This document shows positions 1 through 57,802 of a stretch of 57,802 nucleotides of DNA, piece by piece. The stretch spans positions 1 to 57,802 of the forward strand of contig NIVC01002000.1 in the NCBI GenBank assembly GCA_002269645.1, given 5' to 3'. Source of the DNA: Macrostomum lignano (Eukaryota). Every line of letters begins with the position of its first letter. Within the stretch, counting starts at the first letter, position 1. The translations under genes were made by a program, and so were the position numbers. The notes below the pieces were generated by a model, which was not told the origin of the DNA, searched no databases, and saw only the letters and a program-made list of their open reading frames with translations.

Positions 1-3000
1 ACGCTTCGGTGACGGCTTCTTCCACACTCGCTTCAGCCACTTTCCTAAAGTGCACGCGCCACTTGCGACCGTAGCGTCGACGGTAGACCACTCGGGTGTA
101 GTACCAGCGCACTTGCGACCGTAGTGTCTCTTGTACCAGGTGACCTTGTGCAGGACGCGACGCTTCGGTGACGGCTTCTTCCACACTCGCTTCCACTTCC
201 TAAAGTGCACGCCACTTGCGACCGTAGCGTCGACGGTAGACCACTCGGGTGTAGTACCAGCGCCACTTGCGACCGTAGTGTCTCTTGTACCAGGTGACCT
301 TGTGCAGGACGCGACGCTTCGGTGACGGCTTCTTCCACACTCGCTTCAGCCACTTCCTAAAGTGCACGCGCCACTTGCGACCGTAGCGTCGACGGTAGAC
401 CACTCGGTGTAGTACCAGCGCCACTTGCGACCGTAGTGTCTCTTGTACCAGGTGACCTTGTGCAGGACGCGACGCTTCGGTGACGGCTTCTTCCACACTC
501 TCTTCAGCCACTTCCTAAAGTGCACGCGCCACTTGCGACCGTAGCGTCGACGGTAGACCACTCGGGTGTAGTACCAGCGCCACTTGCGACCGTAGTGTCT
601 CTTGTACCAGGTGACCTTGTGCAGGACGCGAAGCTTCGGTGACGGCTTCTTCCACACTCTCTTCAGCCACTTCCTAAAGTGCACGCGCCACTTGCGACCG
701 TAGCGTCGACGGTAGACCACTCGGGTGTAGTACCAGCGCCACTTGCGACCGTAGTGTCTCTTGTACCAGGTGACCTTGTGCAGGACGCGACGCTTCGGTG
801 ACGGCTTCTTCCACACTCGCTTCAGCCACTTCCTAAAGTGCACGCGCCACTTGCGACCGTAGCGTCGACGGTAGACCACTCGGGTGTAGTACCAGCGCCA
901 CTTGCGACCGTAGTGTCTCTTGTACCAGGTGACCTTGTGCAGGACGCGACGCTTCGGTGACGGCTTCTTCCACACTCGCTTCAGCCACTTCCTAAAGTGC
1001 ACGCGCCACTTGCGACCGTAGCGTCGACGGTAGACCACTCGGGTGTAGTACCAGCGCCACTTGCGACCGTAGTGTCTCTTGTACCAGGTGACCTTGTGCA
1101 GGACGCGACGCTTCGGTGACGGCTTCTTCCACACTCGCTTCAGCCACTTCCTAAAGTGCACGCGCCACTTGCGACCGTAGCGTCGACGGTAGACCACTCG
1201 GGTGTAGTACCAGCGCCACTTGCGACCGTAGTGTCTCTTGTACCAGGTGACCTTGTGCAGGACGCGACGCTTCGGTGACGGCTTCTTCCACACTCGCTTC
1301 AGCCACTTCCTAAAGTGCACGCGCCACTTGCGACCGTAGCGTCGACGGTAGACCACTCGGGTGTAGTACCAGCGCCACTTGCGACCGTAGTGTCTCTTGT
1401 ACCAGGTGACCTTGTGCAGGACGCGACGCTTCGGCGACGGCTTCTTCCAGACCGTTTTCACCCACCTTCGGAAGTGAGATCTCCATTTAATTCCAAATTT
1501 TCGATGATAAACCAGCCGAGTGTAATACCACCTCCAATTCTTAGGATAATGCTTTTTAAACCATCTCAAAGTGTGCACTATAACGTGCGGACGTTTTGGA
1601 GCCGGACGCTTCCACGTGTGCTTTTCCCATAGTTTAAAATGCACCCTCCACTTCCGACCAAATCGATGCTGATAAACAACTCGAGTGTAGTACCAACGCC
1701 AGTTTGTTCCGTAACGTCGCTTGAACCAACCAACCTTGTGCAGGACGCGACGCTTCGGTGACGGCTTCTTCCACACTCTCTTCAGCCACTTCCTAAAGTG
1801 CACGCGCCACTTGCGACCGTAGCGTCGATGGTAGACCACTCGGGTGTAGTACCAGCGCCACTTGCGACCGTAGTGTCTCTTGTACCAGGTGACCTTGTGC
1901 AGGACGCGACGCTTCGGTGACGGCTTCTTCCACACTCGCTTCAGCCACTTCCTAAAGTGCACGCGCCACTTGCGACCGTAGCGTCGACGGTAGACCACTC
2001 GGGTGTAGTACCAGCGCCACTTGCGACCGTAGTGTCTCTTGTACCAGGTGACCTTGTGCAGGACGCGACGCTTCGGCGACGGCTTCTTCCAGACCGTTTT
2101 CACCCACCTTCGGAAGTGAGATCTCCATTTAATTCCAAATTTTCGATGATAAACCAGCCGAGTGTAATACCACCTCCAATTCTTAGGATAATGCTTTTTA
2201 AACCATCTCAAAGTGTGCACTATAACGTGCGGACGTTTTGGAGCCGGACGCTTCCACGTGTGCTTTTCCCATAGTTTAAAATGCACCCTCCACTTCGACC
2301 AAATCGATGCTGATAAACAACTCGAGTGTAGTACCAACGCCAGTTTGTTCCGTAACGTCGCTTGAACCAACCAACCTTGTGCAGGACGCGACGCTTCGGT
2401 GACGGCTTCTTCCACACTCTCTTCAGCCACTTCCTAAAGTGCACGCGCCACTTGCGACCGTAGCGTCGACGGTAGACCACTCGGGTGTAGTACCAGCCCA
2501 CTTGCGACCGTAGTGTCTCTTGTACCAGGTGACCTTGTGCAGGACGCGACGCTTCGGTGACGGCTTCTTCCACACTCGCTTCAGCCACTTCCTAAAGTGC
2601 ACGCGCCACTTGCGACCGTAGCGTCGACGGTAGACCACTCGGGTGTAGTACCAGCGCCACTTGCGACCGTAGTGTCTCTTGTACCAGGTGACCTTGTGCA
2701 GGACGCGACGCTTCGGTGACGGCTTCTTCCACACTCGCTTCAGCCACTTCCTAAAGTGCACGCGCCACTTGCGACCGTAGCGTCGACGGTAGACCACTCG
2801 GGTGTAGTACCAGCGCCACTTGCGACCGTAGTGTCTCTTGTACCAGGTGACCTTGTGCAGGACGCGACGCTTCGGTGACGGCTTCTTCCACACTCTCTTC
2901 AGCCACTTCCTAAAGTGCACGCGCCACTTGCGACCGTAGCGTCGACGGTAGACCACTCGGGTGTAGTACCAGCGCCACTTGCGACCGTAGTGTCTCTTGT

Positions 3001-6000
3001 ACCAGGTGACCTTGTGCAGGACGCGACGCTTCGGTGACGGCTTCTTCCACACTCGCTTCAGCCACTTCCTAAAGTGCACGCGCCACTTGCGACCGTAGCG
3101 TCGACGGTAGACCACTCGGGTGTAGTACCAGCGCCACTTGCGACCGTAGTGTCTCTTGTACCAGGTGACCTTGTGCAGGACGCGACGCTTCGGTGACGGC
3201 TTCTTCCACACTCGCTTCAGCCACTTCCTAAAGTGCACGCGCCACTTGCGACCGTAGCGTCGACGGTAGACCACTCGGGTGTAGTACCAGCGCCACTTGC
3301 GACCGTAGTGTCTCTTGTACCAGGTGACCTTGTGCAGGACGCGACGCTTCGGTGACGGCTTCTTCCACACTCGCTTCAGCCACTTCCTAAAGTGCACGCG
3401 CCACTTGCGACCGTAGCGTCGACGGTAGACCACTCGGGTGTAGTACCAGCGCCACTTGCGACCGTAGTGTCTCTTGTACCAGGTGACCTTGTGCAGGACG
3501 CGACGCTTCGGTGACGGCTTCTTCCACACTCGCTTCAGCCACTTCCTAAAATGCACGCGCCACTTGCGACCGTAGCGTCGACGGTAGACCACTCGGGTGT
3601 AGTACCAGCGCCACTTGCGACCGTAGTGTCTCTTGTACCAGGTGACCTTGTGCAGGACGCGACGCTTCGGTGACGGCTTCTTCCACACTCGCTTCAGCCA
3701 CTTCCTAAAGTGCACGCGCCACTTGCGACCGTAGCGTCGACGGTAGACCACTCGGGTGTAGTACCAGCGCCACTTGACCGTAGTGTCTCTTGTACCAGGT
3801 GACCTTGTGCAGGACGCGACGCTTCGGTGACGGCTTCTTCCACACTCGCTTCAGCCACTTCCTAAAGTGCACGCGCCACTTGCGACCGTAGCGTCGACGG
3901 TAGACCACTCGGGTGTAGTACCAGCGCCACTTGCGACCGTAGTGTCTCTTGTACCAGGTGACCTTGTGCAGGACGCGACGCTTCGGTGACGGCTTCTTCC
4001 ACACTCTCTTCAGCCACTTCCTAAAGTGCACGCGCCACTTGCGACCGTAGCGTCGATGGTAGACCACTCGGGTGTAGTACCAGCGCCACTTGCGACCGTA
4101 GTGTCTCTTGTACCAGGTGACCTTGTGCAGGACGCGACGCTTCGGTGACGGCTTCTTCCACACTCGCTTCAGCCACTTCCTAAAGTGCACGCGCCACTTG
4201 CGACCGTAGCGTCGACGGTAGACCACTCGGGTGTAGTACCAGCGCCACTTGCGACCGTAGTGTCTCTTGTACCAGGTGACCTTGTGCAGGACGCGACGCT
4301 TCGGTGACGGCTTCTTCCACACTCGCTTCAGCCACTTCCTAAAGTGCACGCGCCACTTGCGACCGTAGCGTCGACGGTAGACCACTCGGGTGTAGTACCA
4401 GCGCCACTTGCGACCGTAGTGTCTCTTGTACCAGGTGACCTTGTGCAGGACGCGACGCTTCGGTGACGGCTTCTTCCACACTCTCTTCAGCCACTTCCTA
4501 AAGTGCACGCGCCACTTGCGACCGTAGCGTCGACGGTAGACCACTCGGGTGTAGTACCAGCGCCACTTGCGACCGTAGTGTCTCTTGTACCAGGTGACCT
4601 TGTGCAGGACGCGACGCTTCGGTGACGGCTTCTTCCACACTCGCTTCAGCCACTTCCTAAAGTGCACGCGCCACTTGCGACCGTAGCGTCGACGGTAGAC
4701 CACTCGGGTGTAGTACCAGCGCCACTTGCGACCGTAGTGTCTCTTGTACCAGGTGACCTTGTGCAGGACGCGACGCTTCGGTGACGGCTTCTTCCACACT
4801 CGCTTCAGCCACTTCCTAAAGTGCACGCGCCACTTGCGACCGTAGCGTCGACGGTAGACCACTCGGGTGTAGTACCAGCGCCACTTGCGACCGTAGTGTC
4901 TCTTGTACCAGGTGACCTTGTGCAGGACGCGACGCTTCGGTGACGGCTTCTTCCACACTCTCTTCAGCCACTTCCTAAAGTGCACGCGCCACTTGCGACC
5001 GTAGCGTCGACGGTAGACCACTCGGGTGTAGTACCAGCGCCACTTGCGACCGTAGTGTCTCTTGTACCAGGTGACCTTGTGCAGGACGCGACGCTTCGGT
5101 GACGGCTTCTTCCACACTCGCTTCAGCCACTTCCTAAAGTGCACGCGCCACTTGCGACCGTAGCGTCGACGGTAGACCACTCGGGTGTAGTACCAGCGCC
5201 ACTTGCGACCGTAGTGTCTCTTGTACCAGGTGACCTTGTGCAGGACGCGACGCTTCGGTGACGGCTTCTTCCACACTCGCTTCAGCCACTTCCTAAAGTG
5301 CACGCGCCACTTGCGACCGTAGCGTCGACGGTAGACCACTCGGTGTAGTACCAGCGCCACTTGCGACCGTAGTGTCTCTTGTACCAGGTGACCTTGTGCA
5401 GGACGCGACGCTTCGGTGACGGCTTCTTCCACACTCGCTTCAGCCACTTCCTAAAGTGCACGCGCCACTTGCGACCGTAGCGTCGACGGTAGACCACTCG
5501 GGTGTAGTACCAGCGCCACTTGCGACCGTAGTGTCTCTTGTACCAGGTGACCTTGTGCAGGACGCGACGCTTCGGTGACGGCTTCTTCCACACTCGCTTC
5601 AGCCACTTCCTAAAGTGCACGCGCCACTTGCGACCGTAGCGTCGACGGTAGACCACTCGGGTGTAGTACCAGCGCCACTTGCGACCGTAGTGTCTCTTGT
5701 ACCAGGTGACCTTGTGCAGGACGCGACGCTTCGGTGACGGCTTCTTCCACACTCTCTTCAGCCACTTCCTAAAGTGCACGCGCCACTTGCGACCGTAGCG
5801 TCGACGGTAGACCACTCGGGTGTAGTACCAGCGCCACTTGCGACCGTAGTGTCTCTTGTACCAGGTGACCTTGTGCAGGACGCGACGCTTCGGTGACGGC
5901 TTCTTCCACACTCGCTTCAGCCACTTCCTAAAGTGCACGCGCCACTTGCGACCGTAGCGTCGACGGTAGACCACTCGGGTGTAGTACCAGCGCCACTTGC

Positions 6001-7135
6001 GACCGTAGTGTCTCTTGTACCAGGTGACCTTGTGCAGGACGCGACGCTTCGGTGACGGCTTCTTCCACACTCGCTTCAGCCACTTCCTAAAGTGCACGCG
6101 CCACTTGCGACCGTAGCGTCGACGGTAGACCACTCGGGTGTAGTACCAGCGCCACTTGCGACCGTAGTGTCTCTTGTACCAGGTGACCTTGTGCAGGACG
6201 CGACGCTTCGGTGACGGCTTCTTCCACACTCGCTTCAGCCACTTCCTAAAGTGCACGCGCCACTTGCGACCGTAGCGTCGACGGTAGACCACTCGGGTGT
6301 AGTACCAGCGCCACTTGCGACCGTAGTGTCTCTTGTACCAGGTGACCTTGTGCAGGACGCGACGCTTCGGTGACGGCTTCTTCCACACTCGCTTCAGCCA
6401 CTTCCTAAAGTGCACGCGCCACTTGCGACCGTAGCGTCGACGGTAGACCACTCGGGTGTAGTACCAGCGCCACTTGCGACCGTAGTGTCTCTTGTACCAG
6501 GTGACCTTGTGCAGGACGCGACGCTTCGGTGACGGCTTCTTCCACACTCGCTTCAGCCACTTCCTAAAGTGCACGCGCCACTTGCGACCGTAGCGTCGAC
6601 GGTAGACCACTCGGGTGTAGTACCAGCGCCACTTGCGACCGTAGTGTCTCTTGTACCAGGTGACCTTGTGCAGGACGCGACGCTTCGGTGACGGCTTCTT
6701 CCACACTCGCTTCAGCCACTTCCTAAAGTGCACGCGCCACTTGCGACCGTAGCGTCGACGGTAGACCACTCGGGTGTAGTACCAGCGCCACTTGCGACCG
6801 TAGTGTCTCTTGTACCAGGTGACCTTGTGCAGGACGCGACGCTTCGGTGACGGCTTCTTCCACACTCGCTTCAGCCACTTCCTAAAGTGCACGCGCCACT
6901 TGCGACCGTAGCGTCGACGGTAGACCACTCGGGTGTAGTACCAGCGCCACTTGCGACCGTAGTGTCTCTTGTACCAGGTGACCTTGTGCAGGACGCGACG
7001 CTTCGGTGACGGCTTCTTCCACACTCGCTTCAGCCACTTCCTAAAGTGCACGCGCCACTTGCGACCGTAGCGTCGACGGTAGACCACTCGGGTGTAGTAC
7101 CAGCGCCACTTGTGACCGTAGTGTCTCTTGTACCA
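1..7135 (-). repeat. Coding tandem repeat, 159-bp unit (53 aa RKWRWYYTRVVYRRRYGRKWRVHFRKWLKRVWKKPSPKRRVLHKVTWYKRHYG), about 45 copies
   Basis: 159-bp period read directly; units nearly identical; divergent units at ~1437-1740 and ~2080-2380. Confidence 0.97.
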
Positions 7136-8574
7136 GGTTGCAGTTTTAACATGTGGTTTCCCCCTCCCGCACTCGACCTGGTATTGGAGTTGATGGTTAG
7201 TTTTTTGGTATAACGGAATCCAGGCTTTACCAGAGTTGATTTTCTTTTCCCATTCCTTGAACTTCGTTAGAAACGTTTTTCCGTATATTTTTCTGTAGTG
7301 CCATTTCGTGTACTTTATCAGAGCTTTCTTCTTTTTGAAGACTAGGTTATAGTAAAACCAGCGGAACATCATTTCCTTCTTGTCAGCCGACAGATCCTTG
7401 TTTAAAGCTTTCCACTCTGATAAAGCACTGCTTCCTGCCTTTTTGTACCGGAAGTACCATCGCATAAACTCATTAACATAGGCCTGGCTTCCTTCCTTAT
7501 GCTTTTGCTTGATCTTCCATTTCATCCAGCTGTAAATCCAAGTCGTAGGTCGGTATTTTTTAAAATACCACTTTACATAGTGCGGCTCCCATTTCTTGCC
7601 GTACTTTTTCTTGAATGGCAACTTCTCCCACTCGGAGAACCAGTTTTTGCCGTATTTTTTCTTCATTTGATATTTCTCGTAGTGCGTTCTCCACTTCGAA
7701 CCGAACTTCTTTTTAAACCAGCGAATGCTGTGTACATGAACAGTCACAGAACTGGTAGTAGTGTAGGCTAGTTGCGTTTCCATCAGTTTGTAATATTTCA
7801 TCCAGTGCTTGTTTGTATTAAACCTGTTCAGCCACAACTTGTACTTTGGTAGGAACTTTTTGCCGAACCGCTTCCTGTAGAACCACTTGGTGTATTTGAT
7901 CAGTGCCTGCTTTTTCTGGAATACTAAATTGTAGTAAAACCAGCGGAACTTCTTCTCGCCTTCGTCCTCAGACAGGTCTTTGGTAGCGGATTTCCACGCC
8001 TCAAGCGCTTTGTCACCCTTTTTAGTGTACTTGAAGTACCACCTCATGAACTCGTCAACGTACGCCTTGCTGCCCTCTTTGTGCTTTTGTCTAAACTGCC
8101 ACTTCTTCCAGCTGTAAATCCAGGTGGCCCCTCGGTATTTCCTGAAATACCACTTCACATAGTGGGGCTCCCACTTCTTCCCGTATTTCTTCTTAAATCG
8201 CAACTTCTCCCATTCCGAGAACCAGTCCTTGCCGTACTTCTTCTTCATCAAATGCTGCTCGTAGTGGATTTTCCACTTCAAACCGTAGAGCTTCTTGTAC
8301 TTCCAAATTAGGAAGTGCTTCTCCCAAGCTGAGCCGAACTTCTTCTTGAAAGTAGCTCGCATTCTGTCTTCCGGAGAAACCGGGGAGCCAGTCTTGCTCT
8401 CGGTCCGGTGCAAGTAGGTCTCGAACTTGGTAGAGTCGCCATATTTATTGGTAAACCAGGTCTTCAAATGCGTCTGCCAGCTGCCGGGGTAAAGAGTCTT
8501 GTAGTGCTTGAGGACTATGTAGAACTCCCACGCTTCGCCATAGATCTTCTTGTAGTACTGGATAGTTGAGTGGC
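1..8574 (-). CDS. Giant exon 5 (runs off window) of a putative secreted vWA + K/R/W/Y/H-rich repeat protein; frame broken by seven small deletions
   Basis: Acceptor tctctttag|gc at 8576-8575; phase 1 matches exon 4. Open from 8574 to ~5343, then the same 53-aa peptide continues across ORFs 3705-5447, 2423-3751, 346-2430 and 200-511. Frame-breaking deletions relative to the repeat consensus at ~5342, 3776, 2497, 2296, 406, 211 and 110. Confidence 0.85.
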
Positions 8575-8657
8575 CTAAAGAGATCAATATTGGATTTTTA
8601 TTTGCTGACAGCACATGTAGGCATTATTGAACAGCAAATAAATGCTTATATCCTTAC

Positions 8658-8752
8658 TGTACGACTTAAGCAGGGTAGTCAGGAATGTCGTGTGCTCCAA
8701 GGTTTTGTCCGTGGATGTCTCCTTGCCGCCTTCTTTCACGTTGAAGATGCCC
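8658..8752 (-). CDS. Exon 4 of vWA/repeat protein (GIFNVKEGGKETSTDKTLEHTTFLTTLLKSY)
   Basis: ctttttag| acceptor and |gtaagga donor; 95 nt, phase 2 in and phase 1 out, fits both neighbours; resembles the last vWA strand/helix. Confidence 0.8.
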
Positions 8753-9186
8753 CTAAAAAGGTTTCAATGTGCGGCCACAGTAATCTGGATCTCGGATAGG
8801 GGAATTGGAATTGTGCTTAAGCAGTCCTTGTGTGCAGCCTTTGAGAGCGTGTGCTTAGCGTGATAGCAGGCACCCTTTAGAATTGACCTTGACTGCGGTG
8901 CCCACAGCCCCCCTCATGCGCATAAGGTTGGAATTGGAATTTTAAATTCGGAATTTTGAATAAAATTTTACATCATCCCTTTGATTTCCGATGGGCCGAG
9001 AAAAAATCGATTTTGGTAAATAGGAAATACTCAGAAATTTTAGTGCAGAAAAAATCTACATTCTGTCTGAAGGAATAGTTGAATAACTTGACGTCATCGA
9101 TCACTACCAGTTTAAAAATTACCGTTTGTAGAAACAAAATTCAGGGAAACGTTTCATTTCATGTTTGCTCGAACACAGCGAAAATC

Positions 9187-9963
9187 CGAACCCGGTAGCT
9201 GACCCTGCCACCCTACCCCGAACCCGGTAGCTGACCCTGACACCCTACCCCGAACCCGGTAGCTGACCCTGACACCCTACCCCGAACCCGGTAGCTGACC
9301 CTGACACCCTACCCCGAACCCGGTAGCTGACCCTGACACCCTACCCCGAACCCGGTAGCTGACCCTGACACCCTACTCCGAACCCGGTAGCTGACCCTGA
9401 CACCCTACCCCGAACCCGGTAGCTGACCCTGACCCCTACCCCGAACCCGGTAGCTGACCCTGACACCCTACCCCGAACCCGGTAGCTGACCCTGCCACCC
9501 TACCCCGAACCCAGTAGCTGACCCTGACACCCTACCCCAAACCCGGTAGCTGACCCTGACACCCTACCCCGAACCCAGTAGCTGACCCTGACCCCTACCC
9601 CGAACCCGGTGGCTGACCCTGCCACCCTACTCCGAACCCGGTAGCTGACCCTGCCACCCTACCCCGAACCCGGTACCTGACCCTGACATCCTACCCCGAA
9701 CCCGGTAGCTGACCCTGACACCCTACCCCGAACCCGGTAGCTGACCCTGACACCCTACTCCGAACCCGGTAGCTGACCCTGACACCCTACCCCGAACCCG
9801 GTAGCTGACCCTGACACCCTACCCCGAACCCGGTAGCTGACCCTGACACCCTACTCCGAACCCGGTAGCTGACCCTGACACCCTACCCCGAACCCGGTAG
9901 CTGACCCTGACACCCTACCCCGAACCCGGTAGCTGACCCTGACACCCTACCCTGAACCCGGTA
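9187..9963. repeat. Intronic minisatellite, 32-bp unit cccgaacccggtagctgaccctgacaccctac, about 24 copies
   Basis: Direct inspection; array abuts the exon 3 donor site. Confidence 0.95.
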
Positions 9964-9968
9964 CTCAC

Positions 9969-10234
9969 GAAGACGAGTCCACAACAATCTCGGAAAGGCT
10001 AATCCACTCTTTCATGAGTTTGTGCCGCCACTGCTCTGTCTTGGCCGTGTTGGCGTCCCGCCCGGAGCTCAGCAGCATGACAATCCTCGGTCCGGAGGAC
10101 TTGCCGAACTTTTGCAACTCGTTGTAGGCCGCCTGGATGCCGACGTAATCGTAAACTTTGCCGCTCCGCTTGGCGTGGCGACTCTTGGATAGCTCGATTT
10201 GGAGCCTGGCCAAGATCCGGTCAAGCGACCAGCC
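9969..10234 (-). CDS. Exon 3, second half of vWA-like domain (GWSLDRILARLQ...GIQAAYNELQKFGKSSGPRIVMLLSSG...)
   Basis: ctctccag| acceptor and |gtgagt donor; 266 nt, phase 0 in and phase 2 out. AAYNEL...RIVMLLSSG resembles the vWA 'aL..a...l...r.vvllTDG' segment. Confidence 0.82.
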
Positions 10235-10404
10235 CTGGAGAGCGATTTGAATCAGTGAGCTTCACTTAGCCAGCGGTGTACAGCTGCATGCAGTACATCG
10301 GGCTGCTGGACAGCTTATAAGACTGTCTATAAACCTCACTATTCATGAATTTGATGCTGATTAATTGGTTTCTGTGTGTTAGAGTTCATGTAAGTTTTTG
10401 GGTC

Positions 10405-11160
10405 CAGTACCGGGTTCGGAGTAGGATGTCAGGGTCAGCTACCAGGTTTGGAGTAGGGTGTCAAGGTCAGGTACCGGGTTCAGAATGGGTGTCGGTCAGG
10501 TACCGGGTTCAGAATGGTTGTCAAGGTCAGGTACCGGATTCAGAATGGTTGTCAAGGTCAGGTACCGGTTCAGAATGGTTGTCAATGTCAGGTACCGGGT
10601 TCAGAATGGTTGTCAAGGTCAGGTACCGGATTCAGAATGGTTGTCAAGGTCAGGTACCGGGTTCAGAATGGTTGTCAATGTCAGGTACCGGGTTCAGAAT
10701 GGTTGTCAAGGTCAGGTACCGGGTTCAGAATGGTTGTCAAGGTCAGGTACCGGGTTCAGAATGGGTTTCGGTCAGGTACCGGGTTCAGAATGGTTGTCAG
10801 GGTCAGGTACCGGGTTCAGGGTAGGGTGTCAGCGTCAAGTACCGGGTTCAGAATGGTTGTCAGGGTCAGGTACCGGGTTCAGGACAGGGTGTCAGGGTCA
10901 GGTACCGGGTTCAGAATGGTTGTCAAGGTCAGGTACCGGGTTCAGGACAGGGTGTCAGGGTCAGGTACCGGGTTCAGGACAGGGTGTCAGGGTCAGGTAC
11001 CGGGTTCAGGACAGGGTGTCAGGGTCAGGTACCGGGTTCAGAATGGTTGTCAAGGTCAGGTACCGGGTTCAGAATGGTTGTCAGGGTCAGGTGCCAGGTT
11101 CAGGGTGGGTGTCGGTCAGGTTCCAGGTTCAGGGTGGATGTCAGGGTCAGGTGCCGGGAT
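10405..11160. repeat. Intronic minisatellite, 31/32-bp unit ggtcaggtaccgggttcagaatggttgtcaa, related to the 9187-9963 array in inverted orientation
   Basis: Variant units (gtagggtgtcagggtcagctacc.ggtt) match the reverse complement of the 32-bp unit. Explains spurious ORFs 10345-11256. Confidence 0.93.
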
Positions 11161-11175
11161 CTCAGCCGTCCTCAC

Positions 11176-11398
11176 CTGCTTCAGCGACACAATCGTATAA
11201 GGACGATCCGTGTACTCCACGAAGCCAATTTTAATCTTCTTGGTCTTCACCGGTAGCTTCTTCAAAGCGTCCATGATGTACTTTTTCAGACCTTTGGAGA
11301 TGGCGTTTTTGTCGATTGCCAGCACCAGACTGCCGCTTAGGTCCCCAGCGGACATGTCGCTGACCTTCGAATCCTTCAGCAGCTCCTTGGCGCTCGAG
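11176..11398 (-). CDS. Exon 2, first half of vWA-like domain (SLVLAIDKN...KTKKIKIGFVEYTDRPYTIVSL)
   Basis: cccccccag|c acceptor (phase 2) and cag|gtgagg donor (phase 0). LVLAID and IKIGFVEYTD match vWA beta-A and beta-B strands. Confidence 0.82.
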
Positions 11399-11678
11399 CT
11401 GGGGGGGGCAATGATCGATGGGTTTTTTAAAGAGAGAAAACTCAAGTAGAAGGACGCTACAATGTCAAATAGGGCAGAGTTCGCTGCAAAATGTGCATTG
11501 GCAAGATGGGGAGTTTCAGCTTTTTAGCACTGAACTCCCAATGTTTCTCCTTCTGGACTATCGAATTAAAACTGGAGCAAGCATTTCTGTCGTATTAGTT
11601 TGATGCACTATTTTGTATCCGAGAAAAATTTGAGAAAAAACTATTAGGGAAAATTATTAAGGGAAAATTAAAATTACT

Positions 11679-11900
11679 GTCACGACTGAAAGGTCAGGAG
11701 TTCGATTCTCAACCCACTGAGAACAATTTGTGTCCTCAAGCAAGATACTTAACTCTGCATTGCTTCAGTTCACCCAGCTGTAAAATGGGTGCCAGCATTA
11801 GCTGGGGTAATTGAGGGCGACCCCCAGTCCTTGGACTGAAAAGCAGTTCGTAGCCTTCAGAGATGCGCCGGGCATCTGCCCATTAAGGCAATAAAAAATA
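11679..11900 (+). mobile_element. 5'-truncated tRNA-derived SINE with CORE-like domain
   Basis: B-box-like gagttcgattctc; tgtgtcctcaagcaagatacttaactc...cagctgtaaaatggg resembles the MIR/CORE domain; second copy at 42632-42880. Confidence 0.7.
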
Positions 11901-12085
11901 GTAACGCTGAAAATACCGTTGCATTTTAAAGGCGCCGAATGGGGTTTGACCATAGACAAATTCGGTAGCGAAAAACCAGACTAAAGAGACAAACAGCAAC
12001 CGGCTTCCAACGAAATTTGCACTTTATTTGCGAAATTCGCATTTGACATTAAAACGTCCTTCTAGAATTAATAGGCCGATCTTAC

Positions 12086-12345
12086 CTCCAGCCGCTGGTC
12101 TCAACCACCTCCGAGCTGCTGCTGTATTCGGACGGTGAAGACGAGGACGAAGAGGTCTCGGACACGTGAGTCTCTGTCACCGTGACCGGCCCGTCACCGG
12201 TGTTGACTGTGTAGGTCTTCGTCTCGCGCTTGGCCGTCGCGGTGGGCGCCAACGCCACTATCAGGAGGAGGACTGCCGTCGCATACAGCGGCTGAGGGAG
12301 TGGCCGAGACAACAGCTTTGAGCTTTGAGTCCTTGAGTTCGATTC
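12086..12345 (-). CDS. First visible coding exon: signal-peptide-like segment (YATAVLLLIVALAPTATA|KRE) plus Ser/Thr/Glu linker; no in-frame ATG
   Basis: tggag|gtaagat donor, phase 2, joins exon 2 in frame; hydrophobic h-region with A-x-A cleavage motif. The 5' boundary (ctag|gaa at 12346) is tentative. Confidence 0.7.
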
Positions 12346-12354
12346 CTAGCTGGC

Positions 12355-13163
12355 TCCCAATATCTCTGAGGTTGGCGCTCCCCATATCTGAGGTTGGCGC
12401 TCCCATATCTCTGAGGCTCCCATATCTCTGAGCGCCCCATATCTCTGAGGTTGGCGCTCCCCATATCTCTGAGGTTGGCGCTCCCCATATCTCTGAGGCT
12501 GGCGCCCCCATATCTCTGAGGCTGGCGCCCCCATATCTCTGAGGTTGGCGCCCCATATCTCTGAGGTTGGCGCTCCCCATATCTCTGAGGTTGGCGCTCC
12601 CATATCTCTGAGGTTGGCGCTCCCCATATCTCTGAGGTTGGCGCCCCATATCTCTGAGGCTGGCGCCCCCATATCTCTGAGGCTGGCGCCCTCATATCTC
12701 TGAGGTTGGCGCTCCCATATCTCTGAGGTTGGCGCTCCCATATCTCTGAGGTTGGCGCTCCCATATCTCTGAGGTTGGCGCTCCCATATCTCTGAGGTTG
12801 GCGCTCCCCATATCTCTGAGGTTGGCGCTCCCATATCTCTGAGGCTGGCGCCCCATATCTCTGAGGTTGGCGCCCCATATCTCTGAGGTTGGCGCCCCAT
12901 ATCTCTGAGGTTGGCGCCCATATCTCTGAGGTTGGCGCTCCCATATCTCTGAGGTTGGCGCCCCATATCTCTGAGGTTGGCGCTCCCATATCTCTGAGGT
13001 TGGCGCTCCCATATCTCTGAGGTTGGCACCCCCATATCTCTGAGGTTTGTGCGCCCATATCTCTGAGGCTGGCGCCCCCATATCTCTGAGGTTGGCGCGC
13101 CCATATCTCTGAGGCTGGCGCCCCCATATCCCTGAGGCTGGCGCCCCCATATCTCTGAGGTTG
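12355..13163. repeat. Minisatellite, ~22-24-bp unit ccatatctctgaggttggcgctc(c)
   Basis: Direct inspection; explains overlapping repetitive ORFs 12194-13226. Confidence 0.95.
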
Positions 13164-14757
13164 ACAGTCCCATGTATCTGAATTTTGAATTTTTCTGAGG
13201 CTCGCGCCACTATATACCCAATGCATTAATAAATGATATAGGTTAATTAAGCAATCTCCTCCCAGATAATGCCACCGACTAAGCCACTCTAAATGATACT
13301 GAATTCAGTCAGCAGGCGGTACTGTTATATTGGACTCAGGCTGCAGGTGTTAGGGTACAAGTTGGCTACAATTTCAAAGCTAGAGACCGCATCTAGAAGT
13401 GTCTCCGTGTCGTCCTCTGTGCTCGAACTCAAAGAGAAGTAGCCATGTGGTTCGGGTTGATGGGAAATGAAGGGAGCATGAAGTATGGGGCAGATTCCAT
13501 GAGATCCCCTTTGACTCACAGCGATGCCGCCCAGCCTCATGACGTTGCAATAAAGCAGGGAGCAGTGAAAATCTTCTCTTTGTCAAAAATTATAGTTATT
13601 TGCTTGAACCGAAAACAGACTGAGAGAAGGTCATGTCGACTCGCTGCTTAGAGCTAGCCTTTATTTATGCAGCAATGAAAACAATGATAGGTAGGGTGAG
13701 ACCACGGCAACCATGCAGCCACTGCGGGGGGATCGGCACGGGTCCCTCGAATCGGGTGAGTCTCGCACGGGGTCCATCAGAAACGTGCAGCAGCGATAAG
13801 AGCCGCCAGGCTATGCAATAGGCCAGTCTCTATTCTATTGTGCTAGAATGCTGTCTAAATCTTATTGCCTCTGTAAACCCCTGCTGCATCGCATCTGGAC
13901 AATAAGAGCCCCCCCCTCCCACTCAGCAAGTGGTCCCGAGCGCACACGTGAGGCTCGAGTCACGTTTTTTCTTCCAGCAGATACAGCTAGACAGAATGAA
14001 AAGAAAAATAATGCATACACACTGGTGAGTAGCTGGATCGCAGACGGTAGGGTAGAGACTGAAACTACAATGTTTATAGAGATCCGAGTAGCAATACATT
14101 CTGGAATTTTCTGCGCTGTAAACAACTTTTGTAAAGGACAACTGAATTCGGGCAGAACTGCAGGCTTCAGAAGCAGAGTGAAAGAAAGGGTTCGATGGAG
14201 GGAGAGAGGAATAGGAGACAGGAGAGAGAGACGGAGATGGAGAGACTGGAAGTGGCCCTCCGTTCTGAGCAACACACACGGATACGTTATTTGCTGACTG
14301 GCGATCATTGTTACTTGGATTCGCCCTGCACACTTATTTTCAACTTTGTTTTTTATGCACCTACATGAGGTCTCTCATATACATTTGATATACAGCTACT
14401 AATTTCGTCTTCTCTTCTCGCTCTCGACATCACGAGCCAACTGACATCGCTTCCCGACTTCAATAGTTTGCTCTTTTCTTTGAAATTGCTAAATTTACAT
14501 GAATAAATCGTTTTTATAAAAATGAAACGGGGCCTTCAAATCCATTTTTTCTGAATTTTTCAACATCCTTTTACTACCAGTGGTCCTTTGATGGACCTGC
14601 AAGCGCTCATGTTATGCTCAAACAGGGTGTACAACAACGGCACTGACTTTCCCAATCGTCTGGCATGAACACTCTCTGCGCCTTGGGGTTGGCCCTCATG
14701 GCTGCAGTGAATCGCACGAGACACCCGGCCAATTATCGTGCTCCCAAGCCCCATATA

Positions 14758-16036
14758 CAGGGGCGTCGCCACCGGGGGGACAGGGGGAATGCCCCCCCCC
14801 CCCCAGTAAAAGCTATGGGGGACGCATGCCATGCTTGACCCACCCCACCTTGTGACTGACCCGTTGTGAAAATCAGAAATTTTGCTTCAGGATGCCAAAA
14901 TGCCTTAGGCGCCAAAATTGTGTCTGCAGCGCCAAAATGAGTGTCTGCAGCGCTAAAATGAGTGTCTGCAGCGCTAAAATGAGTGTCTGCAGCGCCAAAA
15001 TGAGTGTCTGCAGCGCCAAAATGAGTGTCTGCAGCGCCAAAATTGTGTCTGCAGCGCCAAAATGAGTGTCTTCAGCGCCAAAATTAGTGTCTTCAGCGCC
15101 AAAATGAGTGCCTGCAGCGCCAAAATGAGTGTCTGCAGCGCCAAAATGAGTGTTTGCAGCGCCAAAATGAGTGCCTGCAACGCCAAAATGAGTGCCTGCA
15201 GCGCCAAAATGAGTGTCTGCGGCAACAAAACGAGTGTCTGCAGCGCCAAAATGAGTGCCTGCAGCGCCAAAATGAGTGTCTGCAGCGCCAAAATGAGTGT
15301 CTGCAGCGCCAAAATGAGTGTCTGCAGCGCTAAAATGAGTGTCTGCAGCGCTAAAATGAGTGTCTGCAGCGCCAAAATGAGTGTCTGCAGCGCCAAAATG
15401 AGTGTCTGCAGCGCCAAAATTGTGTCTGCAGCGCTAAAATGAGTGTCTTCAGCGCCAAAATTAGTGTCTTCAGCGCCAAAATGAGTGCCTGCAGCGCCAA
15501 AATGAGTGTCTGCAGCGCCAAAATGAGTGTTTGCAGCGCCAAAATGAGTGCCTGCAACGCCAAAATGAGTGCCTGCAGCGCCAAAATGAGTGTCTGCGGC
15601 GACAAAACGAGTGTCTGCAGCGCCAAAATGAGTGCCTGCAGCGCCAAAATGAGTGTCTGCAGCGCCAAAATGAGTGTCTGCAGCGCCAAAATGAGTGTCT
15701 GCAGCGCCAAAATGAGTGCATGCAGCGCCAAAATGAGTGCCTGCAGCGCCAAAATGAGTGCCTGCAGCGCCAAAATGAGTGTCTGCAGCGCCAAAATTGT
15801 GTCTGCAGCGCCAAAATGAGTGTTTGCAGCGCCAAAATGAGTGCTTGCAGCGCCAAAATGAGTGCCTGCAGGGCCAAAATGAGTGCCTGCAGCGCCAAAA
15901 TGAGTGTCTGCGGCGACAAAACGAGTGATAACACCGGTCAGGAATTATATTGTACATATAATAATTTATTCATGTTATGCAGAATTCTTGACTTTGTCCC
16001 CCCCCCCCTACGGTAAAATCCATGGCGACGCCCCTG
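14758..16036. mobile_element. Non-autonomous hAT-type element carrying a 21-bp minisatellite
   Basis: TIRs caggggcgtcgcca...tggcgacgcccctg; 8-bp TSD cccatata/cccatatg (7/8 match). Confidence 0.85.
14909..15927. repeat. Minisatellite, 21-bp unit gtgtctgcagcgccaaaatga, with ~377-bp higher-order period
   Basis: Direct inspection; ORFs 15062 and 15439 are offset copies. Confidence 0.95.
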
Positions 16037-16537
16037 CCCATATGAATGTGGTCGCGCACAAAATCGAACCAGGGACTCCAGGTTCTCGACCCCTCCAGGC
16101 CGTTTATTATTTCCGAGTGGTCGCCATGGGGCTTTGGTAGCAATTCTCTCAATATATGCTCGTATACCCGGAAATTTATTACACTCGCTCAGGACCGTAG
16201 GACTTCAACAATCATTCGAAATCTGATACGATATGAAGCTCTGTAGTTCCAACTACCAGTACGAGCTAATAAATCATCTCAGTCAGCAAAAATATCAATC
16301 AGCCAACAGACCCCTTATCAATCGAGTTTAAGCCGAAACGTGTCAACATTTTGAAGTCCTGTAAACACTACACAGTTATCAACCTGTCATGCCAGCCATG
16401 CAATCCCAGAGCTGGCAGGAATATCAACTGCAAAGTTTATTACTGTTTGGAAGTTGGTGCAGAGTTGACCATCTATGCGACCCAAATTAATCTAATACAT
16501 GTACACATGTAGTTGTCACAGAGCTGCGGCTTATCAC

Positions 16538-18055
16538 GTGAACTGGGGTCACTGGGCTATGGTTCACTATGTAATTGAACTGGAGTCATTGGGCCTGATT
16601 CACTACATGTATGTGAACAGGGGTCATTGGGCCTGATTCACTACATGTATGTGAACAGGGGTCATTGGGCTATGATTTACTACATGTATGTGAACAGGGG
16701 TCATTGGGCTATGGTTCACTACATGTATGTGAACAGGGGTCATTGGGCCTGATTCACTACATGTATGTGAACAGGGGTCATTGGGCTATGGTTCACTACA
16801 TGTATGTGAACAGGGGTCATTGGGCTATGATTCACTACATGTATGTGAACAGGGGTCATTGGGCTATGGTTCACTACATGTATGTGAACAGGGGTCATTG
16901 GGCCTGATTCACTACATGTATGTGAACAGGGGTCATTGGGCTATGGTTCACTACATGTATGTGAACAGGGGTCATTGGGCTATGGTTCACTACATGTATG
17001 TGAACAGGGGTCATTGGGCCTGATTCACTACATGTATGTGAACAGGGGTCATTGGGCCTGATTCACTACATGTATGTGAACAGGGGTCATTGGGCTATGG
17101 TTCACTACATGTATGTGAACAGGGGTCATTGGGCTATGGTTCACTACATGTATGTGAACAGGGGTCAGGCTATGGTTCACTACATGTATGTGAACAGGGG
17201 TCATTGGGCCTGATTCACTACATGTATGTGAACAGGGGTCATTGGGCCTGATTCACTACATGTATGTGAACAGGGGTCATTGGGCTATGATTCACTACAT
17301 GTATGTGAACTAGAGTCATTGGGCCTGATTCACTACATGTATGTGAACAGGGGTCATTGGGCCTGATTCACTACATGTATGTGAACAGGGGTCATTGGGC
17401 TATGGTTCACTACATGTATGTGAACAGGGGTCATTGGGCTATGGTTCACTACATGTATGTGAACAGGGGTCATTGGGCCTGATTCACTACATGTATGTGA
17501 ACAGGGGTCATTGGGCCTGATTCACTACATGTATGTGAACAGGGGTCATTGGGCCTGATTCACTACATGTATGTGAACAGGGGTCATTGGGCTATGGTTC
17601 ACTACATGTATGTGAACAGGGGTCATTGGGCTATGGTTCACTACATGTATGTGAACAGGGGTCATTGGGCCTGATTCACTACATGTATGTGAACAGGGGT
17701 CATTGGGCTATGATTCACTACATGTATGTGAACAGGGGTCATTGGGCTATGGTTCACTACATGTATGTGAACAGGGGTCATTGGGCCTGATTCACTACAT
17801 GTATGTGAACAGGGGTCATTGGGCTATGATTCACTACATGTATGTGAACTAGAGTCATTGGGCCTGATTCACTACATGTATGTGAACAGGGGTCATTGGG
17901 CTATGGTTCACTACATGTATGTGAACAGGGTCATTGGGCTATGGTTGACTACATGTATGTGAACAGGGGTCATTGGGCTATGGTTGACTACATGTATGTG
18001 AACAGGGGTCATTGGGCTATGATTCACTATATGTATGTGAACTGGGGTCACTGGG
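16538..18055. repeat. Minisatellite, mixed 38/39-bp units ggggtcattgggc(tatgg|ctga)ttcactacatgtatgtgaaca
   Basis: Direct inspection; internal hairpin gttcac-tacatgtat-gtgaac. Confidence 0.95.
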
Positions 18056-19581
18056 TGTAAATGTGCTATTTCAACTGAAAAAACGTAGGCAAAAACAGGC
18101 ACAAGCATGTTTAATGGAGTTGCTAACGCGCTTTGTTTTCCAACACTGTCACAAAATATTTATAGAATTGGTATTATGATTATTATTAATTATTATTATT
18201 GATAACGTGGACAGCAAAAATTGCAAAGCGAATCGACAGATAATTTTAATTAAGCTTAGCTAATTATCAATTAAAAAACAGGATGCGGGAAAGCTTAACA
18301 AATACCGGTTATAGTTCTGTAGTTTAGGAAAATAATAAAAATACTATGGAGGATGCAATAAATAATTAATAAATATCAATACAATATTAAATGTTAATAA
18401 TAAACAACAAGAATAGCAGTTTGAAGCACTTGTCCCTTACTGGTTTATACCTGTATAGGTAGAAAAATTGCGTTCCATATGCTGCACAAAAGTCGCGCGG
18501 AAAATAAACCGGTTTTTTCATAGAAGCGAAATAATAATAAATAATAACTTACGTAATATAAACAGTAAAAAGGAAGGGGGTTATGCATTGCTGATTGTAC
18601 TGACCGGTTACCGCAATGCTCGCGGTGCAGAGATTATAGATAAAAATTCCATAGCCCGAAATAGTAGGAAAAGCGATAATTATAGCATAAAATATATTAA
18701 TAAGCTCAGACACACCAAACTGTTTTACTCTCAGACGGGTCGAGATGGCTATGATTATTATAGTGACAGCGAATATTTAAAGCCAAGTAAATGGTGAGAC
18801 AATGCTACTAATAATAAGCTATAGTAGTAGTGTGCGAGACATATAATTGAAAAATAACAGTTTAGTGCAATTAGGTTAAGCCGGCGCAAAGTATATTTGG
18901 ATAAAACCGAGGGTCGTATTGGTGATAATTATAATTACGTTTTTAATGAATTCGGGCGGCAAGCACAATGCGTGGGGTGGAGAATGGACAAAAATAGACG
19001 CGCCTGTCTACTGGGAGATCATCAGTGTCAGTAGTATTAATAGGCTATGGCAGGCCGAATTTGCTGCAAAGCGAGATTGTTACATTATAGAAATTCTAAT
19101 TTATATTGAAATTTATTATTAGTTTATTTTTAAAAAAGAATTTGGTTGAGATCAAGCCTTCTAAAATAAAAATTGACTAAATAAAACGCAAGCAATTGCT
19201 GGGGCCCCCGCTAAGGAGAGAGAATTGCAACTATTATTATGTAATTATAAAACGGAATTTTAGTTTTAAAAACAGAAATGGACGCAGGGAAAAGGCTGAA
19301 CATGTACACACGCGGTCAGATAAAAACATTACGGCTTGGATAAATAGCAACAGCAATAGACTTTTAGTCTCTAATATTACCGCTTGGTCGATAAGAAAAC
19401 AAAGATAATATAACTGGCCCATTCTCAACCATAATAAGTTAATGGTCACACTCGCGCACAATAAAATTGTTGTGTTTAATATAAACTTTATATAGTGACG
19501 AATAAAAGTTCAAGCTGATCCGCAACGGGCTAACACGAACAGTCCGAATTTCGCATTGCAATCCTAGCCAGCCTCCCCCGA

Positions 19582-19607
19582 TCACTGTTCGGCAGCCACG
19601 GTGTCGC
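19582..19607 (-). CDS. lgl: Lgl terminal coding exon (GDTVAAEQ*)
   Basis: tgtttccag|gc acceptor, phase 1 matching the previous exon; TGA at 19584-19582; AT-rich putative 3' UTR follows. Confidence 0.6.
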
Positions 19608-19736
19608 CTGGAAACAGATTAATACCACAATTGAATAAACTACTCTTAGTAGAAACAAAATGAGGAGCATTTTATTTGTTCTTTTTTGGTTTGTGTGCAC
19701 GAAAAATGGCCAAGGGGGTTGTCCTGCGATTTAGAC

Positions 19737-19878
19737 CTCCAAGGCACAGCCTACAAGGCACAGCCTACAAGGCACAGCCTCCAAGGCACAGCCTCCAAGG
19801 CACAGCCTCCAAGGCACAGCCTCCAAGGCACAGCCTCCAAGGCACAGCCTCCAAGGCACAGCCTCCAAGGCACAGGCT
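19737..19878. repeat. 14-bp minisatellite (aaggcacagcctcc) about 10 copies, in last lgl intron
   Basis: Direct inspection. Confidence 0.92.
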
Positions 19879-19902
19879 CCATTGAACCGGATTTTAACTC
19901 AC

Positions 19903-20162
19903 CAGCGGCGGCAGAGGCGTCCGGAGCCTCCTGCCCATCGTTGACAATGGCCGCTTTGATCTCGGCAGGGGACACCGCAGGGGCCTCCTCAATCTTGGCG
20001 TCCTCTTTGGCGGCCGGCTCGACAACCACCTCGACGGCGGCTGGGGCTGGCTTCTCCTCCTGCTCCTGCTGTGCCTCCTCGGCGGCGGCTTCAACAGTAA
20101 CAGCGGCTGGCTCGGATTTCTCGTCTGTGGTCTCCGGGATTGTCTCGGTTGGTGGCAGGGGA
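19903..20162 (-). CDS. lgl: Lgl penultimate exon, A/E/P-rich tail
   Basis: ttgcag|t acceptor (phase 2) matches gc|gtaagt donor at 20645; g|gtgagt donor at 19902. Confidence 0.75.
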
Positions 20163-20645
20163 CTGCAACGGAGCAGGGCGAGTTGGGTTAGCAACTTGAT
20201 ATTTAAGCGCTATTAGTGAATTAAGCGGATCTACACGCTGCCGAATCTTTTTGGTGAATACTCGTAAATAAGCGACTCTTACAGGATTAATGTGCAATTG
20301 TAAAATGGGCTATTGGGCCACTCTGGGGTAGATTTGGGGGGGGGGGTAAGAGCCAATAAATGAGGTTTGTCTTTATAAAAATACATTAAAATGCTTCAAT
20401 TTAACTTACTACTGAACTGAAGTAGCTTACACGAAAATGTACTGAGTAGCCTATCTATTTAAGGATTAATAGCCACTTTTAGGAGATTAATGGGCGCTTC
20501 TTGAGAGGATCAGAAGGCGATAATTAAGGGGATTAATAGGCGATTTTCGACAGGATTATAAGTGAGCTATTCTTAAGTCGATTCTTTAAAGATTATAGGG
20601 GATTAACAAAAAACGCACACACGAGTAGTTAGCCTTAACACTTAC

Positions 20646-23608
20646 GCGGCGGCTGCGTACTCCTTAATGTCGTCCATGGTGATGTCGGCGGCCACCTGGT
20701 GATGGCTTCGATCGGCGGCCTCGGCCTCGGGCTCCTGCTGCTGCTCGGCGCCGGCGGCGGCCGGTGTGTCGGCCTCGGCGGATTCAGCCGGACTAGCGGA
20801 GGCGGCAACAGCGGCTGCGGCCGGGCTGGCCTGCTGAGCGGGCGCCGCCTTGACCGGGCGGGCCCAATCGGGCAGGTCCAGGCCGGCCGGAGCCACGTAG
20901 CGACCGTCAGCGGCCGGGGACAGGTGGACCAGACGGACGCGGGACCGGCCGGCCACGGCCACAGCCAGAGGATTGACGGCGCCGGCGGGCTGATAGGCGA
21001 GGCTTCCAAAAGCGGCGTCGTTGCGATCAAGCTGGGCGAGGATCTTCAGCTGGGGCAGGCCCAGCACCATGAGGCGGCCGAGGCTGTCCTCAACTGCCAG
21101 GCCGGTCAGCGGCTGCTGGCTGCTGCCCGGAGCGGGTCGGAACTGGGCCAGGCCGCAGGCACGCAGCTTGGCCGGAGCTTCGGCTGGCAGGATTCGAGCC
21201 TTGCACCTTGGCCGAAGGCTGGGCAGGGAGAACAGTTTCACCTGCTGTTCGGAGGTTACTAGAAGCTGCTGCTGCTCCCCGGTGACGTGCATAGCAACCA
21301 CAGGAGCGCCGTGGCGCAGGTGCAGCTCCTTCACTAGGTTGGCCTGCTTGGATGGGGCGGCAGCAGCGGCCTCGCCAGTGGCGGCGGCAGCGTCTGTCAC
21401 GCTCACCTGGAAGGCGTACACCCGACCGGAGCGATCGCCGGCAAACAGAGCCGGAGTGCTGACACCGGCGGCTACCAGATGGGCATCGGCAATCAGCAGG
21501 CAGCGGATGCGGCCAGGACTCTCGGCGGCCAACTCCGTGGTTAGCGGCTGCTGCTTCGGCTTCTCTGGGACCGCAGCGGCGGCTTCGGGCGCTGACTCAG
21601 CTGCTGGAGTAGCCGATTCCGTCGGCTCTGCTTCGGCCGTCTTGGACTCAGTCTTAGCCTCTTCGGCCTTCTCCTCTTTCTTCTCCTCCGGCTTTTCCTC
21701 TTTCTTTTCCTCGGCTTTCTCTTCTTTTTTCTCTTTCTTATCTTTCTTGTCCTTTTTCTCTTTCTCTTTCTTTTCCTTCTCTTTCTTCTCTTTCTTTTTT
21801 TCCGCAGGGGTACCGGCTGCTGGCTCTTCGGAAGCCGCCTCCGGCTGCGTCTCGGCGGAAGTTGACGGCCCGGCGGCGGCGGCGGCCTCAGCGGCCTCCT
21901 CGGTGGTGACGGTGTACTCCTGACGCTTGCCGCCGCGTAGTTTTTTTAGCCGGCGGAAACTCTGGCGCAGGCTCTTAGTGATGGACGAGCCGGCGCTGCT
22001 GTGCGATGGAGCGGCGGCAGCCGAGCCGCTGCCCTTGGCCGGGGTGGCCGGCGGAGCGGCGGCGGCGCCAGTCTGGCTGGCGACGGCCAGAGTGCAGTGG
22101 GTTGTCAAGCAGCGATTAGCGCCGGTGTCGATAAGCGCCAATCCGAAGCCGGTGCCAACAGCGGCCAGGCCGCGGCCAACGTCCAGCGTTAGCGAGCAGA
22201 TTCGGTCAGGCGGGAAGGCCGAAATAATGCTGGCCGGCTCGAACAGACGGCCGGCAGGCGGTTGCCAGGGCTCCTCGCGGACGCGCAACGGCGCCTGACC
22301 CTCCCAGGCGTAGGGGCTGTCCTTGCCCGGCGACACAATGTCCGCGTTCACGGTGCGCACGTCAACTTCCACCGGGCGGCGGCGGCACCGGCAGCGGCAA
22401 GGCGCCACAGCGTAGCCTGACCAGCGGCGCCGCCAACAAGCAGGCAATCGCTGGCCAGGTCTATGACAGTCACAGCGAACCGATCGTCTACCATCTCCGA
22501 GCGTCGCCAGCGTTGTCCAACAGCGCGGAATGGCGGAAATCCACCGGCGTCGGTCGGCTCGGCAGCTTCGGCAGCCGGGCGTCGGAGAACACGTCGGCAG
22601 TGTTGAGAGTGTACAGCAGAGCGGCCGAGGTGCCGGAGCCGGTTTGGCCAATCTGCCAGAAGGCTACGGAGCCGTCGCTGTGCCCGGTGACCAGCAGGTC
22701 CCAGATGGCCTGCTTCGCTTCGCTGTCGCCGCCAGCAGACGTGGTGGCCTCCTGATTAGCGGCAGCCGGCTCAGTGGCTGGTGGCTTCTCCGACTCCTCG
22801 GCGGCTGGGCGCACCAGCGTTTTGCCGCCGTTGATTGGCCAAGCGCGAGTTGAATAGCCGGAGCTGCTGCTATTAGAAGCGGCGGCCAACAAAGCGGCCC
22901 GGATCTGCTCTGTGCCGGCAGTCTCGGTGCCGTAGATTCGAGCGGCCGTGATTGGGGCACCAGTGGCACTAACTGCCGAAAGATAAGGCAGCCGGAACTC
23001 CGGCCACTGGGCACCGTACAGGTCCAAGGCCACCAGCTGGGACTCGCACAGCACTAGCAGAGTGTGTGGCTCGTCATAGCCAGCCTGGCCAGTATTGCCA
23101 TCGCCTGGCGAGCACAGCAGCGCCAAGTCGACAACTGGCGAGCACAGGTCCAAGCAGACGTGCTCTGCTCGCGAAGCAGAGTGACGGTGTGCCGATCGGC
23201 GTGAGTGTTCTTAGCCATGCCGCCGGCTAGCACGGTGATGCTGCCTAGTTTAGCGGTGCGGTGCACCAGGTGCGTGACTGGCAGGCAGGGAACGGGCCAT
23301 AGACAGTCTGCGGATTGTCGGCAGTTTTCAATAGGCGACTAGCCTCGGCCGGCTCGTCGGCCCGCCAAACGGCGTAGCTACCGTCCGAGTGGCCCGTGTA
23401 GATGGCGCTGGCGTCGGTTTGCCAGCTCAGGCAGCGCAGCTCGGCGGCGCCGGGAGCCACACTGTGCAGGCTGCAATCGGAGCTATTCAGCACGGCCACT
23501 GTGCCGGAGCTGAAGCCGACGGCGATCTGCTTGCCGGTGGTCGGGCTGGCCTCGATAGCCACAACGGAGCCCCAGCCGTGCAGCTGGCTGCGGGCCTCTT
23601 CGGTTAGG
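20646..23608 (-). CDS. lgl: Lethal(2) giant larvae large exon (WD40/LLGL domain, aPKC-site polybasic motif); four apparent 1-nt deletions
   Basis: VYGPFPC, GGMAKNTHADRHTVTL, DEPHTLLVLCESQLVALDL, WDLLVTGHSDGSVAFW, YAWEGQAPL and SITKSLRQSFRRLKK match the Lgl family rather than tomosyn. Frame breaks at ~23287, 23165, 22495 and 22375. Confidence 0.92.
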
Positions 23609-26006
23609 CTGGGAATAAAACAAATACGAATATACATTCCAGTTAGACTACTGTACAGTAGAAAGAAAAGAATATAATATTTTTATGTAATAAAATCAAC
23701 TGCATCATCGGTTAATTTATATAGTTAAGCGCAGCAAATATGAATGAATGCTACTGGCAATCTGATATGCTAAGTCATAAAGTTGAAGCCAGCAAATATC
23801 CTGAAACTGGGATGGGAGTAAACTAACAGTCTTGGCAAATAGCAGGCAAGAATAAAAAAGACCCAAATATTGGACTCGAGAACAAATTGCAGTTGTAGCC
23901 GATTGGAAATAGCATCTGGTTACATTTGCGCTGCAATCCTTTCATGGCCGCCTATAAAATAACTTGTATGCATTTATTCATCAAGCAAGTTAAACAAACA
24001 CCGAAGGCGATGGGAAACTTGCACCCTTTATCGGGACCCTATCTTTTGGCGCAGTTGCCTGCTAGTATGCTATTATATTCCTAAAGCGCTATGACGCAAT
24101 TAAGTTAGGCGCGGATTATAGAAGAGCAAATTATGAAAGAAACAAGAACCGTTTAGTGAATGAAGACACTTGGAAGTCAGAGAGACAGGAAAGAGAAAAG
24201 CTACCGTGGGAAACTATAGGCCTCTGAATGAAATCTGTAGAGATCAGTTGGGAAGATAAGCCCCAGACCTCGGCTCGGCAGCTTCGGCAGCCGGGGCGTC
24301 GGAGAACACGTCGGAGTGTTGAGAGTGTACAGCAGAGCGGCCGAGGTGCCGGAGCCGGTTTGGCCAATCTGCCAGAAGGCTACGGAGCCGTCGCTGTGCC
24401 CGGTGACCAGCAGGTCCCAGATGGCCTGCTTCGCTTCGCTGTCGCCGCCAGCAGACGTGGTGGCCTCCTGATTAGCGGCAGCCGGCTCAGTGGCTGGTGG
24501 CTTCTCCGACTCCTCGGCGGCTGGGCGCACCAGCGTTTTGCCGCCGTTGATTGGCCAAAGCGCGAGTTGAATAGCCGGAGCTGCTGCTATTAGAAGCGGC
24601 GGCCAACAAAGCGGCCCGGATCTGCTCTGTGCCGGCAGTCTCGGTGCCGTAGATTCGAGCGGCCGTGATTGGGGCACCAGTGGCACTAACTGCCGAAAGA
24701 TAAGGCAGCCGGAACTCCGGCCACTGGCACCGTACAGGTCCAAGGCCACCAGCTGGGACTCGCACAGCACTAGCAGAGTGTGTGGCTCGTCATAGCCAGC
24801 CTGGCCAGTATTGCCATCGCCTGGCGAGCACAGCAGCGCCAAGTCGACAACTGGCGAGCACAGGTCCAAGCAGACGTGCTCCTGCTCGCGAAGCAGAGTG
24901 ACGGTGTGCGATCGGCGTGAGTGTTCTTAGCCATGCCGCCGGCTAGCACGGTGATGCTGCCTAGTTTAGCGGTGCGGTGCACCAGGTGCGTGACTGGCAG
25001 GCAGGGGAACGGGCCATAGACAGTCTGCGGATTGTCGGCAGTTTTCAATAGGCGACTAGCCTCGGCCGGCTCGTCGGCCCGCCAAACGGCGTAGCTACCG
25101 TCCGAGTGGCCCGTGTAGATGGCGCTGGCGTCGGTTTGCCAGCTCAGGCAGCGCAGCTCGGCGGCGCCGGGAGCCACACTGTGCAGGCTGCAATCGGAGC
25201 TATTCAGCACGGCCACTGTGCCGGAGCTGAAGCCGACGGCGATCTGCTTGCCGGTGGTCGGGCTGGCCTCGATAGCCACAACGGAGCCCCAGCCGTGCAG
25301 CTGGCTGCGGGCCTCTTCGGTTAGGCTGGGAATAAAACAAATACGAATATACATTCCAGTTAGACTACTGTACAGTAGAAAGAAAAGAATATAATATTTT
25401 TATGTAATAAAATCAACTGCATCATCGGTTAATTTATATAGTTAAGCGCAGCAAATATGAATGAATGCTACTGGCAATCTGATATGCTAAGTCATAAAGT
25501 TGAAGCCAGCAAATATCCTGAAACTGGGATGGGGAGTAAACTAACAGTCTTGGCAAATAGCAGGCAAGAATAAAAAAGACCCAAATATTGGACTCGAGAA
25601 CAAATTGCAGTTGTAGCCGATTGGAAATAGCATCTGGTTACATTTGCGCTGCAATCTTTCATGGCCGCCTATAAAATAACTTGTATGCATTTATTCATCA
25701 AGCAAGTTAAACAAACACCGAAGGCGATGGGAAACTTGCACCCTTTATCGGGACCCTATCTTTGGCGCAGTTGCCTGAGACTGTTGCAAATATTATATAA
25801 TAAACCTCTAAAGCGCTATGACGCAATTAAGTTAGGCGCGGATTATAGAAGAGCAAATTATGGAAAGCAAACAAGAACCGGTTTAGTGAATGAAGACACT
25901 TGGAAGTCAGAGAGACAGGAAAAGAGAAAAGCTACCGTGGGAAACTATAGGCCTCTGAATGAAATCTGTAGAGATCTAAGCAGTTGGGACGATAAGCCCC
26001 AGCCCT
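22554..26006. repeat. ~1.72-kb tandem duplication (22554-24269 / 24270-26006) of intron plus 5' part of the lgl large exon
   Basis: Near-identical copies that differ almost only by small indels; junction at 24269/24270 (ccccagacct|cggctcggc). Confidence 0.9.
24270..25325 (-). pseudogene. lgl: Truncated duplicate of lgl large-exon 5' part (or assembly artefact)
   Basis: Same acceptor (attcccag|c) and peptide as 23608-22554, with its own frameshifts; runs into intron sequence at 24269. Confidence 0.7.
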
Positions 26007-27199
26007 CGTGACCTTCCGTTGAATTTCTCTTAACTGTTGCGCAATCAGGCATCCAATGTAAACTGCCCCAGCTAGAATAGGCAAACATAAACACTTTGTG
26101 GTTTGACCCGTCCCTTCCACCCGATGGCCCACTGATAATAAAGTGTTGCTCTTGACCTTGCGACCCGGGGCTTAGTGTTGGGCCAGAAAGAACTGGAAAT
26201 CAAATGCATATATATCCGTCTCATATCTCTAGTTCAATGCTGACTCACTGCTAGAAATTAGAGGTTCCCAGCGTTCTTAGGAATTAGGATCGGGGCTTAG
26301 AGATTTCTAAAAAAACCAGACCAGACCAAAACCAAGGACTATTTAAGTAGGACGGGAAAACTTCATTTCTTGGAAACTCAGGAGGCAGGTTCTACTGTAA
26401 AAATACCTTACAGAGGTTTTCACTATAAACGTAGTTCCCCATCCTTCTACTTAATTAGGCCTTGCAGCAGACAAAGATACGATTGCTTTTGTTATTTACA
26501 GTGAAGTAATTTCAATCTTAACTTGAAAAATCAATCAATAATTAAAATTGAACTAGAGCAAGCCAACCAACAATTGCAATCATGATCATTGAGATTGCAC
26601 GGCATTTGATATAAAGCAGGCAATTATTTAATCAAACGCGCTAGTAGATCAGACTCAGCCCGGCTGAGTGCCAGATAAACACACACACACACACACACTG
26701 GTAGATTATATGCATATAGTTCAATATATAGAGCTTACTGTAATGAAAACATTTTTAAAATAACCGAGCCGAACTGTAAAACAATTTTTTGACGATATAA
26801 ATATGAGTAAATCACAGTCAAAGCAGAAGTTTAGTGTCATGACATAAACTTAACTATTGGGATTCTTAGGATTTTAATACAGGTGCAGCCATTCCATTGG
26901 ATAGTTGATGAATTATGAATAAGTAGGTTCTCTGCAATCTTGGATATACTTTAAATCTCTTGGGCAGGACCATGCTGCTATGTGGCATTCCAGGTTAGCC
27001 TAAAACAATTCTAGAAACTAGAAATTCCAGGAAGCATCCTAGGTAATTAATAATTTAACGCCACAGGTAAGATTTCTTTAGGGGGGGGGCGGCAGCTAAC
27101 ATGAAATCTTGGCATCCGGATAACACAAAAAACAGATTTTGCAAACTGCATGTACCTGACAACGACCTCACATAGGTGGGTCCCGAAATGAATTATTAA

Positions 27200-27607
27200 G
27201 TATTGGTTTTGTCAGCCCAACTCAGAACAAAGCCACCCAAAGTGAGAATCCTGCCCACGCCGACCGCGAAGGGCCTGGCTGCGTGCAGCCTTAGTCTATG
27301 GGCCATAGACTATAAAGGACAAGCAAAGTGATAAAAAACCATCCAATGTGAGACTCCTGCCTACGCTGACTGCGAAGGGCCCGGCTGCGTGCAGCCTTAG
27401 TCTATGGGCCATAGACCATAAAGGAGAAGCAAAGTTTTAAAAGACCAATCGATTCTCACATTGGATGGCTTTTTATCACTTTGCTTGTCCTTTATAGTCT
27501 ATGGCCCATAGACTAAGGCTGCACACAGCCAGGCCCTTCGCAGTCAGCGTAGGCAGGATTCTCACTTTGGATGGCCCCACTCCCAGTTAGGCTGACAAAA
27601 CCAATAC
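27200..27607. mobile_element. Foldback MITE with ~150-bp inverted arms and TAA TSD (PIF/Harbinger-Tourist-like)
   Basis: taa|gtattggttttgtcagcc ... ggctgacaaaaccaatac|taa; arms ~27200-27352 and ~27455-27607 are reverse complements. Confidence 0.8.
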
Positions 27608-28678
27608 TAAAAAAATGTTAATAAACTAATTGAATCTCAATCTAGACCATGTGCCGGCCAACCTTTCTACCTCAATGGGCCAGATAGATTCTAGCGGGAG
27701 AGAAGAGTCTTAGAAGAGAAGAGACAAACCTTGAGCGGACGGGATTGCTATTGTGATTTGTGGAAGTTTCAAAGGATACAGAGGCTTCGCGGGCCCCAGT
27801 TTGCCGACCCCTGATCTGGACAGGCAGACAATTTAAACAAGCAGATTTGCCGCACTCACCCTTTATCGATGGCCTCCCCAGATGTGGCAGACTCGGCAAA
27901 TTTCCAATCCTTGACTTCAACTAGGCGCACAGAGCCGCTGGCGTAGCCTAGGCAGAGCCTGTCCCCGCCAATCAGGCCCATTGTTGTTGCCGTCTGTCCA
28001 TCGGCTCCGTCGGCCGGGCCGGCTAGCAGATCGGCGGCGTGCTCGAGGCGCCAGTTGCTATGGGAACCGCTAGTGTTCTCATTGAGTTCCCATTTGTGCA
28101 GTCGATTGTCGGAAGTGAGGCTAACAAGCCGGCCCTGAGCGATGGAGGCAAGAGTTTTAACTCATTAGTAATGCAGCGGTCCTAGCTAAATTACTGATTA
28201 AGCTACGTCGTACTAACCGCAACCAACTCTGCTTAACTCGACTAGAGACCCTTTTTTAATACTTATAATTGAAATCTCTAAGAAAGCCTAGCTGATTTAA
28301 TAGAGAGATAATATTATAAAAAATCCCAACGGACGTTCATAATAATGAAATAATGAATATTAATGGGGGGTATTTTATTAGCCAAGCCAAGGGGGCAGCA
28401 ATAAATTTTACTGATCCCAGTTGGAGAGCGTCTTGGCCTTAGCCCCGGACGTGGTCAATATTTGCGGCTTAAAAAATGGCATACCTCCCCCGGCCTCGGT
28501 CATTCTGGCTGGAAAAGGAAAGAAGTCAACTATTGATATAACGACAAAAGATATAAATCATCGTTATCCCACTAATCCTATAACCTTCCGAGTTTTCGAC
28601 CTCGGGTAATATATAAATAACAAGGAGAAAACTCTGCCGTGTTTTCCTTTGATATGCAGAAATAAAGCAGGCCCTTAC

Positions 28679-28760
28679 CTCATCTGGCAGGAACAGTAGT
28701 TGTTTAATCTCGCAAGCGTCTTTATGACAGGCGGAGAACTCGTGACCCGGCGCGCCGTAA
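28679..28760 (-). CDS. lgl: Lgl exon 3 (YGAPGHEFSACHKDACEIKQLLFLPDE)
   Basis: ctttcag| acceptor and |gtaagg donor; matches Lgl 'IYGAPGVEF..lH' motif; phases fit. Confidence 0.88.
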
Positions 28761-28868
28761 CTGAAAGAATTAGACATTTTAATAACGGTAGCTTAAAAGT
28801 GCGGCAGAGTAAACATACTAGATTGACCAGATTAAAAACTGCCCAAAGACAAAGGCAAAAAAACTTAC

Positions 28869-28966
28869 ATGAGAATTTCTCCAGTCTTTGTACCAATGGC
28901 CAGCAAGTTGAGCTGAGGATCGTGAGCAATTGTTGTCGCATTGTCCGGAAATCCGATTTTGCACAG
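28869..28966 (-). CDS. lgl: Lgl exon 2 (LCKIGFPDNATTIAHDPQLNLLAIGTKTGEIL)
   Basis: attttag| acceptor and |gtaagt donor; matches Lgl/tomosyn 'hGFP..p.alA.DP...llAIGT.sG.i.i'. Confidence 0.9.
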
Positions 28967-30444
28967 CTAAAATATAAGCACATCGTGAAGGAGGGACGAT
29001 AGTAAATGTTTGTGTAGTGTCTGTATAGTGAAAAGTAGACACGATAGCTTAAAATCATTAAGCCTTGCCTTAGAAGAGTTGGAAAGATTAGGAAAAATAG
29101 TCTTAAAATAGGTTATTTTTTAGTTGAAATTCTGGTGTAAACATTTTTATAGTTAAAGCATAACATTAACAGCTTAAGTTCATTAGTTCCAAAACATGCC
29201 GTCGTTGCGACAGAGAAATGCCCTTTCTCTAGGAACACCCTCTGGCCCCAAGCTAAATTTTCTCTCTTTCGCTGCTTCACTGTACAGCGTACAATGTGCG
29301 CTCTCCCCAGCCCAAGCAATGATTCAGCATTCTATTTTTAGCACAAACAGACAGACGCACACTCATTCAACCCGCCACCCTAAACCCTTGGCGCGTGCGC
29401 TTCTATCTATACTAACCCTGGATAGATAAGGCAGACGGGGGTGGGAGTAGGGGTGGGTGTTGTGATAGAGAGGACAAGCGAGCCCTGGCGTGTCATTGCA
29501 ATTGGCCCTCCCTCTGTTTTGCATGGAGTGGGGGTTGTTGTTTCGGGGACTGGACTGGGGAAGGAGCAGGCCAGGAGAAAGAAAGTGTCCAGAGAAAGAG
29601 AGGGCTTCTAAGCATTGGGTGGGACTGGAAGCCCGCGAACGGAGGAAAACCCTGGAAAAAGCGCAGGACAAAAATCCTGCAACCTCAACCAGGCCAGACG
29701 TGGAGGGGGAGACTTTAGGCTTTAGTGTGAGCTTGCGAAGGAGCGAGAGGGGAAACTGCTACATGACTCAGCGAGAGAAATTTTAGGGGGTGGGGCGTCA
29801 TTCCTCAAAGCAGCGCATTAGTCACCCACTCACCATCACCATCATTACCGCGACTATTTTAGTTTGGCATTAATGACCAGTCTGAGTGGATTATAGATGA
29901 GTAGGCTTTCAATTCTATTAGTCGTGGTAGACTGTATTACTGAGTAATTGTTAAGCAAGCTAATAATATTCATACAATTCTTTTTTCAATGTCCGAATGT
30001 CTGCAAAAGCGATATCTAGTCTCTAGATTGCAAAAAATGTAACTAAAATTCCAAATGTATTGTCCGCTTGGTTGAGCAAATGTTATTGTAACTACGAAAT
30101 ATATGGAATTGTTCATTCTGCACTTTTTTAACTGAAAGTCTTTATCTATAACACCACGATACTTTATGAGAATAAATAATAAACAAATAAAGAAATTACG
30201 GCACATACAGAACTACCGTTATAAAAGTAAAAGTATTACTTAGTACAATCTTCGTTACAATTGCTATTACCGAATAGAAATTTAATGCACACATTCCGAC
30301 ACATACAAAACAGACAAATGTTATATTATATTTTAGCTATTCACTAAACAATCCCAGTTTCTGTTTAAAGTAACTTTACAGAAGCAGGCTGCAAGAAACA
30401 GGAAAATTAAAAGGAAGAGAATAATATAAACTTAGAATTCTTAC

Positions 30445-30567
30445 CTCGCCAAGATCGAAGAATTCTTTGAACTGTTTCAACTGCTTGTCGCTAGCCTTGG
30501 CTTGGCCACCGCTAGACAGATGCAACTTGTGCGGCAGGTCGCGGAAGGTGCCAATTAGTTTTGCCAT
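30445..30567 (-). CDS. lgl: Lgl exon 1 (MAKLIGTFRDL...KQFKEFFDLGE)
   Basis: ATG at 30567; gag|gtaagaa donor, phase 0, in frame with exon 2. Exon(s) between 28679 and 25325 could not be resolved. Confidence 0.75.
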
Positions 30568-32439
30568 TGAAGAAGCTTAAAAGTTTGCTTGAAATTAAAA
30601 AAAGCCTTGCAGCTGAAAGTAAAAGCGCAGAAAGTGACAACAAACGACGGTGGCAGACGCAAACAATAGAACAAGCGCGCTCCTGACTGAATAAACTTTG
30701 TCCTAGCTGCTCCGCTCCACTTTCTAACTTCAACTAAAATAAACCGCAAACCCACGACAGCTAGGGTTTTAATAATACGCTCGTAAAAGAGGTAAGAGAG
30801 GTGACAATCGCACGGAATATAAAGGGGGGAGGGGAGGGGGTTGGTGGGGTTTATTTTCCTGTCCAACCGTTTTTCGTGTACAGCCAGACGACCTACCCCC
30901 CCCCTCCACATTGACAGACACTGTACATTGAAACAAAATAAAAACGATTTTCTACTCGTGTTACACTACTCAATAGTAGCTCGAAGTAAAATTATACGGG
31001 ACGGGAAACTACATTTCTTAGATAATGTTTATGACGCTGCTTTTGCCAAAAATACATTACGGAGATAGGAAGTTTTCATTTTTCAGCACAAAAAGTTGTT
31101 ATTGGTTTTGATCAGAGGCAGACCCAATCTTTATCTTTTTATGTTTAGCCTTTTTATAGCTCAATTGATAGTTATAAAGCTTTTTGTTTTAGAAAATGAA
31201 TTCTACATGTCAATTTATTATTCTATGTATATTTCCTGTACCTAAGAATAAAAAATGGAGCATAGCTTAACACAATCAGCTATCACAATCAGCTGATAAA
31301 ATAGATTCATAAAACCAATGAGCTAAGCTATGCCATGTTAATGGTTTTCAGGCATAGTAAATGTACAGTTATATATAGAATAAAAAAATTAATATAGAAT
31401 CCTAATTTTCTGAATGAAAAGCTACATGCTTTAAGCATTTTCTAAGAAATTTAGTTTCCTACCTATCTAGTTAAGTAGTCATTATATATAAAGCATAATT
31501 ACAAGTATTTACAAAAGCATGCAACAATGTAGTGCCCCTGAAATAAATTTTTATCTTTAAAATACCAACAAGGTTATAAGTATCTTACAATAAATTTAAA
31601 TGCTAAAGTCTATAAAGTTTTAAGGTAATCTTCTTTTTACTATTAGAAACATCTTAGAAATATCTTTTGGTGAATTAGAGATTGACCAAGCCCAATATAT
31701 AGGAGCAATTCTGGAGCAAATAAATGTGAATACTACTGCATTCACCTATGCAGACAACCTTGATACAAATTTTATATGGGTTTAAAATGATAAAAATAAT
31801 CTCAATTTGAAAATGAATTAAAGGCCACTTCATTGAAAATAGATTGGAAAATGTATAAAGAATGGTTTAAAAGCAATAAAAATGACTTCAAGTGTTCTAA
31901 TATAATATATAAGTATAACATAATATCTTAGATATATCTTTTAGATATAATACTTAAATAGACATTAAAGCAGGACACCCTATAATCTTAGTACACTAAC
32001 GATTAAAAGAAAAAATCATATAACATAAACATATAAGCAATATACTACTTATCTGGCTTACATATTATGATCCAAAAACCAAGGAGCAGTCATGTGAGTG
32101 GTGCAGGCTAGAAGGTAACCTAGTCAAGGCTTGTATTGCTCAATCTTCAGGTAAGACAAAGATCATTTTTTTGGGACACCAAAGGCATGATCTATATTGA
32201 TTTACTTAAGTCAAGCCACACAGTCAATGCTGCTTAGTACATTGACCTACTAAGTAGGCTGTTTTGCTATAAACTTGCTAAAAATGGCCTAAAAAGCTGT
32301 ACTCTTGGCTACTCCTTTAGCACAATTTTAGGCCTCATATTGCCAGGTACACTATGAGAATAGTTGGCGATCTACTCTTACTTTCAGCTCAGCACTTACT
32401 GTCCATTTCTGCAGTAGGTCCTAGCTCAGTTCAACTGCC

Positions 32440-32900
32440 ACTTCAATAAACAGAATTCCATGCTTCTACGACTGACGTGTCTGCTTCCAAAGTACATCCA
32501 GCTATACAATTTTGAAGATTTGAAGCCCATTGTTGAGCAGTTTGGCAGCTATTTGGAAGGCAGCAACATTGTTGCTGGTGAGTTCAACTGTTGGAGGAAC
32601 CTGGGGAAAGGCCAAAAATCAAGCCCAAAGACAGACATGGCAATCAGTGCCCTGGCCAACTGCAATGCAAATTTCTTTCCAAACATTTTTGCACTGCTGA
32701 AAATTGCTGCAACACTGCCAATCACGACTGCCACCATGAAGAGATCATTCTCCAGCCTTCACTTGCTGAAGACATACCTGTGAGCCACAATGGACCAATC
32801 AAGGCTAGTTGGCTTGGCTTTGCTATATATCCATTCCGACGTTGCAGTCGATCCAGATTGGGTCATCAATCAATTTTGCATGAGTTACTCCTACATGGAT
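32440..32900 (+). pseudogene. hAT transposase C-terminal dimerisation-domain fragment
   Basis: FFPNIFALLKIAATLPITTATMKRSFSSLHLLKTYL*ATMDQSRLVGLALLYIH (stop at a conserved Arg). A hAT-like terminus gatccgccactg lies at 33529-33540. Confidence 0.85.
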
Positions 32901-34855
32901 TTTGCAGTGTAAATTTTGCCCCCATGTGACTCTGTAACTGTAATTGACTCTGACTCTCAGTTTCTCTCTGTTGCTCCAATGCTTTTCCATGTGCGCTGAA
33001 TTGCTTTTTTTTTCTTTCTTTCTTCCCTGGTTGATCCATTAAGCAACCAGAGGACATACTTGGATAGACCTTGGATAGATAGTTAGGGGTTGCTAGAAGC
33101 TATTCAAAATTGTCTCTTAGGATTTGTCTAAATTTATGAGCTCTGCACTTAATTCTTTATTTGTTTCACTTTACCTAAAATTTTCTAAATTCCTGTCTGT
33201 CATAAAAATCATGTTTTTGTAAGTATAAAATGCAAAATATACATTACAATAAGATATTCAATTCTATGCTACAGTGTACACTTGAAAAATTACAGTGTAC
33301 ACTGTTTTATAGAAAGCTCTCATTTAGGTTGTTTGGATTTCAAAAAATGCCTGTTGCTTAGACTCCTGGAATTGTAACATTAGACCTTAGGTTAGGTTAG
33401 ATCATTTAGATGCTAGCATGTGTAACTCTAATAGGCTTATTTGCACTTTCTGGCGGCCTTGGCACCCTTATCTGTGATTATCATTGGCATCTCCCTGATA
33501 GTCTGCCTCCCCCTAAACAGAATTCCTAGATCCGCCACTGTTCTGTAATGCAATAATATTTGCAAATTAATTTGAGGAATCTATATGTAGTGCATATAGT
33601 TATGGCAACTACAAAAAAACTTTTATTATTGCAATGTCTCACTAGCCCCATGTGTAAAGCATAACTGCTGGCCATTTTTCCCTATAGAGAATGATAGCCA
33701 AACTGATAAAAACAAAGTAGGCTTAACTATCATATTTCTAATAAATTGAGCCTAATATTCTATCATATACATGCGCAACCTTGGGAATCACTCACCATTT
33801 CTATTGGCAACACACACATATAAGTCACTATTGGCTAAGAGCAGTCACATGACTACTATTCTGCCCAATAAAAACTTAGGTGTATGTGTTGCCAATAGAA
33901 ACAGCCAGGTGAATCCCTAGATTGTGCCCAAGCATGTTCTATCAAAGCTAAAGGCAAAGCTATAATAGTTAGGCCTGATAAAATATCTAAATTTTCAATA
34001 TTTATACTTTTCTTTTTTATATCTAGTATATTAGTATTCTGGCCTAGTTTATTTTAGTGCCTAAATTTTAAATTAGAACTAAACCTAGAGCTAGATGTCA
34101 AAAATTGAAAATAGGTCCTAATCTATTAATAAATGCTTTGTAGCACTTTTATTTAAAATTAACTAAATATTATTTTTATCTTATTTAAGTTGAAAGGTCC
34201 CTTTGGTTCTTTAGTTTTGAAAAGTTTATTATACTTTATACAAGTAAAACATGCCAAAAATCATAGGTACTAAAAAAGCATAGAAACCCCCTAGGCCATA
34301 GTCCATTTCATTACAATTATGCCAGAAATCTCCAGCATAATTCTAGACAAAAAATAGCCTTGGCCTAAATGCTTGGCATAAGAAGTAATAGAAAATTGGA
34401 TTGGCATAAATGGCTGGCATAAAAACAATTATAGATTATATTTTGGCACATTTCCCTGAAAGGAAATAAATTTTGACTGTGGTTGATTGTGGTCATTAAT
34501 GACCATAGCTTATTTCAAGTATTTGAATACAACAGAGAATTTAAATAACTACATTTTAAGTATTTATAAAAAGTAAAACAAAGTTTAAAGTAAAAAAACG
34601 TGCTGTAATGCAAGAACATTATTATCTTTTTAATACTTATATGTTTATAAAGTTTTAATTATAATATACAAATGGAAACAAGAATGAATATTTTTTAAAT
34701 GAAAAATGTTTGTACAAACGGGCACCCTGCACCCCCCCCTAGTCTAGGCATTATGCCTAGCATGTGATACATAAGCCTAGCATAAGTCTGGTGTAAATGA
34801 TGAAATTTCATCATTTTTCCTCCAGCATAACTCCAAGCATGAAATGGACTATGGC

Positions 34856-36655
34856 TAGGGATTGCCATCCTGGGATCCCAGGATCCCAAATCTCAGGATC
34901 CCGGACACTTTGGCCTGAAGGAATCCCAAGATTAAAGGCTTGGGATCCTGGGATTGGATACTTTTTTGATAAAGTGGGTGATATTCCAAGAAATATCAAA
35001 ATGTTTGTATTTTAAATACATTACACAAGTAAGTAACATTCGCGCGTCAAGACTTGTGACTTGTGATCATTCATGAAATTGTGTCGTGAGTCATGATTGT
35101 GATATGACTCTCAAATCTATATTCTCGAAGACGAATTATGAATTGTGAATCATAATACAAATACAAATTATATAAAACACCTTAGACTACCATGGAGGAG
35201 TGGCTGCAACTGGCCTTAGAATTATGTCATTTGCAAGAACAACAAGAAGTCAGCCAAGACCAGAGAGTCAATTCACTTGAGCAATCGATTGGGAAGGAGC
35301 TGGAATTTCTGCGCAGCACTGGGCAGTGTGGGAGGCAGCTGCAACTCCTCTATGATGCGCTGATGTCTATCCTGCCCAGCAGTGTCAAGGCAGAATAGGC
35401 ATTCTCTGCAGCCAGTGCATTTTTGACCAAGGTCAGATCCAGGCTAAATGATGGCACACTGTCAAAGCTTCTGCTGCTCAGGGCATATTTTGCGAAGAGC
35501 TGATTGTGAAGATTGCCAGATGCAGCTCTGCTACTGAGGTATCTGCCTAATGCATTTGACAGTTTTTCCTTTGTCTTCATACGAGTTGCTAGCTGCAGCT
35601 CTGGCTGCAGGTGAAAGATGCCAGTTAGGCATCTGCCTGATGCATTTCATATTAATTTTTTTCTTAATGGGTATAGCTATTTTTTTAAAGGAAACATAGA
35701 AATTATTAGTGGAAAACAATTATCCTACTATTGTAAAAAAATTTTGGGGGTTTGTTTTAATAATTTTTGTGTTATTCAGTTTTAGTTTTTAGTTTTTCCT
35801 TTGTCTCTATGCAAGTTGCCAGTTGCAGCTCTGGCTGCAAGTGAAAGATACCAATGAGGCATCTGCCTCATGCATTTTATATAATTTTACATAAATAAAA
35901 ACATTTTCCTTTTGTTTCCTTTTGAAAAATATCCTTAAGAAGCTGTTGAGGTGACTTTGATGCATTTTTGCTTTTTTCCATAGACAACAAAAGGGGAAAA
36001 GACAGTGCAGCCACAAACTGCTAGCTCTGTTGCAACCTGTAAACTTGCAGGCTTATTGATGTCTGCTAGGTGTTCAACACATTTATTGAAATCAGCCTAC
36101 ATATATATATATACTTCTACAAGCTTTGGAAGGAAACAAAAGCATGCCTAATTGCCTTGGGCATCGGACTTTAAGCCAAAGGCAATTTGTAAAACAAACT
36201 AGAGGTCAGAGTTGGACAAGCAGAAAATTTTGGTTAGGCATGAAATTTTGTGAAATTTTCAAAGTCAGGCATGATTGTGATCATGAACTTATATTTGCAT
36301 AGGCTACATTTATTATGAGTTTGTAAGTTACAATTACAAGTATAGAAAATAACAAAACAAGAAAAGAAACCATTATTATATATTAGATAATAGATAATTG
36401 GTAATGCTGTCAAGTATATAAAATATAAAATGTATTTACTTTACACATTTGACATTCATGTTTTCATTTTTTAGTAAAATCAAATAGAAAAGTTATTACT
36501 TCTAAAAAACATGTTAAAAAAGTGGGTTTTCTGGCATTCTATCAGCAAAAATATTTAAAATATCAATCCTGGGATTGGGTCCGGGATCTTGGGATAGAGT
36601 CATTGCTTTGTCTAGGATCCTAGGATTGTAAAACAGCTGGGATTTGCAATCTCTA
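34856..36655 (+). mobile_element. Internally deleted hAT element with transposase remnant (~35190-35500)
   Basis: TIR tagggattgc...gcaatctcta; perfect 8-bp TSD actatggc; remnant LMSILPSSVKAE*AFSAASAFLTKVRSRLND; subterminal ggatccc repeats. Confidence 0.9.
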
Positions 36656-36808
36656 ACTATGGCATTAAACACAATAAAATAGGCCCTAGGCCTACTATTA
36701 TAATATAATAATAGAATCTAACAATAACAACAATAATAATAATAATAATAAAATAATATTAATAGAACTAATAGTAGGCCTAATAAGGCTAGGTTTGACT
36801 ATAATTAT

Positions 36809-37496
36809 TAGAGCTGTCAAAATTAGAGATTTTAATCGAGACGAGATTCGAGACAAGAAAGGCTTTTAAGTCGAGAATTTCGAGACGAGACAAGACAAAG
36901 TAAATCTAAAAAATATATTTCAGAATTGCATCTTGTCTTGCTCTTATCTTGCCTTATCTTGTCTTAAATTTCTTAATAAGATACAATTCTAAAATATATT
37001 TTTTAGATTTTCTAGAATACTTTCTTAATTCTAGTTTAAATTCTTTGCTATTTATTCATAAGAATTTATGCTTGTAGCATATAGGCCCTTGGCCCTACTA
37101 TGTCTATTACTAATTCGTCAAAAGACCTGTGTAGATTGTCTTCAAGTTTGCTATGATACACCTTGCTATAGAACTGAAATGATAACTAAAAAAGTGCATA
37201 TGCAATGCAAATTCGTATATAACGACATTCGTTAAATAACTGCTCGACATTGGCTAGATTTTACCATTTGAAAATTGCCCTATCAAGCGTGTTACAACAA
37301 ACAGTTGTATTTATATGAAAATTTGCTCCCCTTTTATATCTTAGGCCTATCACTTCAAAGCTTTTGAAAAAAGGTATCAAAAAATTCTTGAATCTCATTT
37401 CGAATTTCTTGACAAAATTCGAGATTTCTCGAGATGAGAAAAAATGTCAAGATCTTGTCTTAAATCTTGTCTTGTCGAGATCTCGTGACAGCTCTA
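36809..37496. mobile_element. hAT-type MITE
   Basis: TIR tagagctgtca...tgacagctcta; perfect 8-bp TSD ataattat; subterminal cgagac/tcttgtc repeats. Confidence 0.9.
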
Positions 37497-38024
37497 ATAA
37501 TTATAACATAGCTTAGGCCGGCTATATTATTGTATATATAGGGCCTACTATACTATATATCTAGACCATAGCATTAGGCCGGAACTTTTCCGGCGTACAA
37601 AACGGCCACCCTAAGTCCTTGGCATACACAATCGGCATACACAACCCCTGGTGCACTTTGTTGGCGTACACTATTAGCGTACACAAGTAACACAGCCACG
37701 CATACTTTTTTGGCGTACAAATTTTGGTGAATAAATTCATGCCGTGCATGAAAATTATAAAGTAAATTAACGTTTTTATGTAAAGTAAAGGAAAATTTAT
37801 ATCGTCAATGATAAACTTTTTGCTTATTTTAAGTTAAAAAAAATAAAATTAGTGTAAAATTTTGCTGAAAGTATTAATTTTTCATAATATTTTTTGTAGG
37901 TAGTATTTAAGTTTGTTTAAACTGAAAAAATTCGTAATATTTTAAAGACACTTTTCATACCAAAGCATTTCCTAGAAAACTCTACTCGTGAAAACCGAAT
38001 GACCTTTTTTAGGAATTTTTGGTG

Positions 38025-39142
38025 TAAATTTTAGTGCAACTTTTTGTTTTTGGCATACACTGGCGTACAAAGTCCTTGACGCCCGAATTTTTTCCGGCGT
38101 ACACGGGTACATGATCCGCACACTGGATCAGGCTTACCGCCTGAGGCATTATGACAAAAATAGGCCTAAGTAAATTAGTAAAATATTAGGCCTAGGTCCT
38201 AATTTTATTAATATTAGCTATTAGGGCCTATTGGGAAAAAATGATCACAGTACATAATACTAATAGGCAAAATGTATTATAAAAATGTTAAAAAATATGA
38301 ATAAGCAGGGTCAATAAAGAATATGCAGTCTAAAAATAAAAAACAGTCCTGTGTAAGAGAAGCTGGTCAGGGCCAACGCTATGTCAAATCTTGATTTAGA
38401 CTCTACTCTAGTAGTAGTAGGCCTTGGCCTACATGTAAACAAAAATATAACAAAATCAGTCATCATAGGGCATAGACAGTTTAAATAAATTTAACTACGA
38501 ACATTAATCAATTTTGAATGCCTAAGACTTCAATTAATTTCGAATTAAGATTATTTTTATCATTATTAAACTCATAAAACCACCGTAATTTTAGCTGCAA
38601 CTTTTTTGTTTTTGGCATACACTGGCGTACAAAGTCTTGACTTGCCACCGAATTTTTTCCGGCGTACACGGGTACATGATCCGCACACTGATCAGGCTTA
38701 CGCCTGAGGCATTATACAAAATAGGCCTAAGTAAATTAGTAAAATATTGGCCTAGGTCCTAATTTTATTAATTAGCTATTAGGGCCTATTGGGAAAAATG
38801 ATCACAGTACATAATACTAATAGGCAAAATGTATTATAAAAATGTTAAAAAATATGAATAAGCAGGGTCAATAAAGAATATGCAGTCTAAAAATAAAAAA
38901 CAGTCCTGTGTAAGAGAAGCTGGTCAGGGCCAACGCTATGTCAAATCTTGATTTAGACTCTACTCTAGTAGTAGTAGGCCTTGGCCTACATGTAAACAAA
39001 AATATAACAAAATCAGTCATCATAGGGCATAGACAGTTTAAATAAATTTAACTACGAACATTAATCAATTTTGAATGCCTAAGACTTCAATTAATTTCGA
39101 ATTAAGATTATTTTTATCATTATTAAACTCATAAAACCACCG
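38025..39142. repeat. ~560-bp tandem duplication (38025-38585 / 38586-39142)
   Basis: Two copies differing mostly by 1-nt indels. Confidence 0.9.
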
Positions 39143-41126
39143 AAGTAACGTAACGTAAAATTGAACGGTAAACACAAGTTCGAAAAGTAGCATTTTTCGT
39201 TAATAACGACCTGAAATTAATAGTTTGCTTCTTTGCTTTATTTCCATATAATTAATATGGAAAAATTAAATAATTACGACACCGCAACTCTCAGTAGGTT
39301 AAATGCAATTTGAATTTATAAGCCAGCAAAATTGAGCTTTAAAACCGATTTCTTGTTAAATCAATTAGAAGTATACACACAAATTATCAAAAATGCATGG
39401 ACATGTACATGTGTATGTATTGTTATATGTACACACTTGTTACGCATGAATGTATGACGCGATTATGGTATTGATGTCAAGACATATTCATGCAGTAACT
39501 ATTAATCCTGCATTTTACTACTGGTAGAACTGTACAAATGAACACCACCGGAGTAACGTACAGTAAGACCAAACCAGATCGAGAGGTTCAATGGAAATTA
39601 AACACTAAAACACACAGGTTGAGGCTATATAGCCAAAGGCTATTTCAAATGAGAAAACTTTCGAAACCTTCAACAAGAACCACTGTATATAACAGGAGTC
39701 CAGGACGTAAAACTCAAATTAAAATGATCGTGTAAATTAAATTTTCATGAGGTCGTCGATTTCCTGGAAAAAAATTGCAGAGATATAGGTCGAAAAATCA
39801 CTTTTTTCATCACAAAATTAATGATTGCATTTGATCTATATCTATGGCAGTGAAGATTACCATTCTTTTTATTTTTTATACAGTTACCTGGTCCTTAAAT
39901 AAGTCACCAAAAAGTAAGCGCAGATAGAAACAGCAGCCACAAAAGCACGTCAGCCCAAGCACTTGTTTTAGGAAATCATCCAACAGAACAAATTTATAGA
40001 AATCGACAGAAATTTTTCTGTCCTTTGTAAAGGATGCATAATTCTTCATTGCAATAGATACACTAATTATTGAAAATATATTATAAAGCTGTGCGCCCTT
40101 AAACATAGGGCTTGAACAAGATGGTTTTAGTGTAGTACGCATACTTCATACATAGCAAATGATCGTTTTAAATACAGACAATTCAACATTAATGAATGAT
40201 TAATACAGCGCAAGCAAAATTGCAACTCCCATGCAACAGTGTCATCAAAAAGACTGTTTCAAAATTTAACTAGATATGAACTTGTACGATGTCAGTTTAA
40301 ATTGTCATAAAATTCAGCTATGCTGCGTGAGCGACCAGATGTGCAGAAGTGGAAAATGAACTATACGAGTACAATAAGCTGGTGAAGAACTTGCTTTTTC
40401 GTTTCTGAAAGCTGCAATTCCTTATTTTGTGAGCGTTTTTAAAAGATCGAAGCGCTGCATCCTAAAGTATAGCAAATTGATCACAAAACAGTTGATTTTG
40501 CCTTATTAATATAACTAAAGATTGTTTCTCTTGCATTGTGTATTTCATTGCCAACCTCTCGCTTACTTGGGACGTTAAATTAGGCAGATTCCCCGTTTGT
40601 TTAGCCGACATTTGCATCTCATCCGGTGCCGAATCGCGGGTCCGGGTCGCCTAAAGTGGCTGCCGTGTCCAAATTTTATCTGAGGAGTTTATCCCGTGTT
40701 CAATATTTTGGATAATGAACTGGCTAAACATCCGGCTAGCAACACTCGGCTAGCAACATCCGGTTAGCAAACATCCGGTCATAGCAAACATCCGATCATA
40801 GCAAAATCTTTCAACAAAATTTTTTAGAACTGTTTTGCTCAACAAAATGCATTGCTCAGATACTGCACGCGAACTTAGCAGACATTCATGAAAGAGGTAG
40901 TCGGCGAATTCTCAGGATGCAGCGTTACAGTATCAAAACGTACAGTACAACAAACAAAACACCCCTCTAGTGCCCGTTCAGCTCTGCTTCCTTACGTTGG
41001 GTGTAGGGGAATCTGTTTCAATTGGGTTCAAGCTTCGCATAAATGGCACTGTAAAGATAATCAAGGGCAGCTGGTCTTGGTACTTGATCCACAAAACCGG
41101 GTGGCACGTGCACCCAAACCCGTAGG

Positions 41127-41994
41127 TCACGCCAACGCCAGGGGTCTGTGGATTCGTGCCTCCGCTTTCCACGACTCTGAACTGGCGTCTTCGTCTTCGT
41201 TGTCGCCCAACGAGTGTCGGCCGCTGTTCCTGCCGGAGGCACGATTCAGTGAATTCAACGGCAGCGTCTCACCTTGGTCACTTGTGAGCATGATGTGAGC
41301 ATGATCACCGGCCGAATCGTCCTGCTTCACACTGGATTTGTTGTCGTCGTCGTCATTGTCGTCGCCAAAGATGTCGCCGATGGCGTCCTCCTCGCAGTCG
41401 CCGTCGCAGACGCCTTCGCCGGCTCCGCTGCCGCCGTCATCGTCGCTTTTTTCGTCCTCTTCTAGTGCTGCAGGATTTTTCCGCTTCCGTCGCTTGTCTC
41501 TCAGGTGTTTGTAGATGTTGAACGTGGTCAGGTAGAAGTATTCGCAGACCTCAAATAGCACCGTTATGGTTAGGCCGATGGTCACCGAGCCCAGACCGCC
41601 AATTTGAGCTAGCAGGGTGGAGAGCGTCACCTGCAGAGTCTCAGTCTTCAATATCGTGTTGTAGGTTGCCCTGGAGACGGTCACCAGCGTCAGGCGGCTT
41701 ATGTCCGGTTCACTGGTGTTGCTCAGCAGCTGTCGCTGCTCATTTGGCGAATCAATGAAACTCATCAGCCTCCTGCGAGCCTCCGCCACCTCGGCCTCGC
41801 TGGAGTGGTGATCGATCATGATGTCCCAGGCGGGGGCCAGCTGCAGGACGAGTTTGAGCTGCCATCGGGTCGGCATCCATTGGGCGGAGCTGACCTGCAT
41901 ATCGAATTGGTTGAAGTTGCACCTTCTCAGACAGGTGGTGGTGCGCAGCTGCGCTATGCGATGCGGCAGCTTGATGTTTCTAACGCAGTCAAGC
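41127..41994 (-). CDS. DEG/ENaC channel, coding exon 2 (Cys-rich end, TM2, acidic tail)
   Basis: atattcag|g acceptor, phase 2; CLRRCNFNQFDMQVSSAQW and TM2 LLAQIGGLGSVTIGLTITVLFEV; stop at 41127. Confidence 0.88.
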
Positions 41995-42631
41995 CTGAAT
42001 ATTGAAGGGAATAAACATCAATGATGCGGATTCATTTACCTTTCGAAATGGATTAATATACTTAAAATTACCATCATATGATTAATTGGCGAGAATATGA
42101 GGTATTCATTTTGATGCTCAAATAGATCATGCAAGAAGCTCTTGAACAAATTTCTATAGTGCTAACCCTGGATAGCTGAAGCAGATCGCGCTGAGTGGGG
42201 TTTTGCATAGACAAATTCGAACAAGAAAAAAATTGAAAAAATGTTTTAGAACTAGCAGGTGAGATATTGTGAATTTAGAGCTAAAAATGGAAATATTCTC
42301 ATCTCGCCAATGCATTTTGCAACGAAAACATGCAGGCCTCCAGCAAAAACTTGCAAGATTTTGCGAGTGTAGCTTTTGTACCCAATGGTGTCAAATCTTT
42401 TCAAAGCCGCACCTACAGACGCCAGTAACTGACTGCAGATTTTCATTTTACACACAACAGATACGCGAGTTTGTGCTTAAAGTTTTACTTGATTTATCAT
42501 AACTTCAGTTGGGATCAGCCGATTTTTGTAAAGTTGGTCTCAGATTTAGGCTAAACGAGTTCTCCGACGTATTTCAAGTTAAAACTCATGCAACCCTATG
42601 ACAAACTTTTGAGAATACAGCATCAAAGTAA

Positions 42632-42880
42632 GGGGGTTGCAGCCTAGTGGTTCGGACTCACGACTGAAAGGTCGGGAGTTCGATTCTCAACCCACTCAGA
42701 ACAATTTGTGTCCCCGAGCAAGACACTTAACTCTGCATTGGTTCAGTTCACCCAGTTGTAAAATGGGTGCCAGCATTAGCTGGGGTAATTGAGGGTGTGT
42801 GTGGCGACCCCCCAGTCCTTGAACTGAACAGCCGTACGCAGCCTTCAGATGCAGCCCCATTAGGGCAGGTGTAATAAAAA
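42632..42880 (+). mobile_element. Near full-length tRNA-derived CORE-type SINE
   Basis: A-box-like tgcagcctagtgg, B-box-like gagttcgattctc, CORE-like tgtgtccccgagcaagacacttaactc...tgtaaaatggg, A-rich end; lies in the DEG/ENaC intron. Confidence 0.75.
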
Positions 42881-43073
42881 GCTATCAATGTACGAGCTCA
42901 TGAGGGCTTGTTTTGCTTAGATTTTTTCATGCACTCATGAGCTCCCGAAAGATTACTTGATTGATTGCAGGAAAGTCCTGATCCTGAGATTGAGCTATCG
43001 AAAAAGATGGACTCGTGTCATAAAAAGGGATGACATAAGACATGCATAACTGAATTTGATGCACTTTTCCCAC

Positions 43074-44164
43074 CTGGATAACAAGCTTGAAGTATTCTCG
43101 CCTTCGTGATAGTGACAGAATGGTGTATTCCTCGTTGGCACCTGCGTCACCAAGTGGAAGGCGGACACGCAATTGCACTCGCCAAGGATCAGCTGACCTA
43201 TAGCCTGGCTCATGCACGCGTCGAATGTGTAATTGTAGGTCTCGTCAAAGTCTCTGAGCACCCGTTGCTTGGCAGTTTTCTCCGAGTCCAGGCAATTGCT
43301 TCGCTGATTGCCGAGATTCAGACGCCTGTGCTGCACCAAAGTGTACCGAATCTCCGTGTTGCGGCCCATGCCAACGCTGATGGCGCTCTCGTCGATGTTC
43401 GGGTGGCTGCCCTGCTCGTGCAGGGAGATCTTCAGACCTTGCGACTGGCTGAACAAGTCGAACACATGGCCCTGCAGCGGCAAAGGCTGCGCAACTCCGG
43501 AGCGAAGGATCAGCGAGACGGAAGACACGTCGAGGGTGTCCTCCTGATCGACCGTGACAGTGTAGCAGTTGAGGTAGAGCGGGTGACGAACCCATTTCAC
43601 TGACAGGCGACAGATCTCGTCGTGACTGACGCTGGGATTGTTATTCGGCGTGTGCTTCATCAGGCAGAACACGAGCAAGTCCTCCGGGCGCATGCCGATT
43701 CGCCTGGCCTCGGTGATGTCAATGTTCTGAAAGTACGTGGATATCTTGTCAGCGTAGAATACGTCCTTGGCCGCGTAGAACTGCGACAATCGTCGGCTCG
43801 TGCCGTTGCCGAACGCGTTGCGCATGCTGCGTTTCATGGCCGCGTGCAGGTGCATCGGCGACATGATAGTGCCGTTGCTCCACAGGCTGGCCGCGTGGTC
43901 ACCCATTGGGGCCTGACTGCATAGCGTGATTGACGGCAGCGGCGTGATGTCCTGGATGCGTTCGCTCTGCTGCACAGTGACATAAAAGCCGCTATAGTGC
44001 TCGATAAGGAAATAGCAAGCGGTGATCCATAAGGACAGCATCGAGATGGCGTACAATGCCCACAGGCAGCGCAGGAATCTATGCGGAGTCTTGTACAGCT
44101 TCATGAAGCCACGCATCGAGGTATTGAAGACGAACGTCTCTGCGAGCATGCGCAGGACGCCCAT
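43074..44164 (-). CDS. DEG/ENaC (amiloride-sensitive channel family), coding exon 1; total about 652 aa
   Basis: ATG at 44164; FVFNTSMRG pre-TM1, TM1, LPSITLC, HPLYLNCYTV, GLKISLHEQGSHP, YTFDAC...CNC; ag|gtggga donor (phase 2) joins exon 2. Confidence 0.9.
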
Positions 44165-45628
44165 GACGGCTAATTGAGCAGAGCGGCCAGATGTCTCAGC
44201 GTGAAACAACTCAAACTGCAGGAGAAACAAGCACTTAGGCGCAGCCCGCTTAATTCAAGCCTTTCATTTTTACTCCATTGCCGATTTAAATAGAGCTCTC
44301 CGGCTCCGACGAAAAAAGAAAAAAGAGAGAAAGAACATCAAAAACGCTTCTGCTCTGCCCCGGTGTCGACTCCTCCTGCTAGCCCGCTCCAACCCCAACC
44401 CAGACAGGAAAAAAGTGCACACCCGGTGGGCTGGCGGCCGATTCTCATTGGCTGCAGCCGAGGCCGCGGCCCGCCCCATGCAGCCACAGTTGCACTCTCC
44501 GACACGCAGTCACAGGATCGCACAGGCATGCAGGCCTGGCATACAGAAAGCCAACTAGAGAGAATTGAATGAAGCCTAAGCTGGATGCACAGAGAGAATC
44601 TGACACTCACTGCACAATTCTCATGCAGTGGAAATACAACAGACGGCTAGCTCCAGCATGCAGTTTCAATATGCTTTGAAGCTTGCCCGGACAGATGAAT
44701 GGAGGAAAGTAGGGTCCAGCACAGGGCATTTTCTACGAAGCCTTCTCCAGGGCGGCCGCAATAATAGTTACCTGAAGAGCCCTGTCGCTTTCAGTCAGTC
44801 TCAGAGCTGTCTGTGACAGCGGGCGTTATCTCGAAACAGAATGCCCCATAGTCACTTCTTTTGCTCCCTAACTATTATATTATAAGAGTCCATTATTGTC
44901 GGAATTACAGCTCGCCACCCCCACCAGTTGTCCTTAAATAATCTGCCTCCGTAAGTTGAAAAAACTCCAAATTGCAAAATTCGGTTCGATCTGATACTTT
45001 TAAAATTGCTCTTCCCCCCAAGTGAATCCGACTGCAGATTAAGAACGAGCTCAAGAACGAGCTGCTTCGAGCGGCACCTATATTATATTGTACAGACGTA
45101 CGCAGCATTGTAAAAACAACAGAAGTTAGCTAGTAGCAGCTAGTTTGAGGCCAACCCAGCAATAAAACGAAGCCGCGCGGCGCCACTAGAAGCGGCAGAA
45201 ACAGACGCACACCAAACTGACTGTGCAATATCTGCTCAAGCGAAGCTTTTACTAATAAACTGCAATGAGCGGCTTGAGCGCCCGGGCGCAAAACGATGCA
45301 ACCTTGACTAGGCCAGCCCTGGCGCACCGCGTGACCCAGAAACGAATCGCATATACTCGTAGTAAGGTAGGAGTAAGCCAAGGGCCCAGAGATTAACAAT
45401 TGCTTCGGATTTGTCTATCAAATATCGTCCTTGGGTCGGTCTAAATGCTAATTTAGATAAGAGAAGAAAAATTAGAGTCTTAACCGAATGAACTGCCCTA
45501 GAAACTAGAAATAATAAAACAAACTTAGCCCAGTTTTAACTTTGACAGATCTTAGCCTGCCGATAACACCTCCGCGTACCTGAACGGTTTCTGAAAACTC
45601 GCAGCGGAAGCAGATCCCACGCGCATGC

Positions 45629-45738
<110 letters not shown>

Positions 45739-45955
45739 AGGTCACGGCGTATTAAAATATTATTTTAGAAAATAGGCGACCGGTTTCATGCCTCTAGGCT
45801 CTTCGTCAGGCCAAAAATCTGTGTGTAATGCAAAGCAAGTTGGTCTTTTAAGCATTATTTTTCTTAGTCTGATAAAATTGATGAGTAGTTGTACCTATGA
45901 GGGATGTACATTTAAAACCCTGTTTTGCCTAGCTCTAACTTGTCCCAGAGGCTTT

Positions 45956-46780
45956 GACTTACTTGACTTAGCTGCAGGGCTGTCCCGGAGGGGACACAGC
46001 GGGAAGGCGCGGGCGCCCATTCCGCTAGTCCCTGAACGGCCGACGCGTCGCTATGGACGGAGGGTTGGCGCCGCCCAGGGAGGTCCCCCAGTGTCGCCAG
46101 CAGCTATAGTGCTCTCTGGAAAGGAGAGTTCAGCCCTGCGGGTGGCCCGAAGGTAGCGCATGAGCTGATTAAAGTTTTCGGGTTTGCACGCTTCAGTAAT
46201 AGATGTGTGTGGCCCGAGGTAAGTGAGTCTGGCCCGCGTGAAGGCGGGACAGATGCTGACGAAATGCTCAGCGGTTTCGTCACCTGAGTTGCAGAAACTA
46301 CAGGTAGCGTTGGTGGCGTTGCCCTGCAGGTACTGGTGCCTGGAGAAACAGCCGTGACCAGAGAGGGTCATGGTGGCAGCCCGGATGTCTCTGCGCGAGA
46401 GGCACAAGAGGAGCTTCCGGAGCTGGTGAGAGGGCTGAGGGACAGCGCCTCTGGATTGCCTGCAGGTAGTGCAGTTCGCCCAAGTCGAGCGGTGCTGAGT
46501 CCTGATCCACGCTTTGATGCGCGAGTCGATGACACAGCCAGGAATCGGGACAAGGGGTTCGGAACCGAGAGAGGAGCCGGAGGCACCAACTTTTGCAAGG
46601 GTGTCAGCCAACTCATTTCCTCGGATCCCCACATGCCCCGGAACCCACTTAAGGGTAATTTTGTTGGTGGAACCCAACACGTTGAGGAGTTTGATACAGT
46701 CGAGGACTGTAGCAGAGTTGGTGCTGCAGCCACTGATGGCGTGCAAGGCAGCTTGGCTGTCCGAATGGAAGATGAGACCT
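45956..46780 (-). mobile_element. 5'-truncated LOA/R1-like LINE (RNase H C-half, CCHC knuckle, 3' UTR)
   Basis: FHSDSQAAL...LKWVPGHVGIRGNELADTLAK (RNase H); CSFC...ETAEHFVSIC; tail taagtcaagtaagtcaa; flanked by 9-bp direct repeat agaggcttt (45947-45955, 46781-46789). Confidence 0.85.
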
Positions 46781-47032
46781 AGAGGCTTTTCACCATTCAT
46801 TTCAATCGACAGTATATTTATTATATAAAAATGTTTTTTTTTCGAAGTACTATACGATTGTCGATTAGATGAAATGCCGGTATTGAGGGTACGAGCATAA
46901 AAATCGATTTGTGCGTACAATTAAGTAGTTTGGATAAAATAAATGACAAAGTGAATAAATATTGTACTTCAATAGGGTAAAGTGAGCGCATTGGTTAAAA
47001 TGATGCAATGGTTTCCTGGCTGACACTTAAAC

Positions 47033-49221
47033 TTATTGGGAGCCAGGAGGCTCTGTAAATTTCGTTGCCGTGTAAATGCGGGAGCCTGGTTTATTTTGTA
47101 GTTTATCAAAGTTTTTAGCAATCTCGTTGGCGAGCCAGACCGTAGATGGGTGAAAAGGAAGGACCATTGGGATGGGTCGGAGAAGATGATTGTCGACCCT
47201 GATGTTCGTACCTGGCGGTTTGTCAGTCCCCAGTTTTTTAATCCAGATTTCTTCCCTTAGTTCGATTTTGTTGTTATTAAGAACTTGTTCGATAGCAATG
47301 GAGACAAAGTTTGCAATCGAGTGATTGGGGGTGAGAAAATGCTCTGACCCCGAAGTTACGACTCTCCTGTTAATATTTGACCTGTGCTGGTTCATTCTAT
47401 CTCTCATTGTTCTTCTAGTCATCCCTACATAGAAGATTTTCCCAGGGTGGCACTGGTTGCAGGAGATGCCATAGATGATGTTCTTGGAGCCACAGGACAG
47501 GCTCTGAGAGATTAAAAAACCGGAAGCCGGTTTCAGTCCCTGGGCGGAGAGAGCAGGCGGTGAGTGAGTGCAGCATTTGCAGCGGGATGACCCACAGGGA
47601 TGGAACCCTTTGGGAAGCAGACCCAGATTGGTCGTTGGTCCTGCAGTCCAGTTCATAAGTATGAGGACATCCTTTTTGCAGTTTCTAAGAAAAATCTTCG
47701 AGTAGCCTAATTGCTTGAGTTCCGATTTTAAAGAATTGAAAGCATCGTTGAAAGACTTGTAGTCATCACAGATACGAGCGTACCGAAGGATTTGGGATTT
47801 TACTACCCCCTTGAAGGTGTGTGACGGATGGAAGGACTGTCGGTGCAACAATCTATGAGTGTCTGTTTCTTTTGAAAACAATTGTGTTGTGAAGCGGTTT
47901 TCAGCTTTCCTGATGGTCATGTCAAGGAAACTGACCTCAGTTGATGAGGAGCTGACGGTGAGTTTGATGTTGGGGTTGATTGAATTTAGGTGTACAACAA
48001 ATTCTGTCAGAGTTTCAGCCGGGTGGTCCCAGTGAATGAAGATATCATCTATGTACCTAAAATAGATGTTCGGCTTATAAAGAGCAGTTCTCAGGGCAGT
48101 TTCCTCCCAGAGGCTCATGAAGAGACAGGCATAGCTGGGCGCAAATATGCGCCCCATGGCTGTACCTCTAAGTTGTAGGAAAATCATTTTGTCAAATTCG
48201 AAGTCATTCCTGTACAAACATAGTTCCAGTAGCTTTATTATCTCAGCATCCGGTCTAATGGGATCCGGGTATCGGTTAAAGAATTCCTGGATCGCTGCAA
48301 TGCCCTGATCTATTGGGATCATGGAGTACAGACTCTGGACATCACAGGTTGCCAGAGTCGAACCTTCCGTGCAGCTTTTATCCATAAGGTGTGCCTTGAA
48401 GTCATAGGAGTCCTTAATGAAAGTGGGTTGCGCTTGGGCAATCGGTTTTAGAAAGAAGTCTATGTACTTTTCTGCCCCAATTGCTTCAGAACTACATCCG
48501 CTCACAATAGGTCTGCCTGCTGGGACCCGAAAGGGGATCAGCCAGGTGGCCGGGTCCTTGTGAATTTTTGGGAGCAGGTAGAAATGCCGGGGACGGAAGT
48601 TCTCTCCGGGACAAAGAAATGCACACTGTTTCTTAGATATGAACTTTCTGTTACATAAATTGAGGAAGATCCCCCTAATAAGTTCCGCAGTCACGGGTTG
48701 CAATGGCTGGTCCAGCTGTTGATAGGCATCAGTGTCAAACAGTTGGTTGTAGGCTGCAAATTCGTAGTCCTTAGGGTGCATGATGACCACTGCGTTGCCT
48801 TTGTCCACCTTTTTTATAAGGACGGAGCTGTTTCGCTTGAGCCTCTGAATCGCCCTGGTCTCTGGTGCCTCTAGGTTGCCTTTGATCTGTCCCGTTGTCA
48901 AATTCTCTACCAGATTTTGGTTCTCAAGTACCAGCAAGTTGCACTCATCCCTTCTAAGTCTGAGGGGAACCTCCTTCCCTGATTTCCCGGTGAAGGGGGG
49001 CGGGCTGGTATTGGCGAGACCCCTCTTTTTGAAAAAGTCTTTCCAGAAAAGTTTACGATGAAATTCCGTCACGCAGTTCCTCAACTCATCGAAATCAAGG
49101 GCTTGGGTTGGGATAAAATTGAGTCCCTTATCTAGCAGCCTCGTCTCAGACTCGGAGAGTTTGAAGGTGGGGTGTAGATTTAAAATGTTGCCTTCCAGTT
49201 TGGGAGGCCTACAGTAGTCAG

Positions 49222-49231
<10 letters not shown>
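47033..49231 (-). CDS. Penelope-like element ORF2: RT + Cys linker + GIY-YIG endonuclease (Neptune-type), uninterrupted
   Basis: NILNL...LLDKGLNFIP N-terminal region, DKGNAVVIM, FYLLPKIHK, GRPIVS, DVQSLY, GTAMG, YFRYIDDIF, FLDM, CGSSRCKCC linker, NIIYGISC...YVGMTRR. No ATG before the DKG motif. Confidence 0.95.
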
Positions 49232-50932
<1,701 letters not shown>

Positions 50933-51302
50933 TTGAAGTACAATAAGCTCAAGCTTGGTCGGTTTGCACTTTTTATGGGGCTCGTAATACCTGAATTTTT
51001 AAAGCCCTATCTCATTCGCAGTCTTCATTTTGCCTTGCACCAAGGCTGATCACTACATGTTTGCATCGACAGTAACTCCAGCTGGCAGACCGCATCATCC
51101 GCGCCGAGTCGTACTGCCCGCAGCTGGTGCAAGAGGTGTCACTACCTGACCCTGCAGCCACATTAACTGCGAGGACAGTCGTGCACTCGGTGTTTCGTCG
51201 ACTGCCGCTGACCGGCGCCAACGCCCCGGATTTGATCGGCGGTGCCATTCTTCGGGGTGACTGAAGAATCGGCCTGGGGCAGTGGGTGACTGAAGAATCG
51301 GG

Positions 51303-52612
51303 GCTTTGACTTACTTGACTTAGCTGCAGGGGGCGTCCGGCGGATGCAGCGAGGAGGCGGAGGAGACCGCCCATTCCGCTAGCCCCTGGCGACCAAAGAC
51401 TTCCATCGAAGTGATGTCGCTCAGGGGGACCCGTCGGTCTCGCCTGCAGCGCGGTCCTCCTCACCGGCGGTGGGGAAGAAATCAGCTCGTCCCGTGTCCT
51501 TGAGGTACCGGGCGAGCGTACCGGGCGAGCAGCGGGATGCTCTCGGGCCTGCAAACGTCGGGGAGAACCGGGTTTGGCCCGAGGTGAGTGAGCCTGGCTG
51601 GGTGTCGTGCCACCTGCGGAGATGCTCGGAGTCAGTCCAGCGCTTAACGCGGGAGTTGATCACCGAGGCGGGGATGGGGGCTCCCGGGCCTGGCCCCAGC
51701 AGCGCGCCGGCGGAGCCAGCCTTGGCCAGCAGGTCAGCGCGCTTGTTGCCGAGGAAGCCGGCGTGGCCCGGGATCCATCTGAGCTCCACCTGGTTGCCTA
51801 GCGCAAGCCCGTTGAGCTGGGTGTTGCAGTCCAGGACGGACCTGGAGCTGGCGGTGCTGCGGCAGAGGGCCCGAAGGGCTGCTTGGCTGTCAGAGTGAAA
51901 AATAAATTTCCGACCGCTGAGCTGCCTTCGGCGCAGCTCTGCCGCGCAGGAGCTGATGGCAAGCACCTCGCTCTGAAAAACACTGGAGTTGGGGCCCAGT
52001 GTGCTGGGAGTAGCTCCACACCACTTCTCCCTTGAAGAAGACGCAAGCTCCGAAGCCTGAAAGACCATGCCTCATAGAGCCGTCAGTGTAACAGTGGACT
52101 TCAGAGTCGCTCCAGCTGTCACTCGCCTCGTGTCGAGGCTGAATGGTGACCTTATACCTTTGGCTCAGGAGAAGGGTGGCTGGGATTGAGTCCATGAGGA
52201 TGTTAAGCCCGCCACACTCCTCGAGAGCCTTGAGGCAGAGGTCAGAGTGCGGGATAAGCGACCGCTTCTTAAAGGCCCGCACTTTTTTGAAGGCCACCCC
52301 AGCATCCAGAAGACGCCGGGTGCTCTTCGCCGCCTCTCCTTTGATATAAATATCCAGAGGAGGGGCACAGAGGAAGGCATTCATGCCTTCAAAAGGAGTA
52401 GAGGGTGGAGCGCCCATAGTCATGCGGCAGGCTCTGCCCTGGGTTTTGTAGAGAGCGTCGAGGTTGCTCTTGACGCTCAGGCCGCTGGCCCACACGAGGC
52501 TGGCGTAACTGATCGAGGGGCGGATGATGGCAGTGTAAATCCACCACAGCTTCCTGGGGGTGAGCCCTCAGGTGGTGCCCACGGCGCGCCTGATCTGAGC
52601 CAGGACAACCAG
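51303..52612 (-). mobile_element. Decayed 5'-truncated LOA/R1-like LINE (RT thumb + RNase H) inserted in a minisatellite
   Basis: *GLTPRKLWWIYTAIIRPSISYASLVW, YTDGS, FHSDSQAAL, LRWIPGHAGFLGNKRADLLAK; one stop, one frameshift, knuckle deleted; same tail as 45956. Confidence 0.88.
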
Positions 52613-53235
52613 AAGAAGAATCGTGCAGTGGGTGACTGAAGAATCGGGCAGTGGGTGACTGAAGAATCGGGCAGTGGGTGACTGAAGAATCGGGCAGTGG
52701 GTGACTGAAGAATCGGGCAGTGGGTGACTGAAGAATCGGGCAGTGGGTGACTGAAGAATCGGGCAGTGCGTGACTGAATAATCGGCCTGGGCCAGTGGGT
52801 GACTGAAGAATCGGCCTGGGCCAGTGGGTGACTGAAGAATCGGCCTGGGCCAGTGGATGACTGAAGAATCGGGCAGTGGGTGACTGAAGAATCGGCCTGG
52901 GCCAGTGGGTGACTGAAGAATCGGCCTGGGCCAGTGGGTGACTGAAGAATCGGCCTGGGCCAGTGGGTGACTGAAGAATCGGCCTGGGCCAGTGGGTGAC
53001 TGAAGAATCGGCCTGGGCCAGTGGGTGACTGAAGAATCGGCCTGGGCCAGTGGGTGACTGAAGAATCGGCCTGGGCCAGTGGGTGACTGAAGAATCGGCC
53101 TGGGCCAGTGGGTGACTGAAGAATCGGCCTGGGCCAGTGGGTGACTGAAGAATCGGCCTGGGCCAGTGGGTGACTGAAGAATCGGCCTGGGCCAGTGGAT
53201 GACTGAAGAATCGGGCAGTGGGTGACTGAAAAACG
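52613..53235. repeat. Minisatellite, 29-bp (cagtgggtgactgaagaatcggcctgggc) and 23-bp units; two more units at ~51255-51302
   Basis: Direct inspection; array is split by the LINE. Confidence 0.95.
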
Positions 53236-53934
53236 GGCTGGTGCAGTGGGTGATGCCGACAGAAACCGACAACCCTAAGGAAGGAATTAGAACACTCAGA
53301 TCCGTATGCACCAATTGACTATATACAGAGTAGTCTACCAGCATCAGTAGTGTAGCGAGTAGGTTAGTTACTAAAGCAGAAGAAAGAACTGTAATTATTC
53401 AAGAAAATAACTTTTTAATAGTATTTGTTCTATAGGGCGAATTGAATTGAGACAATGATAAGTGCAAGTATATAATTTATAATATAGTATACACTTGTAT
53501 TTGACAATAATAATTATAGTATTATATCGGTCAATATCAGTTAACAGTAAAAAACAACTCAAGCAAACACAATTCAAAGGTAGAAAATAGCGGAGACAGA
53601 CAGACATTTACGCTCGTAGACACTAGAATGACTAGATATGTCACTCGAAAAAATGCGCTCGCTTGTCTACTCTCTTTTAGTAGCAAAATTAGCGTTTTTT
53701 GCATTTTATGTTTTTGAAGTTGCAACCATCGCCTTACAAGCAGACCCATTAAATTTGCATCTTCATCATGCTTCACCGACTCCTGATTGTCTCAGACTCG
53801 AAATTACTTAAAAACAAATTAATTTAAGACTAAAGATTGCAGGAAAACTTGATAAACCTAAGTCTACATAGCGGAGTAAGAGAGAAAAGAGGGGGGTCGC
53901 TCCAGTCTCCGGCCAGGCCGATAAACTGACTTTG

Positions 53935-54300
53935 ACCTCTCACCTTACTGCTCTCTCATTGGCTGCACCATTATTGGGCCTGCCCCCTTAAGGCTGAGTT
54001 TCGTCCGTCCAACTTTTAACCTCTCTCCTTACTGCTCTCTCATTGGCTGAACAATTATTGGGCCTGCCCCCTTAAGGCTGAGTTTCGTCCGTCCAACTTT
54101 TAACCTCTCTCCTTACTTGTTCTCTCATTGGCTGCACCATTATTGGGCCTGCCCCTTAAGGCTGAGTTTCGTCCGTCCAACTTTTAACCTCTCTCCTTAC
54201 TGCTCTCTCATTGGCTGAACAATTATTGGGCCTGCCCCCCCCCCCTAAGGCAGAGTTTCGTTCGTCCAACTTCGACCTCTCTCCTTATTGCTCTCTTATT
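53935..54300. repeat. ~85-bp tandem repeat, about 4.5 copies
   Basis: acctctc.ccttactgctctctcattggctg...aaggctgagtttcgtccgtccaactttta, units starting ~53935, 54020, 54105, 54189, 54277. Confidence 0.9.
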
Positions 54301-55465
54301 GTCTGAGCTATTGCATAGATTGGGCCTGCGCCCTAGACACTTTTGTACATCCAGTTAAATATTTGCTGTTCATTCTTAACCCGATATGCTGCTGCAAAAG
54401 AAAGGAAATTTTAGCTGCCACATTAAATTTAAGTGACACTGAGCAGACAAACTACTGAATAAAGAGTAGACGCTCTACTTTTTAACAATTTAAATTGCGA
54501 ATTACATATCTAGTTAGTCTAGTATCCGTGAGATAGACAGACAGACAGACAGACGGACAAACAGACAGATGTGGCTAACAAGGCAGCTATTTAATGCAAC
54601 AGTTTGAGGCCGGGTCGGCAGACTCGCTTCAAGATATCGCAAGTTCTGTAGACAGAATAACCAATATAACTTTATTAATGTTAGCTTTGTCAGCACAAAG
54701 TAGGGAGAAGCAGACTACCACAGCAATAGTACAGGCGGAGAAGCGTCACGGTTAGAGTCGGAACAAAAAGGAACAAAACAAAATAAAAGTGCGGACTAAA
54801 AATGAAGCTAACTTGCTTTAAAAAGCAGTTTTTTCCAGTGATTTAATATAGCTTTATAAAAAGCGTTGACTAAACTGAACTACTTACTGCAAGTAGAGAA
54901 GCAAGGAAAATGAGGACTTTTTCGGGCAAGCACATAAAAAAACTTTTTTCTCTTGACAAGATTAGAAATAGCCACGATAAAATGCGCGCACATTTTAATA
55001 AGTGGTCAATTGCACTTTTAATACTAATACTATAATTTAATCATAAATCATAAAAAGAAAAAAGGAAAAATACTGGGAAAAATGAAAGCAAACAGAAAAA
55101 GAACGCAATCGTAATTGCAGCAAAAACAATAAAAAATGACACAGTAAAACAATGCAACAACCATCATAAGAGAAAGGAAGACCTCTGTTGCATAGTAAAG
55201 TTAGCCGGAGAAAATGTCAATAAGCTACTCATGCCACAAGAACAATATATTCGCTGGAAGACCCAATCAGCTAGCTCCAATAATGCAGCGATGCTGGAGT
55301 AATATTGCTTGATATTGAGCCCTTGACCCTGATTATTAATACATAATATAAATAATTAACTTATAATAAGAGAACTGCAAACAATATAAAAGCAGTGCAA
55401 GCAAAAAAGGTCTATTTAATTGTAAAAAAGAACAGACACCCAGGGGAGCAAACAGACAGAGTTAC

Positions 55466-55675
55466 TCATTGGCCATGCTGGGCTCATGACTGTGGCTGCT
55501 CTGGCTGCCCGGTCTGGGACTAATTGACCTCAGCAGGTCCTCGCCATTGTCAGCCAGAGATTGGTCGTCCGGTGTTAAGTCGACAAAATCGCTGCCTAAA
55601 TCGCTGCGCGCCTGATGCGGCCCCTGGCGCTTAGATTTGGTCGGCCGATCCCTGCGAGACAGTGGCGAGTAGTGA
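55466..55675 (-). CDS. Possible internal exon of an unidentified gene (S/R/D/P-rich, 210 nt, phase 2-2)
   Basis: GC-rich open island in AT-rich DNA; ccgctag| acceptor and |gtaact donor; length divisible by 3; no recognisable domain. Confidence 0.4.
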
Positions 55676-55746
55676 CTAGCGGGTGTGAGCAGCGATATCA
55701 ATTTAGTAATTCAACAGGCAACTGGCAACAGGAATATTGGAATTAA

Positions 55747-57256
55747 ATGGATTGCTAGTCTAGCTCTCACTGACGAGTCTATAGATGAGATTGGATTGCT
55801 AGTCTAGCTCTCACTGACGAGTCTATAGATGAGATTGGATTGCTAATCTAGCTCTCACTGACGAGTCTATAGATGAGGTTGGATTGCTAATCTAGCTCTC
55901 ACTGACGAGTCTATAGATGAGGTTGGATTGCTAGTCTAGCTCTCACTGACGAGTCTATAGATGAGATTGGATTGCTAATCTAGCTCTCACTGACGAGTCT
56001 ATAGATGAGGTTGGATTGCTAATCTAACTCTCACTGACGAGTCTATAGACGAGATTGGATTGCTAATCTAGCTCTCACTGACGAGTCTATGGATGAGATT
56101 GGATTGCTAATCTAGCTCTCACTGACGAGTCTATAGATGAGATTGGATTGCTAGTCTAGCTCTCACTGACGAGTCTATAGATGAGATTGGATTGCTAGTC
56201 TAGCTCTCACTGACGAGTCTATAGATGAGATTGGATTGCTAGTCTAGCTCTCACTGACGAGTCTATAGATGAGATTGGATTGCTAATCTAGCTCTCACTG
56301 ACGAGTCTATAGATGAGGTTGGATTGCTAATCTAGCTCTCACTGACGAGTCTATAGATGAGATTGGATTGCTAATCTAGCTCTCACTGACGAGTCTATAG
56401 ATGAGGTTGGATTGCTAATCTAACTCTCACTGACGAGTCTATGGATGAGATTGGATTGCTAATCTAGCTCTCACTGACGAGTCTATAGATGAGATTGGAT
56501 TGCTAATCTAACTCTCACTGACGAGTCTATAGATGAGGTTGGATTGCTAATCTAACTCTCACTGACGAGTATATGGATGAGGTTGGATTGCTAATCTAGC
56601 TCTCACTGACGAGTCTATAGAGGTTGGATTGCTAATCTAGCTCTCACAGACGAGTCTATGGATGAGATTGGATTGCTAATCTAGCTCTCACTGAAGGGTC
56701 TATAGATAAGTTGGATTTCTAATCTAACTCTCACTGACGAGTCTATAGATGAGGTTGGATTGCTAGTCTAGCTCTCACTGACGAGTCTATAGATGTGGTT
56801 GGATTGCTAGTCTAGCTCTCACAGACGAGTCTATGGATGAGATTGGATTGCTAATCTAGCTCTCACTGAAGAGTCTATAGATGAGATTGGATTGCTAATC
56901 TAGCTCTCACTGAAGAGTCTATAGATAAGGTTGGATTTCTAATCTAACTCTCACTGACGAGTCTATAGATGAGATTGGATTGCTAATTTAGCTCTCACTG
57001 ACGAGTCTATAGATGAGATTGGATTGCTAGTCTAGCTCTCACTGACGAGTTTATAGATGAGGTTGGATTGCTAATCTAGCTCTCACAGACGAGTCTATGG
57101 ATGAGATTGGATTGCTAATCTAGCTCTCACTGAAGAGTCTATAGATAAGGTTGGATTTCTAATCTAACTCTCACTGACGAGTCTATAGATGAGATTGGAT
57201 TGCTAATCTAACTCTCACTGACGAGTCTATAGATGAGATTGGATTGCTAATCTAGA
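55747..57256. repeat. 44-bp satellite ttggattgctaatctagctctcactgacgagtctatagatgaga, about 34 copies
   Basis: Direct inspection; 44-bp period (55791 to 55835). Confidence 0.96.
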
Positions 57257-57802
57257 TCATCGGTGAGACTAAAATTGAGAATGTAAAAATGGAAGAGCAC
57301 ATTAAATCACGCAATTCACACTTGCTCACTTCTAAATCTAGCAAATCGGAGGCTTACTGAGTAGAAACAAATTAAAGGCACACACGTTTAACAAGAGTTG
57401 GCCAGGGATCACTGCCGCATGCATCATATAGCATTAAGAGTATAAAGCTATATTTTAATACTGCCAACAACAATACAAAACTTTTCGACTTTCAACTGAA
57501 AAGAGCATACTACTCATGTAGCTATCTATCAAAAAGCTTCTCAATTGACAGAATGACGCTGGAAAAACTACATCAAATACATGAATATCTAATAGCACAA
57601 GCATGCAGTCACACACAACACAGTCTATCACTAGAACTCTCGCGAATCAGCTCCTTACTAATAAGTCTTGTGCAGGTGAGTCTTGCTACAATAAAAACAA
57701 TTATCAGTGTCTATTAGGTAATAAGCTTAGCCAGTATGTGCGAGGCTTACTGTAATTATTATTGATTTACAATAAGTTACAGAATGAGGTACACAAACTG
57801 TA

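What the first reader, a model, noticed from the sequence alone, without database searches (positions are those of the whole stretch)
1..12345. Giant secreted vWA protein with ~45 Lys/Arg/Trp/Tyr/His repeats: candidate underwater glue, coacervate or antimicrobial precursor
Seen: five GT-AG exons join in phase into a signal peptide, S/T linker, vWA-like domain and a >2800-aa cationic-aromatic region (>3100 codons total, still open at the window edge). Each 53-aa unit has 22 K/R, 13 aromatic residues (6 W, 6 Y, 1 F), 3 H and no D/E, plus many KR/RR pairs. Established: cation-pi and Tyr/DOPA chemistry drives mussel-type wet adhesion and coacervation; W/R-rich peptides (indolicidin class) are membrane-active; the known Macrostomum glue protein Mlig-ap1 has K/R-rich repeats but, as I recall, with vWD/C8/C-type lectin domains and not this W/Y-rich unit. 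Inference: a gland-stored structural secretion (adhesive, rhabdite/mucus, cement) or a convertase-processed peptide polyprotein that I do not recognise as described.
Basis: partly seen in the sequence, partly recalled or inferred. Interest (0 to 1): 0.9.

Follow-up and report, generated by a model that had tools for sequence, protein, structure and literature searches.

The report
Giant tryptophan-rich cationic secreted flatworm protein
The flatworm Macrostomum lignano has a real, transcribed gene for a secreted protein of about 3,100 residues, made mostly of 53-residue repeats that are over a third Lys/Arg and a fifth Trp/Tyr; it has no relatives outside this species' genome assembly in the databases searched and no published function, so it is a plausible but untested new kind of sticky or condensing secretion.

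Summary
The observation largely holds. The window is the whole contig NIVC01002000.1 of Macrostomum lignano. On the minus strand, the five GT-AG exons join in phase exactly as in the RNA-based GenBank model BOX15_Mlig034012g1. The 159-bp array has 45 units. The 53-aa unit has exactly the stated composition.

The claim of one continuous frame fails in this window. Indels break the frame in six units, and the contig ends inside the array. A second copy (NIVC01002152.1) has the last exon as one uninterrupted ORF of 2,879 codons (2,863 of them coding, from the splice acceptor). It gives a complete 3,133-aa protein of 415 kDa with pI 11.8. A further copy has at least 73 units.

Old variant units show saturated synonymous change but conserve all six Trp, so the array is coding and constrained. 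The vWA-like domain is supported only by weak, consistent hits. The repeat region has no homologue outside M. lignano, no Pfam or PDB match, and no mention in the literature searched. It is not Mlig-ap1.

The function is untested. The best reading is a polycationic, aromatic extracellular matrix or adhesive material. The idea of a convertase-processed peptide precursor is disfavoured.

The parts
13520..13540 (-). Exon 0. It holds the start codon and MRLGGIA, the n-region of the signal peptide. The donor is GTGAGT at 13519.
   Evidence: The GenBank model P0001 begins MRLGGIA|PLYAT. The sequence was found at 13521-13540 and read directly.
12292..13519 (-). Intron 0, almost entirely a 23-bp minisatellite (12356-13500).
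   Evidence: TRF. The same intron is 3.3 kb in L001 and about 160 bp of repeat in L003.
12086..12291 (-). Exon 1. It encodes the rest of the signal peptide (PLYATAVLLLIVALAPTATA, with A-x-A before KRETK) and the acidic S/T-rich linker.
   Evidence: The acceptor is ccctcag|CCG and the donor is GTAAGA.
11176..11398 (-). Exon 2, first part of the vWA-like domain (DLSGS, LVLAID, KIKIGFVEYTDRPYTIVSLKQ).
9969..10234 (-). Exon 3, middle of the vWA-like domain (...PRIVMLLSSGRD...).
8658..8752 (-). Exon 4, end of the vWA-like segment.
7142..8574 (-). Exon 5, first part. This is a diverged K/W/Y/F-rich region built from about 17-aa [KR][KR][KR][YF]G..W..H[YF] motifs. It contains an internal duplication (aa 344-519 versus 554-713).
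   Evidence: Translation. The duplication shows 116 identical positions of 177 columns. AF2 predicts helices with pLDDT 70-90 from a single sequence.
1..7141 (-). Exon 5, second part. This is the tandem array of 45 units of 159 bp (53 aa). It runs off the contig end, so the 3' end of this copy is not in the window.
5235..5392 (-). Unit 12. One C is lost from the CCC run at unit position 50, giving the first frame break. The -1 frame stops after 19 codons.
   Evidence: The same deletion occurs in unit 43 (456-299), five times in L001, once in L004 and never in L003.
3647..3803 (-). Unit 22, with a 2-nt deletion that breaks the frame.
2375..2533 (-). Unit 30, with a 1-nt deletion and a 1-nt insertion that shift the frame locally.
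1..456 (-). Units 43-45 at the contig end, carrying several indels (-1; -2 and -3; -1/+1).
2053..2374 (-). Old variant unit pair (VGWFKRRYGTNW... and LRWFKKHYPKNW...).
   Evidence: Against the consensus unit, pS is 0.75-0.79 and pN is 0.20-0.24, and all six Trp are kept (computed on the same units in L003).
1411..1734 (-). Second copy of the variant unit pair, showing a higher-order repeat.
   Evidence: The same periodic pattern recurs in L004.
10407..11158 (.). Intron 2 minisatellite (31 bp x 24), inverted relative to the intron 3 array.
9186..9963 (.). Intron 3 minisatellite (32 bp x 24), inverted relative to the intron 2 array. Together the two arrays bracket exon 3.
   Evidence: arms up to 185 nt, 82-89% complementary.

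Best explanation
Shown:
- This is one of four assembled copies of a real, transcribed, six-exon Macrostomum lignano gene.
- Its intact form encodes a protein of about 3,133 aa and 415 kDa with pI about 11.8. It is Cys-free apart from one residue.
- The domain order is: secretory leader, acidic Ser/Thr-rich linker, one vWA-like domain with an incomplete metal site, about 480 aa of diverged Lys/Trp/Tyr/Phe-rich helix-prone motifs, about 43 or more near-identical 53-aa units (42% Lys/Arg, 25% aromatic, no acidic residues), and a basic C-terminal tail.
- The window's own copy is truncated by the contig end. Its frame is interrupted by small indels that are probably assembly errors.

Inferred:
- The protein is exported and stored in a gland secretion as an extracellular polycationic material.
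- The repeat domain acts as a very long multivalent strip. Lys/Arg bind polyanions such as sulfated or carboxylated glycans, the glycocalyx, and mineral or biofilm surfaces. Trp/Tyr provide cation-pi, pi-pi and CH-pi contacts. Together these let like-charged chains cohere or condense in sea water.
- The vWA-like domain and the probably glycosylated linker tie the protein to a partner matrix protein.
- It would therefore work like the cohesive or adhesive polycations of marine glues (Mlig-ap1 KR regions, mussel and sandcastle-worm proteins) but with Trp-heavy chemistry and no disulfide-rich domains.

The gland and the biological use (adhesion, mucus or rhabdite material, egg cement) are unknown.
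For: Gene reality:
- The splice junctions match the RNA-guided GenBank models.
- L003 has an intact 2,879-codon last exon and a complete 3,133-aa CDS with a stop.
- L004 has a 2,889-codon ORF in an array of at least 73 units.
- Only one frame is open across a unit.
- Selection acts at the protein level. Variant units are saturated at synonymous sites (pS 0.75-0.79) but have pN 0.20-0.24, and all six Trp are invariant with Tyr/Phe exchanges.

Secretion:
- The leader is MRLGGIAPLYATAVLLLIVALAPTATA|KR, with a 14-residue hydrophobic core and A-x-A.
- There is no C-terminal hydrophobic anchor.

vWA-like domain:
- Pfam VWA E = 2.8e-4.
- 17 of 18 PDB sequence hits are vWA domains, with collagen VI alpha3 at 9.4e-7.
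- The only non-Macrostomum hits in 1.8 billion proteins are vWA proteins (5e-5 and 4e-4).
- BLASTP against a collagen alpha4(VI)-like vWA domain gives 9e-7.

Composition: R 19.3%, K 16.9%, Y 10.1%, W 9.8%, H 5.1%, one Cys.

Helix-prone, amphipathic stretches: i/i+4 spacing of aromatics, muH up to 0.73-0.80, and helices predicted by AF2.

Precedent in the same animal: the positively charged KR regions of Mlig-ap1 mediate attachment. Heparin blocks attachment and polycations block release (PMC6410801).
Against: - No expression site, secretion product or phenotype is known. I found no paper or held supplement that mentions the gene or its peptides.
- Its peptides were not found in the held parts of the footprint and tail mass-spectrometry tables of PMC6410801. 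Those files are truncated, and the repeat yields only 2-13-residue tryptic fragments, so this is a weak negative.
- The signal peptide was not scored with a dedicated predictor.
- The vWA Pfam score (21.6 bits) is below the curated cut-off (23.8), and the AF2 model of that part has low confidence.
- The AF2 model of the repeat is also low-confidence (pLDDT 59, pTM 0.19).
- Amphipathicity and Cardin-Weintraub motif counts do not clearly exceed shuffled controls.
- The window's own copy does not have an intact frame.
Confidence: 0.5

Rival explanations
1. It is a precursor of a covalently cured structure, such as eggshell, egg cement or another tanned secretion. The abundant Tyr would be oxidised to DOPA or quinone by a tyrosinase and cross-linked to Lys and His, as in trematode eggshell precursors and mussel byssus.
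For: The composition is Tyr 10%, Lys 17% and His 5%, with essentially no Cys, so any cross-linking would have to be non-disulfide. It is a tandem-repeat secreted protein. That Tyr/Lys/His-rich precursors are tanned in flatworm eggshells is established knowledge recalled from memory, not tested here.
Against: As I recall, known flatworm eggshell precursors are small and Gly-rich, not 415-kDa Trp- and Arg-rich proteins. No tyrosinase or related gene lies in the window. No expression data link the gene to oocytes, shell glands or cement glands.
Confidence: 0.15
2. It is a defence product. Either a polyprotein is cut at dibasic sites into Trp/Arg-rich antimicrobial peptides, or the intact amphipathic polycation in mucus kills or agglutinates microbes.
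For: The Trp/Arg-rich cationic composition resembles the indolicidin, tritrpticin and lactoferricin class (knowledge). The segment RRYGRKWRVHFRKWLKRVW has a helical hydrophobic moment of 0.73-0.80. Each unit has 10 dibasic positions.
Against: There is no R-x-K/R-R furin site, no acidic pro-region or spacer, and the dibasic sites lie inside the units. Complete cleavage would give 4-13-residue fragments rather than a defined peptide. A vWA domain and a 480-aa diverged helical region are not features of known antimicrobial-peptide precursors. The amphipathicity is not significant against shuffles (10% of shuffles reach the mean).
Confidence: 0.12
3. The copy in this window is a decaying, redundant homeologue or allele, and its frameshifts are real. 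Only other copies such as NIVC01002152.1 would make the full protein.
For: Six units carry frame-breaking indels. The same 1-nt deletion (unit position 50) recurs in the window, L001 and L004, as a real variant unit spread by unequal exchange would. The DV1 genome is heavily duplicated (PMC5730564).
Against: The recurrent deletion sits in a CCC homopolymer. The other indels cluster at the contig end, typical of consensus errors in identical tandem repeats that cannot be polished. Units around the breaks remain 100% identical to consensus, with no accumulated substitutions. L003 has no indel in its 38 consensus-type units.
Confidence: 0.25
4. It is not a protein-coding repeat at all but a satellite that happens to be open in one frame and was mis-joined to a small vWA gene.
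For: The near-100% identity of units is satellite-like. The GenBank models skip or truncate the array.
Against: The array is in phase with exon 5 without any boundary. It ends in a stop after diverged, still-basic units. The strong dN<<dS signal conserves every Trp. The N-terminal diverged region already uses the same motif. The transcript-based model P0003 joins the N-terminus, repeat units and C-terminus.
Confidence: 0.02

Closest known systems
Mlig-ap1 (Macrostomum lignano adhesion protein 1; Wunderer et al. 2019, PMC6410801)
   Same: Same animal. Giant secreted protein (5,407 aa) with extremely basic Lys/Arg-rich repetitive regions. These are proposed to work through electrostatic binding to negatively charged glycans.
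   Different: No sequence relationship was detected. The Mlig-ap1 KR peptide reported is SRKPRRKNRKSRKP, which contains no aromatic residue. Mlig-ap1 also carries C-type lectin, vWD/C8/TIL and 17 EGF modules with 11% Cys. The present protein has about 20% Trp+Tyr, a vWA (not vWD) domain, one Cys, and none of those domains.
Mussel foot proteins (mfp-1 tandem decapeptides; mfp-3/5) and sandcastle-worm cement polycations (Pc1/2/4/5)
   Same: Secreted, tandem-repeat, Lys-rich and Tyr-rich proteins. Their cohesion, coacervation and wet adhesion rest on cation-pi and aromatic chemistry. The KKPSPK element recalls the Pro/Ser/Lys context of mfp-1. These points are from knowledge, not tested here.
   Different: There is no homology. 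Those proteins depend on Tyr-to-DOPA conversion, are much smaller, are poor in Trp and rich in Gly. Here Trp equals Tyr (about 10% each) and Arg exceeds Lys. DOPA modification is untested.
vWA-domain extracellular matrix proteins (collagen VI alpha chains, von Willebrand factor A1/A3, matrilins; mussel PTMP1 and mollusc Pif/BMSP as vWA-bearing biomaterial proteins)
   Same: A single vWA-like domain whose best matches are collagen VI and vWF A1, in a secreted structural context.
   Different: Similarity is weak (24% identity over about 120 residues; Pfam score below the gathering threshold). The beta4 Asp of the metal site is Ser (MLLSSG versus ITDG). The rest of the protein has no counterpart in these families.
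Trp/Arg-rich antimicrobial peptides (indolicidin, tritrpticin, lactoferricin-type)
   Same: Cationic Trp/Arg composition and a potentially amphipathic helix.
   Different: Those are 13-25-residue peptides released from defined precursors. Here the unit has no flanking processing sites or spacers, and it is embedded in a 415-kDa vWA protein.

Membership tests
von Willebrand factor type A (vWA, PF00092) domain | Significant sequence match to the vWA profile or to vWA domains | tested here: inconclusive
   Pfam gives E = 2.8e-4 and 21.6 bits, below the gathering cut-off of 23.8; it matches residues 107-210 to profile positions 20-120 of 174. Independent searches all point to vWA domains. PDB phmmer finds collagen VI alpha3 at 9.4e-7 and vWF A1 at 0.04-0.09. 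A search of 1.8 billion proteins finds a collagen alpha4(VI)-like protein at 5.1e-5. BLASTP gives 9e-7. I read this as a probable divergent vWA domain.
von Willebrand factor type A (vWA, PF00092) domain | MIDAS metal site: DxSxS after beta1, plus Thr and the Asp of the beta4 'DG'. This is present in integrin-type vWA domains but not obligatory (absent in vWF A1). | tested here: inconclusive
   A perfect DLSGS (aa 95-99) aligns with DGSGS of collagen VI. However, it lies just before the predicted beta1 strand LVLAID (aa 100-105), which is followed by the degenerate KNAIS. The beta4 motif is MLLSSG instead of xxTDG, so that Asp is lost. Metal binding is therefore doubtful.
von Willebrand factor type A (vWA, PF00092) domain | Rossmann-like alpha/beta fold | tested here: inconclusive
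   The single-sequence AF2 model has pLDDT below 50 over most of this segment. No fold search was run because the model is unreliable.
Mlig-ap1-type flatworm adhesive protein | Sequence homology to Mlig-ap1, or its C-type lectin + vWD/C8/TIL + EGF array and Cys-rich core | tested here: not met
   The Pfam scan finds none of these domains. There is one Cys in 3,133 aa. The homology searches returned only copies of this gene itself plus generic vWA hits. The Mlig-ap1 description is taken from PMC6410801. The Mlig-ap1 sequence itself was not available for a direct alignment.
Mlig-ap1-type flatworm adhesive protein | Expression in adhesive gland cells, presence in footprints, and a non-adhesive RNAi phenotype | not testable with these tools
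   No expression data were reachable. Its peptides are absent from the held (truncated) mass-spectrometry tables, which is a weak negative.
Convertase-processed peptide polyprotein / antimicrobial-peptide precursor | Repeated mature peptides delimited by dibasic or R-x-K/R-R sites, usually with acidic spacers or a pro-region | tested here: not met
   There are no R-x-[KR]-R sites per unit. Ten dibasic positions lie inside each unit, giving 4-13-residue pieces if all were cut. There are no D/E residues and no spacer between units.
DOPA-based marine adhesive proteins (mfp-type) | Post-translational Tyr-to-DOPA conversion, with adhesion depending on it | not testable with these tools
   Only the composition (Tyr 10%, Lys 17%) is known.

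The most novel reading that the evidence does not exclude
This is a new class of biological material: a giant, like-charged protein in which Trp, rather than DOPA, partners Arg/Lys in cation-pi bonding. This would let a +40%-charged chain self-condense in sea water and stick to or condense polyanionic surfaces. It would be a lineage-restricted flatworm invention, kept homogeneous by concerted evolution, with copy number varying from about 43 to over 73 units between genomic copies.
Probability: 0.25. Interest if true: 0.85.

Novelty: new variant of a known kind. Interest (0 to 1): 0.6.

Why it matters
If the protein is made as predicted, it would, as far as I know, be among the most Trp-rich large proteins recorded: about 300 Trp and about 1,130 Lys/Arg in one chain. 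It would be a natural test of DOPA-free, cation-pi-driven cohesion at sea-water salt, in an animal where transgenesis, RNAi and adhesion assays already exist. A 53-residue unit is easy to synthesise or express for materials work.

It also illustrates a practical problem. Short-read transcript assembly collapsed the gene to a 958-aa model and to two 'partial' models. Trypsin-based proteomics would not detect the repeat. Such proteins are therefore systematically missed in secretome studies.

Tried and rejected
Ideas tested and dropped:
- Spliced-leader-donated ATG. The M. lignano SL ends in ATG (PMC8629364) and the exon-1 acceptor is in phase. However, the RNA-based model uses an upstream cis exon, so this was dropped as the primary reading.
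- The 'CARD domain' name that UniProt gives to A0A1I8FLB2. There is no CARD hit in Pfam. That entry, and likewise A0A1I8HZJ0 (a separate entry named 'VWFA domain-containing protein'), look like frameshifted ML2 models of the same gene.

Structure and family searches that gave little:
- Pfam and PDB sequence searches of the repeat and diverged regions found nothing credible.
- Two AF2 runs on single sequences gave low-confidence, helix-only models. No fold search was done on them.
- Cardin-Weintraub heparin-binding motifs occur twice per unit, no more than in shuffles.
- The helical hydrophobic moment is suggestive but not significant.

Homologue searches:
- The whole-library HMMER search with P0001 found only M. 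lignano models plus two generic vWA proteins.
- The word-indexed search with the C-terminal units found only BOX15_Mlig025189g1.

Literature:
- Searches for the gene IDs Mlig034012 and Mlig004350, accessions and peptide strings in full texts gave 0 hits.
- Supplements of PMC5730564, PMC6410801, PMC5816591, PMC7336406, PMC12896417 and PMC5977470 gave 0 hits. PMC10786194 has no held supplements.
- Lengerer et al. 2018 (the tail-organ in situ screen) is not held.
- A search for rhabdite histochemistry returned nothing relevant.
Full report
IDENTITY OF THE WINDOW.
The window is the complete 57,802-nt contig NIVC01002000.1 of the Macrostomum lignano Mlig_3_7 assembly, GCA_002269645.1. The gene lies on the minus strand and runs off the low-coordinate end of the contig.

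CHECK OF THE OBSERVATION.
Reading the minus strand and joining exons by script confirms five exons:
- 12291-12086
- 11398-11176
- 10234-9969
- 8752-8658
- 8574->1

All have AG acceptors and GT(A/G)AG donors and join in phases 2, 0, 2 and 1. The joined protein matches GenBank PAA61749/PAA65232 (BOX15_Mlig034012g1, 'partial', 709 aa) residue for residue across every junction. Those GenBank models come from an RNA-seq-guided transcript assembly (StringTie/TACO plus de novo transcripts; PMC5730564). The splicing therefore has transcript support.

1. Start codon. Exon 1 has no in-frame ATG. It is separated from exon 1 by an intron that is almost all 23-bp minisatellite. I first considered an ATG donated by the spliced leader, which ends in ATG (PMC8629364). 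The annotated cis exon makes that unnecessary.

2. Continuity of the frame. TRF finds 44.9 copies of a 159-bp unit over 1-7138. Unit-by-unit alignment shows most units 100% identical to the consensus. Frame-breaking indels occur in:
- unit 12: -1, in a CCC run
- unit 22: -2
- unit 30: -1/+1
- unit 43: the same -1 as unit 12
- units 44 and 45: near the contig end

In this window the frame is open for 1,096 codons of exon 5 and then continues only in pieces.

OTHER GENOMIC COPIES.
Exact-protein look-ups found three further copies in the same assembly.

- L001 (NIVC01001672.1): the same 709-aa model. Its array of about 45 units ends in an N gap and carries five of the same position-50 deletions.
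- L003 (NIVC01002152.1, Mlig004350.g1, PAA60436.1 / A0A267EG50): no N and no indel. Its last exon is one ORF of 2,879 codons. Joining the six exons gives a complete 9,402-nt CDS and a 3,133-aa protein ending ...RVKRTKHRVKKH*. The deposited 958-aa model of this copy simply skips the array. That is the expected result when short-read transcripts collapse identical repeats.
- L004 (NIVC01000086.1, Mlig025189.g1 plus a 368-aa fragment model): an array of at least 73 units that runs beyond the fetched flank. It contains one 2,889-codon ORF and a single -1 shift.

All four copies sit next to the same LLGL-like gene where the flank is visible. I take them to be alleles or homeologues of one locus in this duplicated genome (PMC5730564).

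I judge the window's indels more likely to be consensus errors in an unpolishable identical repeat than real lesions. The reasons are the homopolymer site, the clustering at the contig end, and the absence of accompanying substitutions. This is not proven, and I give the pseudogene reading 0.25.

IS THE ARRAY CODING?
Yes, for four reasons.
- Only one frame is open per unit.
- The array is continuous with the upstream diverged region, which uses the same motif.
- It ends with diverged units and a stop codon.
- The old variant units (window 2374-2053 and 1734-1411, plus the C-terminal units in L003) differ from the consensus at 75-79% of synonymous sites but only 20-24% of non-synonymous sites. 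All six Trp are kept and Tyr exchanges only with Phe.

ANATOMY OF THE PROTEIN (L003 numbering).
- Residues 1-27: leader MRLGGIAPLYATAVLLLIVALAPTATA, with A-x-A before K28. This is inferred to be a signal peptide; no predictor was available.
- Residues 28-77: acidic Ser/Thr-rich linker (pI 4.5 with the leader included).
- Residues ~78-271: vWA-like domain.
- Residues ~272-749: Lys/Trp/Tyr/Phe-rich region made of about 17-aa [KR]3[YF]GxxWxxH[YF] motifs. It contains an internal duplication, 344-519 versus 554-713.
- Residue 750 onward: about 40 consensus 53-aa units, a variant pair, one more consensus unit, and a 130-aa basic tail.
- Whole protein: 415 kDa, pI 11.8, R 19.3%, K 16.9%, Y 10.1%, W 9.8%, H 5.1%. 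There is one Cys and no N-glycosylation sequon.

THE vWA ASSIGNMENT.
The assignment rests on weak but concordant evidence:
- Pfam E = 2.8e-4, just under the gathering score.
- 17 of 18 PDB sequence hits are vWA domains.
- The only non-Macrostomum hits among 1.8 billion representatives are a collagen alpha4(VI)-like protein (5e-5) and another multi-vWA protein.
- BLASTP gives 9e-7.

The metal site is doubtful. A perfect DLSGS lies just before the predicted beta1 strand, and the beta4 Asp is replaced (MLLSSG).

AF2 on single sequences gave no usable fold for this part. For the basic regions it predicted only helices. Confidence was moderate for the diverged part and low for the canonical units.

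RELATIVES AND LITERATURE.
Nothing outside M. lignano matches the repeat region:
- word-indexed searches
- the exhaustive HMMER search
- Pfam
- PDB

These databases may lack other Macrostomum transcriptomes. 'Orphan' here means 'no relative in what was searched'.

No paper in the held library contains the gene IDs, accessions or characteristic peptides. None of the held supplements I searched does either.

The protein is not Mlig-ap1. That protein's KR regions (peptide SRKPRRKNRKSRKP) flank C-type lectin, vWD/C8/TIL and EGF modules rich in Cys (PMC6410801). None of these is present here.

HOW IT MOST LIKELY WORKS.
Shown: a transcribed gene for a huge, leader-bearing, Cys-free polycation. It has conserved Trp/Tyr spacing and one vWA-like domain.

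Inferred: it is a gland-stored extracellular material in which each part has a role.
- The repeat domain is a multivalent polycation-aromatic strip. Lys/Arg bind polyanionic glycans and surfaces. Trp/Tyr give cation-pi, pi-pi and sugar-stacking contacts. These contacts can overcome like-charge repulsion at marine ionic strength.
- The vWA-like domain and the linker connect the protein to a partner.

The in-species precedent is Mlig-ap1, whose positive charge is central to attachment and whose function is blocked by heparin. I give this reading 0.5.

RIVALS.
- A tyrosinase-tanned eggshell or cement precursor (0.15).
- An antimicrobial product (0.12). The processed-polyprotein version is disfavoured because there are no furin-type sites, no spacers, and dibasic pairs every few residues inside the unit.
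- A non-coding satellite is effectively excluded (0.02).

VERDICT.
The sequence feature is real and remarkable in composition. The functional claims remain hypotheses.

I file it as a new variant of a known kind: giant cationic tandem-repeat secreted proteins of marine invertebrate secretions. It is distinguished by about 10% Trp, a vWA-like domain and the absence of Cys-rich modules. Interest is 0.6. It is directly testable in a tractable model animal, but there is as yet no evidence on where it is expressed or what it does.

Noticed in passing
window 9186-9963 and 10407-11158 (also L001 14859-15618 / 16055-16829; L003 11740-11974 / 12438-12831): Exon 3 (266 nt, not a multiple of 3) is bracketed by inverted arrays of the same 31-32-bp minisatellite in introns 2 and 3. 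Arms are up to 185 nt and 82-89% complementary. They could pair in the pre-mRNA and loop out the exon, favouring skipping or back-splicing. The arrangement is conserved in three copies, though array length varies.
   Followed up: partly
window 12356-13500 (intron 0): A 23-bp minisatellite fills the first intron. It is about 1.1 kb here, 3.3 kb in L001 and about 160 bp in L003, so intron length is highly polymorphic between copies.
   Followed up: partly
L004 (NIVC01000086.1) 3-11677 versus L003 14880-21692: The coding array differs greatly in length between genomic copies: at least 73 units versus about 43. Variant-unit pairs recur periodically, indicating a higher-order repeat. The predicted protein size may therefore range from about 3,100 to over 4,500 aa.
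   Followed up: partly
window 20642-25354, minus strand: An LLGL (lethal giant larvae)-like WD40 gene lies upstream of the finding. Two near-identical segments (22488-23637 and 24201-25354) encode the same peptides, suggesting a local tandem duplication or mis-assembly. It also has a Lys/Glu-rich low-complexity insert.
   Followed up: partly
window 41127-44230, minus strand: A gene for an amiloride-sensitive sodium channel (ASC/DEG/ENaC family, Pfam E = 5.8e-30).
   Followed up: partly
window 46051-49084 and 51421-52495, minus strand: A Penelope-like retroelement ORF with a reverse transcriptase plus a GIY-YIG endonuclease domain (both Pfam hits fall below the curated cut-offs), and two RNase H-bearing retroelement fragments.
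   Followed up: partly
window 14974-16016: A tandem repeat of about 21 bp that is open in several frames on both strands (HSFWRCR / THFGAAD / LILALQT peptides). It also occurs upstream of the gene in L001 (7627-8625). It is probably non-coding minisatellite.
   Followed up: no
UniProt entries A0A1I8FLB2 and A0A1I8HZJ0 (P0002, P0005): The older ML2-assembly models of this gene are frameshifted or mis-spliced. One is auto-named 'CARD domain-containing protein'. Pfam gives no CARD hit on the region, so the name looks spurious.
   Followed up: partly
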